A stretch of DNA of 64,000 nt from an uncultured Planctomycetia bacterium. GTDB lineage: Bacteria > Omnitrophota > Gorgyraeia > Tantalellales > Tantalellaceae. Position numbers and translations under genes: made by a program. The stretch spans positions 31,574-95,573 of the forward strand of contig CAYSJU010000001.1 of the NCBI GenBank assembly GCA_964431495.1, written 5' to 3'. The notes beneath the pieces are model-generated. The model was given only the letters and a program-made list of their open reading frames with translations. It was not told where the DNA came from and did not search any database. Positions 1 to 64,000 of the stretch are shown piece after piece. The stretch's first letter is position 1. Each line of letters opens with the position of its first letter.

Positions 1-1
1 G

Positions 2-3000
2 ACCTTTGATGAAGCAAGCCTTCGCGCGGATATGATCCAGGAAGAGAACAAGGATGCGGATTTTGAAAGAGGCGGGGGGATAGTGACATTTGATGAAGAT
101 CACGTGCCGGCCGCGATCGCAGAAGAAGAAGGGCTGGCGCTGCCGTTGTCCGAAGACGCGGATCTGGCTCAGATCGAAAATGACCTGAAAAGAACGGCTT
201 TTCAGCTGCGCGCCGGCGAGATCGAATCCGATTCAGTGGAAGATATCTATGGGTGCTATACGGGCCGTAATGTGGAAGCCCCTCAAAAAAGCGGTATTGT
301 CAATAAACTGATAGAAAAGGCTCTCAGCCTGAGGACCCCCGGCGTGTATCTCATAAGGGCCCCTCCCAACCTTTTCTTCGCGGTCCGTGTTAACCGCCAC
401 GGGGAAGTGGACCTTTTTAAGATAGACACCCTTTTCAGCGGTTCCAATGACGAGATCCAGGGGAAGTTCGCGGGGATCATTGAAGAAGCGGGAAGAGAAG
501 CGGCTGCTGTCCGCAAAAGTGGTGAAAAGGTCGATGCAGGAAGACAGCAGTTCGGCTTCGAAGTCATAAACACTCTTTACGGGCATGACAATGCCGGTTC
601 AGTTATCGCTGTTATTTCCCACCATATCACTGATATCTTCAAAAAAGATCAGGACATATCGGGTAAAGAGCTGGTCCGGGAGCTGGCAGACAGGATGAAC
701 GGTGTTTTCGGGATCGAAAACGGTTTTCGCACCGTTGTCACTGCTTCGCATGTAAGAGAACAGGACGCGGAGTCAAGAGCCGAAACCACCGGCCGGGATT
801 TTGCGAGCACCATGCTGGAAAGGGCCAATGAACTTCTTGAAGCAAGGGACGTGGTACTGGAGGGATCCCGTATCGAGGGCAACCTCATTAAAGATGATAC
901 GGATTACAGCGCGCCTGAAGTAGAAAAGGCCATCCGGGAGAATATCAGCCTGGAAGAAACTTATCAGATGGAAAGAGGGGAAGAGGTCCTGGCGCGGGCC
1001 GATGCCCGGCTCATGAAAAAGGCGGAAGGGTTTCTGGCCGCGGTGGAAGAGAGGATTTCCGCGAAGGAACCGGTATGGGCATATGAGGAAAGAGGCGGCG
1101 GCATATCGGACCGGGGAGCCAGGTTTACGCATGAAGAGATAAACTCGGGTATCCGGGGGCTATTTGACAGATTTCGCAGAGTATTTGGCGTATTCGTTTT
1201 AGAGGACATGGGATTGGTCATAGGGAACGACAGGCTCGGAATGCCTGTTTACGACCTGGAGGGGTTGCGTGGATTGTTAGAGTCCAGGACTGAACAAAGG
1301 AAAGAGCTTTCCGATGTAGAGATCAGGCTGGTTAACGGCAGGTTAGTGGTAATAGCGGACAATATCTATACCCATTGCGGAAGGAGATCCGGGCAGGTGT
1401 GGATCGACAGGAAGGATCTAAAAGCCAAAAGAGTTGAACTCAAGAGCAAGCACGGTCTTGCGGACGGGGAAAGTGAAGGCATGGCTTTAGAAGCTCTTAT
1501 AAGACACGAACAAGGAGAACGCGATTCATTATTGGCACAGGCCCGTCAGCATTTTCTAAGAGAGACAGGAAGAGACACGGCTTCGGATAAAGAGATCGTT
1601 GAATGGATCGAAGATGAGGAAAACGTTTCTGACCAAAAATTCAATATTTGGCTTAAAACCGCGCATGAGGACGCTAAAAAAACCGAGAAAAGATATGTAA
1701 GGGTCCAGCTTGCCCGGGTCCCGGGTTATGACGAACTCAAAGAGATGCCCGTGGAAGTGATGGGGAGGATCATTGTCAGGCTTGAGAAAGCTGGAAATAT
1801 CGAAGGCGCTGGAAGTATTGTTGATACGTTGCTGGAATTACATGAGAGTGGTGAATTGCGGGGCGCGTGGACAGAAGCGGATATTTCCAGGTTCAACAGC
1901 GTGCAAAGAAGGCTTGCCTACCAGATAGAAGTCATGAGACAGCTGAAGGCGCTGCCTGATCTTGACAGACTTGAGGAGATGAGCATCAACGAATTTGGCG
2001 CTCTTATCGGCAGACTGGAAAGGCAAAGGGACTTTGAGGCAGCGGAAATGGTAGCGGGTGTATTGCTGGGACTTCATGACAGGGGTGAACTGAGAGGTGA
2101 ATGGGTTGAAGCGGATATCCGTTTGTATAGAAACAGGAAGAAGCGGTTTGGCTATAGGAATAAATTAGAACTCGCCAGGGCAGCTGTCGGCCGTGTAATT
2201 ACCCGGGCCAGACACGAAGAGTTCCACGAAAAACAGGGATACCGGGAAATATTGCTGGAAATCGGGAAAGAGATAGGAGCTCCTTTCGATGGCGAGAGGT
2301 ATGATTTCAGGACCGCTTTAAGAGAGGCAGAGGACGGCCGTATAAGGATAGAAAGAGCGGACGGGACAATAACGGAGATATACGAAACAGAAGACGGGAT
2401 CCTCGTGATTATGGATACCAGGATAGACGTGGGACATGCTGGAAGAACGCAGCTCGCTGTTTACGCGAATCATACTGGAAACCAGGCCCAGGCAGCCCAT
2501 GAATTAGCCGAATTGAGGGGTTGGATAGATTTTGCCGTGGTTCAGGGCCTTGCTGCAAAGGACGACATATTGACCAGGAGGGTGGATCTCGGCGGGCTTC
2601 TCATGGGTTATATGAGAGACGAGGCCAATTTTTACCGGGCAATGGATCAGGTAGAGCGTTTGCACCAGGAGGGGCTCAGGGCCGAAGCCGAGGCGCAGGG
2701 CTTGAGATACATGGCTCCGGCGGAAATAACCGGGGCCCTGGTAACATTCGAGTCCGGTGTGGATTATGATTTCATCATAGCAAGTACTCTGGGGGATGAG
2801 GCTGAACTGGAGGGCATGGGCCTGAGAGTCCAGGAATCCAGCGATGAATTGAGAGGGGCTCTCACCAGGGCGCGCGGATTGCTCAGAGCCGTCAACGAAT
2901 TGACCGAAGAGACGGATAAGCTGGCCAAAGCAGATGAATTAGTTGAAGTAGCCAGATTAGTCAGAGACAGGGCTGCCCGGGCTCTGGAAAATGTCTCTGA

Positions 3001-6000
3001 ATATGCTGCTTTTGCCGCGAGGATCGCTGAAGCCACTGCCGGAGACAGGGTCAGTGCCATTGCCAGAGTTGCTGATGAATTGGCCAGGAACGCCCAGAGT
3101 TATATTGCTTTTGACCATGAGTATGTTCAGGAAGCAGAAGAATCTGCCAGGGCTGGTAATATTGATTCACTTGTCAGAGCGGTCAGCAATCTTATTAGCG
3201 GGGTCACATTTTCCAGTGGAGCGATCAGGGTGGCATTAGCCGTTACCGAAGCTGAGTCTGCAGGAGAAGTCGCTGCCATAGTGCTTAGAGCCGCTGCGAA
3301 TAAAGCGGTGGACCACGATTTCACGGAAGCCGGAAGGTATGCCCGGGCAGCTGCTGAGATCGCTGGCGAAGGATATATTGCTGAAAAGGCTGATGAGTTA
3401 GCCACTGTCGCTGCCGAGGCCCAGAGCGAACTGGTCGATGAACTTGCCGGAAAGGCTGTAGGGGCGGGCAATATAGAAAAGGCCGCACAGATGGGGAATA
3501 TTATTCGATTTGATCCTGCCATTATCGGTAAGATGAGAGTAGCCAGGGCAATTAAAGAAGAAGTTGAGGAGGAGGCTCCGCCTAAGGCCGAGGAGGAAGT
3601 CCCTGTTGAGGAGGAAGTCGAGGAAGAAGTTCCTGCCGAGGAGGAAGTCGCCCCGGAAGAAGAAGGGAAATCCCAGCTGGAGTCCGCTGACAGGGATATA
3701 AGGATCGCTGTTGAACAGGCGAAAGACGGGGATGCAGTTGCGGCCGAAAAAAGTGTAAAAGACGCGTTTGAAGCATGGTCTTCTGCCGCTGAAAATTTTC
3801 TGAAAGCTGCTACGGCTGCCAAAGAAAGGAATAACGCAAATGCAGCCAGGGCATACACCGTGAGAGCCGCAGAGGTTTGGGCTGTAGCTGCTGAAAAACT
3901 GAAGGAGGCTTCCTCAGAGACCTGGGATGTTTTTCATGAGCGGTTTTCCGGAGCAACCCCGGTGACCCGTTCGGTTATTGATAGGATCGGCAGATTTGCA
4001 TATAACGCATCTGATTACCAGGCCCGGGCGTTGGGTAAAGCGCTCGGCTTTTTTGAACAAATTGCCGCAGAGAGAGCTGAGACAAAAGATGCAGTTTCAG
4101 CTGTAAAATTTGCAAGAAGAGCAACGGATATCTGTGTTTCTTTAGCGACTCAAGAGAAATTTGCTGTTGAATTCATCGCTTTTCTCGTCAAGGACATAGA
4201 TATAAGCGCGGAAATGGCCGCTACTATTAATGAACAGGCTCAAAGCGTCAAAGCAGCCGCCGCTAAGGCGGCTGAGGATGCTGCAAAGTACTGGGAAGAT
4301 ATTGACAACGCGGCAGAGAAGATATTCTTCAGGAGAGATGCTATGGAGGCCAGGGCCGCTGCAGAAAAGACCGATGCCCTTGTCCGGAAAGTCGCGGATT
4401 TTGCTGAAAAAACTGTCGCAGCAAAGGACCGTAAAGCAAAAGAAGAGGAGAGAGACAGAACCCGGATAGCTGTTGCCAGGGAGAAAGCTGACAAGGCACT
4501 TGGGGAGATAGAGGGATTGATCGCTGAAGCGCAGGCAAAGGCTGATGAAGCCGCGATAAAGGCTGCGGCAAAGATAGGTGCTCCGGAGGAAGCGGTCGCT
4601 GATGCCACTGCAGGAGTGTATAGCGAAGGTATTGCTCAAGTCAATACATTTAAGTTTCTTATCAAAGGCTCAGCAGAAATCGCTGCCAAAGCTGCAACAG
4701 TTAAGGAGGCCGAGGATGCGGCAAAGGCTGCTGCTAAGTCTGTAGAACTCGCTGTTAAATTCAACAATGTAGCTGAGTCTGTTGACGATGCCAAAACCCT
4801 CTTTGAAAAAGTCGTTGCTCTGGCCCAGGCTGCTGCTGATTTTGTCAAGATTGCCGAACTTCCCATGGTAACCGTATGCGCTGAGCTGGCCGCGGAGTTT
4901 GCTCAAGCGACTGGTGTAAGTGTCGACGGCAGTGAAAATCATGTTAGCGGTGTTGGAGACCTCCTTAATAACATTGCCATGTATGCCAGGCAAGGTGATG
5001 CCGAAAAAGCTGAAAGGAATGCCGTAGCAGCTGTTAGAAGATTAAGAAAGGCTGCCGCGGGAAAGGAAGCCGAAAGAGCCAGGGAAAAGGCGCCACCCGT
5101 GGAGGGGGTCGGAGCTGAAAAAGCCCGCGAGGAAGCCGCTAGAAAGGAAGCCGAGGCTGAAGCGGCCCGTGCAAAAGCCGAGAAAGCCACAGAGGAGATA
5201 GAAAAGGCATGGGAGGAAGCCGACTGGAAGCAGGCTGAAGCAGAAGCCGCCTGGATGAAAGCCGAAGCTGAAACACTACGTGAAGAAGCATTTCGCAAGG
5301 GAGAAGAGGCAGAACCAGCCCGTGCGGAAGCAGACCGTAAAGGAACAGAAGCAGAAGCGGCCGGGGAAGAAGCGGATCGCAAGGAAGAAGAAGCCAGGAA
5401 GGCCCGGGAAGAAGCCTCCAGGAAAGAGGCAGAATCAGAAGCCCTTGAAGAAATAACCCGGATATTTATCGATAAGACCCTGAACAGAGCGAACAGGATA
5501 AGCGAACTTTCAGAGATAGCGACCAGGAGTGAAAAAGTCCTGCTGAGAAGGTATGCGAGAAGAGCGCTTGGCAGGATCCTGGACAGAAAATATACCGATA
5601 TAGATTTTGTTTTAGAGATAGAACCGGGAACAATACTGTCCGTGTATAACGGTATAAACAGGGAAAGCAGAGAACCAGGGGCTGTAGAGGATATACGGAT
5701 ACTTGACGCCATTATGGAATCCTGTTTTCTTGAAGACAGGGATTCTGATCTTTTTATTAACGCCCTTGATATAACAGAAAGAAATATTGAAACAGTATGT
5801 GATATCTTAAGTGACGATATCACATACCTGAAAACCGAGATCCAGACGTTGGGAAGAGCGCCTGTCATAGATTTGGAAGCCCAGACCGAGGCTGTGAATG
5901 ATCTGAGAAAGCAGATCGCCGCTAAAAAGGCTGTCCTGGACAGTATGGTCAAAAGACAGTTCCAGCTCAGGGAGTATAGGGATCTAAGGGAGGAAGATAG

Positions 6001-9000
6001 ATTCAGGGATTTTCTACAAAGCCTGGATATGGAAGCCCTTTCAGCCGAGGGGATAACGGACAAAGCTCAGTTCATTGATTATTTGAGAGTAAAGGCATTG
6101 GAGCAGGGATATACCCAAAATGAGATAACATCATTGCTGGAAAATCATGCAATTATGGGCAGTGAAAATCTTGTAGAATTCATAGCCACCCTCGGGAACC
6201 TTGCGGAAGAAAACAGCGCCATTCAGTACTTTATCCTGGCACTCAGTGCTTCGGGAGAAAACTACTTAAAAGACCTGGGTATAGGAAATAAAGCCGATCT
6301 TATCACGTATTTACAAGAGAAAGCAATGGAGAGAGGTGATTCTGGAACGGACATCACAACACTTATGGAAAGTTATATAGAATCAGGAAGTGAAAGTCTG
6401 GAAGAACTTCTTAGTATGCTTAATGCATTCCCCGGAGCCAGGGATACATACGTGCTCAGGGGGGTACAAACGCTTATTGAAGGAAGATTAAGTGACATTA
6501 TCTCTCTTGAAACGCAAAACCTGGAGAGCCTGAATACCCGCTGTATAGATCTCAGAAATTCCATTCCATGGGGTGAAGTCCCGTTCGCTCCCGGCCAGGA
6601 TACTATGGAATTCGAATGGGAGGGGAGTAAGGTCCTTGTCACTCGCAAACAGGTCGACGAATACCGTGAAAGGATAAAGAGTTCGGGCGCTAAAACCGTT
6701 GAAAGGCAGGTAACACAGTTAGAAGTAGCTGTAGCCACAATATCAAGCAGGGCCAGGAATATTTTGCGCAGGACCGGTAATGCTACGTTCAGAAGGAGGA
6801 TTGTAAATAAAGCAGAGGGATCCGTCAAAGAGGTGCTGAAGGAATGGCATAAATATCTGGAAGGAAAGATCAGTGAAAGGGACCTGGATATACTGGAAAG
6901 GGCCATGGATAAGTTCAAGCTGGTAGATGCGGATAGGACCATAAGCATGTTTACTCAGGCAACCAATTCCCTGCTCGCTGATGTCAATACAATAAGCCGT
7001 GCTGAAGGCATTTCAGAGTTTACAAGCTGGCTTCTTTTCAAGATGAACGAAATACTTGATCCGGCTTCAGAGTCAGGGGTTGTCAAGGAGATATCCGATG
7101 TTGAGAAAGGCGCGGTAAGAAAAACCGTGCAGGACCGGTTCAACGAACTTGTTGAAGAGCTTCTCGGGGCGGAGGTGGATCCTTCTATCATAGGAAGGAT
7201 CAGGGAAAACACGGATGAAATAAAGGACGAAATAGATGGGGACAACAGGATAGGAAGGCTTACGGTTCTTACGAAGGAGATGACGGATACCATCAAATCC
7301 ATAGCTTATGGAAAGCAAGGCATGGAACTTATGGAAGCTGTTCTAAGGTCCAAGATCGGAGACAATGTCACAAAGGAGAACATCGGCCGGGTAATGACCG
7401 CTCTCGGGATAACCGGAAAAGAACTGGAGATGTGCCAGGTACACATACTGGAGAAGGAGAAGATCGAAGACAGATTCGAAAGATTTGCCGAGTTCATATT
7501 ACAGTTAATGTTCACGGGTGCTGTCAGCGCGGACAGGTTAAGAGAGGTTTTCGGCCAGGAGGCTGCTGATGGAGTAATAAAGGAGGCCTCTAAAGGCATA
7601 ATGCTCGGTGAAAGGTTAAGAGAGAAAGTAAAAGAACTTGAGGGGAGGCTGCAGAAGAATTTTCAGGACAAGAATACGCGGATGGAGTTCGCTGCCGCGT
7701 ATCAACTGGGCGCTATTCTTACATTTGGCAACGCGCCTTTTGTTGAACAGATAATAACCGGGCTTGACATGGCAGACGACTTTTTCGTGGACATGGCTAC
7801 CGGCGCTGGTAAAACCCTTGCGTACCCCCTCGCAAACATGTTGGGAAGGTGCCGTGGCCTAAAAAATATCCATTTTGTCACTCATGACTATTATACGGAA
7901 AGGGATTACAGGGAGACGCATTTTCTTTACCAGGTCATGGGATACAATGTTTCTTATCAGAGAGGCGATCAAAGGGACCTGGGAGAAGCCGCGAAAAGGC
8001 TTGAAGATAATGATGTAGTGATAATGTCGTACGGAACGTGCAGCTTTACCTGTCTTGACGGGGTCAGGGACAGGACCCGTCCCGAAAGCGCGAAATGGTT
8101 CGACCTTTTAGCAAAGACCCGGCTCACGTTTGATGAATGTGATGTCGCGCCACGGCTCGCTGATTTCATCATGGCCGCGGCCCAGAACAAGCTGACCGTA
8201 AGAGAGTTCATGAGATATCACGTCCTGATGGAGACTTCAAAACGGCTTTACGACGAAGGCGGTATAAAGGAGATATATTCCCTTCTTGAAGATAATATCA
8301 CAAGAGTGAAACAGGGAGAAACGGACGAGACCGAACAGCTTGAGAAACTTGGCTCAATGCTTGGGATCGAAAAGGAAGATGTTGAGTTTGACAGCGCAGG
8401 CGATCTTGTGATCAAGTCCGTCACTGATGGGAAAGAATACACCCTGCCTGCCGTAAGAAGGAAAGCAGAGCTTATTGATGTCAATGGGACAAAATTCGGG
8501 GTCAAATATTCGGATAGGGACGGTTTTGTGATAAGCAGGATGGAATGGGTCGGTCATGCAGACCTGAGCGAAGGCGAAATAAAGAAAAGAATAGAAGATG
8601 CCGGAAAAAAAGGGAGAAGATTGAGCAGACGCCAGGCCATTGAAGAGCTGAGTAAGGAGGCAACAGAAAGGAGCGGGGTGAAGATAGACCTTACTTCCAG
8701 AACAGCTAACGCCGGAGAAGAGACCAGAAGCAGGGTAGAGGGGATCATGAAAGAGATGAGCTTTTCTCTCAGTGAAATGTTCCCCGAACTTGCGGAGAAA
8801 ACTCCTACCTGGGATGAATTTCTGGATACCGTAAAAGCAATGTATGTTGACGATGAAGGTGTTGATTACATATTAAAGTACCGGCCCAAACTCGGGGCGC
8901 AGCCTATAAAGGTTTTGGAAGAAGAAGGAGTATTAAAAATGACCCAGGAGGATAAGATTATCAAAGAACCCGAATTTAAGGTGGAAGTCCAGCATAACGG

Positions 9001-12000
9001 TTCATATAAGGTCGTTTATAAAGGTATATTCATTGCTCTTTTGAACGATGAATTTTTTAAAGGCAAGGGTGACGATGAGATGGTCCTTGCCATGGGGGAT
9101 AAGAGGTACGCGGTGGCGAAGGGTGACACCGGAGGATATGTTTTCACGGAATCCGGCATGGAAGTAGTGCTTTTGGACAGGGAGACCGGTCGTGAACAGG
9201 GCGGTCAGAGAAAGGACAGGTTCCATACCCTGTACGAGCTGAAACACCAGAAAAGGCCGGGGGACAGGCCTGAAGCGAGGGGTGATAATAAGAGTACCGA
9301 GTATCTGTCTTTCACGGATGTAGCAAGGTTCGCCCATTCCTACGGCGGAGCCTCAGGCTCTGTTTCCACTGCGGCTGATGTTATGCTCAAGATATTCGAG
9401 AAAGCCAAAGGAGTTAAAAAGCTCACCCCGCAGTTCGCGAAAAAGGGCGCTGAAAAGATGCCCGTGTTTGTAACAAGCAATAAGGCGCAGTGGAAGGTGA
9501 CCCTTAACAGGCTGAAAGAGATCTATACCGCGTCTCCGGGGGCCAGTGTGATCGTGTATTTTGACGATATCAAACAAGCGCGCGAATTCGAGGAAGAACT
9601 TGGAAAGATGATAAAAGAGACAGGGCTCGAAAAGGACGCTGGAGGAGAGATAAAGGTCAATGTGTTCGGGGAAGAAGGAATCAAGGAAGTCGAGCTTGTA
9701 GAGAAAGCGGGTAAGCCAAATACCATAACACTGGCTGATTCAAAACTGGGACGCGCGACAAATGTGGAACTTTCCGAGAAAGTCGGTTTTGTGGTAAGGA
9801 ACAGCGCGGAGGCATTAGAAGAATTTCTGACAGGCAAGAAACGCGGGGAAACAGGGCGGGATACACTCACAATAGAAGAAAAAGGTGAAATCAGTAATAC
9901 CGTGGCCCGTTTAGTAGAGCTTCTGGCGGGTATGGAATACATTGAGGAAGAAGACAGATGGGATGAAGGACTCTTTTTTAAGACCGATGTGGCTGAAAGA
10001 GCGAAAAAAAGGGAGGAAATAGAGAACTTTTTAAGGGATCTTGGAGCCGGGCCGGGTAGCATGGTCTGGCAGACCATCAAGCACAAGTATTTTGACGGGC
10101 TGTTCCTGGTGGACCTTTCACCGGACGGCAGTCTCCAGGGAATGGTGCAGAAGTTCGGAAGGAACAGGAGGCAGGGGGATATCGGGTTTGTGGATTCTTT
10201 TTATTCTCTCCAGGAAGGATCAAAGTTTTTCAGGCTGGTGGAAGAGGCGTATAATCCTTCGCATAATCTCCACCGGACCGAAAGGGAAAGAAAGGAAGGC
10301 CTGGTAAAATTCAATGAATTCCTTGACAGGAAAAATCGCATCGGTGAACTTGAGGAACATGTTTTTGATGAAAACGGTCATTATCTCGAAGGAATTGACG
10401 AAGGGATCTTCATGGAATGGTGCGAACTTCAGCAGTATTTCATGGCGTTTATGAGAGACGTGAGGGTCGAGCACCAGAAACGCGCGGATGAGCAAAGGGT
10501 CAGAAAGAACGAGAGCGACAAGAAGACCCAAAAGTATCTTGATCTGGTGAGGGACCTTCCGGTTGATATATATGAGAAGATGGACAAAAATCCTGAGGAG
10601 GCCAGGCGGATCGTAGAGGACAGGCTGACAGCCATACAGGACGAGCATTTTACCCTCGATAAGGTAGATGATGACGGCTGGCTTGACCTTGAAGAGTTCC
10701 TGGGTGTGGTGGAAGAGCATTTTCATATAAACCTTGAGGACAAAGCCAGGTTCTCCCAGGCAAGATTGAAGGAAAGGAATGTGAAAGAACTTTTATTCTT
10801 GAGAGAGCAGTTCAGGAGAGCGCTTATGGATGTTATCCTTTCCGTAGGCAGTGTAACAGGCCGGGCCGGAGAGCCTGTTGCGCTTAACACGGGAAACATA
10901 TTCTATACTTTTATGCTGGATCCGACTACCGGGGATCTGGAGGTCAACAGCGTGCAGCAGCTTTTACCGGACGGGAACCGCCAGGAAATACTTGAAAAGA
11001 GGGACGACGGCACTATCAAGATAGGGGAGGCGGTCTTTACATCGGGGTTTATGGAAGACGGGAGCTTCGCGCTTTTTGATATAAGTGGAAGACCGGTTAA
11101 CAGATTTTTTATAGAACCTTACGTAGACAGGACCGGCGCTGAAGCGGGTTTTAGAATAACCCAGGCGGGCGCTTTTGTCTCTGCTATCAAAGCTCTGTAT
11201 GTAGAGGGGTTGGACAGATTGAAGATGAAGTTGATAAGGGAAGCACGCTATAAGGGAGGGGAGGTAACGGAGACGGATATTTCAGAGACCGGACTTGCCG
11301 CGGCTGCCATAGAAGTGTCAAGGGAGAGATATATTGATAAGCGTGATAAGACAGCGGAATATGATTCACCGGAAGCTCAGCCGATAATAAGAGATGCCAC
11401 GGAAACAATACACGGCAGTCTGGACAAGCTCGGTAAAAGACTGGCTGAGCAGGATAAGGCAGTGGATGAACTGGCAGTGGAAAATCTTGAAAAAGAGAAA
11501 CAGTGGGACTCTATCAAGCTTGCTCGTTCCGTAAGACGTTCCACAAGAAAAGCGGATGAAGAAGTGGCATCCCGGGTAAGGGACGCAGGCGTTATCACTG
11601 TCCAGGAAGAGGCACAGGAAGCCCGGCTGGATGAAACAGCGGCGATCACAGCGCAAAGCATTTATTCTGTTTCAAGAACGAATGAACTGGTTGCGGCTCT
11701 TGAAGGTATCACAGGAGTTGAAATAAGAGAGGGTGAAGTCAAAAGGCGGGATGAACGGGACAGGAAAGATATGCAGATGGAATATACCCGGGAACAAGAG
11801 GAAAGAATTGAAGCAGCGCTGGAATACCAGGAAAGAATAAGCAGTCAGCACAGGCAGAAACTGGAAAGAGGAGAAGGAAGTGTTATAGGGGACAGGGTCT
11901 TTGTAACCGTGGATAAACCAGAGGGACAAACCATCAGTGATGCGGAAGTGGAACAGTGTTTTTCTGTTGGCGCAGCTCCTTCAGGGGCTGGTGGTGCCGA

Positions 12001-15000
12001 AGCTCCGCCAGAGCCGGGGATTATCATGGTTGCCTCTGCCCGGGAATTACAGGGTCTTTCAGATGAGGATAAAAGGCAGCTGGCAAATGAATTGGATAAT
12101 CGGTTTGGCAAAGCAGGAGAAACCATAGCGGTGGCGTTTAACAGCTTGTCAGAGGGAGAGTTTGATGAGGATGAAGAGACCGCAAGATTCAGTTTTTCAG
12201 GATTAAGGGTCTTTGACAGGGCAAGCATGAGCAGCCTCCGCGCGGAAAGAGAATCCCTCCGGGACAGCACAGAGAAGGAAAAGCACGTGTTGACCCAGGA
12301 GAAACTGGAGAAGAAATTAGAGCTGTCCCCGGAGGACAAGGACGAAAAGGTCTTTATAAAAAAGGTCGGGACTTCCAATTTCATGGTGATTGTCGCGGAT
12401 GACGGCACTACCTATGTCCGGGATCTGGGGAAAGATGTATTACCACAGACGAAACGGGAGGTCGTGCGTGCCAATGCTGTTCTTTCAGGCAAAGACAGAG
12501 AGAGCAGAAAGGCCGGGCTCAGGGCGGACGAGTATATAGTGAATGAAAGTGGTGTTTTTGTGAGAATGGAAGGTGTTCCCGGCGCGCCGGGTTCGGACAA
12601 ACCGCCTGTTCCATTGTTTGATGTTCTAGTCGATATCAATCTGACCGGTAAAGAAGAGATCGGAGAAAGACTTCCTTTGACAAAGGAAACCGGCCGTCCG
12701 GAGATGAGAGGGGTCTGGTCCCAGACCCGTCGCCGCGGCAGAGGAGTTGGTAACGCCATAAAAGGCGTCTTTGTGAGATTCGGTAGAAGGGCATTAACAG
12801 CAAAAGAGTGGATAGATTACAGGGTCGATCTTGTCTATAGAAGTCATGGATTTTTCCGGTCCCTCCTGCCCGCTGTTCCCAAAGTAATAATAAGCAGATT
12901 TATTATAGGTATTCCCAAGTTCATGTTCAAGGATACACGCCGGCGTTTCGGTCTCTGGAGGGAAAGGAGGAAAGCGGCTTATAAACGAAAAGCAAGCAGG
13001 CTTGAGCAGAAGTGGAGAAGAGGCGAACTTTTCCACAGATTGGATTATAGACTGAACAAAATTAAAAAAGATCCCTCTGCCGGAAAGATCAAAAAGGGTT
13101 TTGCCAGCGTGGGATCATGGATACTCAGGGCAAGCTTTAAGAAGACTTATTACTGGATACGGACCGGCGCTGGTAATGCCTTTTTAGCAATAAGCATTGT
13201 TTTCGTGCTTCGCGTTGCTTTCTGGGAATTGCCAAAGGGCATATTGAAACTGATATTCGTCCTCCCTGTCAGGAAATTCAGGGGCTGGCTTAAGAAAAGA
13301 AAAGAGATGAAAGAACCCGAACTGGAGTCTGAAGATGTAATAAGATCCAGGCTGCCTCAAATTGTACAGGAAGGGACGATTACTGAAGAGCGGGCAGTTG
13401 AAGAAGCCCAAAAGCTTACCGGCGCGGAACTCCAGGTTCCGGAGACGCACTCGGTCAGGGTCAGGCGGATAGCGGAGTTACTGCAATACCTGTCTCAGGA
13501 AGGCCTGGACAGGTCTGATCCAGAATATGAGGCCGCCTGCAGGGAGATAGGGCAGATCCTTTTTGATATGGCCGAAGACGCTGAAAAGATCGGGACAGAT
13601 CTATGGAAAGAAAGGGCCAGGGAGCTGCGCCTGAACGCGTTCAATTATATGTCGATCGCGGCAGCGCTGGATAAAAAGGATATGACGGCAACAGCGCTTC
13701 TTGGCATTATTTTACATTCTATGGGAGATGATGGAAAGGCTAAGAAATTGCTGGAGAAAGCAGTGAAAAAAGGCGTTCCACAGGATGCGAACATGACCAT
13801 GGCGTGCGTTGTTCTCGGCAAGATGCTTGAGGATGAGGCGGACAAGAGTAAGGACAGGGAAGATTATAAAAAGGCCGCCAGGGTGTACCAGAAAGCAAGG
13901 ATGTCTGACGTGACACTCCTTGGAGAAGATATCTCCATAACCGAAGCAAAGGCGCGTTGTCTGGAAAATGCTAAAAAGAAGGCAAAAGAGGAGGAGAAGA
14001 AACCCTCAGCGGGGCAGCAGATGAAAAAGATGCTTGGTGAAAGCTTCAAGCTGAACAAGCTGATGGGAAGTAAACGCCAGAGGATAATTGCAGGGGTGTT
14101 AGCCGGGACAGTGGTCATTATTGCGATCTTCGCGCCCGGGCTTCTTCTGGCGGTTGCCAGCACCCTGGGTGGAGTTAAGTTGCCGGTTTTATCCTGGGGA
14201 TTGGCCCAGATAGCCTCCCCTCTGCTTATACTCGCGGAAGCCGGCGGAATAGTGGCAAAACTTTTTGCCCTCAGCAAGGTGGCCTTTAGTTTCACAATGA
14301 TAATCAGGTTGTCAACAGGAGCTGGTCGCAGGGTATATGGCATTTTCACCAATCCATTAGCCATAAGGCGCATGGTCCGGACTGAAAGACAAGCGATGAA
14401 GAGAGCTCCTGGCCAGGCTGAACCGCGCATAGGCCTTATTAAAGTCTATGAATCCATGGACAAAACTTCAAAAGCCGCAAGGCAGGTGAACAGGACCTCG
14501 AAGAAGATTAGAAAAGGAAAGATGTCTCCTGAAGAATCCGCGAAATTCATAGAATTTCTTTTTGAAAGAAGCAAGAAGGAAAAAGAGGAAAAAGAGGAGG
14601 AAGAAGAGATGGGATTCCCGGGGTTCCCGGGGACTCCCGGACTCGGAGCGGTAAGAAGAAAACCCAAAGCTGAGGAAATGAAAAAGGAAGAGGCGAGTAA
14701 GGAGGAAAAGCAGAGAGAAAAGGAAAGAGAGACCGCTGAATATCTTTTCCGGGCTGTATATGCCAGCGCGGAAACTCCTGAAGACCGCGCTAAAGCTTAC
14801 CTTCTCAGGGGAAGACTGGCGCTCAGGAGTGAACCGCCCGAAGTTGTGCGCATGAGGGACGGCCCTGAGGACTTTGTTGATATAGCTGTCTACTCCGCGG
14901 ATCAAATAGTTGACAGAGTGGATGAGCTGGAAAGTAAGAGCGCGGCGACAGCAGAGGAATCGCAGGAGCTGGAAAAGTTGAGGCCCTTTGTGACCGACGC

Positions 15001-18000
15001 GCTTCTTCTAAGGATGGAAGCCCTTCAGAAAAGATATGAAAAGAACAGGACCGAAGAGAACGGGCGGGAATTCTTAAATGTTTTGGAACAATTGAGAGTC
15101 TTGGCGGACCAGATGGATACAGAGCAGCTCGAAAGATTCCAGACCGCGGGGATAGACCATAAGCCTGATGAGAAGACGTCGGCGCGGAGTTACGCAAAAA
15201 GCGCGGAAGAAGCAACAAGTATCGAAGAAGCCCCCGCCATAGAGAAGAAAGAGCCTGCTGTCGAAGAGAAGCTGTTCACCGGGGACCAGGCAGACAGGGC
15301 TCAGCGGGAGATGCTGGAAGACAAGCTTAAACGTGAAAAGACCCTCCTAAGCGGCGAGAGACTGGACCTCGCGGAATTATACATGAAAGAAGGCCTGTAT
15401 TCCAGGGCTATCAGGCAGCTGAAAAAGATACCCCGCGGTGATGATAAAGCAGCATTAGTTGCCAGGATGATAGTGCTGGGGTGCTTAAAGATGAAAGAGG
15501 ATCCAAGATGGTTCCAGCGGCTTGGTCTTATCAGGAGGTTCTGGACCTTCAGGCGCGCCATAAACAGGCTTAGGGCATTAGGCGGAGAGAACACGGAATG
15601 GGCGGACTGGATAGCGAGCACATTATATAAAGTCAGACCTGCCGGGGCGGAAGAAGCGTTTGAGGCGATAGCTGCATCATATATGGCTGAACCAGCGAAT
15701 AATGATGAAAAAGTTAACAATGAACTCATTGAGTCCGGGTTGAAAGCAATAGTGGGCTCTAAAAGAAGAAAGGTAGAAGCATCCAGGGCTGTTGAGAACA
15801 TGCTTGCCCATGGATCCATACCGGATGAAAGAGGACCTTTCACGGAACTGGCCTCTGATAATACACGGAAGCTGAAAGAAACCGTTAAAAAGACGTCGAA
15901 AAAGAAGTTAAGAGCGCTTGTGCGGGACCTGTATTCTATCCGGAGAAAGAGGCTTGAAAGACTTGCAGCTATAGAAAGAAAACTCACTCCCGGCACTGAT
16001 CCCTATGAGAAGAACAGGGCAAAGCGGGACAGGCTTAGAAAGGAGAAAGAGAAAATAGACAGAGAGCTGGGCCCGATAGAACTTGATATTTTGAACAGGA
16101 CCGCGCTTCTTGTAGGAGCCAATAAGGAATCTCCGGGGGCAGTATCTGAGATCAGTGAACACGGAGAACTGAAATATTTTATCAGGGCTCTGGCAGGAGG
16201 TCATGAGCACGTCTCAGACTTAATGAAGAAACTTGATCATATTGAAGAAGGTGTGGGGAAAGATTTTCTGCATGTCCTTCTTGTTGACGCCTGGTTAGAA
16301 GATCGTTTCGGTCAGGCATATGACAATGACAAAAACAAGCCTTCCGGGGTGGTTGCCGACAGGGATCAGCTAATGATGCACTTTTCTGTCCTCTTATCCA
16401 TATATGGCCAGTCTGAAAACAAAGTATTGAGAGATATTATCAGAAGCGCTCTGGAAAACATATCCGGATATGACATCTACGGAACATGGGATGGAAGGAA
16501 GTTTGGACGTTCGCCGGTAGTCAGTGATGCCATTGAAAGTCTTGGTGAAGTCCAGGAAGAAGGGATCAAAGGACTTGTCGCTGAAATGAACGAAAAACAA
16601 GGGGCAAAGAATCTTAATGAAGGCCGCAGTCTTGAAAGTAAAGCGAAGGAGGAGAAGGACGCCCTGAAGAGATCCGGGTTAACAAATAAGGCAAAGCGGC
16701 AATTGGGCAGCGCTATGGTGCATTTAGAGAATTCCATGGAATATTACCGCGAAAGATTGGAGGAAAGGGGGATCGACAGGGACCAGAGGAAGAAAGCGCT
16801 TGAACCCATCCGCGGTTTGATAGAGGCGTGGTACGGGAGAGACGCGGCTAATGCCGTCATAAAGGTCATGGAGGAAGCGATTTCCGAAGAGGAAGACGAA
16901 GATGAGCTTATTAAAAGGATGGAGCCGGTCCTTGATAAGATCACTTTTGTGGGCACCGATAAAGACCTGGTCAAGAAACTATTGCCCGGCCTTTCGCTGA
17001 AGGATCTAATAACTCTTATGAATAATTGCGGAAACATTTTATCGTATGATGAAAAAATGACGCAGATACTGGCCAGGGGGGCGGGATATGACATGGAGGA
17101 ATGGGACATGGCTATCGACGCCGTAAAAGATCTCCTTGGAAATATTGATGTTGATGATCTTGTGAAAGCGCGTCTGGATGTTGATATCCGGATGAACGCT
17201 GTTCAGGTCCCGGTGCCCGGAGATGATCCCGAGATCCTTTCGGAATGGATAATTTTAATAGCCGGTCTTATCAAAAAGAAAAAAGAAACCGGATTAGACA
17301 CTACCAATGAGATGGAAACATATGAGGTCCTGAAAGAGAAGCTTATAACAGTCCTGAAGAAAAGGAGGGACAGAGAGGAGACGGATGAGATAAACGGGGC
17401 ACTCAGGGAGGCGGGAAGCCTTATAAGCGCCGCAGAAGCATATGAAGCGCTCGGGGAGTACGGCAAAGCGGAAGAGGCCCTCGGCAAAGCCAGGGACATG
17501 ATAAACGATCTCTTCGAGAGAAATATGCAGCTTCAATATGAAGGTGAAGAACTCCTGCCTGAAGAGGTGATGGAAAAGTGCAAGGACAAGGCAACGGAAC
17601 TGGCTGGAAAGTTAAAAGGAGTTTATTACAGACAGGGCAAATACTTTGACGCCATGATGACCGTTGCCAGGGGACAAAAACTCCTGGCGGAATATACTTT
17701 TACGGTTGACGGGGTGGAAAAGGAAGCTGACGCGCAGAGATACATCAATAAAGCCCGTGAAACCTTGAATAATGCCGACAGGTTGAATCCATATCAGCCG
17801 GATGTGAAGCTGGAGATGATGGAAGTTGACATGCTGCGGCTCACCATTGCCAGACGGGAAGTGGAAGAGGCGCAGAAAAAGGAAGACGAGGAAAAAGAGA
17901 AAAAGGAGGAGCTTGAGAAGAAGATCGAAGAATTAACGGAAAAACAGGAAAAACTTGAAGAGGATCTCGCTATTGTAAGAAACAGAGCCCAGGCGGAGGT

Positions 18001-21000
18001 TGTCCTTCTGGCTGCCAAGGGGATCACAGGTGATGAAAACGCTAGCCAGAATAAACGCCAGAAAAAGCTTGATGAAATAAAGAGACCGTTGACAGAGGTG
18101 TTAAAGGATATCGAATCCAGCAAAGAAGAGCTGGTTGATGTAGAAGCGGAACTGACTGATCTGGAAGAAAGGAGAGGATCGCAAGAGGGGCAAGAGAGAG
18201 ATACTATTGCCGTTCAGAGCACTGATATCGCATCCGCGGTCAACAGGGCTTTTGAATGTATTGTGGACGGTAAATATGATACCGATAACGATAATGTGAA
18301 AAAGGCCGTAGAATTCCTGTCCTCGCTTTCACCTTTTGAAGAACTGCCGCATGAGGCTCAGGATGCCATAGTATCGAATATAGCGCTTTTACAGCGATAT
18401 GAAAGGGCATTGGAAATATCCGATAAAGCCGAGGGTGTTAAAAGACGGGCGTTCATCACCCGGCTTTTACTGGACTTACATTTCAAGGGAGACCATGACA
18501 TGCTAATGGGAAAGGCAAAGGTTGAGTTCATGGGGAACAAACCTTCTGGAACACTGATAGCTCTTGAACAGATCGACGGGGGATACGAAGGTCTGGGAGA
18601 GAAGATAGAAGTCACTGAATTTTTGGATTATATATCGGAAAAGATGCCCGAAGAGGGTCGCGGTGAACTTATAAACACGCTTTACGGGCTTCTCGAAACT
18701 GTAGACGGGACCCAGGACCCGGTCCTGAGAGCTGGTATTACGCGGAACATCTATAACTTGATTGATTTGGAAACGGATCAAGATCTGACCAGTGAAGAAA
18801 ATTTTACGGAAGAAGGGACCTTTAAAGATGAAAAACGTGAAATAATAATAAAGAAAAGTCTTACTGAATTGCTCAAGGAAAAAGAAATAAATGAAGCGAT
18901 CGCGGGAACAGAGGGGTTCCTGGAGGATCTGTTGTCAATATTTGAGACACTGAAGAAAGATGAAAAAGACTGGAAACAGATGGGCTGGCAGGACCAGATA
19001 GAGTTTCTGATGGATTTCTTTGTTGAGAAGGAGCAGCCCGAAGACCTGGTCGAAAAGATGGAACAGGCGAACAGAATGAAATTGTATGATGTCATGGAGA
19101 GAACGGAGGATGTCGAGCGACGAAAGGCGGCGATAGAGCAGATCCTCAGGCAGGAGGTCGACGTATTACCGGAGTCGAGGAATAACGATTTTATCAAGGG
19201 AAAAGCTTACGAACTTATGTCTCTTGATAAGGAATCCGCGCTGGCCGGTTATTTCCTGGGTGTTGCGGCGTATCAAAGCGGCAGAAGGACAAAGGAGGGT
19301 GAAGCAAAAAGACAGGAGGGCTATTCCCGCGCTGATGCTATTGAGCGGCTGAAGAAGTATCTGGAGAAAAATAAGGATGACGAGCAGGCGCTTCTTTTCC
19401 TCGCGGACATTTATGAAGCGAGGCACGATGAGATGTTCGCGGAAAACCGTAATAAAGAAGGATATGATCCGGAAGCGTCCCGGCATTTTGATGAACTTTC
19501 CGGTCATTTTATTAATAAATATGATGAAAAGATAAAAGAGAAAGATGAACCTGCCGCGGCAGAGGCCCTTTCCGAAGCGCTGAAATACATTGACCTGGCC
19601 ATAATATGCGATCCCCGCAACTCTGGTTTCAGGATCAAACAGGCAGGTATCTTCAAGAAAATGGGAGAGGATGAAGCGGCAGCGAGGGAAGCGGAGACCA
19701 TTATCGAAGTAAGCGTGGAAAAACCGCTGTTCGCGCCCATTGTTACCGTGGAAGACAAGAAAGAGGCAAATACATTGCTTGCGGATATAAGGATCAGTGA
19801 GGGAGATCTCCGCGGCGTTCAGGATATGTTAGAGGGGAGGATGAACCGGGTGACCAGGATGGGAAAAACAGCTCTGGCAGCCGCAGTGATATTAGCTGCC
19901 GCGGGTTTTCCTCTTGGCGGCCTGGTGCTTGGGAGCATTGCGGTCCTGGCGGCCATTATTTCTCATATTACGCTTATAAGGATCCCTGCCGGCATAGCTG
20001 CCCGGCTTGCGCTTATACACATGCGCCTGGGCGACAGAGGCAGGACCGGAAGATACATGAGGCGCATGCGCAGGAGAATAGAAAAACAGGGAGAAAAAGT
20101 AGACGCTGATACACTGGGTATTCTCGCAGATGAACTGCAGACGTGGGCTGGCGCACCTGAAAGGCCTGATAAAGACAGGTATGTAGTTTACGGCGAGATC
20201 GTGGACTTAAGAGAGATGAGGAAAGAGTCCCCGGCTGTAAGCGAGGATGAGGAAAACAAACGTATTGCCGGATTAAAGATGGAACAGGCCCGGATGGAAA
20301 GGCCTTTAGGCTTGCGGCGGAGGGAAAAACGAAGGCAGGATCATCTGGAAAACAGAAAAGGGCTGTTAAATGCGGCTAAAGAAGCGGATCCCGACCTGTC
20401 TGATGAAGCTGATCAGATGCTGATGGCTATAAACAACAAGGAGATCGAACGGCTCGAACGCCAGCAGAGGCGTTTTCAGAGGGTAAGGAACAGGCGGTTT
20501 GTCAGAAGGTTTTTCCATGATGTAGCCGAAAACATTATTCCGCTTTACCTGGATAATGCCGGATTACTTGTTGAGCTGTTCGAGAAAGAAAGCGATCCTG
20601 CCAGTCTTAGCGATCTCAGGGGACAGGCATACGATGCTCTGACCTTTGCAAGGGAGATCGCTGAAAGGGACAGGAAAGATTTGCCGGAAGAGCATGGAAA
20701 ATTAATGGCCAGGATATTTGTCAGCCTGGGAGACGAGAACAGGGGAAGACGCGAGTATGATACCGCGCTTTCAGATTATGATCTGGCCATTGAGCAGGAT
20801 GATAATAATGCAAAAGCCCATCTAGGGATAGCTCTTGCACTTAAGGAACAGGGCGCTGATCCGGAGCTTATCGCGGAGCATCTCGATAAAGCCCTTGAGC
20901 TTGAACCTTCTCTTGACGAACCCGGGGCCGAGAATTTTGAGGGTTTAGTTGAACTTTATAACAGCCTTGGAAAGCATGACATGGCGGAGGCCGCGGCAGA

Positions 21001-24000
21001 AAGAATAGAGGCAAGATTTTTAAAGGCGAAGAAAGAAGAGTTGGGAAAAAAGGCTAAGCAGGCCCGTAAGAAATCCGAAGCGCCGCAATTAGAGGATGTT
21101 GTCCAGACCGGTGTTGAAATAGAAAGATTGAGGAAAGAGATAGAGGAGAAGGAAGAGATTGTTGCAGCATTGCCGGACGGGGACAAGGGAGAGCCTTATT
21201 ATACATATGCTGAAAATGATCTCGAGCTGGATAAAGCCGAGTTGAAAGCAAGAGAAGAAGATCTGGGAAATAACATGACCAGGTTCAAAGAACTGGTGAA
21301 TAAGGGAGAGGTATTTAACGCGGTGATCGGCAATATGAGGGGACAGCCGCTGGATGAAGCGATGGAGCAGCTGAGTGTATTTCATGATCTATTGAAAAAA
21401 CAGAACCTTCTTTCCGCTAAAAATATTTCCGATCCCGTTGACCTCGCCCTTGCTGAACGGTATGAACAAAAAGGTGATCTTGAAAAGGCAGAGGAACATC
21501 TCAAACCTGTTCTGGAAGCGGTCCCGTCCACTCTCGGTCATGTAAAAGCCAATTTAGTGATAAAAGCGTATCTGCTTCATGCCAAAGTGCTTGTCCGGAC
21601 AGATAAGGAGACCAGATTTGAGGATGCTGTTGATTCTCTATCCCGTGCCGCCGGATGGATTTCTGGATTAAACGAAAACTTCAAGGACAGGCGCCTGGTC
21701 AGTGACGCTTTTGACTCGTTTAAGGATGTTCTCAGGTCTCTGGAAGAGGCTGGATTATCGTTTGATGTATACATGAAGTATAGAGATAACCTTTTTGATA
21801 TTTTCGAGCAACTCTCTGTGTTGGGAGAAGACGCCGATGCCGCTCGTCTGGCTGCCGATGCCGCATTAAAGAATATCACTGACAGGTCCAGGGGCTTTAT
21901 AGGAAATGCATTATTTGATAAGAGAATAAAGGATGTTTTAAAGGCGCCTTTCCTTCAGGCAATATTAGATGCGATCCCAAGGGATAGAACCGTCTTGAAC
22001 AAGTTGCAAGGGCTTCAAGAACACCTGGAAATGGTATTGGACTCAAGGGACAATGATCTCAGGGTAAGGGCTAATCTGATCATGGGGTTGCTGACAGGCA
22101 GGGGCAGAAAAGCGAGGAATTTGATCAAAGAAGCAGTCACAGCAGATGAAAGCCTGAAGAATACCGCGCTGGTGGTTCGCGGTCTCGCCAGGACTTATAT
22201 CCTTTATTTCCCGAGGAACATCGCGTTAAGATCGCGCGCGAGAAAAATGGAGAAGCAGACCGCGGGTGAATTTGTGAGAAGGGGGAATAACGACTTTGAT
22301 AAAGAGAAACACCATGGAGCTATAAGGAATTATGAAAAGGCAATAGACCTGGATTCCTCCCTGAAAGAAAATAAAGACATAAAGGAAAAGCTTTCAAAGG
22401 CATATGAGGAAGATAAAGGGACCTTGATGAGCAGGTTCAGGAGACTTTTCTGGAGGAAAGAGAAGAAACTTTTACTGGGAACGGATCTACTCCGCAAGGC
22501 GCTCGAATTCGCCACGGATGAAGACAGGAAACCGGCTGTAAGGAATAGTCTTATTTCAAATCTGACTGCGCTTTCCACCCTGATGACAACCCGTTTCGTG
22601 AACATGAGATCTGCCGAACAGAGGAAGAAATGGCAGGATTTTCAAGCACGCATGTCTGATATAAATACTGAAATAGGAAAATTGCACGCGGATAACATGA
22701 TCTTACATCAGGAGAAGAAACATTCCGCGGAGGCTGAAGCGTCTTTCAACAATGCAAAAGGCGCCCTTACCATGGCTGTCAAGTTTAATCCCGAAAACAT
22801 GGAAGCGAGAAATGGGCTCGAGAGGCTCGGCGAAGAGGTCCCGGCTGAGGAAACTGCCGAACAGCTGATCCGGAAAGCCAGGGACAAGGTCAAAGAGGGA
22901 GAATTTGAAGAAGCGCTTTCTTTGCTGGATGAAGCTGTGGAAAAGGACAAAGACAAGGAGAGTGAAGTAAAAGATGATAAGGGCAACATCGAAGAGGTAA
23001 ATAAGATCACAGACGCCATATTGGATTATTTTATGAGAAAGGCGTACATTGCTGAATATGCCGGCCTGAGCGATACCAATGACCCGGATGGGAGCAAGAG
23101 AAAAGGTATCCAGAACAGGTTCATGCGTGAATTGTCCGGAAATTTTCAGAATAGACAGGAGACTGGTTCGAATATCTTTGAAGAATGGTTCAGGTTAAGT
23201 GACAGGGAGGATGTTACTCGCGGATCCGAGTTGAGACAATTCGCGGATATGTCCATACGCGGCGCCGGAGAAGAAAAGCCGGCAATAAAACCGGGGATCA
23301 GAGACATGTTCTTCCACCGCGGACTTATTATGGCGGAAAGGCTTGTTGGAGAGAGAAACACCGCCAAGGCCTTACACCTTCTCGCTTTGCTGCGGGGGAT
23401 AAGAACATCGAAGAAAGCGCAATTACTCGCAGCAACGTGCAATATCATGCGTCTTGGCGATCAGGAAAAGAAGCCCCTGCGCGATCTTATCAGCGAAGCG
23501 GAGCAGGAATTCATATCCGTTGTGGTAAGCACCCCGGAGGATAAAGCGGAAAAATCCCGTCTGGCCCTGGAGGTAGGCCGGTTATTTTCCGGACGGGCCA
23601 GTTCATTATGGCGTGATAATCAAAAAACAGATAGGTCACAGGCGCGGCAGGAAGCCGAGGAATATTACAAGGCCGCCCTTAAGCTTGATCCGTCAAACTC
23701 GGAAGCATTGCAGGGACTGGTGAATTTCTACGGAAGAGAGAGAGTGGAAGAACTTTTCAGTGATGATACCAGACCATTTGTGATCGAAGCCATAATCCGA
23801 TCAGAGGATATGGCTGCTCTTGGGGGTCTATTCAATACGACTTTTCAGGGTAAGGACGGTATGCTTGATGAAGGCCGGGTTGAAGTTGCGCGGGCATTAT
23901 TCGCGAGGATCGATGAACTGAAGGATACCGAAGGACAGGAGATCATCCGCCTTATGAAAGCCGCATTGCCGGTGATGCGCGGGCTAAAACTGCAGGATCC

Positions 24001-26374
24001 CGTATTACAGCTTCAGATCATGACATTTGTTGATACGGTAAATGACATTAAAAATACTCTGAAAATGGATTCCGTGTTCAATCTTAATCCTGATATAGAC
24101 GTGACCTTTGGACTTGCCGCCGCATACCTTGACATGATCTCCGGTAACGGGGCAGGAGCAACCGCTGTTTTGCGTTCCATTAATCCAAGAAGTGACGAGG
24201 ACAGGGCAGAATTCGTCTTTGCCAAGATGCGTATGCAATTGGCGGCTGGTGAAACGGATAGCGCTGAATATTCCCTGAAAATAATGGGAGCATTGGATCC
24301 TGGCATGACGCCTTCCGCAAGGATGTTGATCGCTGAAAAATATCTGGAACTCGGAAAGAAGGCTCGAGGAGGTAGCAGGGAACAAAGACAATATCTCGAA
24401 AGAGCCGTGTCTTTATGGCCTAAATTCCTGGAAGCACATGTGGCTCTTGCGATCTTATACGCCAAAGTAAAAGACACGGCAGCAAGGCGGGAGGAGGACC
24501 GGTTCATCGCCCGTATAAGAACGGATATTGCTGAGGAAAGAAATTTAAGCCCCGTGCAAATGAGATGGGACAGGGGAGAAGAGGCAAGGAAGCACCTGAT
24601 AAAAGCTCCGGTTCTTGAAAGGCTGACATATTTCGGTATACCGGTAGGGGTAACGTTATTAGCGGGATTCAGGGGCATCAGCAGCATATGGGCGCTTCTC
24701 GGAATTGTCCCCATGGGGACGATATTCGGAGTATTTTTTGCGATAATGCAGATACCGTTTATTGTGAAGTTTATACAGGAACATAGGGGTGAAAGAAGAA
24801 TGGCATGGATGGTATCTCTTGGAAGCTTTGCCCTGCCGTTACTGGTGTTATTCGCTCCTTTTGATCTGGCCCCTGCGGCCCTTATCGGAATAGCAATTGG
24901 TTTTCACGCGTTTGCCAATTTAACGGTATTCACATTGAACACGATTACAAGGAGACAGATCTTCAATTACGCGACAAAAGAGGTCGGGTTGCCCGGACTG
25001 CTTCCCGAGATGCCGCTCCCGCCTCCGGTAGAAGCTGTTCCTTCCGTGGCTGTTGTAGGTGTTGTGGAAGGTGATGAAGATGAGATGGAACGGTTGAGTG
25101 GGGAATATCCTGATATTCGATTTATTTCGATAAAAGAAGGAGGCGAAGCGGGAATAAAACAAATGGAAACTGTAATGGGTCCGGTAACAAGGTTCCTTGT
25201 TGATATGACCCCCGAAGATGTGCTTGAGAATATGGACAAGATTGTTGAACAGGCCCAGAGGCAGTCTTTTGTGGACATGTATCCGTATCTGGCGGGTCTG
25301 GATGCCCGGTCCATCAGGAACCTGGACAAGACGGACCTTGAAGGGGCGATGCAGGTAGTAAGTGTGTCAATGCCGCAAGAAAGACCCATGGAAGAAGGTG
25401 TCCTGGGATCGCTTTATGCGGCTTACATCTCCGGCGTGGCGCCTGATACGGCTCTGCCCGCGGGTATTGCCCCGGGAGATCAGGAAGCCTGGGTCAGGGA
25501 GAACGTCCGGGCGCTTAAAGATTATGAAGAGACTCAAAGCATGGGATTGCCGGTTGAAGCGCCTGAAAAGAAACTGCTTGCCTTACACGCCGGATTGGAT
25601 GATTTTCTGCGGGATAGATCCAGGGATGATATAAACAGGATACTCATGCGCCATGAAGGCATCGCCATGGCTCAAGGCATGGAGGATGAAGTCGTGGGAC
25701 TCATGTCTGAATTCAGAAATGCCGGTCTCATCCCAAAAGAGGCGCCTCAGTCCATAGTGATCGATGCCAGGAAAGATTCGGGGTTTAGACTTGAATACAT
25801 GGTGCCGGCTCTCCTGGATTTTGCCGGGAAAGCCCCGCTTTTGCATATAACCGTGATAACAGAACCCGGTGTTGATCTGACCGAATTCATCCCCGGGGCA
25901 GAGATGCCGGATAACCTTTCCCAGATGGACAGGATTCTGGAAGAGGTGCCTTTGTCGGAGCAGGTCAAGGGGCACCTGGAAGATATGGGCAAGGATATAC
26001 CTTTGCCTTCGGTTTCAATAGCCACAGGTGAATTTATGACGGACAAGATCATAATCAATGTAAAAGATGCCGGGACCCAAGGCGCGAACTTTGTCATAGC
26101 CGGTGAAGAGATGCTGGCGCCTGATGACGAGGCCGCGAAAAGGATACACCGCCTTATACCCGCGATAGCGGCCATGAACCTTTTAAGGCGGGCGGCGGAT
26201 GAACGCAAGGCTCCCAGCATAGTGGCTATGGGATGCGGAGAAGATACGATAAACGATATCATGACGCGCCTCAAGGACGTTCTTCATACACTGGTCAGGA
26301 TAGCGAGACTTGATATCGGTGAGGCTGTAAGAGCGTTTATCGACAGCTTGCATGAAGTTGCGGCTGCCGTATAA
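2..26374 (+). CDS. Giant multi-domain membrane-associated protein, truncated at the 5' window edge (8,791 codons in window). Contains a SecA-like motor, TPR/helical arrays, charged spacers, TM clusters and a C-terminal alpha/beta domain.
   Basis: One reading frame with no stop from nt 2 to TAA at 26372-26374. The frame is open upstream of the first ATG (nt 32), and that ATG has no Shine-Dalgarno, so the true start probably lies before the window. Recognisable motifs are listed in the sub-features. Confidence 0.9.
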   Translation, partial: TFDEASLRADMIQEENKDADFERGGGIVTFDEDHVPAAIAEEEGLALPLSEDADLAQIENDLKRTAFQLRAGEIESDSVEDIYGCYTGRNVEAPQKSGIVNKLIEKALSLRTPGVYLIRAPPNLFFAVRVNRHGEVDLFKIDTLFSGSNDEIQGKFAGIIEEAGREAAAVRKSGEKVDAGRQQFGFEVINTLYGHDNAGSVIAVISHHITDIFKKDQDISGKELVRELADRMNGVFGIENGFRTVVTASHVREQDAESRAETTGRDFASTMLERANELLEARDVVLEGSRIEGNLIKDDTDYSAPEVEKAIRENISLEETYQMERGEEVLARADARLMKKAEGFLAAVEERISAKEPVWAYEERGGGISDRGARFTHEEINSGIRGLFDRFRRVFGVFVLEDMGLVIGNDRLGMPVYDLEGLRGLLESRTEQRKELSDVEIRLVNGRLVVIADNIYTHCGRRSGQVWIDRKDLKAKRVELKSKHGLADGESEGMALEALIRHEQGERDSLLAQARQHFLRETGRDTASDKEIVEWIEDEENVSDQKFNIWLKTAHEDAKKTEKRYVRVQLARVPGYDELKEMPVEVMGRIIVRLEKAGNIEGAGSIVDTLLELHESGELRGAWTEADISRFNSVQRRLAYQIEVMRQLKALPDLDRLEEMSINEFGALIGRLERQRDFEAAEMVAGVLLGLHDRGELRGEWVEADIRLYRNRKKRFGYRNKLELARAAVGRVITRARHEEFHEKQGYREILLEIGKEIGAPFDGERYDFRTALREAEDGRIRIERADGTITEIYETEDGILVIMDTRIDVGHAGRTQLAVYANHTGNQAQAAHELAELRGWIDFAVVQGLAAKDDILTRRVDLGGLLMGYMRDEANFYRAMDQVERLHQEGLRAEAEAQGLRYMAPAEITGALVTFESGVDYDFIIASTLGDEAELEGMGLRVQESSDELRGALTRARGLLRAVNELTEETDKLAKADELVEVARLVRDRAARALENVSEYAAFAARIAEATAGDRVSAIARVADELARNAQSYIAFDHEYVQEAEESARAGNIDSLVRAVSNLISGVTFSSGAIRVALAVTEAESAGEVAAIVLRAAANKAVDHDFTEAGRYARAAAEIAGEGYIAEKADELATVAAEAQSELVDELAGKAVGAGNIEKAAQMGNIIRFDPAIIGKMRVARAIKEEVEEEAPPKAEEEVPVEEEVEEEVPAEEEVAPEEEGKSQLESADRDIRIAVEQAKDGDAVAAEKSVKDAFEAWSSAAENFLKAATAAKERNNANAARAYTVRAAEVWAVAAEKLKEASSETWDVFHERFSGATPVTRSVIDRIGRFAYNASDYQARALGKALGFFEQIAAERAETKDAVSAVKFARRATDICVSLATQEKFAVEFIAFLVKDIDISAEMAATINEQAQSVKAAAAKAAEDAAKYWEDIDNAAEKIFFRRDAMEARAAAEKTDALVRKVADFAEKTVAAKDRKAKEEERDRTRIAVAREKADKALGEIEGLIAEAQAKADEAAIKAAAKIGAPEEAVADATAGVYSEGIAQVNTFKFLIKGSAEIAAKAATVKEAEDAAKAAAKSVELAVKFNNVAESVDDAKTLFEKVVALAQAAADFVKIAELPMVTVCAELAAEFAQATGVSVDGSENHVSGVGDLLNNIAMYARQGDAEKAERNAVAAVRRLRKAAAGKEAERAREKAPPVEGVGAEKAREEAARKEAEAEAARAKAEKATEEIEKAWEEADWKQAEAEAAWMKAEAETLREEAFRKGEEAEPARAEADRKGTEAEAAGEEADRKEEEARKAREEASRKEAESEALEEITRIFIDKTLNRANRISELSEIATRSEKVLLRRYARRALGRILDRKYTDIDFVLEIEPGTILSVYNGINRESREPGAVEDIRILDAIMESCFLEDRDSDLFINALDITERNIETVCDILSDDITYLKTEIQTLGRAPVIDLEAQTEAVNDLRKQIAAKKAVLDSMVKRQFQLREYRDLREEDRFRDFLQSLDMEALSAEGITDKAQFIDYLRVKALEQGYTQNEITSLLENHAIMGSENLVEFIATLGNLAEENSAIQYFILALSASGENYLKDLGIGNKADLITYLQEKAMERGDSGTDITTLMESYIESGSESLEELLSMLNAFPGARDTYVLRGVQTLIEGRLSDIISLETQNLESLNTRCIDLRNSIPWGEVPFAPGQDTMEFEWEGSKVLVTRKQVDEYRERIKSSGAKTVERQVTQLEVAVATISSRARNILRRTGNATFRRRIVNKAEGSVKEVLKEWHKYLEGKISERDLDILERAMDKFKLVDADRTISMFTQATNSLLADVNTISRAEGISEFTSWLLFKMNEILDPASESGVVKEISDVEKGAVRKTVQDRFNELVEELLGAEVDPSIIGRIRENTDEIKDEIDGDNRIGRLTVLTKEMTDTIKSIAYGKQGMELMEAVLRSKIGDNVTKENIGRVMTALGITGKELEMCQVHILEKEKIEDRFERFAEFILQLMFTGAVSADRLREVFGQEAADGVIKEASKGIMLGERLREKVKELEGRLQKNFQDKNTRMEFAAAYQLGAILTFGNAPFVEQIITGLDMADDFFVDMATGAGKTLAYPLANMLGRCRGLKNIHFVTHDYYTERDYRETHFLYQVMGYNVSYQRGDQRDLGEAAKRLEDNDVVIMSYGTCSFTCLDGVRDRTRPESAKWFDLLAKTRLTFDECDVAPRLADFIMAAAQNKLTVREFMRYHVLMETSKRLYDEGGIKEIYSLLEDNITRVKQGETDETEQLEKLGSMLGIEKEDVEFDSAGDLVIKSVTDGKEYTLPAVRRKAELIDVNGTKFGVKYSDRDGFVISRMEWVGHADLSEGEIKKRIEDAGKKGRRLSRRQAIEELSKEATERSGVKIDLTSRTANAGEETRSRVEGIMKEMSFSLSEMFPELAEKTPTWDEFLDTVKAMYVDDEGVDYILKYRPKLGAQPIKVLEEEGVLKMTQEDKIIKEPEFKVEVQHNGSYKVVYKGIFIALLNDEFFKGKGDDEMVLAMGDKRYAVAKGDTGGYVFTESGMEVVLLDRETGREQGGQRKDRFHTLYELKHQKRPGDRPEARGDNKSTEYLSFTDVARFAHSYGGASGSVSTAADVMLKIFEKAKGVKKLTPQFAKKGAEKMPVFVTSNKAQWKVTLNRLKEIYTASPGASVIVYFDDIKQAREFEEELGKMIKETGLEKDAGGEIKVNVFGEEGIKEVELVEKAGKPNTITLADSKLGRATNVELSEKVGFVVRNSAEALEEFLTGKKRGETGRDTLTIEEKGEISNTVARLVELLAGMEYIEEEDRWDEGLFFKTDVAERAKKREEIENFLRDLGAGPGSMVWQTIKHKYFDGLFLVDLSPDGSLQGMVQKFGRNRRQGDIGFVDSFYSLQEGSKFFRLVEEAYNPSHNLHRTERERKEGLVKFNEFLDRKNRIGELEEHVFDENGHYLEGIDEGIFMEWCELQQYFMAFMRDVRVEHQKRADEQRVRKNESDKKTQKYLDLVRDLPVDIYEKMDKNPEEARRIVEDRLTAIQDEHFTLDKVDDDGWLDLEEFLGVVEEHFHINLEDKARFSQARLKERNVKELLFLREQFRRALMDVILSVGSVTGRAGEPVALNTGNIFYTFMLDPTTGDLEVNSVQQLLPDGNRQEILEKRDDGTIKIGEAVFTSGFMEDGSFALFDISGRPVNRFFIEPYVDRTGAEAGFRITQAGAFVSAIKALYVEGLDRLKMKLIREARYKGGEVTETDISETGLAAAAIEVSRERYIDKRDKTAEYDSPEAQPIIRDATETIHGSLDKLGKRLAEQDKAVDELAVENLEKEKQWDSIKLARSVRRSTRKADEEVASRVRDAGVITVQEEAQEARLDETAAITAQSIYSVSRTNELVAALEGITGVEIREGEVKRRDERDRKDMQMEYTREQEERIEAALEYQERISSQHRQKLERGEGSVIGDRVFVTVDKPEGQTISDAEVEQCFSVGAAPSGAGGAEAPPEPGIIMVASARELQGLSDEDKRQLANELDNRFGKAGETIAVAFNSLSEGEFDEDEETARFSFSGLRVFDRASMSSLRAERESLRDSTEKEKHVLTQEKLEKKLELSPEDKDEKVFIKKVGTSNFMVIVADDGTTYVRDLGKDVLPQTKREVVRANAVLSGKDRESRKAGLRADEYIVNESGVFVRMEGVPGAPGSDKPPVPLFDVLVDINLTGKEEIGERLPLTKETGRPEMRGVWSQTRRRGRGVGNAIKGVFVRFGRRALTAKEWIDYRVDLVYRSHGFFRSLLPAVPKVIISRFIIGIPKFMFKDTRRRFGLWRERRKAAYKRKASRLEQKWRRGELFHRLDYRLNKIKKDPSAGKIKKGFASVGSWILRASFKKTYYWIRTGAGNAFLAISIVFVLRVAFWELPKGILKLIFVLPVRKFRGWLKKRKEMKEPELESEDVIRSRLPQIVQEGTITEERAVEEAQKLTGAELQVPETHSVRVRRIAELLQYLSQEGLDRSDPEYEAACREIGQILFDMAEDAEKIGTDLWKERARELRLNAFNYMSIAAALDKKDMTATALLGIILHSMGDDGKAKKLLEKAVKKGVPQDANMTMACVVLGKMLEDEADKSKDREDYKKAARVYQKARMSDVTLLGEDISITEAKARCLENAKKKAKEEEKKPSAGQQMKKMLGESFKLNKLMGSKRQRIIAGVLAGTVVIIAIFAPGLLLAVASTLGGVKLPVLSWGLAQIASPLLILAEAGGIVAKLFALSKVAFSFTMIIRLSTGAGRRVYGIFTNPLAIRRMVRTERQAMKRAPGQAEPRIGLIKVYESMDKTSKAARQVNRTSKKIRKGKMSPEESAKFIEFLFERSKKEKEEKEEEEEMGFPGFPGTPGLGAVRRKPKAEEMKKEEASKEEKQREKERETAEYLFRAVYASAETPEDRAKAYLLRGRLALRSEPPEVVRMRDGPEDFVDIAVYSADQIVDRVDELESKSAATAEESQELEKLRPFVTDALLLRMEALQKRYEKNRTEENGREFLNVLEQLRVLADQMDTEQLERFQTAGIDHKPDEKTSARSYAKSAEEATSIEEAPAIEKKEPAVEEKLFTGDQADRAQREMLEDKLKREKTLLSGERLDLAELYMKEGLYSRAIRQLKKIPRGDDKAALVARMIVLGCLKMKEDPRWFQRLGLIRRFWTFRRAINRLRALGGENTEWADWIASTLYKVRPAGAEEAFEAIAASYMAEPANNDEKVNNELIESGLKAIVGSKRRKVEASRAVENMLAHGSIPDERGPFTELASDNTRKLKETVKKTSKKKLRALVRDLYSIRRKRLERLAAIERKLTPGTDPYEKNRAKRDRLRKEKEKIDRELGPIELDILNRTALLVGANKESPGAVSEISEHGELKYFIRALAGGHEHVSDLMKKLDHIEEGVGKDFLHVLLVDAWLEDRFGQAYDNDKNKPSGVVADRDQLMMHFSVLLSIYGQSENKVLRDIIRSALENISGYDIYGTWDGRKFGRSPVVSDAIESLGEVQEEGIKGLVAEMNEKQGAKNLNEGRSLESKAKEEKDALKRSGLTNKAKRQLGSAMVHLENSMEYYRERLEERGIDRDQRKKALEPIRGLIEAWYGRDAANAVIKVMEEAISEEEDEDELIKRMEPVLDKITFVGTDKDLVKKLLPGLSLKDLITLMNNCGNILSYDEKMTQILARGAGYDMEEWDMAIDAVKDLLGNIDVDDLVKARLDVDIRMNAVQVPVPGDDPEILSEWIILIAGLIKKKKETGLDTTNEMETYEVLKEKLITVLKKRRDREETDEINGALREAGSLISAAEAYEALGEYGKAEEALGKARDMINDLFERNMQLQYEGEELLPEEVMEKCKDKATELAGKLKGVYYRQGKYFDAMMTVARGQKLLAEYTFTVDGVEKEADAQRYINKARETLNNADRLNPYQPDVKLEMMEVDMLRLTIARREVEEAQKKEDEEKEKKEELEKKIEELTEKQEKLEEDLAIVRNRAQAEVVLLAAKGITGDENASQNKRQKKLDEIKRPLTEVLKDIESSKEELVDVEAELTDLEERRGSQEGQERDTIAVQSTDIASAVNRAFECIVDGKYDTDNDNVKKAVEFLSSLSPFEELPHEAQDAIVSNIALLQRYERALEISDKAEGVKRRAFITRLLLDLHFKGDHDMLMGKAKVEFMGNKPSGTLIALEQIDGGYEGLGEKIEVTEFLDYISEKMPEEGRGELINTLYGLLETVDGTQDPVLRAGITRNIYNLIDLETDQDLTSEENFTEEGTFKDEKREIIIKKSLTELLKEKEINEAIAGTEGFLEDLLSIFETLKKDEKDWKQMGWQDQIEFLMDFFVEKEQPEDLVEKMEQANRMKLYDVMERTEDVERRKAAIEQILRQEVDVLPESRNNDFIKGKAYELMSLDKESALAGYFLGVAAYQSGRRTKEGEAKRQEGYSRADAIERLKKYLEKNKDDEQALLFLADIYEARHDEMFAENRNKEGYDPEASRHFDELSGHFINKYDEKIKEKDEPAAAEALSEALKYIDLAIICDPRNSGFRIKQAGIFKKMGEDEAAAREAETIIEVSVEKPLFAPIVTVEDKKEANTLLADIRISEGDLRGVQDMLEGRMNRVTRMGKTALAAAVILAAAGFPLGGLVLGSIAVLAAIISHITLIRIPAGIAARLALIHMRLGDRGRTGRYMRRMRRRIEKQGEKVDADTLGILADELQTWAGAPERPDKDRYVVYGEIVDLREMRKESPAVSEDEENKRIAGLKMEQARMERPLGLRRREKRRQDHLENRKGLLNAAKEADPDLSDEADQMLMAINNKEIERLERQQRRFQRVRNRRFVRRFFHDVAENIIPLYLDNAGLLVELFEKESDPASLSDLRGQAYDALTFAREIAERDRKDLPEEHGKLMARIFVSLGDENRGRREYDTALSDYDLAIEQDDNNAKAHLGIALALKEQGADPELIAEHLDKALELEPSLDEPGAENFEGLVELYNSLGKHDMAEAAAERIEARFLKAKKEELGKKAKQARKKSEAPQLEDVVQTGVEIERLRKEIEEKEEIVAALPDGDKGEPYYTYAENDLELDKAELKAREEDLGNNMTRFKELVNKGEVFNAVIGNMRGQPLDEAMEQLSVFHDLLKKQNLLSAKNISDPVDLALAERYEQKGDLEKAEEHLKPVLEAVPSTLGHVKANLVIKAYLLHAKVLVRTDKETRFEDAVDSLSRAAGWISGLNENFKDRRLVSDAFDSFKDVLRSLEEAGLSFDVYMKYRDNLFDIFEQLSVLGEDADAARLAADAALKNITDRSRGFIGNALFDKRIKDVLKAPFLQAILDAIPRDRTVLNKLQGLQEHLEMVLDSRDNDLRVRANLIMGLLTGRGRKARNLIKEAVTADESLKNTALVVRGLARTYILYFPRNIALRSRARKMEKQTAGEFVRRGNNDFDKEKHHGAIRNYEKAIDLDSSLKENKDIKEKLSKAYEEDKGTLMSRFRRLFWRKEKKLLLGTDLLRKALEFATDEDRKPAVRNSLISNLTALSTLMTTRFVNMRSAEQRKKWQDFQARMSDINTEIGKLHADNMILHQEKKHSAEAEASFNNAKGALTMAVKFNPENMEARNGLERLGEEVPAEETAEQLIRKARDKVKEGEFEEALSLLDEAVEKDKDKESEVKDDKGNIEEVNKITDAILDYFMRKAYIAEYAGLSDTNDPDGSKRKGIQNRFMRELSGNFQNRQETGSNIFEEWFRLSDREDVTRGSELRQFADMSIRGAGEEKPAIKPGIRDMFFHRGLIMAERLVGERNTAKALHLLALLRGIRTSKKAQLLAATCNIMRLGDQEKKPLRDLISEAEQEFISVVVSTPEDKAEKSRLALEVGRLFSGRASSLWRDNQKTDRSQARQEAEEYYKAALKLDPSNSEALQGLVNFYGRERVEELFSDDTRPFVIEAIIRSEDMAALGGLFNTTFQGKDGMLDEGRVEVARALFARIDELKDTEGQEIIRLMKAALPVMRGLKLQDPVLQLQIMTFVDTVNDIKNTLKMDSVFNLNPDIDVTFGLAAAYLDMISGNGAGATAVLRSINPRSDEDRAEFVFAKMRMQLAAGETDSAEYSLKIMGALDPGMTPSARMLIAEKYLELGKKARGGSREQRQYLERAVSLWPKFLEAHVALAILYAKVKDTAARREEDRFIARIRTDIAEERNLSPVQMRWDRGEEARKHLIKAPVLERLTYFGIPVGVTLLAGFRGISSIWALLGIVPMGTIFGVFFAIMQIPFIVKFIQEHRGERRMAWMVSLGSFALPLLVLFAPFDLAPAALIGIAIGFHAFANLTVFTLNTITRRQIFNYATKEVGLPGLLPEMPLPPPVEAVPSVAVVGVVEGDEDEMERLSGEYPDIRFISIKEGGEAGIKQMETVMGPVTRFLVDMTPEDVLENMDKIVEQAQRQSFVDMYPYLAGLDARSIRNLDKTDLEGAMQVVSVSMPQERPMEEGVLGSLYAAYISGVAPDTALPAGIAPGDQEAWVRENVRALKDYEETQSMGLPVEAPEKKLLALHAGLDDFLRDRSRDDINRILMRHEGIAMAQGMEDEVVGLMSEFRNAGLIPKEAPQSIVIDARKDSGFRLEYMVPALLDFAGKAPLLHITVITEPGVDLTEFIPGAEMPDNLSQMDRILEEVPLSEQVKGHLEDMGKDIPLPSVSIATGEFMTDKIIINVKDAGTQGANFVIAGEEMLAPDDEAAKRIHRLIPAIAAMNLLRRAADERKAPSIVAMGCGEDTINDIMTRLKDVLHTLVRIARLDIGEAVRAFIDSLHEVAAAV
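7684..10560 (+). other. SecA-like ATPase motor region (NBD1 - PPXD-like insert - NBD2 - helical scaffold) inside the giant ORF
   Basis: Motifs appear in SecA order. They are: FVEQIITGLDMADDFFVDMATGAGKT (Walker A, nt ~7750-7815); VTHDYYTERDY; SYGTCSFTCLDGVRD; LTFDECD (DExD box, nt ~8129-8143); VVLLDRETGREQGGQRKDRFHTLYELKH (nt ~9163-9250); SFTDVARFAHSYGGASGS; TLADSKLGRATNVEL (nt ~9731-9775); GRNRRQGDIGFVDSFYSLQE (nt ~10156-10220). Confidence 0.8.
12848..13270 (+). other. Hydrophobic/basic cluster 1 of the giant protein (putative membrane-inserting or amphipathic segments within an Arg/Lys-rich stretch)
   Basis: FFRSLLPAVPKVIISRFIIGIPKFMF and AFLAISIVFVLRVAFWELPKGILKLIFVLPV sit inside a very basic region (RRRGRG..., RRRFGLWRERRKAAYKRK, KKRKEMK) spanning nt ~12720-13320. 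Confidence 0.55.
14084..14330 (+). other. TM cluster 2 of the giant protein (about 3 hydrophobic helices)
   Basis: IIAGVLAGTVVIIAIFAPGLLLAVASTLGGVKLPVLSWGLAQIASPLLILAEAGGIVAKLFALSKVAFSFTMIIRL. Confidence 0.7.
19859..20020 (+). other. TM cluster 3 of the giant protein (about 2 hydrophobic helices)
   Basis: MGKTALAAAVILAAAGFPLGGLVLGSIAVLAAIISHITLIRIPAGIAARLALIH, followed by an Arg-rich stretch (RLGDRGRTGRYMRRMRRRIEK). Confidence 0.7.
24623..24945 (+). other. TM cluster 4 of the giant protein (about 4 hydrophobic helices)
   Basis: LTYFGIPVGVTLLAGFRGISSIWALLGIVPMGTIFGVFFAIMQIPFIVKFIQEHRGERRMAWMVSLGSFALPLLVLFAPFDLAPAALIGIAIGFHAFANLTVFTL. Confidence 0.7.
25027..26371 (+). other. C-terminal alpha/beta domain(s) of the giant protein. 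It ends in a motif shared with the 1,932-aa and 988-aa proteins.
   Basis: Short hydrophobic strands alternate with helices (VAVVGVVEG, IRFISIKE, LLHITVITE, KIIINVKD, FVIAGEE, SIVAMGCGE). The terminal sequence LKDVLHTLVRIARLDIGEAVRAFIDSLHEVAAAV aligns with the C-termini of the CDSs ending at 42283 and 45499. Confidence 0.6.
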
Positions 26375-26392
26375 AGCGCTTTGTATAAATTT

Positions 26393-26486
26393 ATATCAGG
26401 GAATGTGTCCCCTTTCTCACAAAGAGGATACACTCCCCCGAATCCTCCTGCCAGCCTACGGGCTGAAGGGGACACTTTCCTGATAT
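26393..26486. repeat. Imperfect 94-nt inverted repeat / long hairpin immediately 3' of the giant ORF
   Basis: The arms are ATATCAGGGAATGTGTCCCCTT (26393-26414) and AAGGGGACACTTTCCTGATAT (26466-26486). They are complementary except for a small internal bulge. An inner mini-hairpin CAGCC-TACG-GGCTG is present. Confidence 0.6.
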
Positions 26487-26558
26487 AGATCCCGCGTTCC
26501 CAGGGCAAGTTTACATTTATCAATAACTGTGATATAGTTGTGCCCGGGGATACAGCAT

Positions 26559-27374
26559 ATGAAGTTATTATTTATTAAGATAATAGTGATAGCTGCTTTT
26601 TCTGCTTCATCCTGTGCTTTTGCTCAGGAAGATGTCCTGGACGAACTCAATGCGAAAGCAGTGAAGCTCTACAAGGAGGGGAAATATGAAGATGCGATCG
26701 TCACGGCTAAAAATGCCATGGAGATCACAAAAGAGAGATACGGGCCGGAGAGCCCTGATGTATCGGCATCCTTGAATAATCTTGCGATTATTTACCAGGC
26801 TGCCGGCAGGTTTGATAAGGCCGAGGACCTTTTGAAACAGGCCCTGTCAATAGATGAGAAGATATTCGGTAAAAAGGACGTCACTATAACCAGGGTCCTT
26901 GATAACATGGTCGTCTCATATTATATGCAGGATAAATACGGCGAGGCAGAGCGTTTCTGTGAAAGGTCTCTGAAATTGAAAGAAAAATTTCTTGGAAAGG
27001 ACGCTTTGCCGTGCTCAGCATCTCTTTATATGCTGTCGAATCTTTACTTGCTGCAGAAGAAATATGAAAAAGCGGCCCGGGCATATGAACGCTTGCTGGG
27101 CATATTGGAAAAAGAGCTCGGCCCGGAGCATTCTAATATCGGACAGATCCTGTATGAATATGGAGGGGTGCGTAAGGCTCAGGAGAGATATCCGGAAGCG
27201 CTTACTTTTTATGGCCGCGCCGTTAAAATAATCGAAAAGGCGAATGGCATGGACCACCCATCTTTAGCTGTCGTCCTCGATGACATGGCAGAGGCTCATA
27301 AAAGAACAGGTGATGAGGAATCGGCAAAAAAGGCCGAAGAGCGCGCCGAACAGATCCGTCTCAAAGATCAGTAA
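26559..27374 (+). CDS. Secreted tetratricopeptide-repeat protein (kinesin-light-chain-like TPR_10/12 type)
   Basis: Signal peptide MKLLFIKIIVIAAFSASSCAFAQ. About 42-aa repeats of the form YG.E.PDVA.SLNNLA.IY...G.Y..AE.L...AL.I.EK..G. The ATG at 26559 is preferred over the TTG at 26538. Confidence 0.8.
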   Translation: MKLLFIKIIVIAAFSASSCAFAQEDVLDELNAKAVKLYKEGKYEDAIVTAKNAMEITKERYGPESPDVSASLNNLAIIYQAAGRFDKAEDLLKQALSIDEKIFGKKDVTITRVLDNMVVSYYMQDKYGEAERFCERSLKLKEKFLGKDALPCSASLYMLSNLYLLQKKYEKAARAYERLLGILEKELGPEHSNIGQILYEYGGVRKAQERYPEALTFYGRAVKIIEKANGMDHPSLAVVLDDMAEAHKRTGDEESAKKAEERAEQIRLKDQ

Positions 27375-27383
27375 AGTACCCGC

Positions 27384-28085
27384 ATGGATACAAGAATACC
27401 AGCAGGAATAATAATCGTTTTACTCTTGTCAGTATCGGTGACATTGCCTGTAAGCATTTGTAAGGCCTGGGCTTCTACGGGGGAGACCGGGATCATAGAC
27501 GAAGAAAAGGCCCTGAAGAAAACACTGTATGTCGACAAAGGAGATTATATCGCCGCTACCCGGCTGGGGGAGATATGCTGGGAAAAAGGGAAGAGGAAAG
27601 AGGCGATAAGGTTTTTCAGGAAAGCGGCCAAGATAAATCCGGAGTATCCACAGCCTTATTTTTTCATCGGAAGGGCTTATTTTTTCGAGAAAAAACCCTG
27701 GAAGGGGATGGAACAGTTCAGGACATTTGAGAAGAAAATGGATGTCCTTGTCTCCATGGATGAGAGCCTGGAGGATTTTTATGTGTCATGCCTGCACAAG
27801 ATGAACTATATGTACTTGACCACGAAAAAATATAATGACCTCATGATAGGATACAGAAAGATCGTTGAACTGAAGCCCGACGACCAGAGGGCCCATTATA
27901 ATTTAGCCGTGTGCTATTATAACTATTACCATAACCGCGCGTTCGCGTATAAAGAACTGCAGAAGGCCATAGAGATCGATACCAACAGACACCTGACGAA
28001 TAAGGCCGAATTCTTTATTGATTACATGCGAAAAAATCCGGACACCCGCTATACAGAGGACATCTCCTTCATCGAAGGAGAATAA
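27384..28085 (+). CDS. Secreted TPR-like protein
   Basis: N-terminal hydrophobic signal (IPAGIIIVLLLSVSVTLPVSICKAWA). TPR-like helices include AIRFFRKAAKINPEYPQPYFFIGRAYF and YRKIVELKPDDQRAHYNLAVCYY. Confidence 0.75.
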   Translation: MDTRIPAGIIIVLLLSVSVTLPVSICKAWASTGETGIIDEEKALKKTLYVDKGDYIAATRLGEICWEKGKRKEAIRFFRKAAKINPEYPQPYFFIGRAYFFEKKPWKGMEQFRTFEKKMDVLVSMDESLEDFYVSCLHKMNYMYLTTKKYNDLMIGYRKIVELKPDDQRAHYNLAVCYYNYYHNRAFAYKELQKAIEIDTNRHLTNKAEFFIDYMRKNPDTRYTEDISFIEGE

Positions 28086-28091
28086 CCCTTA

Positions 28092-28120
28092 CCTACTTCC
28101 ACCTACGAGGTGGAAGTAGG
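28092..28120. repeat. REP-type hairpin (12-bp stem, TACGA loop)
   Basis: CCTACTTCCACC-TACGA-GGTGGAAGTAGG is a perfect palindrome. It contains the 17-nt core TCCACCTACGAGGTGGA. Confidence 0.85.
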
Positions 28121-28196
28121 GTATTAACCAGAAAATTCCCCCAAAAACTGAAAGAAAATCTCCACTTTTTGTGTCTTTAATTTTAGAACCAATATC

Positions 28197-28213
28197 TCCA
28201 CCTACGAGGTGGA
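28197..28213. repeat. REP core copy 2
   Basis: Exact TCCACCTACGAGGTGGA, 55 nt upstream of the RAYT start codon. Confidence 0.85.
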
Positions 28214-28268
28214 AACATTTTCGGTTTAAAAATTAAAATAAATCAACATCAAAGCAGGTGTGAACAGT

Positions 28269-28931
28269 ATGGGAAAAAATAGAATAGTTCCATTAGTCGA
28301 GGGAGAAGCTTATCATATCTTTTCTAAAAGTATTTATGGGTTTAAAGTATTTAGGCGCAATGAAGAGTATGAAAGAATGGCAGACTTGTTTAGATATTAT
28401 AAAAAGACAAACCTTAGATTAAAATTCTCCGCTTTTCTAAAAATAAAAGGCCAAAAAGATTTTCATCAAGGATGTTTAGTTGAAAGAGGCGATTTAGTCG
28501 AGATAATCGCTTATTGTATTATGCCAACACACATTCATTTAATCTTAAAACAGGTAAAAGAGAGGGGGGTTTCAATCTTTATGAGCAGGATACTTAATAG
28601 TTATACCCGCTATTTTAATATTAAAATAAATAGGAAAGGTCCTTTATGGGAGAGCAGATTTAAGAATGTTATCTTGGAGAACGACGAACAGATGATGCAT
28701 TTGACCAGGTATGTTCATCTAAACCCGGTGACTGCAAATTTAGTGAATAAGCCTGAGCAATGGAAATTCTCTTCCTATAAGGAGTTCTTGGGAGAGATGA
28801 AAGATAGGGAAAGGATATGCAATTTTTCTAGTCTGATCAATATTGGTTCTACTAATTATAGAGAGTTTACAGAGTCCAGAATAGATTACCAGCGAGAATT
28901 AGCCAGAATCAAGTCGCTATTTTTGGAATAG
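28269..28931 (+). CDS. REP-associated tyrosine transposase (RAYT; IS200/IS605-like Y1 HUH transposase family)
   Basis: HUH motif in IMPTHIHLIL. Catalytic Tyr motif in LTRYVHLNPVTANLV. Flanked by identical REP hairpins. The ATG at 28269 is preceded by AGGTG; a GTG at 28260 is an alternative start. Confidence 0.85.
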   Translation: MGKNRIVPLVEGEAYHIFSKSIYGFKVFRRNEEYERMADLFRYYKKTNLRLKFSAFLKIKGQKDFHQGCLVERGDLVEIIAYCIMPTHIHLILKQVKERGVSIFMSRILNSYTRYFNIKINRKGPLWESRFKNVILENDEQMMHLTRYVHLNPVTANLVNKPEQWKFSSYKEFLGEMKDRERICNFSSLINIGSTNYREFTESRIDYQRELARIKSLFLE

Positions 28932-28939
28932 AACCTTGT

Positions 28940-28956
28940 TCCACCTACGAGGTGGA
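28940..28956. repeat. REP core copy 3
   Basis: Exact TCCACCTACGAGGTGGA, 9 nt after the RAYT stop codon. Confidence 0.85.
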
Positions 28957-29065
28957 TGCGGGTTAGGGTGATATGAGGAAATCGGTTGAAAAGAGAGCGG
29001 ATTAGTGTATAATACACACAGTTTTGATGGAATTATCCAATTAAAAGAGAGCGGGGAGAGAATAT

Positions 29066-29251
29066 ATGCCAGGACCACGTAAAAAATACAGAGATAGGCC
29101 ACAAAAGGTAGGCGCTAAAAAGAAGCAAAGGATAAAGGCCCAGAGGAAGAGGCTGTTAGCCGCCGGGCTGGAAGCAGGGCATGTGGACAAGTTGACCGGC
29201 GCGCGGATAAGAGAAGAGCTTAAAAAGATCAGCAAGAAGAAAAGTGCCTGA
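29066..29251 (+). CDS. Small, highly basic hypothetical protein (61 aa)
   Basis: GGGGAG lies 7-8 nt upstream of the ATG. The protein is Lys/Arg-rich (MPGPRKKYRDRPQKVGAKKKQRIKAQRKRLL...). Its 3' end overlaps the GTG start of glgP by 8 nt. Confidence 0.5.
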   Translation: MPGPRKKYRDRPQKVGAKKKQRIKAQRKRLLAAGLEAGHVDKLTGARIREELKKISKKKSA

Positions 29252-31688
29252 TATAGACAACGACCATTTAGATGAAGCGGCCATAGAGAGCCTGAAGAAG
29301 GACTTCATACATAACCGCAAATACGCCCTGGCCAAGGACCATTATACGGCCACCGCATATGATAACTTTGACGCCATGGCGCTCTCGATCAGGGACAGGC
29401 TGATCTCCCGGTGGATACTGACCCAACAGAGATATCACGATGAGAACTGTAAAAGGGTCTATTATCTGTCCATGGAATTCCTCATAGGCCGCCTTTTAGC
29501 GAACAATATCCTGAATCTGGGGTTATCCGAAGAGTGCGATAGGGCTGTTTCCGAACTGGGGCTGAACGTGGAAGACCTGTATGAACAGGAAACGGACGCG
29601 GGGCTGGGTAACGGCGGTCTTGGCAGGCTCGCGGCGTGCTTCCTGGATTCCATGGCTACTCTGGGTATCCCCGCGACCGGCTACGGCATAAGGTATGATT
29701 ACGGCATCTTCAGACAGAAGATAGTGGACGGCTGCCAGGTCGAGCTCCCGGAAGAATGGCTTCTTCTCGGGAACCCCTGGGAGTTCGAGAGGCATGAATA
29801 TACCCTGAGGATCAAGTTCTACGGCAAAACCGTCAGGCCCGAGGACGGGGATGGAAATCCGAAACTGGAATGGGTGGATACCGACGACGTCCTCGCTGTC
29901 GCGTATGACATTCCCGTCCCAGGTTACAGGAACGATGTCGTGAACAATCTGAGACTGTGGTCCGCGCGCAGCACGGAAGAATTCGACCTGGAATTTTTCA
30001 ACGACGGGGATTACGTAAAGGCGTGCGAAAAGAAGATAATGTCCGAGAACATATCGCGCGTGCTTTATCCCAGCGACAACCAGTATCAGGGACGCGAACT
30101 TCGCCTGAAACAGGAATATTTTTTCACGTCAGCTTCAATACAGGACATAATCCGCAGGTTCAAGATGCATAACACGGATTTCAAGACCTTTCCGGATAAG
30201 ACCGTTATCCAGCTGAACGATACCCATCCCGCCGTGGCTATATTAGAGCTTATGCGTATATTGATGGACGAGGATGGCCTTGACTGGGACACAGCCTGGG
30301 ATATAACGGTAAAGACCTTTGCTTATACAAATCATACCATGATGCCCGAAGCGCTCGAATCCTGGCCCTTGTCCCTTTTTGAGAGACTATTGCCCAGGCA
30401 CATGGAAATAATCTACGAGATCAACACGCGTTTCCTCAAAGAGGTCTCCGACCGGTATCCGGGCGATCCGCGGAAAATGAAGGACATGTCTTTGATAGAA
30501 GAAAGCGGCGAGAGAAGAGTAAGGATGAGCCATCTGTGCATTGTGGGGAGCCATTCGGTGAACGGCGTCTCAAAACTGCACACAGAGCTTTTAAAGACGA
30601 CGCTTTTCAGGGATTTTTACGAGTTTTACCCCGACAGGTTCAATTCCAAGACCAACGGCATAACGCAGCGAAGGTGGCTGAAAAAAGCGAATCCGCGTTT
30701 ATCCGGGCTTATAACCGGGACCATAGGGGATGAGTGGGTGAGGGACCTTAACGGGATCAAAAAAATAGCCGATTACGCGGATGACGCGTCCTTCAGGGAC
30801 AGATGGCGCGGCATAAAAAGGGAGAACAAAGCGCAGCTGGCGGACTATATCAAGGATACCACAGGCATTATCGCGGACGTCGATTCCATATTTGACGTCC
30901 AGGTCAAAAGGATACACGAATATAAAAGACAGGTCCTGTTCGCGCTCTATCTGGTCTCCCACTACGCGAATATAAAGAACGATCCCGGGAAGGACTGGAT
31001 CCCCAGAACGGCGATAATCGGAGGCAAGGCAGCCCCTGGATACGTGAGGGCCAAACTTATAATCAAATTCATAAACAATATAGCGAACGTGATAAACAGC
31101 GATCCTCAAGTGAACGATAAATTGAAAGTGGTGTTCCTGGAAAACTACAATGTTTCACTCGCGGAGAAAATATTTCCGGCAAGCGACCTCTCGGAGCAGA
31201 TATCCACCGCCGGAAGAGAGGCTTCCGGCACCGGTAATATGAAGTTCATGCTCAACGGCGCCCTTACCATAGGCACCCTTGACGGGGCGAACATAGAGAT
31301 AGCGGAAGAAGTGGGCCGGGAGAATATCTTCATATTCGGTCTGAAGGCGCATGAGATCGCGGAAATGAAGAAGAAAGGGTATGATCCGCGCAAATATCTG
31401 GAGAAAAACCCTCTTTTATCCGAGGTGATCGGCCTGGTGCAGGATAACTTTTTTTCGCGTCACGAGACCGACATATTCGAGCCCCTTATTACATCGCTTA
31501 TCGAGCGGGATGAATTCATGGTGTTCGCGGATTTCCAGGATTATGCGCTTACCCAGGATATAGTCTCGCAGGCGTATCGGGACAGGACGGGATGGACGAA
31601 GAAATCTATAATAAACACCGCGAGCGCCGGCAGGTTTTCAAGCGACAGGACTATTTCGGAGTACGCGAAGGAAATATGGAAGGTATAG
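29244..31688 (+). CDS. glgP: Glycogen/maltodextrin phosphorylase (GT35)
   Basis: PLP-lysine motif EASGTGNMKFMLNGALTIGTLDGANIE. Other family motifs: GLGNGGLGRLAACFLDS, RIHEYKRQ, GGKAAPGY. Length 814 aa, GTG start. Confidence 0.95.
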   Translation: MPDIDNDHLDEAAIESLKKDFIHNRKYALAKDHYTATAYDNFDAMALSIRDRLISRWILTQQRYHDENCKRVYYLSMEFLIGRLLANNILNLGLSEECDRAVSELGLNVEDLYEQETDAGLGNGGLGRLAACFLDSMATLGIPATGYGIRYDYGIFRQKIVDGCQVELPEEWLLLGNPWEFERHEYTLRIKFYGKTVRPEDGDGNPKLEWVDTDDVLAVAYDIPVPGYRNDVVNNLRLWSARSTEEFDLEFFNDGDYVKACEKKIMSENISRVLYPSDNQYQGRELRLKQEYFFTSASIQDIIRRFKMHNTDFKTFPDKTVIQLNDTHPAVAILELMRILMDEDGLDWDTAWDITVKTFAYTNHTMMPEALESWPLSLFERLLPRHMEIIYEINTRFLKEVSDRYPGDPRKMKDMSLIEESGERRVRMSHLCIVGSHSVNGVSKLHTELLKTTLFRDFYEFYPDRFNSKTNGITQRRWLKKANPRLSGLITGTIGDEWVRDLNGIKKIADYADDASFRDRWRGIKRENKAQLADYIKDTTGIIADVDSIFDVQVKRIHEYKRQVLFALYLVSHYANIKNDPGKDWIPRTAIIGGKAAPGYVRAKLIIKFINNIANVINSDPQVNDKLKVVFLENYNVSLAEKIFPASDLSEQISTAGREASGTGNMKFMLNGALTIGTLDGANIEIAEEVGRENIFIFGLKAHEIAEMKKKGYDPRKYLEKNPLLSEVIGLVQDNFFSRHETDIFEPLITSLIERDEFMVFADFQDYALTQDIVSQAYRDRTGWTKKSIINTASAGRFSSDRTISEYAKEIWKV

Positions 31689-31717
31689 AAGTTTCGATTA
31701 AAAATGAAAAGTGAAAA

Positions 31718-32167
31718 ATGAATAAAGGGATCAGGGTTTTCGGCACATTACTTATAATTTACGGGGTCTATAACCTGATAGGAATAGGCAACTACAGGCA
31801 GTTCGCGATAATGTTCAAAGGCTTGCCTCCAGTTATGACCATCGGAGTTTATGCGTTCTCGATCTTTTACGGGATCTGCGCTCTTTACTGCGGGGCCCGC
31901 ATATTGAAGCTTGAAGACTGGGCCAGGAAGGTCATGGTCGGCCTTACCTCAATAAGCGTCGTTTTAGGATTTATATTTAACAGGACCGTGATGACCAACT
32001 TCAGGGATTATCTTTTGTCCCAGGCAGTGAACGTTCCGCCGGAACTCGTCGGACCCGTTTACAGGTACATGATGGTTTTTACCGTTCTGGTCACAATATT
32101 TGAATTATCCGTTATAGTTTTCTTCACCCGCCATAATGTTGTCAGCCAGTTCATGCGGAAGCAGTGA
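31718..32167 (+). CDS. Integral membrane protein, about 4 TM helices, unknown function
   Basis: Four hydrophobic stretches are visible. No recognisable motif. Confidence 0.6.
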   Translation: MNKGIRVFGTLLIIYGVYNLIGIGNYRQFAIMFKGLPPVMTIGVYAFSIFYGICALYCGARILKLEDWARKVMVGLTSISVVLGFIFNRTVMTNFRDYLLSQAVNVPPELVGPVYRYMMVFTVLVTIFELSVIVFFTRHNVVSQFMRKQ

Positions 32168-32176
32168 CCGCGTACC

Positions 32177-34204
32177 ATGAAAAAATACGTATTACATGAA
32201 AATACCGGCAAGGTAGAGACGCACATAGATTTCAAGGGGAACTTGAACCGGGAGCAGTACGAAGTCGCGACAGGCGCGGAAGGCCCATGCCTGGTCCTCG
32301 CCGGCGCGGGCAGCGGCAAGACCCGCACCCTGATATACCGTCTGGCGTTCCTGCTGGAACGCGGGGTCCCCCCGCAGAACATCCTTCTTATGACTTTTAC
32401 GAACAAAGCGGCCCGCGAGATGCGGGACCGGGCCGAGATGCTGCTCAAGTATACTCCAAAGGGGCTATGGAGCGGGACCTTCCATCATATTGGGAACAGG
32501 ACATTGCGCATGTTCGCGCCAGAGGTGGGGTTCAAAAGGGATTACGGCATACTTGATGAACGGGATTCCAGGGACCTTATAAAGTCCTGCATGAAGAAGC
32601 AGAATAACAGCGACAGCCGGGAAAGGTTCCCTAAACCGTCCGTTGTCCAGTCCATAATAAGCTTCTCGGTCAATACTAACAAGACGGTAGAGGATGTGAT
32701 CTCCGAAAGATATCCTTATTTTATGAAGTTCTCCGGCGAGATGGAAGGTATAAAAGAGCTGTATGATAAGAAGAAGAAGAGTTCGAACAGCATGGATTAC
32801 GACGATCTCCTCGTGAAATGGAGATGGGTCCTGGAGAACGTTCCCGCTGCCCGCAAACGCTTTACCGAAAAGATGCGCTACATAATGGTGGATGAATATC
32901 AGGACACCAATCACATACAGGCGGACATAGTGGATATACTGGCGAGTTTCCACCGTAACGTCCTGGTCGTCGGGGACGACGCCCAGTCCATCTATTCATT
33001 CCGGGGCGCACGCGTGGAAAACATCCTTACCTTCCCCGAAAGGTTCGATGATACCAGGATATTCAGGATCGAGACCAATTACCGGTCCACGCCGGAAATA
33101 CTTCATCTTGCCAATGATTCCCTGCAGAATAATGATAACCAGTTCAACAAGGAACTGCGCGCGGTAAATCCATGCATGAAAAAACCCGCGCTCGTGGAAA
33201 CGAAAGACCTCTACGCCCAGGCGTCGTTTGTCGCGCAAAGAGTGCTGGAGATGAGGGGAGAAGGGGTCGAGATGAAGAATATCGCCGTTCTATTCAGGGC
33301 CCACTACCAGTCAGCCGAGCTTGAAATGGAGCTTGTTAAAAGGGGCATTCCCTATATTGTCCGCGGTGGCATCCGTTTCTTTGAACAGGCGCACATCAAG
33401 GACGTCCTGTCATATCTTAAATTAACGGTCAACCCCACGGATGAGATATCGTGGATCCGGGCTCTGACGCTTTGCCCGGGCATCGGTCCCGGATATGCCA
33501 ACAGGATATACGAGCATTTCCGGAAAGGCGGCGCTGATCTCGCCCGGTTTTTAAAGAGCGATATTTCCAGGATCGTTCCGAAAAAGGTCCGGAGCGGGTA
33601 TGCCTGGTTCCTGAAGATAATGAACGCGGTAAGCGGCCTTAAAAGTGGCAAGGCCCCGGGTAACATGATAAGCGCCGTTATGGAAGCAGGATATGAAACA
33701 CATATACTGGCGAATTTCGAGAACGCGAAGGACCGGATCGATGATATCCATGAGCTTATCAATTTTTCGCATGATTACGCTTCGGCCAGGGATTTTTTGA
33801 GCGACATCACGTTGAGGGAAAGCTTCAAGGGAGAGACAGTCGCGGACGCGGAAGACGAGGACGAACACCTCGTGATCTCGACCATACATCAGGCAAAGGG
33901 CCTGGAATGGGACGCTGTTATGGTCATAGGTCTTTGCGAGGGGCAGTTCCCGCATCCGAAGGCCATGGCCGGCAGCTCTGAAATAGAGGAAGAGCGCAGG
34001 CTTTTTTACGTGGCGGCAACGCGTGCCAGGAAATATCTGTATCTTGTCCATCCAGCTACGAGATACGACTACCAGATGGGCACGGTAATCGCGAGGCGCA
34101 GCCGTTTTCTTGAAGAACTTTCGGATGAGGATTACGAGGTCTGGGAAGTGTCGGGAGGCACCTGGCCCGGTGCTGATGATAAAGAGGCGGTCATTGAGCT
34201 GTAA
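32177..34204 (+). CDS. UvrD/PcrA/Rep-family ATP-dependent DNA helicase (SF1)
   Basis: Walker A AGAGSGKTRTL; motif II VDEYQDTN; motifs GDDAQSIYSFRGA, NYRS, TIHQAKGLEWDAV and RLFYVAATRA. Confidence 0.93.
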   Translation: MKKYVLHENTGKVETHIDFKGNLNREQYEVATGAEGPCLVLAGAGSGKTRTLIYRLAFLLERGVPPQNILLMTFTNKAAREMRDRAEMLLKYTPKGLWSGTFHHIGNRTLRMFAPEVGFKRDYGILDERDSRDLIKSCMKKQNNSDSRERFPKPSVVQSIISFSVNTNKTVEDVISERYPYFMKFSGEMEGIKELYDKKKKSSNSMDYDDLLVKWRWVLENVPAARKRFTEKMRYIMVDEYQDTNHIQADIVDILASFHRNVLVVGDDAQSIYSFRGARVENILTFPERFDDTRIFRIETNYRSTPEILHLANDSLQNNDNQFNKELRAVNPCMKKPALVETKDLYAQASFVAQRVLEMRGEGVEMKNIAVLFRAHYQSAELEMELVKRGIPYIVRGGIRFFEQAHIKDVLSYLKLTVNPTDEISWIRALTLCPGIGPGYANRIYEHFRKGGADLARFLKSDISRIVPKKVRSGYAWFLKIMNAVSGLKSGKAPGNMISAVMEAGYETHILANFENAKDRIDDIHELINFSHDYASARDFLSDITLRESFKGETVADAEDEDEHLVISTIHQAKGLEWDAVMVIGLCEGQFPHPKAMAGSSEIEEERRLFYVAATRARKYLYLVHPATRYDYQMGTVIARRSRFLEELSDEDYEVWEVSGGTWPGADDKEAVIEL

Positions 34205-34231
34205 TATTTATAGGATCAGGAGCGCGTTCAA

Positions 34232-34660
34232 ATGGTCAGACAATTTTGCGCGGGAGGAGTGATAATAAAAAAGGAAAAGGGCCGGCCCAGGGTCCTGCTT
34301 ATCAAGGACAGTTACGGGCACTGGATCTGGCCGAAAGGCCATATTGAAAAGGGAGAAACGTCCGAGGAGGCGGCACTGCGCGAGATATCCGAGGAAACAG
34401 GCCTTAAAAAGATACGGATAGAGGAAAGACTCGGAAAACAGCAGTATTTTTTCACCCTGCAGGGGAAACGCATATTCAAAACAGTGCACATGTTCCTGGT
34501 AAAGGCGAACGCGAGGGAAAAACTCGTCATCCAGACGTCTGAAATAGAAAAGGGACGATGGTTCTGGGCAGGGGACGCGCTTAAAACGATAGAGTATAAA
34601 GGGTCAAAGGAGTTCCTGAAAAAAGGGATCAGGCTATTCCGGGGAAAGTATTGTCGATGA
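34232..34660 (+). CDS. Nudix hydrolase
   Basis: Nudix box GHIEKGETSEEAALREISEETGL. Confidence 0.9.
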   Translation: MVRQFCAGGVIIKKEKGRPRVLLIKDSYGHWIWPKGHIEKGETSEEAALREISEETGLKKIRIEERLGKQQYFFTLQGKRIFKTVHMFLVKANAREKLVIQTSEIEKGRWFWAGDALKTIEYKGSKEFLKKGIRLFRGKYCR

Positions 34661-34687
34661 CCACAGGAAGGCAGAGATGCTGATAAC

Positions 34688-35305
34688 ATGAGGAAGATAG
34701 GCGCTATATTTTTTGATCTGGGCAAGGTGATAATAAATTTCGACATGGGCATACTTGAAAAAGGGTATGAACCTTACGGCTATGTGCCCGATGGAAGATT
34801 GTTGGATTATATTCTGGAGTCGGACAATGGGGTAAAGTATATGCAGGGGGAGATCACTTCTTCCCAGTTCTACAACAAGACCCGCCGCTATTTCAAAATG
34901 AAAATAAAAACGGAAGAGTTTTACCGGATATGGAACAGCATATTTTCCCCTTACCCGGAGGTGGAAGGGATCGTAAGAAATATCAAGAAGAAGTATCCGG
35001 ATATCCCGCTTGCGCTCGTATCAGACACGAACGAATCTCATTACGGTTTTTTGAGAGAAAAGTATGAGGTTCTTGGGCTTTTTGACCACTATGTCCTGTC
35101 GCATGAGACTGGAAAGCTAAAGCCCCACCCGGACGTTTACAAGCAAGCCATGCGGCTTACCGGGACCCTGGCAAAGGATATTTTTTACACTGACGACCGC
35201 CCGGAGCTGATAAAGGCTGCAAGGGTGCTGGGCCTGCATGCGTTCCAGTTCACGGGACACGAAGCATTGCGGGAACAACTTGCCAGGTTTGGAGTGAACG
35301 CCTAA
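34688..35305 (+). CDS. HAD-superfamily hydrolase, subfamily IA (YihX-like sugar-phosphatase type)
   Basis: Motif I FFDLGKVI, motif II LVSDTN, motif III KPHPDVY, motif IV FYTDDRPE. Confidence 0.8.
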   Translation: MRKIGAIFFDLGKVIINFDMGILEKGYEPYGYVPDGRLLDYILESDNGVKYMQGEITSSQFYNKTRRYFKMKIKTEEFYRIWNSIFSPYPEVEGIVRNIKKKYPDIPLALVSDTNESHYGFLREKYEVLGLFDHYVLSHETGKLKPHPDVYKQAMRLTGTLAKDIFYTDDRPELIKAARVLGLHAFQFTGHEALREQLARFGVNA

Positions 35306-36204
35306 TCCGAATACCCGATCTCCCTGAGCGCCTGCGGATCTTTCTTCCATTTCTCATACACCTTGACCCACAGGTCCAGATACACGTGGCGGGAAAGAAA
35401 CTTTTCGATCTCAATACGCGCCAGTTCTCCTATCTTTTTAAGTTTAGCCCCGTTTTTACCGATGATTATGGATTTCTGGGACGTGCGTTCCACGTATATG
35501 ATAGCGTGGATATTTAATACCTTGTTTTTCCCGTCCTCATCCACACTCTCTATGACCACTGCCACAGAGTGCGGAATTTCTTCATATGTTTCGGCTAACA
35601 CTTTTTCTCTTATTATCTCCTGTATCATGAACTGGTCGTCTTTATCTGTCAGTTGGTCTTCCGGGTAGAGGAAAGGGCCCTCCGGAAGGTAGGATTTTAT
35701 GATCTCCAGGAGCCTGTCCAGGTCAGTCCGGTCCAGGGCGCACATGGGGAAGATCTCGTCAAAGGGGTAGCTTTTCTTAGCCTCTTTAATAACAGGCAGC
35801 AGCAACTTTTTATTCCTGACCTTATCCGTTTTATTTATGATAAATATGACGGTTTTATCGCCTTTGGGACTCGGCAATCGGGATATGATGTTCTGGTCCT
35901 CTTTATTCAAGGCGAACTTCTTCTCTGTCATGAATAGTATGATATCTGATTCAAGGAGGGATGACTGCGCGCGGCTAAGCATGACCTTGCCCAAAAGATT
36001 GTGGGGTTTGTGGATCCCCGGCGTGTCCGTGAAAATGATCTGGCAGTCTTTCTGTGTCAGTATTCCGCGGATATTGTCGCGGGTAGTCTCAGGCTTTCTG
36101 CTGATTATAGCCACTTTTTCCTTCAAAACCCCGTTCAAAAGCGTGGATTTGCCGACATTTGGCTGTCCGGATATTGAGACAAAACCCGATCTTTTCATAG
36201 CCAT
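35302..36204 (-). CDS. era: GTPase Era
   Basis: G1 GQPNVGKSTLLN, G3 DTPG, G4 NKTD. C-terminal KH domain (SQKSIIIGKNGAKLKKIG). Start taken at MAMKRSGF. The ORF is open to 36258, but that extension adds non-conserved residues. Confidence 0.92.
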   Translation of the reverse strand: MAMKRSGFVSISGQPNVGKSTLLNGVLKEKVAIISRKPETTRDNIRGILTQKDCQIIFTDTPGIHKPHNLLGKVMLSRAQSSLLESDIILFMTEKKFALNKEDQNIISRLPSPKGDKTVIFIINKTDKVRNKKLLLPVIKEAKKSYPFDEIFPMCALDRTDLDRLLEIIKSYLPEGPFLYPEDQLTDKDDQFMIQEIIREKVLAETYEEIPHSVAVVIESVDEDGKNKVLNIHAIIYVERTSQKSIIIGKNGAKLKKIGELARIEIEKFLSRHVYLDLWVKVYEKWKKDPQALREIGYSD

Positions 36205-36484
36205 AGTATAGCATATTTTTATGGAAACGATAAGGACTGAAAAGTGGGGTTTTCCCAATTCAGGAAAAATGGGGGGACTCTCAGTTCACACCAGGTGGTA
36301 ATACTCGTTGTATGTTAAGGTTTAAAAAATTAAGAATATTTTTTAGCTGTTTCCCCGGCCGGCATAGGTATACTTTATAGTGGGAGATTGAGACCGATCT
36401 TTCTGGCTTATGTTCTGAATAATTATCATAATTAATTTGATTTTAATACTCAAAACATTTAAAGAGTATAAACGGAGAAACAAC

Positions 36485-39400
36485 ATGTTCAATTTGTATT
36501 TAAACAGGCATTACATGATAAAAAAGGCCACCTGTATCGGGGTCATCACGGCTTTTTTCGTGAGTTTTATCTATGTGAATGCCAGACCAGCAGTGGGAAT
36601 AGAAAGAATTCCGTTTGAAGTTCCGGGAAAAGAAGTGGGATTATTTGCCCAGTTCAAACCTGATACCTTTACTGTCCCGGCTCACCTGGGGGAAATAAAA
36701 TACAAGTATGAAAGCGCATCCGACAGGTTCATCATCCATATCCAGGACGCCCACTGTAATTATTTCGCGCAGCGCAAGATCTACGATATTATCGACTACC
36801 TTAACCGCGAATATGGTATCAGCATGATAAACCTTGAAGGCGGAGTTGGAGATTACGACCTCACCCCGCTCACTTCGATCACTAACCGGGCTGTCCGCAG
36901 GGAAGTATCCGAATATTTCGCGAAAAAGGGAGAGATAAACGGAGCCGAGCTATACGCTGGAAACAATCCAGGAAAGGTGACGTTGTGGGGCGTTGAAGAT
37001 AAAGACCTGTATCTCGCGAATCTGAACGTGTACAGGGATTTTTTATCCTACAAGGCCGCGGCGGAAAAATATCTTAATGAGCTCACCCGCATCATGGAGA
37101 ACCTGAAGAGGCATATATACACTCCTGACCTGTTGAGAATAGACAGGGCGTATAATGAGTATAAAGCGGAAAAGATGGATTTCCGTGATTATCTCGAGTT
37201 CCTGGTCGACAGGGGCAAAAAAAACAATATACAGATCTCCAGTTTTCAGAACCTGGAGATGCTCCTGCGGGCGATGGGCCAGGAGAAGGACGTGGATTTC
37301 AAGGAAGCCAACATGGAGAGAAACGAACTGGTGGAAATGCTCAAGAAAAGGCTTTCGAAGCAGGAGATAAGCGAACTGGTGATCATGTCCCTGGATTTCA
37401 AAAACAGAAAGATATCACACAAGGAATTTTACGGGTATCTCTTGAAAAAGGGCCGGGAACTAAAAATTAATGTTAAACGTTTTCCAGCACTTTCCACTTA
37501 TATTGAATATGTATCCAGTTATGAGGCCGTGGACCGTTCCGATGTCATGAAAGAGATGGACGAGCTAGAGGCACAGATAAAGGAACGGTTGTACAGGAAC
37601 GACACGGAGAGGCGCCTTAATACGCTTTCACGCAACCTGGCTATCCTGAAGAATATCTTCGCGTTTTCGCTTAACAAGAACGATTACAGATATTATCTGG
37701 AGAATAAGGACTCTTTTGAAATAGCGAATTATCTTGAATTCATCCGAAGGGAGTCCCCCCGCTACAAGATAACCGCCGCGCTGAGCCCGGACATTACAAA
37801 CATGGATGATTACAGGGGGAGGATAATGGGTTTCTATGATTATTCTTTCAAGAGGGACGAGGTATTCATTGAGAATGTGCGGTTTGACGCCTTGAACGGT
37901 GGATCCAGAGGGGCTGTTCTTATAACGGGCGGCTTTCACACCGAGAACCTGCGGGAGTTATGCGAAAAAGAGGACATACAGTACGTGTCGATACTGCCTT
38001 TGTTTATAAACAAGAAGGGATACCAGAGCCCGTATTTTGATCTTCTCGCCGGGGAGAGTACGGGCATGGAGGAAATGTTAAGGACGATCATGGCCCAGGT
38101 CTCAATGCTGCAGGTGGCCAGCAATCTTAACGAGCTCGGCGGGGACGCGTTCGGCAGGTCCAATATAGAATCTTTCCGCGCGGCCGTCGCGATCCGGACC
38201 CTTGTCCAGCAGGGATACCGGGTCACTGTTACGGATGCCGAGGGCGGGGTTCTGTTTACCGAAGGGAAAGGCGCACCCATAACAATTAGCATCTGGGAGG
38301 TCATTGACCGGGCACATGAGCTCCATATTGACAGGCCGATAACTGAAGCATTTGAACGGGGCGATGTGAAGACACTGGAAGAGGAAGGTCTGGGAGCAAC
38401 CAGAGGCATGGCCAGAACATTTCTGGAAGATACAGCCGCCGCTTTGAGAAATCGAGGTTACGCGGAACAAGCGGCGAAGTTGACGGATGCTGCGAACGCC
38501 CTGGCTGATGTGCGGATCAACCTCTTGACCAATGTTGAAGGTTTTGTGGCCCACGCTGGAGGAATGGGGATGCATATCAATAAGTCGGCTGTAACGGATG
38601 AAGCGGGTGAAACAGACATGGAACGACTGGCGGGGCACATTATCCATGAAGCAGTCGCGGCTTTTGCGCGCGATCATGGCGTAAGCACTGTGATGGAGGA
38701 AATGTATCTCGGTATAAGCGATGTGACCGACAGCAGCCTTGCTGAAATATTAAGGGAAGAATGGCATCCGGCAGTGTGGGATATAGAAGCGCGCGGTGAT
38801 AGATTGGCAGGGGGCAGGGATTTTGCGTTCAGGGAAGTAGATTTAAGGGATCTGGGCGGGGAATATTCAGAATTGGAAAAGGGATTCTTGCGGGGCTTGT
38901 TGCAGATATTAGGGCCCCATGAGTTCGGGAAATTCACCAGGCGTGGAGAAAACATGAGTTTGGTTTCTTATGATATACCTATGATGGAGCTGGGCTTGCG
39001 TGGACTTTCTGACCGCCAGAGAAGAGCACTAAGGAACAGAGGGTTCGGAGATGGCACCACGGAAATAAAGATTTTGGGTTATTTGAAAAGATTAGCCCCC
39101 GATCAAAGAAGCGGTGCCAGAATACGTTATGAGAGGAAGTTGTTCCCTGTCACCATATCCGAAGGTGATGATGTTCAGACACGCTGGGAAGAAGCCACCA
39201 GCCACGTATGGATTAATAAAGATGCCTGGGACCAAAAAGTAGCTTTACTTAAAGAAAATGGACTCCGGAGCGAAGCGGAGGCAATAGTCAGGGACGCGAC
39301 TTTGGCGTTTGCGCTGGAGAACCGTGAACCAGACGCGGAAGCCGAAGAGATGTATCTGTACAGGGAGGTTACGGAAGAATTCGCAGGAGTAGCAAGGAAG

Positions 39401-42283
39401 GCTCTTGAGACCATAGGAAGAAGTGCCGAGGAGATAATCGGACTTACCGAGGGAGACTCGCCTGATATGAAGAGATTTTCGGACACGATTTGGCGCGCCG
39501 TTGACTCGTTAGACCTGGATTACAATGAATATAAAGATAATGAGTTGGGTATGACAATAAGCCAACGGTGCGCCGGCGTTGCTAACTTTATCGCCGGGGT
39601 TTTGGGGACCGAGAATGTTTTGATGACGGAGCTTAACGAACGGCTCGATGAATTAAAACAAAGTGATAACAAAGCTTTCAGGTTTTTCGCCGAAAAGGCT
39701 TCCGCGGCGCTTTCTGCATTAAGTGAACAGGCCGGAATGTTCAGCGCTGACGCAAGAAGTGGGACTTACGATATTCCAGGTACTGCCGGGAGGACATTAA
39801 GTGCAGGAAAAGCCGTCATCGATGGGAGGTCCGGAATAAGGCCATGGAACGCGGTGATGGAAAGTATTAGAGATTTTTCCGATAAAAGTAAGGAGTTAAG
39901 ACCGAATTGGGATACTGGCGCAACAGAGATAATGGGCAGAATAGCAGGAGATAACGCGGAAGGGGTGAACATCATCAATCGGGCGCTTGACAGATTGACG
40001 GAAACAGAGGTCAGAAGAATAATCGAAAATGCGAAAAGTATCGAATTCTATGGTAAGGATGAAAAAGGGGACGGTAGACCACAATATTGGATCAGAGGCA
40101 TAGGCACATCATATTTAATAAAGATTTATGAGGCCGGGAAGGAAGAAGATGAGAGAGCCTTCAACGCTTATGAAGCCGGGCTCGGGAGGTTGAAAGATAT
40201 AGCGCCCACTGTTCTCTTGCGGGGACTCAGGTTTAACGGGAAGAGTGTCAATGCGGTAGTAAGGCCTGCGGACCCGAGGAAAGTTGTCGCGCTCGAAGTG
40301 GATGATGTTTTGGAGGCAATGTCAGGGAGTATCGAGGAACTGGAAGCCAAAGCGCAAAGGAATGTTAATGAGTATTCGGACAGTATCGGTAAACTGAGCA
40401 GAGAGATCGAAAAGATCGAAAATGATATCGGAGGTTTAGAAAGTCAACTGGAAGGAGAGACAAAGGAGAGGAAAAGGAACAAACTTACGGATAGGATAAA
40501 TAAGCTGACGGATAAGCTGGCGCCGGTAAGAAAAGAGAGAGATGATAAGCAGAGAATAATGGACACGACCAGAAATCTGTTGAATGCAAGAAGAGCAAAG
40601 ATGTCGGCGATCGAAAGCCGGGTAAAGCAATTGCGGCAGAGAATGCTTGATCAGGGATTTGATTTTCCGGGCGTTGATGAGGCTGAATTCAGGTCGAGAT
40701 GCGGGTTTCAAGTGGCCGATACAACAGGTCACATATATGCGGGACTTGTTCTTTTTGATATAAGAGGCATAACCCTGGCAGAGGGAGCCGATGAAGGAAT
40801 GGAGGGGGTGATCGATCCCGGAATGGTTAATGGGGCATTTCCAGGTGCCGAAGGTGTGCCCGAAGTTATTTACAGGGCCTTGATCAGGGAAGCCTTAAGC
40901 GATAAAGGAGCTGGAGCAGAAAAAATTTTAAGGACAATGCAAATTATTAGCAATGGTGAATCGCTCGCTAACGCGGACAGCATAATGGAAACGATAGGGG
41001 AGGTAGATGCTGGGCTCGTTGAAAGAGTAGGCAATATTGTTTCCAGAATAAATAGTGAAAAAGCTGTTACGGCAAAGATACCGGGGACCGATGTTGGTGT
41101 TGGCGCTGAAAGAATGCAGGAGATCGCCAGGGAGATAAGGGGGAAGCCAGAGGCAGGGGTCAACAGGTACGGGGAAAGCAGTGACATGGTCGGCAGGGCC
41201 AATGATCTATTGCAGAACATGGCCGGGATGGACGAGGCGGCAGGCGGGCTACCGGATGACACCAGGATCGGCAATGTTGAGGTCGTTGCCTATGACCTTG
41301 CTGAATATGGACTTGCCGATGAGCTCGAGGCCACGAGCTATTTTAATGATGCCGGCATATTGGTCATTGTTGTGAACAGTAATGCCGGGAAGAGCAATGA
41401 TTATTTTGCCGGTACGCAAGCCCTTGAACACCTGGTGCGCCACGAGTTTATGGAAGCAGAACCCGCCATTTCCATGGAACACCGTGATATAAAGCGGCTT
41501 GAAATGATAGAGAACGGGATGAACGCGCTTACTGTGCTTAATCTGGTGGCTTTAAGACACATGACGCTTGAGCAGCTGGGCAATATAGCGGAATCGCATG
41601 AGCTTGATCCCGGGGGCTTGTTCTACTCGGCTGCCGCGACAGAGATCGAGGCCAGACATGCCAGGGGGATATTGGAAAACGCCAGGCCTTCGCCCTGCGC
41701 TATTCTTATGCCTCTTACTGAAGACCAGAAGATCACGGATGGTTCCGCTTTCAGGAAAGTCGCGAGTGACGCTGAGAGAAGACTTGATAAAAAATACGGC
41801 ACGAATATCGGGATATACTATTACGACCCGCTTGTTCCACATGACGATAAGACCTCCTTGAGCAATATGAGTGAAAAGGCCATGGAGGACAGGGATTTTC
41901 GTGAAGATGAGGGATCGCGGTTGCTCGCGTATGTTCCACAGTTCATGTCGAGAGAAGATATCGAATCATTTAAGACCGGTATGAAAGGGAAAAAGTTCGC
42001 GGGTGTTGTGCAGGAAAATATAGCCGAAGGCGAGACTTATGACGAGGTCCTTCATGTGGTATTAGGCATAGGCCTTATAGATTATTCAAAGTCTGCCAGT
42101 CTTGAAATGGCAGGCATGGTGAAGAACCTGTTGAGCGCAATGGTAGAAGACGCGAGCAGCCTTGAAGGCATGGACCTTAAAAGACTCCTTGAGGGTATCG
42201 TGCTACTCAGGTTAAAGAAGATGGATTACGGTGAGATCAGGGACTGGAAGGATGCTCAGGACGAGGTATTGAGAGCATTGTAA
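36485..42283 (+). CDS. Large (1,932 aa) N-terminally membrane-anchored protein of unknown function, with a coiled-coil segment and the shared C-terminal motif
   Basis: GGAG lies 7 nt upstream of the ATG at 36485. N-terminal TM segment ATCIGVITAFFVSFIYV. Coiled coil at nt ~40330-40650. The C-terminus LKRLLEGIVLLRLKKMDYGEIRDWKDAQDEVLRAL matches the giant protein's terminus. Confidence 0.85.
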   Translation: MFNLYLNRHYMIKKATCIGVITAFFVSFIYVNARPAVGIERIPFEVPGKEVGLFAQFKPDTFTVPAHLGEIKYKYESASDRFIIHIQDAHCNYFAQRKIYDIIDYLNREYGISMINLEGGVGDYDLTPLTSITNRAVRREVSEYFAKKGEINGAELYAGNNPGKVTLWGVEDKDLYLANLNVYRDFLSYKAAAEKYLNELTRIMENLKRHIYTPDLLRIDRAYNEYKAEKMDFRDYLEFLVDRGKKNNIQISSFQNLEMLLRAMGQEKDVDFKEANMERNELVEMLKKRLSKQEISELVIMSLDFKNRKISHKEFYGYLLKKGRELKINVKRFPALSTYIEYVSSYEAVDRSDVMKEMDELEAQIKERLYRNDTERRLNTLSRNLAILKNIFAFSLNKNDYRYYLENKDSFEIANYLEFIRRESPRYKITAALSPDITNMDDYRGRIMGFYDYSFKRDEVFIENVRFDALNGGSRGAVLITGGFHTENLRELCEKEDIQYVSILPLFINKKGYQSPYFDLLAGESTGMEEMLRTIMAQVSMLQVASNLNELGGDAFGRSNIESFRAAVAIRTLVQQGYRVTVTDAEGGVLFTEGKGAPITISIWEVIDRAHELHIDRPITEAFERGDVKTLEEEGLGATRGMARTFLEDTAAALRNRGYAEQAAKLTDAANALADVRINLLTNVEGFVAHAGGMGMHINKSAVTDEAGETDMERLAGHIIHEAVAAFARDHGVSTVMEEMYLGISDVTDSSLAEILREEWHPAVWDIEARGDRLAGGRDFAFREVDLRDLGGEYSELEKGFLRGLLQILGPHEFGKFTRRGENMSLVSYDIPMMELGLRGLSDRQRRALRNRGFGDGTTEIKILGYLKRLAPDQRSGARIRYERKLFPVTISEGDDVQTRWEEATSHVWINKDAWDQKVALLKENGLRSEAEAIVRDATLAFALENREPDAEAEEMYLYREVTEEFAGVARKALETIGRSAEEIIGLTEGDSPDMKRFSDTIWRAVDSLDLDYNEYKDNELGMTISQRCAGVANFIAGVLGTENVLMTELNERLDELKQSDNKAFRFFAEKASAALSALSEQAGMFSADARSGTYDIPGTAGRTLSAGKAVIDGRSGIRPWNAVMESIRDFSDKSKELRPNWDTGATEIMGRIAGDNAEGVNIINRALDRLTETEVRRIIENAKSIEFYGKDEKGDGRPQYWIRGIGTSYLIKIYEAGKEEDERAFNAYEAGLGRLKDIAPTVLLRGLRFNGKSVNAVVRPADPRKVVALEVDDVLEAMSGSIEELEAKAQRNVNEYSDSIGKLSREIEKIENDIGGLESQLEGETKERKRNKLTDRINKLTDKLAPVRKERDDKQRIMDTTRNLLNARRAKMSAIESRVKQLRQRMLDQGFDFPGVDEAEFRSRCGFQVADTTGHIYAGLVLFDIRGITLAEGADEGMEGVIDPGMVNGAFPGAEGVPEVIYRALIREALSDKGAGAEKILRTMQIISNGESLANADSIMETIGEVDAGLVERVGNIVSRINSEKAVTAKIPGTDVGVGAERMQEIAREIRGKPEAGVNRYGESSDMVGRANDLLQNMAGMDEAAGGLPDDTRIGNVEVVAYDLAEYGLADELEATSYFNDAGILVIVVNSNAGKSNDYFAGTQALEHLVRHEFMEAEPAISMEHRDIKRLEMIENGMNALTVLNLVALRHMTLEQLGNIAESHELDPGGLFYSAAATEIEARHARGILENARPSPCAILMPLTEDQKITDGSAFRKVASDAERRLDKKYGTNIGIYYYDPLVPHDDKTSLSNMSEKAMEDRDFREDEGSRLLAYVPQFMSREDIESFKTGMKGKKFAGVVQENIAEGETYDEVLHVVLGIGLIDYSKSASLEMAGMVKNLLSAMVEDASSLEGMDLKRLLEGIVLLRLKKMDYGEIRDWKDAQDEVLRAL

Positions 42284-42425
42284 TATCGTACAATTCCAAT
42301 TATTATCTTCGGGATATTCCCCATTTGACGCAACCTACTATATCCAAAAAAGTTATAACGCACTAGTATCTTCACTAGCTTTTTGGATCCTAATATGTTT
42401 AAAATAAAATAGCCAGATTTCAATA

Positions 42426-42454
42426 TTGACAATATGGTTAGGATGTGATAAACT
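42426..42454 (+). promoter_or_regulatory. Sigma70-type promoter candidate for the 988-aa gene
   Basis: TTGACA (42426-42431), 17-nt spacer, TGaTAAACT (extended -10; TAAACT at 42449-42454). Lies in an AT-rich intergenic region. Confidence 0.45.
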
Positions 42455-42532
42455 AAGCTGGTTGCTAAAAGTAATAGTTTATAAAAGTTTAATATAAGCA
42501 TAACACACACACCCCCAGGGGGCAAATTTCAT

Positions 42533-45499
42533 ATGAGGAAAAGATCACTGATCAAACTTTTATCAGTAATACTGGTGACAGTATTCTCCATAACTACATT
42601 TAATCCATGTGGCTATGGACAGACTCTCTCTGTTTCACGCCAGGATACCCTTGCCATATACTCGATCTTCCAAAAATCCGGCATTACTGACGTAAAATCT
42701 TTGTCAGTAGCTCTTACTGTAGCAGAGCACCTTCTGATAGAAGAAGGGGAAATAGAGACACTTGCAAAGGTCATCCGCGACAGGTTCAGGAACAACCCGG
42801 ACGCCCTTGAAGGAGTATCCCTTGAAGATGTCAGCATTGAAGGCAATGTTGTCCAGGTTCCATGCCAGGGAAGCGAAGGAGACATACTGATCGCTGTTTG
42901 TTTGAATGAATTAGTTCAATCCGGGGCAGCTCCAGAGGCAGAATGGGTATCAGCAGGCAGATTCGCTGTATCAACAAGCTCAATAGAGGATGACTTAACA
43001 CCGGCGGAAAAATTCCTAAAGAACGCAAACGGGTCTCTCTTAAAATTACCAGTAAGCCAGTTCGTCGAAACCGAAGTGCTGGAGATGCTTTACAGGACCG
43101 CGGCGCCGATTCTGATAGAAGGACGGGCCATGGATCTGTACCATACCACAACAGTCATTAAGAACATGGAAGAGATCGCGAGAAGGGAACAGCTGAGTCC
43201 TGAGAAAGGCAAAGTGCTGGTCACTACAGCCCTGCTGCATGATATTGGGTACCAGACCGCTGATATTGCTGATTACCGGACCGCAGATAAAAGGCTCGCC
43301 CACATGGAACGCGGCAGTAAGATGGTGATAGATATACTGCCGGCGATAAACAAGAGACTGGGCCGCGAATATTATTCACAAGAGGATATTGCGGAAGTGT
43401 CCCGTATAATATCGATCCACGACCTCCCATCCACCAAAAAACCGCTCCCAAGCGATGACAGGATGGCGCTTACATTCAGACAGGCTGACCGGCTCGCCAT
43501 GTTGCAGATGATAGAGCTCGCAAAGAATATCGGGGACCGGTCTAAGCCAGAAAGCAGAGTTACCCCGGTAGAACAGCTTGCTCATGTGATAAAAAGGCAC
43601 ACAGAGGAAAGAGACCTTTATGAGGATGTGCCGCGAGGGACCCTTTTTATAGAGGAAACCCTGTATACTACAGAAGCTGGATACAACATCTTCACCCGTT
43701 TAATCTTAGAGAGAGCGCAGGACATAAGGCGCGGCTTTTATGGGCCTGTTTCCGATGAAGAACTTGAAAAGCTTGCCGAGATCGAAAAAACGTACCAGTT
43801 CAAAAGGAACATACATACCATGAAGAATAATAACATTATCCCTGTTGATCGAATAGATTTTCGTGATTCACCGCCAAAACCCTCAGAATTCTTTGATGGA
43901 GTAGCTGGCCCGGAAGAAAAGCCTTTTGAAAGGATCGTTGAGGCAACTGTTATTACAGAGGAAGACGCCGCGCGTTATGCGCGGGATTATGAAGGCGTTG
44001 CGACGTCAGCTCATGAGGGCCGGGTGGGAGCGCCTGATGGAGATGGAACTGTTCTTTTGAACTTGGTCGATCCTCAAATCGGAGAGCTTATTAATGACAC
44101 CGAGAGTTTGCTATACAAAATAGTAGAGAAAGCGGATCCCCGGTTCGTTTCTTTCCATATTGGTTATTCCAGCAGGACGCTCCAGAGAGTTCCTTACGCT
44201 GACCCAAGGACTATAAAGGGAAGAACTACCGCAGCGGAACATGCCCCGCCATTATCAAGAGAAGAGCTTATGGAAGAAATGTCCAGGAACATCAACACGT
44301 TGAGGACAAATTTAGAGAAAAAGGGATTCGAGGGAGAATTTTTAATAGAATCGCTCGATTATGCGCCCGGCGGCGCTTACGAACACATGTGCGAACCGTC
44401 TTTTATCAAAGAACTTCTTGAACGAACAGGCGCGAAATTTTTACTGGATGTTGCCCATATTTTTATAAGTTCCAGGAACCTGCCGGCATATTCGGAAAAA
44501 GATCATATGGATTATGTGAAGGAACTGATCAATGAAGAGACTGTCGGATTAGTCGGAGAGATGCATCTCTCAGTGCCGTATTTTATGCAGGACGATAATT
44601 TGTGGGCCGATTTTCATATGCCCTTTTCTTTCAGGGGAGAAGAGTCAGGAAGGGAATACCTGGATGAGATAATAAAATATGTTGTAGTTTTGAGAAAAAA
44701 AGCAGGATTAGTCGAGCCGCTCCCGGTTGCTTTTGAGACCGGTAGAGAGAATTTCGACAAAGATATCGAAGAACTCGAGAAGCTTTTGACCGAAGCTTCC
44801 CAGGATCAGCATCGGATAGAAGAAGTGACCGCACCAAAGGACTGGCGCGGGACGGGTAATCCCGGGATAGCTCCTTTAACCGGTGACGAAAGCGATGCAT
44901 TTACGACCGCCTATATGGATATGATCGCGGTGAACGGGATCAACATGGAACTCCTTGTCCCTGTGGAAAGCGGCAAGACCCTCTGGCACGTAATTCCAAT
45001 AGACCTTGTCCCTTTTGATATAAGACCGGATTTTATACACGCCATTGAAGCTATAAACAGGGATTTCCCTGATCTAAGGGAAAAGATAGAGGTAGTAACT
45101 GATCGCCAGGACCTGGCTGCAGTGGTTGAAAGACTGGCCGCGGACCCGGCCAACATAGTCGATGTCGCTGTTCCGGGCGCGGATCACCTGGAAGGATTAC
45201 CAGGGAATGTAAAGGCGCTGGTGTTCGAAGGGGAACTGGGTGATTTCAGGCAGTTGGAAGGCATCCTTGCCGCGTTAAGGGCCCTGCAGCAGAGCAATGT
45301 CGACACATTGTTAAGGCTCTATCAGGTTCTCACCGGACAGTCCTTTGAAGGGGATGAAGAAGACATCAGAAAGAATATCGCTAATCCCAAACAGCTTGCC
45401 AGTATCATAATATTCAACCTGAAACCTATTGAAGTGCAGGACTTCGATGAGCTTAAACGGCTTAACGAAAACCTCCTGAAGATCCTCCGCGCGGCGTAA
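42533..45499 (+). CDS. Secreted/anchored 988-aa fusion protein: signal peptide + HD-domain phosphohydrolase + DUF692 (UPF0276/MbnB-like) TIM-barrel-like region + shared C-terminal domain
   Basis: Signal sequence MRKRSLIKLLSVILVTVFSITTF. HD motif H...ALLHDIGY at nt ~43130-43260. DUF692-like motif series at nt ~44134-44630: FVSFHIGYSS, FLIESLDY, FLLDVAHIFIS, GEMHLSVPY, ADFHMPF. C-terminus IIIFNLKPIEVQDFDELKRLNENLLKILRAA. Confidence 0.8.
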   Translation: MRKRSLIKLLSVILVTVFSITTFNPCGYGQTLSVSRQDTLAIYSIFQKSGITDVKSLSVALTVAEHLLIEEGEIETLAKVIRDRFRNNPDALEGVSLEDVSIEGNVVQVPCQGSEGDILIAVCLNELVQSGAAPEAEWVSAGRFAVSTSSIEDDLTPAEKFLKNANGSLLKLPVSQFVETEVLEMLYRTAAPILIEGRAMDLYHTTTVIKNMEEIARREQLSPEKGKVLVTTALLHDIGYQTADIADYRTADKRLAHMERGSKMVIDILPAINKRLGREYYSQEDIAEVSRIISIHDLPSTKKPLPSDDRMALTFRQADRLAMLQMIELAKNIGDRSKPESRVTPVEQLAHVIKRHTEERDLYEDVPRGTLFIEETLYTTEAGYNIFTRLILERAQDIRRGFYGPVSDEELEKLAEIEKTYQFKRNIHTMKNNNIIPVDRIDFRDSPPKPSEFFDGVAGPEEKPFERIVEATVITEEDAARYARDYEGVATSAHEGRVGAPDGDGTVLLNLVDPQIGELINDTESLLYKIVEKADPRFVSFHIGYSSRTLQRVPYADPRTIKGRTTAAEHAPPLSREELMEEMSRNINTLRTNLEKKGFEGEFLIESLDYAPGGAYEHMCEPSFIKELLERTGAKFLLDVAHIFISSRNLPAYSEKDHMDYVKELINEETVGLVGEMHLSVPYFMQDDNLWADFHMPFSFRGEESGREYLDEIIKYVVVLRKKAGLVEPLPVAFETGRENFDKDIEELEKLLTEASQDQHRIEEVTAPKDWRGTGNPGIAPLTGDESDAFTTAYMDMIAVNGINMELLVPVESGKTLWHVIPIDLVPFDIRPDFIHAIEAINRDFPDLREKIEVVTDRQDLAAVVERLAADPANIVDVAVPGADHLEGLPGNVKALVFEGELGDFRQLEGILAALRALQQSNVDTLLRLYQVLTGQSFEGDEEDIRKNIANPKQLASIIIFNLKPIEVQDFDELKRLNENLLKILRAA

Positions 45500-45500
45500 T

Positions 45501-45531
45501 TAGTCCATAGTCCATAGCCGATAGTCCATAG
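45501..45531. repeat. Short direct word repeats TAGTCCATAG / TCCATAG / TAGTCCATAG
   Basis: TAGTCCATAG occurs at 45501 and 45522, with TCCATAG at 45511. The block lies directly after the stop codon at 45497-45499. Confidence 0.6.
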
Positions 45532-45610
45532 TAATGCAGTGGTTTTGATCTATCCAACCCCAATTTATCAAACTCCAAACATCCCGAATTCCGTCAAATC
45601 AAAAAATATG

Positions 45611-45638
45611 TTGGCAATTCCCGTTTTAAATGTATAAT
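45611..45638 (+). promoter_or_regulatory. Sigma70-type promoter candidate for mgtE
   Basis: TTGGCA (45611-45616), 16-nt spacer, TATAAT (45633-45638) with TG immediately upstream. Confidence 0.4.
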
Positions 45639-45691
45639 TAATATTATATTGGTGCGATACTAAACCATCCAAACCATCCGGGTACCGTGAT

Positions 45692-47062
45692 ATGGGCAGT
45701 AAAAAAGATTCCGTAAAAAAAGACCTCAACAAAAGAGAAGAATGTATCTCGAAGATCAGGGGATTTCTTGAGAAGTCCCTTCATGAAAAGATGCGGCGTT
45801 TTCTCAAAGGGATGGAGCCGGAGGATATAGCGGATATCCTCAATGAATTTCCCACAGAAGACAAGCTCAGGATCTTCAGGTCCTTGAGCTCCCATAGCGC
45901 AGCTGTTGTCCTGGATGACACTGATTCCCAAACCCGCCTTCAGATCCTGCAGAAGTTCGACAGGGAAAAGCTCGCCGGGATACTGGACGAGATGCCTGCT
46001 GATGAAGCCGCTGATGTCATAGAGGAAGTAGCCGAGGAAAAAAGAGAAGACTTCCTGGACCTCATGGAAAAGGAAGACGCCGAGGAGGTCGAAGAGATCC
46101 TCAGCTATCCCGAAGACAGCGCCGGCCGCGTCATGAACCCCGATTTTGTATCTGTCAAAAAAGATAATGACGTGGAAGAAGCCATTAAGCATATCAGGAG
46201 CATTGAGATCGAAGAGGACTTTTATTATGTCTATGTAGTGGACGAGGAGATGAGGCTCAAAGGTATCGTTCCTCTGAAGAAGTTCTTTTTGTCCCCCAGC
46301 GGGACCCTGATCAGGGACGTTATGGAAGAAGACATCCATTCCGTGTTTGTCACTACCGACCAGGAACAGGTCGCCATGATAATGAGGAAATACGATCTAT
46401 TGTCCTTGCCCGTTACTGATGAGAAGGGGGAACTGGTAGGCCGTATTACAGCCGATGACATCATTGACGTTATTGACGAGGAACAGGCAGACGATATAAG
46501 CAAGATGACCGGTACCATAGAGGAAGAAAAGGGGACCGAGACCACTTTCAAGGCCACCCAGAACAGGCTCCCCTGGCTTATTACCTGCATGCTGGGGAGC
46601 ATTGTGACCGGTCTGGTCATCCAGATGTTCGAAGTGACCCTTGCGGAGATGATAGCCCTGGTCTCGTTCATACCCGTGATAACCGCTACCGGCGGGAACA
46701 GCGGCGTGCAGGCTTCGACCGTTGTGGTAAGGGGGATTGCTCTGGGGCACATGGATCTCAGTAAGGTGGGAGAAGAGGTCTTGCGGCAGTTTAAAATAGC
46801 GCTGAGCCTGGGGCTGGTATGCGGGATCGTCCTGACTTTTCTGGCGAACATATGGAAAGGACAGAGTATTTTGGGGGTGATCACCGGGCTTTCGATATTT
46901 CTGGTCGTCATATGGTCCACTTGCGTGGGTGTTTTTGTTCCGGTCATGTTCAAGAAGTTAGGGATAGATCCGGCTATATCTTCCGGACCGCTGATCACGA
47001 CCATGAACGATGTTATCGGTGTGTTTATATATCTGAGCATTGCAACAATGCTGCTCTCATGA
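45692..47062 (+). CDS. mgtE: Magnesium transporter MgtE
   Basis: MgtE N-domain, CBS pair (SAGRVMNPDFVSV..., LLSLPVTDEKGELVGRITADDIIDVI), and C-terminal TM domain with PVITATGGNSGVQAST and GPLITTMNDVIG. Confidence 0.93.
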   Translation: MGSKKDSVKKDLNKREECISKIRGFLEKSLHEKMRRFLKGMEPEDIADILNEFPTEDKLRIFRSLSSHSAAVVLDDTDSQTRLQILQKFDREKLAGILDEMPADEAADVIEEVAEEKREDFLDLMEKEDAEEVEEILSYPEDSAGRVMNPDFVSVKKDNDVEEAIKHIRSIEIEEDFYYVYVVDEEMRLKGIVPLKKFFLSPSGTLIRDVMEEDIHSVFVTTDQEQVAMIMRKYDLLSLPVTDEKGELVGRITADDIIDVIDEEQADDISKMTGTIEEEKGTETTFKATQNRLPWLITCMLGSIVTGLVIQMFEVTLAEMIALVSFIPVITATGGNSGVQASTVVVRGIALGHMDLSKVGEEVLRQFKIALSLGLVCGIVLTFLANIWKGQSILGVITGLSIFLVVIWSTCVGVFVPVMFKKLGIDPAISSGPLITTMNDVIGVFIYLSIATMLLS

Positions 47063-47090
47063 CCTGTCAAACCTCGTAGGTTTGACAGGT
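47062..47090. repeat. Hairpin overlapping the last base of the mgtE stop codon (12-bp stem, TCGTA loop). It has the REP loop in inverted orientation and may act as a terminator.
   Basis: ACCTGTCAAACC-TCGTA-GGTTTGACAGGT is a perfect palindrome. The apex ACC-TCGTA-GGT is the reverse complement of the RAYT-flanking REP apex ACC-TACGA-GGT. Confidence 0.7.
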
Positions 47091-47117
47091 TCTTAAACCA
47101 AAAGGATAGGAGGCAAA

Positions 47118-47312
47118 ATGGGAAAAAGTCTGAGTCTGATAATCGGAGCTATTGTCACGATCATCGGCCTTGTTCTTCTCGTGGCATGGCGGTATGAATT
47201 CTTTTTTTTCCTGCGCGGCGTGATCCCGTGCCTGCTCATACTGGGAGGGGTGATCGCGATTATCGCCGGAGTGAGCGAGCTCAAGGACGTTCTGAAGAGC
47301 AAAGGACAGTAG
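47118..47312 (+). CDS. Small 2-TM membrane protein (64 aa)
   Basis: Strong RBS AGGAGG 6 nt upstream of the ATG. Two hydrophobic helices: LSLIIGAIVTIIGLVLLVAW and VIPCLLILGGVIAIIAGV. Confidence 0.65.
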   Translation: MGKSLSLIIGAIVTIIGLVLLVAWRYEFFFFLRGVIPCLLILGGVIAIIAGVSELKDVLKSKGQ

Positions 47313-47324
47313 TGAGATTGTAGA

Positions 47325-47912
47325 ATGAAAAATATAAAATGCAAAATTTTAAAAACATTTGCAGGAACCGGTCTATTGTCCTTAGCGTTACTACTCGAAG
47401 GATGCACCGGGGACCTTAATGGGATGGAGAAAGAAATCCTTGCCTATGATTCTTCTTTTCAGAAGACGATCGATCAGAGAGGTTCAATTCAAAAACAATT
47501 AGATGCCGAGAAAGCCTCTTATATTCAGAAGAATCAGGAAATCGAAAGCCGGATGTCGGCCATTAAGAAAAAAAAGACGGCGATAAAGGCGGAACATCTC
47601 GCGACCATGGAAAAGATAAAGCGGCAGATCTATCCGAAAAAACGGAGCCTGCAGCAGAACATTATGAACCTGCAACGCCGGCTCAAGGAGAAACAGATCG
47701 AGGTCCGCAATATCACGAAGGACATAGACGAGGTCAACGCGCTGGTGAAAAAGGACGACAGGCTTTCCCTGACAAGGGAAGAAATACAGGCCTGGAGTAA
47801 ACGGCTTTCTTCTCTCGTGGAGCGTAAGAGCGGGATGGAAAAAGAGATCGCCGTGCTCAGGAGGAAGATAAGGATAACCAGGCTGAAAATAAAAGTGCTT
47901 GATGTCAGATAG
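47325..47912 (+). CDS. Secreted or lipoprotein coiled-coil protein (195 aa)
   Basis: Signal-like sequence GTGLLSLALLLEGC, with Cys as a possible lipobox. The remainder is charged heptad-like helix. Confidence 0.65.
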   Translation: MKNIKCKILKTFAGTGLLSLALLLEGCTGDLNGMEKEILAYDSSFQKTIDQRGSIQKQLDAEKASYIQKNQEIESRMSAIKKKKTAIKAEHLATMEKIKRQIYPKKRSLQQNIMNLQRRLKEKQIEVRNITKDIDEVNALVKKDDRLSLTREEIQAWSKRLSSLVERKSGMEKEIAVLRRKIRITRLKIKVLDVR

Positions 47913-47924
47913 GAAGGCGGAGGC

Positions 47925-49487
47925 GTGAAGATAAAAAGGGCGCTCGTAAGCGTATCGGATAAGGCCGGGCTCGAAGAATTCGTGAAAGGGCTGGACCGCC
48001 TGGGCGTGGAGATAATCTCCACCGGGGGGACGGCAAAGGCCATAAGTTCCATGGGTATTTCAGTTGTCGAGACGAGCTCATATACGGGATATCCGGAGAT
48101 GCTGGATGGACGGGTAAAGACCCTTCATCCAATGATCCATGCCGGGCTCCTTGCGGTCCGCGGCAACGAAGAGCACGAGAGACAGATGAAGAAAGAGGGG
48201 ATCCCGTATATTGATATGGTGGTGGTGAATCTTTATCCTTTTGAAGAAACCATTGCCCGGGAAGGGGTCACAATCGACGAGGCAACAGAGAACATTGATA
48301 TCGGGGGCCCTTCCATGATCCGCAGCGCTGCTAAAAATTTCAATTCGGTCGCGGTTGTCTCCTCTCCATGCCAGTACGAGCGTGTGCTGGTTGAACTCGG
48401 AGAAAACGGTGGAGAGATCTCCGGCGGCACCCTCAGGGGCCTGGCGATAGAAGCGTTTAAAAAGACCTCCGGTTATGACAATGCAATCTATGGTTATTTA
48501 TCCGAACCGTCGCCGTCCGGCGAACCCGAAGCCCTTCCAAGAGGTCTCAACATCAAATTGGAAAAAGTGCGGGAACTGCGTTACGGAGAGAATCCGCACC
48601 AGAAAGCCGTGCTTTACAAGGACACCTCATCGAAGAACACCGGGATAGCTGCTGCCGGGCGGTTGCAGGGCAGGCAGCTTTCTTTTAACAACATAATGGA
48701 TCTCAGCGCTGCCGTTGACATGGTGAAATGTTTTTCGGGGCCCGCAGCAGTAGTGGTCAAACACAATAATCCGTGCGGTGCCGCGTCCGCTGATACCCTG
48801 GAGCAGGCGTATATAGACGCTCTTGACTGTGACCGCATGAGCGCGTTCGGAGGCATAATGTCTTTTAACAGGCCTATAGAAAAAAAGATGGCGGAACTGA
48901 TATTGAAAGAGGCCGGTTTCATGGAATGCATTGTGGCTCCGGGATATGATGACGGGGCACTGGAGGTATTTAAGGGCAGAAAAAATCTGAGAGTCGTGAA
49001 AATGGACTTTACGGAAAAGGTCTCGCCTGCGGATAAGGATATAAAGAAGGTCATGGGAGGGATCCTGGTGCAGGATATTGACAGCAGGGAAGTATCTCGC
49101 CAGGATCTTGAGATCGTTACAAGGAAGAGCCCACCGGAAGATATTATTGACGCGCTTATTTTCGCGGACAAGATCGCCAAGCGGGTAAAGAGCAATGCTA
49201 TTGTGTTATGCCGGGGAACCAGGACAGTGGGCATCGGCGCCGGCCAGATGTCCCGCGTGGATTCGGTAATAATTGCCATAAGGAAAGCGGGCGGCAGGGC
49301 AAAAGGCGCTGTGCTTGCAAGTGACGCGTTTTTCCCCATGCCCGATTCCATAGAAGAGGCGCATAAAGCCGGTATCATCGCTATAATCCAGCCCGGGGGG
49401 TCGATACGCGACAATGAGGTGATCGCCGCGTGCGACAAATTCGGCATTTCCATGGTCTTCACCGGCACAAGACATTTTCGGCACTGA
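47925..49487 (+). CDS. purH: Bifunctional AICAR transformylase / IMP cyclohydrolase
   Basis: N-terminus KRALVSVSDKAGL (MGS-like domain), motif GRVKTLHP, and the AICARFT domain. GTG start at 47925 preceded by GGAGG. Confidence 0.95.
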   Translation: MKIKRALVSVSDKAGLEEFVKGLDRLGVEIISTGGTAKAISSMGISVVETSSYTGYPEMLDGRVKTLHPMIHAGLLAVRGNEEHERQMKKEGIPYIDMVVVNLYPFEETIAREGVTIDEATENIDIGGPSMIRSAAKNFNSVAVVSSPCQYERVLVELGENGGEISGGTLRGLAIEAFKKTSGYDNAIYGYLSEPSPSGEPEALPRGLNIKLEKVRELRYGENPHQKAVLYKDTSSKNTGIAAAGRLQGRQLSFNNIMDLSAAVDMVKCFSGPAAVVVKHNNPCGAASADTLEQAYIDALDCDRMSAFGGIMSFNRPIEKKMAELILKEAGFMECIVAPGYDDGALEVFKGRKNLRVVKMDFTEKVSPADKDIKKVMGGILVQDIDSREVSRQDLEIVTRKSPPEDIIDALIFADKIAKRVKSNAIVLCRGTRTVGIGAGQMSRVDSVIIAIRKAGGRAKGAVLASDAFFPMPDSIEEAHKAGIIAIIQPGGSIRDNEVIAACDKFGISMVFTGTRHFRH

Positions 49488-49521
49488 ATTCATACACTAT
49501 TTAATAACTAGTTGGATACTC

Positions 49522-49566
49522 GATACTCGATTCTCGTTAATTAATCGATAACGAGAATCGAGTATC
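49522..49566. repeat. Long intergenic hairpin (17-18-bp stem) with a duplicated GATACTC word
   Basis: GATACTCGATTCTCGTT (49522-49538) pairs with AACGAGAATCGAGTATC (49550-49566). An extra GGATACTC copy lies at 49514-49521. Confidence 0.7.
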
Positions 49567-49591
49567 CCAGCTGAATACCAATCACAATATA

Positions 49592-50908
49592 ATGTTTACC
49601 TATAACGATGCGTTAAAGTATCTCAATTCTTTTGTCAATTACGAGCGTTCCGGGTTGGACCTTCTAAAGGGTAGATTCGACCTTGGCAGGCTCCGGAAGG
49701 TCCTGGGGAAGATGAAAGATCCGCAGCGGTGTTATCCTTCCGTTCATATTGCCGGGACAAAGGGCAAGGGTTCAATTTCCGTGTTCACTTCTTCAATACT
49801 CGCACAGGCGGGTTACCGGGTAGGACTTTTCACTTCACCGCATCTTGGCACAATACGGGAGCGTATAAGTATTGACGCCAGGATCATCACGGAGGAAGAG
49901 CTTGTAAGGGCTGTTGGGGACTTGCGTCGGGTTATAGGTCCGCGTTCGGGGTTTGAACGGTTTTCGTTCTTTGAGGTCTATACCTTGCTGGCGATATTGT
50001 ATTTCAGGATGAAGAAAGTGGATTACGCTGTTTTTGAATGCGGTCTGGGCGGCCGTTTGGACGCGACCAACGTTATCGACGGGGCGGTCTGCGGGTTCGC
50101 GCCCATAAGTTATGATCACGTGCAGATCCTGGGCGGGAAGATAGCGGAGATCGCGGGCGAAAAAGCGGCTATCATCAAGGAAAATTCCCGTTGCGTGAGT
50201 TCCCCGCAGAGACCAACGGTATTACGCGTCGTGGAAGATAAATGCCGCGAAAAAACAGCTTCTTTATCTGTCGTGGGAAAGGACATAACCTGCCGGCTGA
50301 TAAAGGCCAGTGAAAACGGAGTGACATTCGATCTTTCCAGCGGGAAAAGGGAATATAAAGCGTGTCATACTGCAATGCTTGGAGATTTTCAGGCCGAAAA
50401 CTGTGCGACAGCTGTCGGGATCTGCGAACAGCTCATGGAATCGGAAAAAGGTGACCGGAGTATAAATGCAAAAACGGTGAAAAAAGGGATCTCTCGCGCG
50501 TTCCTGCCTGGGAGGATGGAAATTTTATGCCAAAGGCCTTTCCTGGTCATAGACGGCGCCCAGAACGGCGCGAGTGCGGCAAGGCTCAAATATTCTATTG
50601 AACAAATCTTCAAATATGATAAATTAATACTTCTACTGGGCCTTTCCAGGGATAAGGATATAATCGGTATATGCCGTGAACTTGTGCCCCTGGCGGACGA
50701 GGTGATACTGACACGCGCTTCGGTAGAGAGGGCCATGGATCCCGCTCTTCTGAAAGGATATATTAAAGGGAAGAAAGCCTGTATAACCAGGGATGTTGAA
50801 GAGGGGCTCGGGATGGCGTTCAGTCGAACGGTAAAGGATGATCTTATACTCGCTACCGGTTCTTTTTTTGTTATCGGCGAGGTTCGCAGACTCATGGTCG
50901 GAATGTAG
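49592..50908 (+). CDS. folC: Folylpolyglutamate synthase / dihydrofolate synthase
   Basis: P-loop HIAGTKGKGS, Mur-ligase layout, motifs FFEVYTLLA and ECGLGGRLDATN. Confidence 0.92.
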   Translation: MFTYNDALKYLNSFVNYERSGLDLLKGRFDLGRLRKVLGKMKDPQRCYPSVHIAGTKGKGSISVFTSSILAQAGYRVGLFTSPHLGTIRERISIDARIITEEELVRAVGDLRRVIGPRSGFERFSFFEVYTLLAILYFRMKKVDYAVFECGLGGRLDATNVIDGAVCGFAPISYDHVQILGGKIAEIAGEKAAIIKENSRCVSSPQRPTVLRVVEDKCREKTASLSVVGKDITCRLIKASENGVTFDLSSGKREYKACHTAMLGDFQAENCATAVGICEQLMESEKGDRSINAKTVKKGISRAFLPGRMEILCQRPFLVIDGAQNGASAARLKYSIEQIFKYDKLILLLGLSRDKDIIGICRELVPLADEVILTRASVERAMDPALLKGYIKGKKACITRDVEEGLGMAFSRTVKDDLILATGSFFVIGEVRRLMVGM

Positions 50909-50938
50909 TGCTTTGATTTATCAAACCGCAAAATAAGC

Positions 50939-52333
50939 ATGAATAAAATCAGTAAAAACGATACGATCGTGGCAGTTTCCACCCCGTTAGGGGAAGGGGG
51001 CATCGGTATTGTCCGTTTGAGCGGGGAAGATTCGGTCGGTGTCGTTGACAAAATATTCACTTCTCCGAAAGGCGGGATCCCGTCCGCTTATGCCAGTCAT
51101 TCCATCCATTACGGACACATCAGGAATCCGGGCAGCGGCGACCTGATAGACGAGGTCCTTGTTACCGTGATGCGCGCGCCGGGCACATATACCGCGGAAG
51201 ACGTGGTAGAGATCAACTGCCACGGCGGGATAATGCCCGTCAAAAAGATATTGGGATTATGCCTGACTAAGGGCGCCCGCCTGGCAGAGCCCGGTGAGTT
51301 CACGAAAAGGGCTTTTCTGAACGGCAGGATAGATTTGTCTCAGGCAGAGGCAGTGCTGGATGTGATCAGATCTGAGTCCGAGGCGGCCCGGAAGATCGCC
51401 GCCAGGCAGTTGAGCGGAGTCTTTTCCGAAGAGATAAAGGGATTGAGGGACCGGATTACGGATATTTTATCCGACATAGAACTGACGATAGATTTTACCG
51501 AGGAGGATGTTCTGTTCGCTTCGGTGGAAAAGATGACGAACGATATTGCCGTATTACAGCAGTCGGTCAGAAAAGTCATAGAGACCGCGGACAGGGGGAT
51601 GATGCTGCGCCGGGGTGTGCGGGTGGTGATATGCGGCAGGCCCAATGTGGGGAAGTCCAGCCTTATGAACGCCCTGTTGAAGCATGACAGGGTCATAGTA
51701 ACGCCGGTTGCAGGGACTACAAGGGATGTGATCGAGGAGTCCATTAATATCTCCGGGGTCATTGCCAGACTGGTGGACACCGCGGGTATTATTGCAACAC
51801 AGGATCAGGTGGAGCTGGAGGGTGTGAAGCGTTCCACCAGAGAATTGTCAGAGGCCGATATTGTGATCTTCATGGTCGATGCCAGCCGGCCGCTTTCAGA
51901 CGAAGACAGGAGGATATACGGGATGGTGAGGGATAAGAAAACCGTTGTTGTCATGAACAAAATAGACCTGCCCCGCATGTCCAGTGAGGAAGAAGCGTTA
52001 AACGACTTAGAGGCCGGAAGGGTTCTGGGAATTTCTGCACTCAAAAGAATAGGACTGGAGGGAATAGAAGACGCTGTGGCGGAAAAGATTTTCGACAGTG
52101 ATATAAAAATTCCGGAAGGGCCGATCGTGACCAGCGAGAGGCATAAAGAGGCATTGAGAAGCGCGCTTGAATGTATTGACAGGGGGTTAAAGGTCGCGGG
52201 GAAAAATTACAGCGGGGAGCTTTTGGCAAGTGATCTGAACGAAGCACTGTTCCATCTGGGACTTATTACGGGAGAATCCGCGGGTGACGATATTTTGGAC
52301 AGGATCTTTTCCCGTTTTTGTATCGGAAAGTGA
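50939..52333 (+). CDS. mnmE: tRNA modification GTPase MnmE (TrmE)
   Basis: N-terminus TIVAVSTPLGEGGIGIVRLSG, G1 GRPNVGKSSLMN, G3 DTAG, G4 NKID, and the characteristic C-terminal FCIGK. Confidence 0.95.
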   Translation: MNKISKNDTIVAVSTPLGEGGIGIVRLSGEDSVGVVDKIFTSPKGGIPSAYASHSIHYGHIRNPGSGDLIDEVLVTVMRAPGTYTAEDVVEINCHGGIMPVKKILGLCLTKGARLAEPGEFTKRAFLNGRIDLSQAEAVLDVIRSESEAARKIAARQLSGVFSEEIKGLRDRITDILSDIELTIDFTEEDVLFASVEKMTNDIAVLQQSVRKVIETADRGMMLRRGVRVVICGRPNVGKSSLMNALLKHDRVIVTPVAGTTRDVIEESINISGVIARLVDTAGIIATQDQVELEGVKRSTRELSEADIVIFMVDASRPLSDEDRRIYGMVRDKKTVVVMNKIDLPRMSSEEEALNDLEAGRVLGISALKRIGLEGIEDAVAEKIFDSDIKIPEGPIVTSERHKEALRSALECIDRGLKVAGKNYSGELLASDLNEALFHLGLITGESAGDDILDRIFSRFCIGK

Positions 52334-52346
52334 ATTTTTTTTTGTC

Positions 52347-52366
52347 ATTCCTGCAAAAACAGGAAT
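52347..52366. repeat. Small intergenic hairpin ATTCCTG-CAAAAA-CAGGAAT, nested in the GTGAAT...ATTCAC outer stem (52330-52376)
   Basis: Direct reading of complementary arms. A T-run precedes the stem rather than following it, so this is not a canonical terminator. Confidence 0.5.
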
Positions 52367-52425
52367 CCATATTCACTTTAGCTGTTTTGAATGATTTGAG
52401 CGGGTTATGAAAAGAAAGGAAAGAG

Positions 52426-52989
52426 ATGGATAAGGAGAAGATAAAGAGAGCAGTGAAGGATGTACTCGAGGCCATAGGAGAGGATCCAGGGAGGGACGGG
52501 CTTAAAGAAACTCCCAGGAGAGTTGCTGATATGTGCGAGGAGATTTTAGGGGGTATGCATGAGAACGCCGATGACGCGGTCACGGTATTTTTCGAGAAAG
52601 AGCATGATGAAATAATCCTTCTCAAGGATATCCCCCTGTATTCGTTGTGCGAGCATCACCTGATCCCGTTCCTTGGCAGGGCACACGTCGCGTATATCCC
52701 AGATGGGAACAGGATCACTGGTCTGTCCAAGATCGCCAGGGTCGTGGATATAATGTCCCGGAGGTTACAGGTCCAGGAAAAGCTCACCACTGAAATAGCG
52801 GATACCCTGATGAGAAAGCTGAAGCCAAAGGGGGTGTTTGTCGTTATTGAGGCGGAACATCTGTGCATGAGCATGAGGGGGGTAAAGAAACCCGGCGTGA
52901 TGACGACCACCAGCGCGGTCAGGGGAATATTCCGCTCAAGCCAGAAGACGCGTTCGGAAGCGCTGGCCCTGATCAGCCACAGGAACTGA
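52426..52989 (+). CDS. folE: GTP cyclohydrolase I
   Basis: Motifs [22 protein letters not shown] and [12 protein letters not shown]. Confidence 0.95.
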
Positions 52990-53073
52990 AAGCTGACAAC
53001 TGAATACTAAAGTGGTTGCGTTTTCTTAGCATATATAATATACTTATATCACAGCAAATCTGGAGAAAAAATA

Positions 53074-53538
53074 ATGATACAGGAAACCGGTGCCGTAGCA
53101 CAGCTTCTACATAACAGGGTGTTTTTTACCACCTTGGTCGGATGGTTCCTCGCGCAGAGCTTGAAGGTCACCCTGGGGGTCATAAGAGAGAAGCGCTTTA
53201 ATTTCAAGTGGTTTGTTGGAACGGGCGGAATGCCCAGTTCTCATGCCGCTGGCGCGACCGCTCTTGCCGCCAGCGTGGGCATCCAGGAAGGCGTGGGGAC
53301 CGCCATTTTCGCGACGGTAGCGATGTTCGCCCTGGTGGTGATAGCTGACGCGCAGGGGGTCCGGCGGGCCGCAGGCAAACAGGCCGAGATATTGAATAAG
53401 ATGGCGGATGATATTTACTGGAAAAAGCCCATAGAGCAGGAGAGGCTCATGGAGCTTGTAGGGCACACACCCAAAGAAGTTATTGCCGGCTTTCTTATCG
53501 GCCTGGCCGTTGCTTGCATATCGTATTGGATTGTTTAA
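53074..53538 (+). CDS. Divergent PAP2 family membrane protein (DUF212, acid phosphatase/vanadium-haloperoxidase-related)
   Basis: Motifs GGMPSSHAA and GHTPKEVIAGFLIG; about 4 TM helices. Confidence 0.8.
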   Translation: MIQETGAVAQLLHNRVFFTTLVGWFLAQSLKVTLGVIREKRFNFKWFVGTGGMPSSHAAGATALAASVGIQEGVGTAIFATVAMFALVVIADAQGVRRAAGKQAEILNKMADDIYWKKPIEQERLMELVGHTPKEVIAGFLIGLAVACISYWIV

Positions 53539-53555
53539 GACGGAGATCGATCATA

Positions 53556-54479
53556 GTGAACAGGAAAGGCCTTCTTACAGTAACCGCGTTTATTGCTGTC
53601 TTTGTCGTCGTGATATCCTTTGTGGTCCTGAAGTCTGTCTCCGGTACGGACACAAGAAGGACGGACAGAGCGGAACTGATATATGACGTTGCCGGGCAGC
53701 TCCTGCGGGAAGGCAATGGAGAAAGGGCCGTCAGGGGACTTGTCGCGATTGTTGAGAAGTATCCCGATTCAAGATATGCCAGGAAGGCGCTCAGGGACCT
53801 GACATCTATCTATTCCCGGGAAGGCGACGTTGATAAAGCATATTTTTATTACGCGAAGCTTATCAATAGTTTCCCTGACACAGATGACAGCGGAAAGATG
53901 AAGATCGAACTGGAAGAAGTTAATATGGAAAAACTGCTGTCTTTTGAAATAACCGGGGACAGTATCGAGTATGTGGTAGAGTCCGGGGATTCCCTTTACG
54001 CTATCGCAAAAAAATTCAATACAACGGTAGCTTTGCTCAGGAAGATGAACAGGTTCCAGAGCGATATCATAAGACCGGGACAGAGACTGAAGATCAATAT
54101 TTCCAGGTTTTCCGTCTTGATAGACAAGACCGGGAACCTCCTTGTGCTTGAAAAGGACGGGAAGCCTTTTAAGTCCTATCCTGTCGCCACCGGCAAGGAT
54201 GATTCTACTCCGGCGGGTGTTTTTACCATTGTTGACAAAATGATCAGACCTCCATGGACAGAGCCCGGCGGGATCGTTCTCATGCCGGATGACGAAGGAT
54301 ACGAACTTGGCGAACGATGGCTGGCGCTTTCCATACAGGGGTACGGGATACACGGGACCAATGACGATTCTTCCATAGGCAAGCATGTGACCGCCGGTTG
54401 CATCAGGATGCACAATGGCGATGTTATAGAGCTTTATGATATTGTAACAAAAGGCACAAAAGTGGAGATAGTCAAATAA
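53556..54479 (+). CDS. LysM domain-containing L,D-transpeptidase (YkuD family) with an N-terminal anchor and a TPR-like segment
   Basis: LysM domain YVVESGDSLYAIAKKFNTTVALLRKMNRFQSDIIRPGQRLKI. YkuD catalytic motif YGIHGTND...GKHVTAGCIRMHN. The GTG at 53556 (GGAG 10 nt upstream) is preferred over the TTG at 53514, which overlaps the upstream gene. Confidence 0.88.
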   Translation: MNRKGLLTVTAFIAVFVVVISFVVLKSVSGTDTRRTDRAELIYDVAGQLLREGNGERAVRGLVAIVEKYPDSRYARKALRDLTSIYSREGDVDKAYFYYAKLINSFPDTDDSGKMKIELEEVNMEKLLSFEITGDSIEYVVESGDSLYAIAKKFNTTVALLRKMNRFQSDIIRPGQRLKINISRFSVLIDKTGNLLVLEKDGKPFKSYPVATGKDDSTPAGVFTIVDKMIRPPWTEPGGIVLMPDDEGYELGERWLALSIQGYGIHGTNDDSSIGKHVTAGCIRMHNGDVIELYDIVTKGTKVEIVK

Positions 54480-54483
54480 AAAA

Positions 54484-55437
54484 ATGGCCATAGAACTGGA
54501 ATTTGAAAAACCTATCCTGGAACTGGAAAGAAAGATCGAAGAGCTTGAGAAGTTCACTCAAAGGGAGGAGATCGATCTTTCCGATGAGCTCTCGACTCTA
54601 ACGGAGAGGCTGGAACATCTTAGGAAAGATGTTTTCGAGAATCTGTCATCATGGCAGAAGGTCCAGCTCGCGCGGCATCCGGACCGGCCGTATACCATGG
54701 ATTATATCGGAATGATAATGGATGATTTTATCGAGATCCACGGCGACAGGCACTTCGGGGACGATAAAGCCATCGTAGCCGGTCTCGCGCGCATGAACGG
54801 CCAGAAACTGATGGTGATCGGACATCAAAAAGGCCGTGATACGAACGAGAACCTGGAAAGGAATTTTGGTTGCGCGCATCCCGAGGGGTACCGTAAGGCC
54901 ATCAGGGTCATGCGTATGGCTGAAAAGTTCAATATCCCGATTGTTACTTTTATAGACACTCCCGGGGCGTACCCCGGTGTCGGCGCGGAAGAACGCGGGC
55001 AGGCCGAGGCGATCGCCTATAACCTCAGGGAGATGGCGGGGATCAAGGTCCCAATTGTGGTGTTTGTCATCGGAGAAGGAGGTTCCGGCGGGGCCCTTGG
55101 AATAGGGCTTGGAGACAGGGTCTTTGTTCTGGAGAACGCTTATTATTCGGTTATTTCCCCGGAAGGTTGCGCTGCCATACTCTGGAAGGACCGGACCAAG
55201 GCTTCTTCCGCGGCCACAGCCTTGAAGATCACAGCGCCTGAACTAATGGAACTGAGGGTTATAGACGGGATGATCCCGGAACCGGTGGGAGGGGCGCACA
55301 GGGATTCTGAAAAGACCGCGAAAGAAATAAAGAAGGCCTTGAAGAAAAGTCTTGACGCGCTTTCCAAACGGACACAGGGCGAGCTGCTGGAGGCACGTTA
55401 CAAGAAATACAGGGAAATAGGAGCATACAAGGATTAA
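54484..55437 (+). CDS. accA: Acetyl-CoA carboxylase carboxyltransferase subunit alpha
   Basis: Motifs RHPDRPYT, NFGCAHPEGYRKA, FIDTPGAYPGVGAEERGQAEAIA and VIGEGGSGGALG. Confidence 0.95.
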   Translation: MAIELEFEKPILELERKIEELEKFTQREEIDLSDELSTLTERLEHLRKDVFENLSSWQKVQLARHPDRPYTMDYIGMIMDDFIEIHGDRHFGDDKAIVAGLARMNGQKLMVIGHQKGRDTNENLERNFGCAHPEGYRKAIRVMRMAEKFNIPIVTFIDTPGAYPGVGAEERGQAEAIAYNLREMAGIKVPIVVFVIGEGGSGGALGIGLGDRVFVLENAYYSVISPEGCAAILWKDRTKASSAATALKITAPELMELRVIDGMIPEPVGGAHRDSEKTAKEIKKALKKSLDALSKRTQGELLEARYKKYREIGAYKD

Positions 55438-55438
55438 A

Positions 55439-55864
55439 ATGTCGATAAAAACCAAGATTGAGATCGCTAATAACAGCCGTCTCCTGAAAAAGGCAAGCAA
55501 GGAATTGCTAGATACCCTGAAGGCGCAGCACGTTGCCGAGGAGATCGTATTCGATATTCACGTGGGGTTTGAAGAAGCCCTGCGCAACGCTATGATACAT
55601 GGCAACAAGCTCCAGCCGGATAAAAAGGTGAAGGTGGAGATAGAAATAACCCGCGAAGAAGTGACCATAAGAGTGGAGGACGAGGGAGAAGGTTTTGATG
55701 TGTCAAGGCTCCCCGATCCCACGGTTGATGAGAACCTGCTGAGGGACAGCGGACGGGGGGTGTATCTTATCAGGTATCTTATGGATGAAGTCAGGTACGA
55801 GAAAGGCGGGAGAAGTGTCGTCATGAAGAAGCGTCTTAAAAAAAAACATATAGACGGAGGATAA
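55439..55864 (+). CDS. Anti-sigma-factor-type serine kinase (RsbW/SpoIIAB-like HATPase_c)
   Basis: N-box EALRNAMIHGN, G1 box VEDEGEGFD, G2 box GRGVYLI. Start lies 1 nt after the accA stop. Confidence 0.85.
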   Translation: MSIKTKIEIANNSRLLKKASKELLDTLKAQHVAEEIVFDIHVGFEEALRNAMIHGNKLQPDKKVKVEIEITREEVTIRVEDEGEGFDVSRLPDPTVDENLLRDSGRGVYLIRYLMDEVRYEKGGRSVVMKKRLKKKHIDGG

Positions 55865-55865
55865 T

Positions 55866-56198
55866 ATGCAGGTAAACATGGAGGAAAAGAACGGGATCGC
55901 GGTCGTTCACGTGAAGGGTGATATTGACATAAATACGTCCCCGGATATCAAGAAATCTTTCGATCAGATTATAAAGAACAAAAAAGATAAGGTGGTAATA
56001 AGTTTCAGGGACGTGGATTACGTGGATTCATCGGGACTGGCCACGCTAGTGGAGATACTGAAGAGGCTGCGTTCTTACGGCGGCAAGCTGAAACTGACGA
56101 ATTTTTCAGCCAAGGTCCTGGGACTTTTTGAGATAACAAAGCTGAACAAGCTGTTTGATATAGTGGACGATGAAGTTACCGCGATAGATTCATTTTGA
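55866..56198 (+). CDS. STAS-domain protein (anti-sigma-factor antagonist RsbV/SpoIIAA-like; an MlaB-like role is possible)
   Basis: DYVDSSGLATLV contains the conserved phosphorylatable Ser. Length 110 aa. Start lies 1 nt after the kinase stop. Confidence 0.85.
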   Translation: MQVNMEEKNGIAVVHVKGDIDINTSPDIKKSFDQIIKNKKDKVVISFRDVDYVDSSGLATLVEILKRLRSYGGKLKLTNFSAKVLGLFEITKLNKLFDIVDDEVTAIDSF

Positions 56199-56244
56199 AT
56201 TCCAGATTTTTGATTAACGGAGGCATGAGAGGGAGAAATACTTT

Positions 56245-57042
56245 ATGCGCAACCCAATAGCCGTTATCGGTAAGACAGCGCTGGATCTCTTCCAGCACAT
56301 TTTTGGCATGCTGTCTCTTCTCTGCAAGACGATATCCTGGATCATGATCGGGCCTTTTAAAGGAAAAGCCGCCAGCCGCCAGACTATTTTCCAGCAGATG
56401 GTCTTTGTCGGCGTGCAGTCCATTGTCATAGTATTCTTCATTTCTTTTTTCACAGGCATAGTTATCGCCATGCAGAGCGCTTATCAGCTTAAGCAGCTCG
56501 GTGCCGTTATTTTCGTGGCCCCGATGGTGAGCATAAGCATAGCAAGGGAGCTCGGACCGGTCTTCACGGCCCTGGTCGTCGCCGGCAGGGTGGGCTCGGC
56601 CATAGCGGCGGAGCTGGGCACCATGAAGGTGTCGGAACAGATAGAGGCGCTTGAGACCATTGCGCTTGATCCAGTAAGGTTTCTGGTGGTACCGCGTTTT
56701 CTCGCTCTTCTCATAATGGTCCCGTGCCTGACCATAATGGCCGATATCATGGGGATAGTGGGCGGGCTGATCGTGGGCGTTTTTGAGCTTAAGCTTAATT
56801 TTTACAGGTATTTGAGCTTTTCTTTTGATCTCATGAAATGGAAGGACGTGTGGACGGGCCTGGTCAAGAGCGTGGCGTTCGCCATTGCCATATCCATGAT
56901 CGCCTGTTATGTCGGCCTGGATACCCGCGGCGGAGCAGAGGGAGTAGGCCGGGCAACGACATTGAGTGTCGTGATCAGCTTCATAATGATAATTCTCATA
57001 GATTGTGTGTTAACGGGCGTATTTTTCTTTTCACAGATGTAG
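56245..57042 (+). CDS. mlaE: Mla-type ABC transporter permease
   Basis: ELGPVFTALVVAGRVGSAIAAELGTMKVSEQIEALE is the MlaE family signature. Multiple TM helices. Confidence 0.9.
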   Translation: MRNPIAVIGKTALDLFQHIFGMLSLLCKTISWIMIGPFKGKAASRQTIFQQMVFVGVQSIVIVFFISFFTGIVIAMQSAYQLKQLGAVIFVAPMVSISIARELGPVFTALVVAGRVGSAIAAELGTMKVSEQIEALETIALDPVRFLVVPRFLALLIMVPCLTIMADIMGIVGGLIVGVFELKLNFYRYLSFSFDLMKWKDVWTGLVKSVAFAIAISMIACYVGLDTRGGAEGVGRATTLSVVISFIMIILIDCVLTGVFFFSQM

Positions 57043-57122
57043 GGGTTCGATTTATCGAACCCCCATATTATTTTTGGGCTCGATAAATCGAGCCCCTACA
57101 AGGGTCGGATAAATCCGACCCT
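57042..57122. repeat. Three tandem stem-loops with TTTA/TAAA tetraloops and covarying stems, between mlaE and mlaF
   Basis: GGGGTTCGA-TTTA-TCGAACCCC (57042-57063), GGGCTCGA-TAAA-TCGAGCCC (57076-57095) and AGGGTCGGA-TAAA-TCCGACCCT (57101-57122). Confidence 0.8.
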
Positions 57123-57140
57123 ACAGGGATCAGGGGGAAG

Positions 57141-57956
57141 ATGGAAAAACAGAACATGGAAAAACGAGAAGCCGTCGTAGAAGTGAAGGATTTGGTCAAA
57201 AAGTTCGGGGACAGGACCGTTCTTAACGGTGTCAACCTGAAGATATACAAGGGCGAAACGTTTGTCATCATGGGAGGTTCCGGCTGCGGAAAAAGCACGC
57301 TTCTCCGCCACATAATCGGGAACTTCAAACCAACGTCCGGAAGGGTGTCTCTTTTGGGCACGGATATCACTGATCTCGAAGGTGCCCAGTTGGACGACAT
57401 ACGGAAAAAGATAGGGATGTCCTTCCAGTCCTCGGCTCTTTTTGATTCCATGACAGTTGGTGAGAACGTGAGCCTTCCTCTTCGTGAACACACCAAACTG
57501 GAGAAGAACGTTATTGACATCGTGGTGACAATGAAGCTTGAACTGGTTGGATTGAGGGGGTTCGATGACCTTATGCCGAGCGAGATATCCGGGGGCATGA
57601 AAAAAAGAGTGGGGCTTGCCAGGGCCATAGCCATGGATCCCCGGATCGTGTTTTATGACGAGCCTACCGCGGGACTTGACCCGATCATGGCGTCCGTTAT
57701 TGACAAGCTCATCGTCGACCTTTCCAAGAAACTTTCAATAACCAGTATCGTGGTCACCCACGACATGAAAAGCGTTATGGGCATAGCGGACAAGATCGCC
57801 ATGCTGCATGAAGGAAGAGTGCTTGAGACAGGGACCCCAGACCAGATAAAGAATTCAAAGAACCCGATAATACAACAGTTCATAAACGGCAGTTTCGACG
57901 GGCCGGTGAAATTTTTCCAGCAAAAAGACGATTATTTGGAACAGTTAACCCGATAA
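57141..57956 (+). CDS. mlaF: Mla-type ABC transporter ATP-binding protein
   Basis: Walker A GGSGCGKST, signature ISGGMKKRVGLARA, Walker B IVFYDEPTAGLDP. Confidence 0.9.
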   Translation: MEKQNMEKREAVVEVKDLVKKFGDRTVLNGVNLKIYKGETFVIMGGSGCGKSTLLRHIIGNFKPTSGRVSLLGTDITDLEGAQLDDIRKKIGMSFQSSALFDSMTVGENVSLPLREHTKLEKNVIDIVVTMKLELVGLRGFDDLMPSEISGGMKKRVGLARAIAMDPRIVFYDEPTAGLDPIMASVIDKLIVDLSKKLSITSIVVTHDMKSVMGIADKIAMLHEGRVLETGTPDQIKNSKNPIIQQFINGSFDGPVKFFQQKDDYLEQLTR

Positions 57957-57980
57957 TACAGGATAAAAAGGAGACGAAGC

Positions 57981-58574
57981 ATGAAGATTTCTAATGAGAT
58001 GAAAGCCGGGTTAGTCATTGTAGCAGCGATCGCGATCGCTATTTTGTTCTTTACGAGGACCGCTAATATCCAGGCCAGCCCGTATGACGTCAAAACGTAT
58101 TTCATGTATGCCGGCGATCTGAAAGAGGACGCGACCGTGAAACTTGCCGGCATAGAAGCGGGCCGCCTGAAGAAGATAGAATTCATTTATGGACCGGAGA
58201 CCAGGATAGAGTGTATTCTCGCGTTAAATTATGGAATAAAGGTGAGGAAAGATTCCATAGCTTACATAGCGACTTCCGGGATCGTCGGGGACTCGTATGT
58301 AGGGCTTACACCCGGGAAATCCGCTGATTTCCTGAAACCTGGAGCAACCGTCGCGAGCGAGGATCCTGTCCAGATGAGGGAGCTGATGAAGAAGGCGGAC
58401 GAGATATCCGAAAACCTGGATATTATCCTGCTGGAGGCCAAGTCTTTTGTCGTGGACAACCGTCAGGGGCTGGACGGCATAGTAGACAATCTTGAAGCCA
58501 CCACCCAGAACTTCAAGGAGTTCAGCGAGGACGTGAAAAAGCATCCATGGAAGCTCCTCTTTAAAGGCGAATAA
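57981..58574 (+). CDS. mlaD: MCE-domain protein (MlaD-like)
   Basis: N-terminal TM segment AGLVIVAAIAIAILFF. MCE domain with VKLAGIEAGRLKKIEF. Operon context with mlaE and mlaF. Confidence 0.8.
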   Translation: MKISNEMKAGLVIVAAIAIAILFFTRTANIQASPYDVKTYFMYAGDLKEDATVKLAGIEAGRLKKIEFIYGPETRIECILALNYGIKVRKDSIAYIATSGIVGDSYVGLTPGKSADFLKPGATVASEDPVQMRELMKKADEISENLDIILLEAKSFVVDNRQGLDGIVDNLEATTQNFKEFSEDVKKHPWKLLFKGE

Positions 58575-58603
58575 GTATAACTTTCCAGATCGGCCGTCCC
58601 TAA

Positions 58604-60517
58604 ATGAAGAGCAAAAAGACACGGATAGCGTTTTTATCGGCAGGGGTCCTGGCCGCCATACTGTTCCTTTTCTTATCATATGCCAGGGTCTTTGACGAGT
58701 TCGAGTACAGCACGCTTGACTTCCGTTTCAAGCTCAGGCCACAGCAGCCGGTTGATGAGGACATCGTCATCATCCACATAGGCGACGATACCATAGAGAA
58801 GCTGGGCGAATGGCCTCTTCCCAGAAAATACCACGGCCTTCTTATCAAAGCCCTGGAAGCAGCCGGTGTAAAAACTATCATCTTTGACGTTTTTTTCAGC
58901 GAAGAGACTGAAGACGACCAAGGGTTTGTGGATGCGGTGAAGGCGTCGGACAATGTTTATCTGGCATATGTCTTTGAGCTCAATCCTCCGGTCCGCGGTA
59001 AGAAATATATCACCGCCAGCAGGGTCATCGCGCCTCTCATCAACGTATTAAAGAGCGCCTGCAAGGGGAGGAGGGGGTTCGTCAATGTTGTCCCGGACAG
59101 GGACGGTAAAGTCCGCAGGATCCTGCCATTTGTCGAATATAAAGGGAAATTCCATCCGCAGATAACGATCCAGGCGGTATTGAATAACCTGGATTTTTTA
59201 TTCGATAAGGTCGAAATCATCCCGGCAAAAAAGATAGTCATGAATAAAGACCTCCGGATACCGCTGGAGGACTTTTCAAGCCTGCTTGTAAATTACCCAG
59301 GTCCATGGGGAAAAGCGTTCCGGCATTATTCTTACGTGGATGTGCTGCAGTCACATCTTTCCAGCCTTATGGGACAGGAACCCGTTATTGACCTTAATGA
59401 GTTGAAGGATACGGTGTGTTTTGTGGGGTTCACCGCTACCGCGTCCCCTGACGCCCATCCTTCCCCACTGGCGGTTCTGTACCCTGGAGTGGGAGTGCAT
59501 GCCAGCGTGTATAACAGCGTAGTACAGCAGAAGTTCCTGTGCAGGGTCAACCGCTGGTGGAACCTGCTGATCCTTGTTGTTCTCTGGCTGATCACGGGTT
59601 TTATAACGGCGAGAAGCCGTAAGCTGCTGGCATTTTTATCCATTGTTCTGATCTTTTTAGCGTATATAGCCATAGCGGTAGCTGTTTTTATCTTCTGTGG
59701 ATTATGGATAGATATTTTTTACCCGATGGTAACGGTGGTAGGTATCTATGGGATCTTCACGTGCAAAAAATATCTGGTAGAGACCGAGAAAAGGGAATTA
59801 ATAGAAAAAGAACTTGATATTGCCAAGAATATCCAGGAGAGTTTCCTGCCCAAAGAGATCCCACAGGTGGGCGGGCTTGACCTGAACGCGCGGATGTTGA
59901 CGGCGCGGCAGGTGGGAGGCGACCTGTACGATATTGTCCAGCTGGACGAAACAAGGATGGGTGTCATGCTCGGGGATGTGTCAGGCAAGGGAGTGCCCGC
60001 GGCCCTTTTTATGGCGCAGGTGGTCAGTGTTTTCACGTCTTTTGTGCAAGAGGCGAGCCCGGCAGATGTGCTCAGGAAAGTCAATGACAGGCTTGTGTCC
60101 GAGGGCAGTAGCAACCTGTTCGTGACCCTTACCTATATTGTATTGGATACCCGGAAGAACACTTGCAGTTTTGCGAGCGGCGGCCATCTTCCCACTCTTC
60201 TTATAGAACCGGACGGGAACGTGAAGCTCCTGGATGTGGAAGAGGGGATGCCGCTCGGGCTTATAGAGGGTGATTTCAGCGAAGGCGAACTGGAATATAA
60301 GCCCGGTAGCATTTTTGTCCTGTATACTGACGGGGTCACTGAAGCCATGAATATGAGGCACGAACTGTTCGAGGAAGAACGCCTGGTCGAACTGGCAAAG
60401 ACCCTGAAAGGACGTTCCGCAAAGGAAGTAGTGGATGCCATACATAAGAGTGTGGCGGACTACGCGGGCAAGGCCGAGCAGCATGACGATATCACTGTTC
60501 TCGCTGTTCGGACCTGA
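58604..60517 (+). CDS. CHASE2 sensor - TM - PP2C (SpoIIE/RsbU-type) serine phosphatase
   Basis: CHASE2-like region IIHIGDDTIEKLGEWPLPRKYHGLLIKALEAAGVKTIIFDVFFSE. Three TM helices at about aa 320-390. PP2C motifs GGDLYD, GDVSGKGVPAALFMA, LYTDGVTEA and DDITVLAV. Confidence 0.88.
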   Translation: MKSKKTRIAFLSAGVLAAILFLFLSYARVFDEFEYSTLDFRFKLRPQQPVDEDIVIIHIGDDTIEKLGEWPLPRKYHGLLIKALEAAGVKTIIFDVFFSEETEDDQGFVDAVKASDNVYLAYVFELNPPVRGKKYITASRVIAPLINVLKSACKGRRGFVNVVPDRDGKVRRILPFVEYKGKFHPQITIQAVLNNLDFLFDKVEIIPAKKIVMNKDLRIPLEDFSSLLVNYPGPWGKAFRHYSYVDVLQSHLSSLMGQEPVIDLNELKDTVCFVGFTATASPDAHPSPLAVLYPGVGVHASVYNSVVQQKFLCRVNRWWNLLILVVLWLITGFITARSRKLLAFLSIVLIFLAYIAIAVAVFIFCGLWIDIFYPMVTVVGIYGIFTCKKYLVETEKRELIEKELDIAKNIQESFLPKEIPQVGGLDLNARMLTARQVGGDLYDIVQLDETRMGVMLGDVSGKGVPAALFMAQVVSVFTSFVQEASPADVLRKVNDRLVSEGSSNLFVTLTYIVLDTRKNTCSFASGGHLPTLLIEPDGNVKLLDVEEGMPLGLIEGDFSEGELEYKPGSIFVLYTDGVTEAMNMRHELFEEERLVELAKTLKGRSAKEVVDAIHKSVADYAGKAEQHDDITVLAVRT

Positions 60518-60614
60518 AGATACCTCCTCTAAGCCATTATATTTCAATAACTTATAAAAAAAATATTATTTGGGGTAACTAATTAAAAACTTTAAAAAAA
60601 TATTTATTTTTTCC

Positions 60615-60642
60615 TTGACACCAACTATAATTGTGCTATAAT
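60615..60642 (+). promoter_or_regulatory. Near-consensus sigma70 promoter with extended -10 and an AT-rich UP-like tract
   Basis: TTGACA (60615-60620), 16-nt spacer, TGcTATAAT (TATAAT at 60637-60642), and A/T tracts at 60560-60612. Confidence 0.6.
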
Positions 60643-60689
60643 AAAATTTGTGATTTATGAGTGGAAGGTCATGAATCAGGAGACAGACA

Positions 60690-60827
60690 ATGAAGAAGAA
60701 AGAGATTCGGCTTAAAAGTCAGGATTTGCCGCTTCACATCGTCTATGCTTTATCGTGCGAAAGTAAAAAGTATGTTCTTAGAAAGACCAAACAGGGTAAA
60801 TTGCTTTTAAACAAAGCCGAAGAATAA
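60690..60827 (+). CDS. Candidate small ORF (45 aa, basic), unknown function
   Basis: GGAG 8 nt upstream of the ATG. MKKKEIRLKSQDLPLHIVYALSCESKKYVLRKTKQGKLLLNKAEE. Bracketed by a consensus promoter and a 21-bp terminator hairpin. It is below the ORF-track length cutoff. Confidence 0.45.
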   Translation: MKKKEIRLKSQDLPLHIVYALSCESKKYVLRKTKQGKLLLNKAEE

Positions 60828-60871
60828 GTCCTATCTGATAAGATGGAGAATCAAATATAGAAACAGTCCCC

Positions 60872-60950
60872 CATGTAAACAGAAAGGAGCCGGAATTGAA
60901 CGCTTGTTCGATTTGCGGCTCCTTTCTGTTTACATGTCCCTTTTTCTTTG
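60872..60950 (+). terminator. Rho-independent terminator-like structure (perfect 21-bp stem plus a T-rich tail)
   Basis: CATGTAAACAGAAAGGAGCCG (60872-60892) pairs with CGGCTCCTTTCTGTTTACATG (60916-60936). The loop contains GAAC-GCTT-GTTC. The stem is followed by TCCCTTTTTCTTTGTCTTT. Confidence 0.65.
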
Positions 60951-60953
60951 TCT

Positions 60954-60982
60954 TTGACCGGATTTCTCTTTTGTGTTATCAT
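60954..60982 (+). promoter_or_regulatory. Promoter candidate for gpmI
   Basis: TTGACC (60954-60959), 17-nt spacer, TGtTATCAT (TATCAT at 60977-60982). Confidence 0.4.
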
Positions 60983-61005
60983 GCCCTGACTTCAGGAGTA
61001 ATATC

Positions 61006-62634
61006 ATGGTTTCAAAACTCGAAAAGATTAAGAGATCCATACAGCGAAAAGGACCTTTACTTCTTATCATCATGGACGGTGTCGGCCTGGGGAAGCAGGA
61101 TGAAACGAACGGGGTGTATGTAGCGAAGACACCCTGTCTTGACCGTCTATTCAAGAGCGAGATGTTCACGAAACTCCAGGCCCACGGCACCGCGGTCGGG
61201 CTTCCTTCGGACGAGGACATGGGCAACAGCGAAGTAGGACATAACGCCCTTGGAGCCGGCCGTGTCTTTGTGCAGGGGGCGAAAAGGGTTAATAAGGCTA
61301 TTGAAGACCGGGTTATTTTTGAGACAAAGACATGGAAGGAACTTGTAAGCAGGGTAAAGGATACCGGCGGTACTTTTCATTTTATCGGCCTTTTATCCGA
61401 CGGCAACGTCCACTCGCATATTACGCAACTCTTCGCAATGGTCAACCGTCTTGCTGAAGAAGGGGTCGGTCGCGTCCGTATACACGCGCTCCTTGACGGC
61501 AGGGATGTCCACGAGAGATCCGCTTTGACATATATCGATAAGACGGAAGAGGTATTAAAAAAGATAAACTCCGAAAAGGGGTATGATTACAGGATAGCAT
61601 CCGGAGGCGGTCGCATGGTGACCACCATGGACCGCTATAACGCTGACTGGAGCGTGGTAAAACGCGGCTGGGACGCGCATGTCCTTGGAAAAGCGCGCGC
61701 GTTCACATCGGCAAAAGAGGCCGTGGAGACCTATTATAAAGAAGACCCGGCGATCGTCGATCAGTACCTGCCTTCTTTTGTGATAGTAGAGAATAATGAA
61801 CCGGTTGGCCGGATTGTTGACGGGGATTCGGTGGTCTTCTTCAATTTCAGGGGAGACAGGGCTATCGAGATCTCACGCGCCTTTGACGAAAAAGTTTTTT
61901 CGGAATTTAACCGCGAAGTCTACCCGGATGTTCTTTACGCTGGCATGATGGAGTACGACGGCGACCTTCATATCCCGTCCAATTATCTGGTCACGCCACC
62001 TGAAATAGACCGGACCGTCAGCGAATATCTCTGCGCGGCCGGCGTTACCATGTTCGCCATTTCCGAGACGCAGAAGTTCGGGCATGTCACGTATTTCTGG
62101 AACGGGAACAAGTCGGGCTACGTGTGCGAGGAAATCGAGGAATATTACGAGATACCTTCCGATAAGATACAGTTCGATAAAGCCCCGAAGATGAAGGCGG
62201 TGGAGATTGCTGATAGGACGGACGAACTCTTGAAAAGCGGCAAGTTCAGGTTCGGCCGTTTGAATTTCGCCAACGGCGATATGGTCGGACATACCGCGGT
62301 GCCGGAAGCCGTAATAACAGCCGTGGAAACGGTTGATTCCTGCGTCCAGCGTCTCCTGGATGTAGTCAAGGAGCTTGACGGTATTGCTATTGTCACGGCG
62401 GACCACGGAAATTCTGACGAGATATTCACGATAAAGGACGGCAAGAAGATCCCCAAGACGGCGCATAGCCTTAACCCGGTCCCGTTCGTGATAGTCGATC
62501 CGGATTACAAGGGGGAATACACGATGGCAAAACTCAAGAACCCCGGACTCTCCAATGTCGCCGCGACCATCCTGAACCTCCTCGGCTTTGAAAAACCTTC
62601 TGACTACGACCCGTCCCTCATCGAATTCGTTTGA
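61006..62634 (+). CDS. gpmI: 2,3-bisphosphoglycerate-independent phosphoglycerate mutase
   Basis: Motifs LLLIIMDGVGLG, MGNSEVGHNALGAGR and TADHGN. The ATG at 61006 is preceded by GGAG, whereas the ORF-track GTG at 60973 lies inside the predicted promoter. Confidence 0.92.
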   Translation: MVSKLEKIKRSIQRKGPLLLIIMDGVGLGKQDETNGVYVAKTPCLDRLFKSEMFTKLQAHGTAVGLPSDEDMGNSEVGHNALGAGRVFVQGAKRVNKAIEDRVIFETKTWKELVSRVKDTGGTFHFIGLLSDGNVHSHITQLFAMVNRLAEEGVGRVRIHALLDGRDVHERSALTYIDKTEEVLKKINSEKGYDYRIASGGGRMVTTMDRYNADWSVVKRGWDAHVLGKARAFTSAKEAVETYYKEDPAIVDQYLPSFVIVENNEPVGRIVDGDSVVFFNFRGDRAIEISRAFDEKVFSEFNREVYPDVLYAGMMEYDGDLHIPSNYLVTPPEIDRTVSEYLCAAGVTMFAISETQKFGHVTYFWNGNKSGYVCEEIEEYYEIPSDKIQFDKAPKMKAVEIADRTDELLKSGKFRFGRLNFANGDMVGHTAVPEAVITAVETVDSCVQRLLDVVKELDGIAIVTADHGNSDEIFTIKDGKKIPKTAHSLNPVPFVIVDPDYKGEYTMAKLKNPGLSNVAATILNLLGFEKPSDYDPSLIEFV

Positions 62635-63031
62635 TAAACTAACCGGCTTTCAGAAAACCAAAATTCAAATACGGGTTTCCTGAATCATCGGCTCTTTTAA
62701 AGGCGGCGGGTGTACTTTTCGGTGTAAACGTTCCGGTTCCCGCACAGAATGGATCTGAGGCATTTGTCGTTCAGAGCGATTTTTTAACGCCAAAAGGTCT
62801 TGACCATTTTGGCGGCTGCGGAACTCGTCCGCCTTCCCTCGACTTCGCTCGGGACCGGTCAGCGGACTCGGACAGTCCCCGCCATTTGCGCTGGTTTCCG
62901 ACGGAAGATGGCGGGGTTGACCGTTTTTTTCTGAGGAAGCTTTGTCGCTGGAGCAAAGCTTCCGTCCCTGGTAAGAACAATAGCTTAAAAGTTCTCCTTG
63001 AAAAATTGGGGAAACTCCACTCTCATTTCGC

Positions 63032-63060
63032 TTGACTATTGGGGGTTTGGATAATAAAAT
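63032..63060 (+). promoter_or_regulatory. Promoter candidate for the tRNA pair
   Basis: TTGACT (63032-63037), 17-nt spacer, TAAAAT (63055-63060), about 18 nt upstream of tRNA-Leu. Confidence 0.5.
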
Positions 63061-63078
63061 TGATTTTTACTGATCAAT

Positions 63079-63165
63079 GCCGGAGTGGTGAAATTGGCAG
63101 ACGCGTTGGACTCAAAATCCAATGGGGGCGACTCCGTGTGGGTTCGAGTCCCACCTCCGGCACCA
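63079..63165 (+). tRNA. tRNA-Leu (anticodon CAA), class II with long variable arm, encoded CCA
   Basis: Acceptor GCCGGAG/CTCCGGC. Anticodon arm TTGGA-CTCAAAA-TCCAA. Long variable arm. T arm GTGGG-TTCGAGT-CCCAC. 3' end ACCA. Confidence 0.93.
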
Positions 63166-63185
63166 AAATTTTTTATCATAGCCGT

Positions 63186-63261
63186 GGGGCTGTAGCTCAG
63201 CTGGAAGAGCGCGTGCATGGCATGCATGAGGTCAGGGGTTCGAGCCCCCTCAGCTCCACCA
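63186..63261 (+). tRNA. tRNA-Ala (anticodon GGC), encoded CCA
   Basis: Acceptor GGGGCTG/CAGCTCC with the G3:U70 Ala identity pair. Anticodon loop ATGGCAT. T arm AGGGG-TTCGAGC-CCCCT. Confidence 0.93.
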
Positions 63262-63317
63262 TTTCTCCGGGCGAAGATCTCTCTTTTTATATCCCGAAAA
63301 ATAATTCCATTTTTAAG

Positions 63318-63346
63318 TTGACAAACAGGTTATATAAAAATATACT
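63318..63346 (+). promoter_or_regulatory. Promoter candidate for speH
   Basis: TTGACA (63318-63323), 17-nt spacer, TATACT (63341-63346). Leaves a leader of about 105 nt. Confidence 0.45.
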
Positions 63347-63458
63347 TTGTTAAAACAAAAATGTTAACATAAGCTGTATAGATAGTTGCAAATAGATGGT
63401 GGGGAGTTTTTTTAAACTCTGTTTTTTTTAACTCTCTATTGCAGAGGTAGTTTTAAAA

Positions 63459-63887
63459 ATGGAGGAGAAAATGGTCGAAGAAAACAAAGAAATGTTCGGT
63501 CCGCATTTAATGCTGGATCTGACAGAGTGTAAGGCGGGAAAACTCAAGGATTATGAGCTCATTTTTGACATCCTGGACGATCTTCCTGAAAAGATAGGCA
63601 TGACAAAGATCACCAAGCCGTATGTGTTCCCATACAGCGGTCTGGTTCCAGAGGATAAGGGCATAACAGGAACGGTGATCATCGCCGAAAGCCATATTTC
63701 CATCCATTCTTTTCAGGAAAAAGACTACTGCTTTGTTGATGTTTTTTCCTGTAAGGATTTTGACGTAGACTTTGCGGCTAATTACCTGATAGACGTGTTT
63801 GAATCAAAGAAGTATGAAAAATACGTCGTGCAGAGAGGCAAGGATTTTGTCAGGTTCAGAGAGCCAGCAATGATTAAAGCCGTATGA
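63459..63887 (+). CDS. speH: S-adenosylmethionine decarboxylase proenzyme (pyruvoyl-dependent, small bacterial/archaeal class)
   Basis: Self-processing motif IIAESHISIHSFQEK. The N-terminal GPHLMLDL and a length of about 140 aa fit the family. An alternative ATG lies at 63471. Confidence 0.88.
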   Translation: MEEKMVEENKEMFGPHLMLDLTECKAGKLKDYELIFDILDDLPEKIGMTKITKPYVFPYSGLVPEDKGITGTVIIAESHISIHSFQEKDYCFVDVFSCKDFDVDFAANYLIDVFESKKYEKYVVQRGKDFVRFREPAMIKAV

Positions 63888-63908
63888 TCCCGGCCTTATG
63901 ATGAGACA

Positions 63909-64000
63909 ATGGCACAGAATAAAGGTTTTGCAGGTCTGGATGCACAATTCACCAGCTGGAACGCGTCTCGCATAGCTGTTCTTCCGATCCCATATGATAA
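63909..64000 (+). CDS. 5' end of an arginase/agmatinase-family (speB-like) gene, truncated by the window edge
   Basis: MAQNKGFAGLDAQFTSWNASRIAVLPIPYD resembles agmatinase N-termini (h-h-G-h-P-h-D). Position next to speH supports the call. Only 30 codons are visible. Confidence 0.4.
   Translation, partial: MAQNKGFAGLDAQFTSWNASRIAVLPIPYD

What the first reader, a model, noticed from the sequence alone, without database searches (positions are those of the whole stretch)
25027..26374. Same C-terminal domain and terminal motif on three large proteins in this window
The giant protein, the 1,932-aa protein (C-terminal domain ~41690-42280) and the 988-aa protein (~44978-45496) end almost identically:
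- giant: LKDVLHTLVRIARLDIGEAVRAFIDSLHEVAAAV
- 1,932-aa: LKRLLEGIVLLRLKKMDYGEIRDWKDAQDEVLRAL
- 988-aa: PKQLASIIIFNLKPIEVQDFDELKRLNENLLKILRAA

The shared pattern is a hydrophobic strand, then [LMI][DE][IYV]-(G/Q)-[ED], then an aromatic or hydrophobic residue, then a short helix ending in A plus a hydrophobic residue at the very C-terminus.

Upstream, all three show the same strand/helix alternation. The giant has EYPDIRFISIKE, the 988-aa protein has DFPDLREKIEVVTD, and the 1,932-aa protein has KKYGTNIGIYYYD. All three proteins also carry N-terminal or internal membrane-targeting sequences. A conserved extreme C-terminus on otherwise unrelated large proteins suggests a common sorting/secretion tag, a docking module, or a shared enzymatic cap. 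I do not recognise this domain.
Basis: seen in the sequence. Interest (0 to 1): 0.75.

Follow-up and report, generated by a model that had tools for sequence, protein, structure and literature searches.

The report
Shared C-terminal cap on Omnitrophota megaproteins
Three otherwise unrelated large proteins of an uncultured Omnitrophota bacterium each end in an uncatalogued alpha/beta domain whose last strand and helix run exactly to the C-terminus, which gives a first shared handle on how this phylum's giant proteins might be assembled or sorted.

Summary
Ordinary comparisons of the three C-terminal regions are not significant: BLASTP gives E of 0.076 or worse, and a profile of the p988 domain does not find the other two.

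Each region is nevertheless a real, conserved module at the extreme C-terminus.
- **Giant protein:** its last ~450 aa belong to a family of 58 cluster representatives on proteins up to 7,715 aa, of which 57 run to the C-terminus. The members that carry a source name are all labelled Candidatus Omnitrophota.
- **p988:** its last 190 aa recur at the end of Omnitrophota proteins of 370 to 3,525 aa.
- **p1948:** its tail is identical over the last 19 residues in its only relative.

End-anchored tail profiles built without any window sequence link the three.
- They link p1948 to the giant family and p1948 to the p988 family (p about 0.0003 to 0.001).
- A third family from other genomes (U) links both the giant and p988 (p about 0.001).
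- The direct giant–p988 comparison is not significant.
- No other ORF tail in the window scores comparably.

AlphaFold models show alpha/beta folds ending in a strand plus an 18-residue helix. Nothing matches in Pfam, NCBIfam or the PDB.

Sister proteins carry ATP- and PEP-dependent enzymes, which argues against a secretion tag. I favour a docking or assembly module, but the function is inferred.
The parts
25022..26371 (+). C-terminal module of the giant protein (family G, ~450 aa). Subdomain A is about 25028-25732 and subdomain B about 25733-26371.
   Evidence: A family profile built without the window hits giant residues 8341-8790 at E 1e-149. A search of 1.84 billion representatives found 58 hits, of which 57 run to the last residues of the protein. 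AlphaFold model: pLDDT 79.6, pTM 0.65.
26282..26371 (+). Giant tail: last strand (LVRI), turn (ARLD) and terminal helix IGEAVRAFIDSLHEVAAA, then V and the C-terminus.
   Evidence: The model has strand 422-425 and helix 430-447. The family tail consensus is ..ITRLNIGEEIRxFIxSLxxxAxS[LV]. The family U tail profile scores it 10.3 bits, p=0.0013.
24692..24931 (+). Three hydrophobic helices directly upstream of the giant's C-terminal module.
   Evidence: Kyte-Doolittle scan, peaks at residues 8231, 8267 and 8292 of the 8,790-residue open frame. In 13 of 36 family members a hydrophobic helix lies within 200 aa upstream of the module.
7610..8080 (+). SecA_DEAD-like domain of the giant protein (context: it marks this as an Omnitrophota-type giant protein).
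   Evidence: Pfam PF07517, E 5.1e-13. West-Roberts et al. report such domains in most Omnitrophota giant proteins.
41549..42280 (+). Conserved C-terminal region of p1948 (family Q). It has only one relative, P0012.
   Evidence: 63% BLASTP identity to P0012 over 230 aa (65% in the 244-aa alignment), E 7e-81. No Pfam, NCBIfam or PDB match.
42191..42280 (+). p1948 tail: ..IVLLRLKKMDYGEIRDWKDAQDEVLRAL, ending at the C-terminus.
   Evidence: The last 19 residues are identical in P0012, which is the longest identical run in that alignment. Anchored profiles score it 14.0 bits for F (p 3e-4), 10.5 bits for G (p 1.3e-3) and 17.7 bits for the combined F+U+V profile.
44927..45496 (+). C-terminal domain of p988 (family F, 190 aa, five strands alternating with helices).
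   Evidence: 10 protein relatives and 6 genome loci, always at the extreme C-terminus of proteins of about 370, 660, at least 1,531 and 3,525 aa. AlphaFold model: pLDDT 82.8, pTM 0.80.
45407..45496 (+). p988 tail: ..IIIFNLKPIEVQDFDELKRLNENLLKILRAA, ending at the C-terminus.
   Evidence: The model has strand 191-193 and helix 201-217 of the 218-aa query. The family U tail profile scores it 11.4 bits, p=0.001.
42653..42982 (+). N-terminal domain of p988, which always accompanies the family F C-terminal domain (a 'bookend' pair).
   Evidence: p988 residues 41-150 match the N-termini of the ~379-aa proteins, the 3,525-aa L002 protein and the 660-aa L007 protein, at E 1e-10 to 1e-22.
43136..44617 (+). 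Cargo of p988 between the two bookends: an HD domain (43136-43501) and an MNIO / MbnB-like (DUF692) domain (44114-44617).
   Evidence: Pfam PF01966 at E 2.5e-6 and PF05114 at E 1.2e-8. NCBIfam MNIO models score below their cut-offs.
36515..36571 (+). N-terminal hydrophobic segment of p1948. The probable start is the ATG at 36485, giving 1,932 aa.
   Evidence: Kyte-Doolittle scan. Public gene calls give 1,932 aa.
42545..42601 (+). N-terminal hydrophobic segment of p988 (within MRKRSLIKLLSVILVTVFSITTF).
   Evidence: Kyte-Doolittle scan.

Best explanation
**What it is.** The window comes from an uncultured Omnitrophota bacterium. The giant protein (at least 8,780 aa), p1948 and p988 each end in a member of an uncatalogued, apparently phylum-restricted set of C-terminal 'cap' modules. 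I group the relatives into five families: G (giant), Q (p1948), F (p988), and U and V (from other genomes).

**What the modules share.**
- They are alpha/beta domains.
- The final beta-strand, a short acidic turn and a 17-18-residue amphipathic helix run exactly to the C-terminus.
- They carry a soft common motif: a hydrophobic strand, then D-x-[G/D]-[E/Q]-[L/I/V]-[R/K]-x-hydrophobic/aromatic, ending in [S/A]-[A/L/V] as the last two residues.

**Most likely function (inferred, not shown).** The cap is a protein-protein docking or assembly module. It would bring several co-encoded, membrane-tethered megaproteins into one assembly at the cell membrane. These megaproteins include SecA-like/TPR giants and fusions of central-carbon enzymes. 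The invariant terminal strand-helix unit would be the shared interface. The cargo-less ~379-aa protein (hydrophobic anchor + N-domain + C-domain) would be a possible hub.

**Confidence split.**
- About 0.7 that the shared tail is real and reflects common ancestry or a common partner.
- About 0.35-0.4 that the function is docking or assembly.
For: **Shown**
- Family G has 58 representatives at E<=1e-3, on proteins of 65 to 7,715 aa. The module ends at the last residue in 32 of 36 full-length cases.
- The last residue is always L, V or A.
- Named members are all Candidatus Omnitrophota.
- Family F is always C-terminal, on proteins of about 370 to 3,525 aa.
- Families G and U are homologous: hhalign probability 92%, E 5.6e-7, extending over 326 columns. 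The reciprocal HMM hits agree.
- U and V tails align at probability 84%, E 7e-6. V aligns to F over 72 columns to the end, P 0.0034. V aligns to the G tail at P 0.029.
- Anchored tail profiles built without window sequences pick out exactly the three window proteins among about 160 window ORF tails.
- Both AlphaFold models end in a strand plus a terminal helix.
- Cap-bearing genes are clustered:
  - U, then the 379-aa protein, then V, then a p1948-like gene, in several MAGs.
  - A giant followed by a p1948-like gene in L001.
  - A p1948-like gene followed by a p988-like gene in L020.
- The cargo includes ATP- and PEP-dependent enzymes: PFK, PPDK_N, PEP-utilizers, PGI and PGM.
- A cargo-less form exists.

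**Inferred**
- That the clustering, the shared terminal unit and the cargo-less member mean docking or assembly.
Against: - No standard search links the three window domains. BLASTP gives E of 0.076 or worse, hmmsearch finds nothing, and hhalign probabilities are 8% or less.
- The direct giant-p988 tail comparison is not significant (p 0.07-0.23).
- The anchored test's null set is internal sequence windows plus a few hundred ORF tails. It is not a large set of real protein C-termini that end in a strand-helix unit, so the p-values may be optimistic.
- The two models differ in size and in number of strands, and I could not superpose them.
- p1948's region has only one relative and no model.
- No partner, interface or oligomer has been observed.
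- Conserved charged residues in family F (K45, H49, R61, R79, E80, D107, E139, R146) would also fit a ligand-binding or catalytic site.
Confidence: 0.5

Rival explanations
1. **Sorting or secretion signal.** The cap would be recognised by an envelope machine, for example the type II / type IV-pilus-like systems reported next to Omnitrophota giant genes. That machine would export the proteins or attach them to the surface, as the T9SS C-terminal domain does in Bacteroidota.
For: - The cap is strictly C-terminal and the protein end is invariant.
- p1948, p988 and the 379-aa proteins begin with a positively charged N-terminus and one hydrophobic helix, which looks like a signal peptide or an N-in anchor.
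- With seven predicted helices after the SecA-like domain, the giant's cap could lie outside the cytoplasm (crude).
- The literature places many giant-protein domains outside the cell and finds secretion genes nearby.
Against: - Proteins with the same caps carry PFK, PPDK_N, PEP-utilizers, PGI and PGM. These enzymes need cytoplasmic ATP, PEP and sugar phosphates.
- A cargo-less protein carries the cap.
- No secretion-system gene lies in this 64-kb window or in the loci examined.
- The fold is alpha/beta, unlike known sorting domains.
- The last 30 aa contain no membrane helix or basic cluster.
Confidence: 0.15
2. **Ligand-binding regulatory or catalytic domain.** The caps would be Rossmann- or flavodoxin-like units, for example sensing a nucleotide or metabolite. 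They would be fused to many enzymes to co-regulate them. The terminal helix would simply be the last helix of the fold.
For: - The models show alternating strands and helices.
- Many invariant charged or polar residues sit at strand ends in family F, and D246 and R248 are invariant in family G.
- The weak Foldseek neighbours are flavodoxin-like, phosphoribosyltransferase and sugar-isomerase folds and receiver regions of histidine kinases.
- The cargo is enzymatic.
Against: - No Foldseek hit is significant: best E 0.02 with TM 0.27 for family F, and TM of 0.26 or less for family G.
- There is no Pfam, NCBIfam or PDB profile hit and no recognisable nucleotide-binding motif.
- It does not explain why the polypeptide always stops at the same position.
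- It does not explain why a cargo-less anchor-plus-cap protein is conserved in the operon.
Confidence: 0.2
3. **No common origin for the three window caps.** Three unrelated C-terminal domains would each happen to end in a strand plus amphipathic helix, and the tail resemblance would be generic or convergent.
For: - All conventional pairwise and profile comparisons among the three are non-significant or marginal.
- The strict motif is poorly conserved within families.
- The modules differ greatly in size.
- The direct giant-p988 tail test is non-significant.
Against: - Profiles from non-window sequences rank the three window tails above all 160 other window ORF tails.
- In 6 of 10 family pairs the best hhalign alignment is tail-to-tail.
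- Family U is homologous to G in its first part and resembles F and V in its tail.
- All families share the same phylum, the same gene clusters and the same strict end position.
Confidence: 0.15

Closest known systems
T9SS C-terminal domain (Por secretion tail) of Bacteroidota
   Same: - It is one conserved module at the extreme C-terminus of many large, otherwise unrelated proteins.
- It is restricted to one phylum.
- Many copies occur per genome.
   Different: - The T9SS domain is a beta-sandwich of about 70-100 aa that is recognised and cleaved during export (established knowledge).
- Here the modules are alpha/beta domains of 190-450 aa.
- The Pfam and NCBIfam scans returned no hit to the caps.
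- The cargo includes cytoplasmic enzymes.
Dockerin modules of cellulosomal enzymes, and C-terminal docking domains of PKS/NRPS megasynthases
   Same: - They are terminal modules shared by diverse large enzymes encoded in clusters.
- Their role is to assemble those enzymes into one complex. This is the functional analogy I favour.
   Different: - Dockerins are calcium-binding duplicated loop-helix motifs of about 70 aa. PKS/NRPS docking elements are short helices (established knowledge).
- There is no sequence match and the predicted fold is different.
- No scaffold partner has been identified here.
Omnitrophota giant proteins (West-Roberts et al. 2023 preprint; 2026 complete-genome preprint)
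   Same: - The window's giant carries a divergent SecA_DEAD domain, TPR repeats and several membrane helices, as those papers describe.
- Sister proteins carry the sugar-metabolism domains listed in the 2026 catalogue.
   Different: - Term searches of the two papers for C-terminal, terminus, anchor and related words found no mention of a conserved C-terminal module or a shared terminal motif.
- The caps also occur on much smaller proteins (about 370-2,000 aa).
Flavodoxin-like / CheY-like receiver fold
   Same: - Family F has five strands alternating with helices.
- Its weak Foldseek neighbours include flavodoxin-like domains and receiver regions of histidine kinases.
   Different: - No hit is significant (E of 0.02 or worse, TM of 0.33 or less).
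- The Pfam scans returned no hit at all.
- Four helices lie between strands 4 and 5.

Membership tests
T9SS C-terminal sorting domain | Match to the curated C-terminal-domain models in Pfam or NCBIfam | tested here: not met
   Scans of the three C-terminal regions and of their relatives returned no such hit.
T9SS C-terminal sorting domain | Beta-sandwich fold of about 70-100 aa | tested here: not met
   The AlphaFold models are alpha/beta domains of 190 and about 450 aa.
T9SS C-terminal sorting domain | Host genome encodes T9SS machinery | not tested
   Only 64 kb of the genome was available. No secretion genes lie in it.
PEP-CTERM / LPXTG / GlyGly-CTERM type sorting signals | Short motif followed by a membrane helix and a basic cluster at the extreme C-terminus | tested here: not met
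   The tails are amphipathic and acidic and contain no hydrophobic helix. NCBIfam gave no hit.
Dockerin | Duplicated calcium-binding loop-helix motif; Pfam dockerin model | tested here: not met
   No Pfam hit. The predicted fold is alpha/beta.
CheY-like receiver / flavodoxin-like domains | Significant sequence or structure match, with conserved phospho-acceptor Asp geometry | tested here: inconclusive
   The topology of five strands alternating with helices is compatible. Foldseek gives a best E of 0.02 with TM of 0.33 or less, and Pfam gives no hit.
Omnitrophota giant proteins (West-Roberts 2023) | Divergent SecA_DEAD domain within a very long ORF that has membrane helices, in Omnitrophota | tested here: met
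   SecA_DEAD at E 5e-13. Seven hydrophobic helices. Named relatives are Candidatus Omnitrophota.
Omnitrophota giant proteins (West-Roberts 2023) | Length above 30,000 aa (the paper's 'giant' class) | tested here: inconclusive
   The ORF is open at the left edge of the window. 8,790 codons are visible, so the full length is unknown.
Family G cap (defined here) | Profile match over about 440 aa that ends at the last residue | tested here: met
   The giant matches at E 1e-149 to a profile built without it, over residues 8341-8790 of 8790.
Family F cap (defined here) | Profile match over about 190 aa that ends at the last residue | tested here: met
   p988 matches at E 6e-90 (a profile that includes p988) and at E 2e-45 to a profile built without it. 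The giant and p1948 do not match.

The most novel reading that the evidence does not exclude
The caps would form a phylum-specific 'closure and docking' system for megaproteins.
- **Receptor or clasp:** the invariant free C-terminus and its strand-helix unit would be read by a dedicated receptor or by the protein's own N-terminal domain. The family F N-domain and C-domain always co-occur, with 0, about 650 or about 3,200 aa between them.
- **Completion check:** only fully translated chains would be certified.
- **Assembly:** certified chains would be recruited into a membrane-tethered array of glycolytic and gluconeogenic fusion enzymes and SecA-like giants.
- **Quality control:** the non-polar end (..YLAA, ..LRAA, ..AVSL) could double as a hidden degradation signal, exposed when the cap fails to fold.
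Probability: 0.15. Interest if true: 0.85.

Novelty: new variant of a known kind. Interest (0 to 1): 0.6.

Why it matters
Omnitrophota encode some of the longest proteins known, and their assembly, location and function are open questions.

A conserved module that caps SecA-like giants, fused central-carbon enzymes and smaller partners in the same gene clusters gives a concrete entry point.
- **Bait:** it can be used to find partners.
- **Marker:** it can be used to list all members of the system in a genome, including ones far below 'giant' size.
- **Testable element:** the last ~20 residues can be truncated or mutated.

It also adds at least two uncatalogued domain families (G and F) to the protein universe. 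Finally, it shows that the sugar-metabolism megaproteins and the SecA-like giants of this phylum share a terminal element.

Tried and rejected
**Comparisons among the three window regions that led nowhere**
- Pairwise BLASTP, both on the last 300 aa and on the full proteins: nothing significant.
- hmmsearch with family F, G, U, Q and combined F+U+V profiles against all window and locus ORFs: no cross-family hit except G-U.
- hhalign of the family F N-domain or the whole 379-aa protein against G and U: not significant. An earlier BLAST hint (E 9e-5) was therefore not pursued.

**Searches for known relatives that found nothing**
- Foldseek of both models against the PDB, and of the family F model against viral structures: only generic alpha/beta neighbours, TM of 0.39 or less.
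- PDB sequence profiles.
- Pfam and NCBIfam on all members.

**Searches for more relatives that found nothing**
- Two metagenome scans for more p1948-type and U-type relatives.
- I could not reach the C-termini of the p1948-like genes in L001, L005/L014, L015 or L008, because they lie beyond the locus limits.

**Ideas rejected**
- A strict regular expression for the motif, because it is poorly conserved.
- A P-loop reading of 'ESGKT' in family F, because the Thr and the first Gly are not conserved.

Full report
**Layout of the window**

The window holds three proteins relevant to the finding.
- **Giant protein.** Its ORF is open at the left edge and ends at 26374 (8,780 aa from the first ATG, 8,790 codons visible).
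- **p1948.** It spans 36437-42283. Public gene calls start at the ATG at 36485, giving 1,932 aa.
- **p988.** It spans 42533-45499.

Between the giant and p1948 lie two TPR proteins, an IS200-like transposase, glycogen phosphorylase, a UvrD-like helicase, a HAD hydrolase and Era. Downstream of p988 are housekeeping genes. The giant carries a SecA_DEAD-like domain and TPR repeats. Relatives that carry a name are all Candidatus Omnitrophota MAGs. The same DNA occurs on a 116-kb ENA contig and a JGI contig.

**Checking the observation with standard tools**

The quoted peptides are present as written. Standard comparisons do not support 'almost identical' ends.
- BLASTP of the last 300 aa gives E of 0.076, 0.26 and 0.56. 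The full proteins share nothing else.
- A profile of the p988 domain finds neither other protein, even at E<100.
- The first profile-profile comparisons gave E of 0.03 or worse.

**Each region is a real C-terminal module**

*Giant (family G).*
- A word-indexed search of the giant's last 448 aa found one relative, P0001 (44% identity). It is the end of another giant ORF.
- An exhaustive HMMER search of 1.84 billion representatives with these two sequences found 58 proteins at E<=1e-3, 30 of them at E<=1e-30. Their lengths range from 65 to 7,715 aa.
- In 32 of 36 full-length cases the module ends at the very last residue. All but one short fragment share the tail ..ITRLNIGEEIRxFIxSLxxxAxS[L/V].
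- Some hits cover only the first or second half of the module, so it has two subdomains.

*p988 (family F).*
- The last 218 aa found ten relatives and six loci in species-representative genomes.
- The 190-aa domain is always at the extreme C-terminus, on proteins of about 370-388, 660, at least 1,531 and 3,525 aa.
- p988's N-terminal ~110-aa domain accompanies the C-terminal domain in the 379-aa proteins (nothing in between), in p988 (HD + MNIO-like domains in between) and in the 3,525-aa L002 protein (about 3,200 aa in between).

*p1948 (family Q).*
- The last 230 aa have a single relative, P0012 (63% BLASTP identity, 65% in the alignment). The last 19 residues are identical.
- In that genome a p988 orthologue follows immediately (85% identity), so the gene pair is conserved.

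**More cap families in the neighbours**

In several MAGs the 379-aa gene sits between two large genes, and a p1948-like gene follows.
- The upstream proteins form family U. They carry HEAT repeats and PEP-utilizers_C. In one MAG the gene call covers 6,978 aa and adds deaminase, S8 peptidase, radical-SAM and WbqC domains.
- The downstream proteins form family V. They carry phosphoglucomutase domains.
- Both families end like the window proteins, for example ..WFVLPKATRIDPDELKEKLARYREALIRA and ..FYVLPKISAMDPGQLRKLYENVRKIYLAA.
- In L001 the giant is directly followed by a p1948-like gene.

**Are the caps related?**

*Profile-profile comparisons with the enlarged families.*

| Pair | Result |
|---|---|
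| G vs U | probability 92%, E 5.6e-7; extends over 326 columns with a looser alignment setting |
| U vs V (tails) | probability 84%, E 7e-6 |
| V vs F | 72 columns running to the end, P 0.0034 |
| V vs G (tails) | P 0.029 |
| G vs p1948 (tails) | P 0.004 |
| F vs p1948 | P 0.33 |

The G-U link also has reciprocal HMM hits. In six of ten family pairs the best local alignment is tail-to-tail.

*End-anchored test.* HMMER and hhalign cannot use the fact that all these motifs sit at a fixed distance from the C-terminus. I therefore built position-specific matrices of the last 30 residues from non-window members only, and aligned them end-anchored with affine gaps.
- Against 6,000 internal windows from the same proteins, the scores were:
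  - F to p1948: 14.0 bits (p 3e-4)
  - G to p1948: 10.5 bits (p 1.3e-3)
  - U to giant: 10.3 bits (p 1.3e-3)
  - U to p988: 11.4 bits (p 1e-3)
  - F to giant: p 0.23
  - G to p988: p 0.067
- The ungapped version gave F to p1948, P0012, U and V all above every one of 21,174 null windows.
- Among 160 other window ORF tails the best score is 5.6-6.6.
- Among 536 ORF tails of the window and loci, every score above 10 belongs to these families. The best unrelated tail reaches 7.0. A combined F+U+V matrix that contains no Q sequence gives p1948 17.7 bits.
- Shuffling the query tails gives p=0.0007-0.002, so composition alone does not explain the signal.

*Caveats.*
- The null sets are not large collections of real C-termini that end in a strand-helix unit.
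- The motif is soft, because a strict pattern holds in only a minority of members.
- The last residue is A, L or V in 58/58 G and 13/14 F members, and the one before it is usually S or A.

**Structure**

- **p988 cap (11-sequence alignment).** pLDDT 82.8, pTM 0.80. Five strands alternate with helices. Four helices lie between strands 4 and 5, and a 17-residue terminal helix follows.
- **Giant cap (20-sequence alignment).** pLDDT 79.6, pTM 0.65. It starts with a three-strand alpha/beta unit and a helical bundle (residues 1-235). An alpha/beta subdomain follows, ending in strand 422-425 and helix 430-447.
- **No informative structural or sequence neighbour.** Foldseek against the PDB and viral models gives only generic neighbours: best E 0.02 with TM 0.27 for F, and E 5e-4 to a designed protein with TM 0.17-0.26 for G. 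PDB sequence profiles, Pfam and NCBIfam give nothing.
- **Not in the literature I could search.** Term searches of two preprints on Omnitrophota giant proteins found SecA-like domains, membrane helices and neighbouring secretion genes, but no mention of a conserved C-terminal module.

**What it does**

These points are shown.
- The caps are strictly terminal.
- They occur on many different proteins that are encoded next to each other.
- One conserved operon member is cap plus anchor with no cargo.

The cargo of sister proteins includes the following enzyme domains.
- Phosphofructokinase (L006).
- Pyruvate phosphate dikinase N-domain, PEP-utilizers, phosphoglucose isomerase and CofD (L002).
- Phosphoglucomutase (family V).
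- PEP-utilizers_C (family U).

From established biochemistry, these enzymes use ATP, PEP and sugar phosphates and should therefore be cytoplasmic. That argues against a secretion tag. I infer that the cap is a docking or assembly module that gathers membrane-tethered megaproteins into one complex.

The alternatives are:
- a ligand-binding or catalytic alpha/beta domain;
- a sorting signal;
- no common origin at all.

One conflict remains open. The N-termini of p988, p1948 and the 379-aa proteins look like signal peptides or N-in anchors. That would put the body of the protein outside the cytoplasm.

**Verdict**

- There are three distinct, uncatalogued, Omnitrophota-restricted C-terminal modules.
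- Two of them belong to sizeable families.
- A soft but specific terminal strand-helix motif joins them.
- The intermediate family U is homologous to G in its first part and resembles F and V in its tail.
- The function is unknown, and docking or assembly is my best inference.

Noticed in passing
window 42653-42982 and 44927-45496; L002 2-10576; L003 1342-2487: The family F N-terminal and C-terminal domains always occur together, with 0, about 650 or about 3,200 aa between them (a 'bookend' pair). Family G member P0036 likewise has its first subdomain at residues 3583-3934 and its second at 5317-5488. This suggests that the two ends may contact each other.
   Followed up: partly
L002 2-10576; L006 84-4595; L014 6294-12644; L009 1-9446: Omnitrophota proteins with these caps are fusions of central-carbon enzymes (PPDK_N + PEP-utilizers + PGI + CofD; PFK; PGM). 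In one MAG the gene call covers 6,978 aa and carries deaminase, S8 peptidase, radical-SAM and WbqC domains, but in L009 its ORF stops before the cap, which sits on a separate 163-aa ORF.
   Followed up: partly
window 28260-28931; L006 4755-5432: An IS200-like Y1 transposase gene lies shortly after a cap-bearing gene, both in the window and in L006. In L001 the giant is directly followed by a p1948-like gene, whereas in the window about 10 kb of unrelated genes separate them. This hints at a rearrangement.
   Followed up: no
window 26538-28085: Two TPR-repeat proteins (278 and 233 aa) are encoded immediately after the giant gene. TPR domains commonly bind free C-terminal peptides (own knowledge), so they are candidate readers of the tail. 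This was not tested.
   Followed up: no
window 25250-25396 (giant cap residues ~75-123): The most conserved sequence motif of family G (QAxRQSFxxxYPYLAGLD) overlaps the stretch with the lowest AlphaFold confidence (pLDDT 40-55). This is typical of a segment that orders only on binding a partner.
   Followed up: no
window 36437-38100; L001 12484-15618; L005 12808-16257: The N-terminal ~500 aa of p1948 form another conserved, unannotated region. It is shared with large genes in the same clusters of two other MAGs (27-31% identity, E 1e-61 to 1e-77) and has no Pfam, NCBIfam or PDB match.
   Followed up: partly
window 45407-45496, 42191-42280, 26282-26371: The tails end in non-polar residues (..LRAA, ..LRAL, ..AAAV; in other families ..YLAA, ..AVSL). 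They resemble the C-terminal degradation signals read by ClpX or tail-specific proteases (own knowledge). This was not tested.
   Followed up: no
L001 1-12157: In the related MAG the giant gene is called as two overlapping ORFs (1-10037 and 10001-12157), so its cap sits on a separate 718-aa call. This is probably a frameshift or an assembly error rather than a free-standing cap protein.
   Followed up: no
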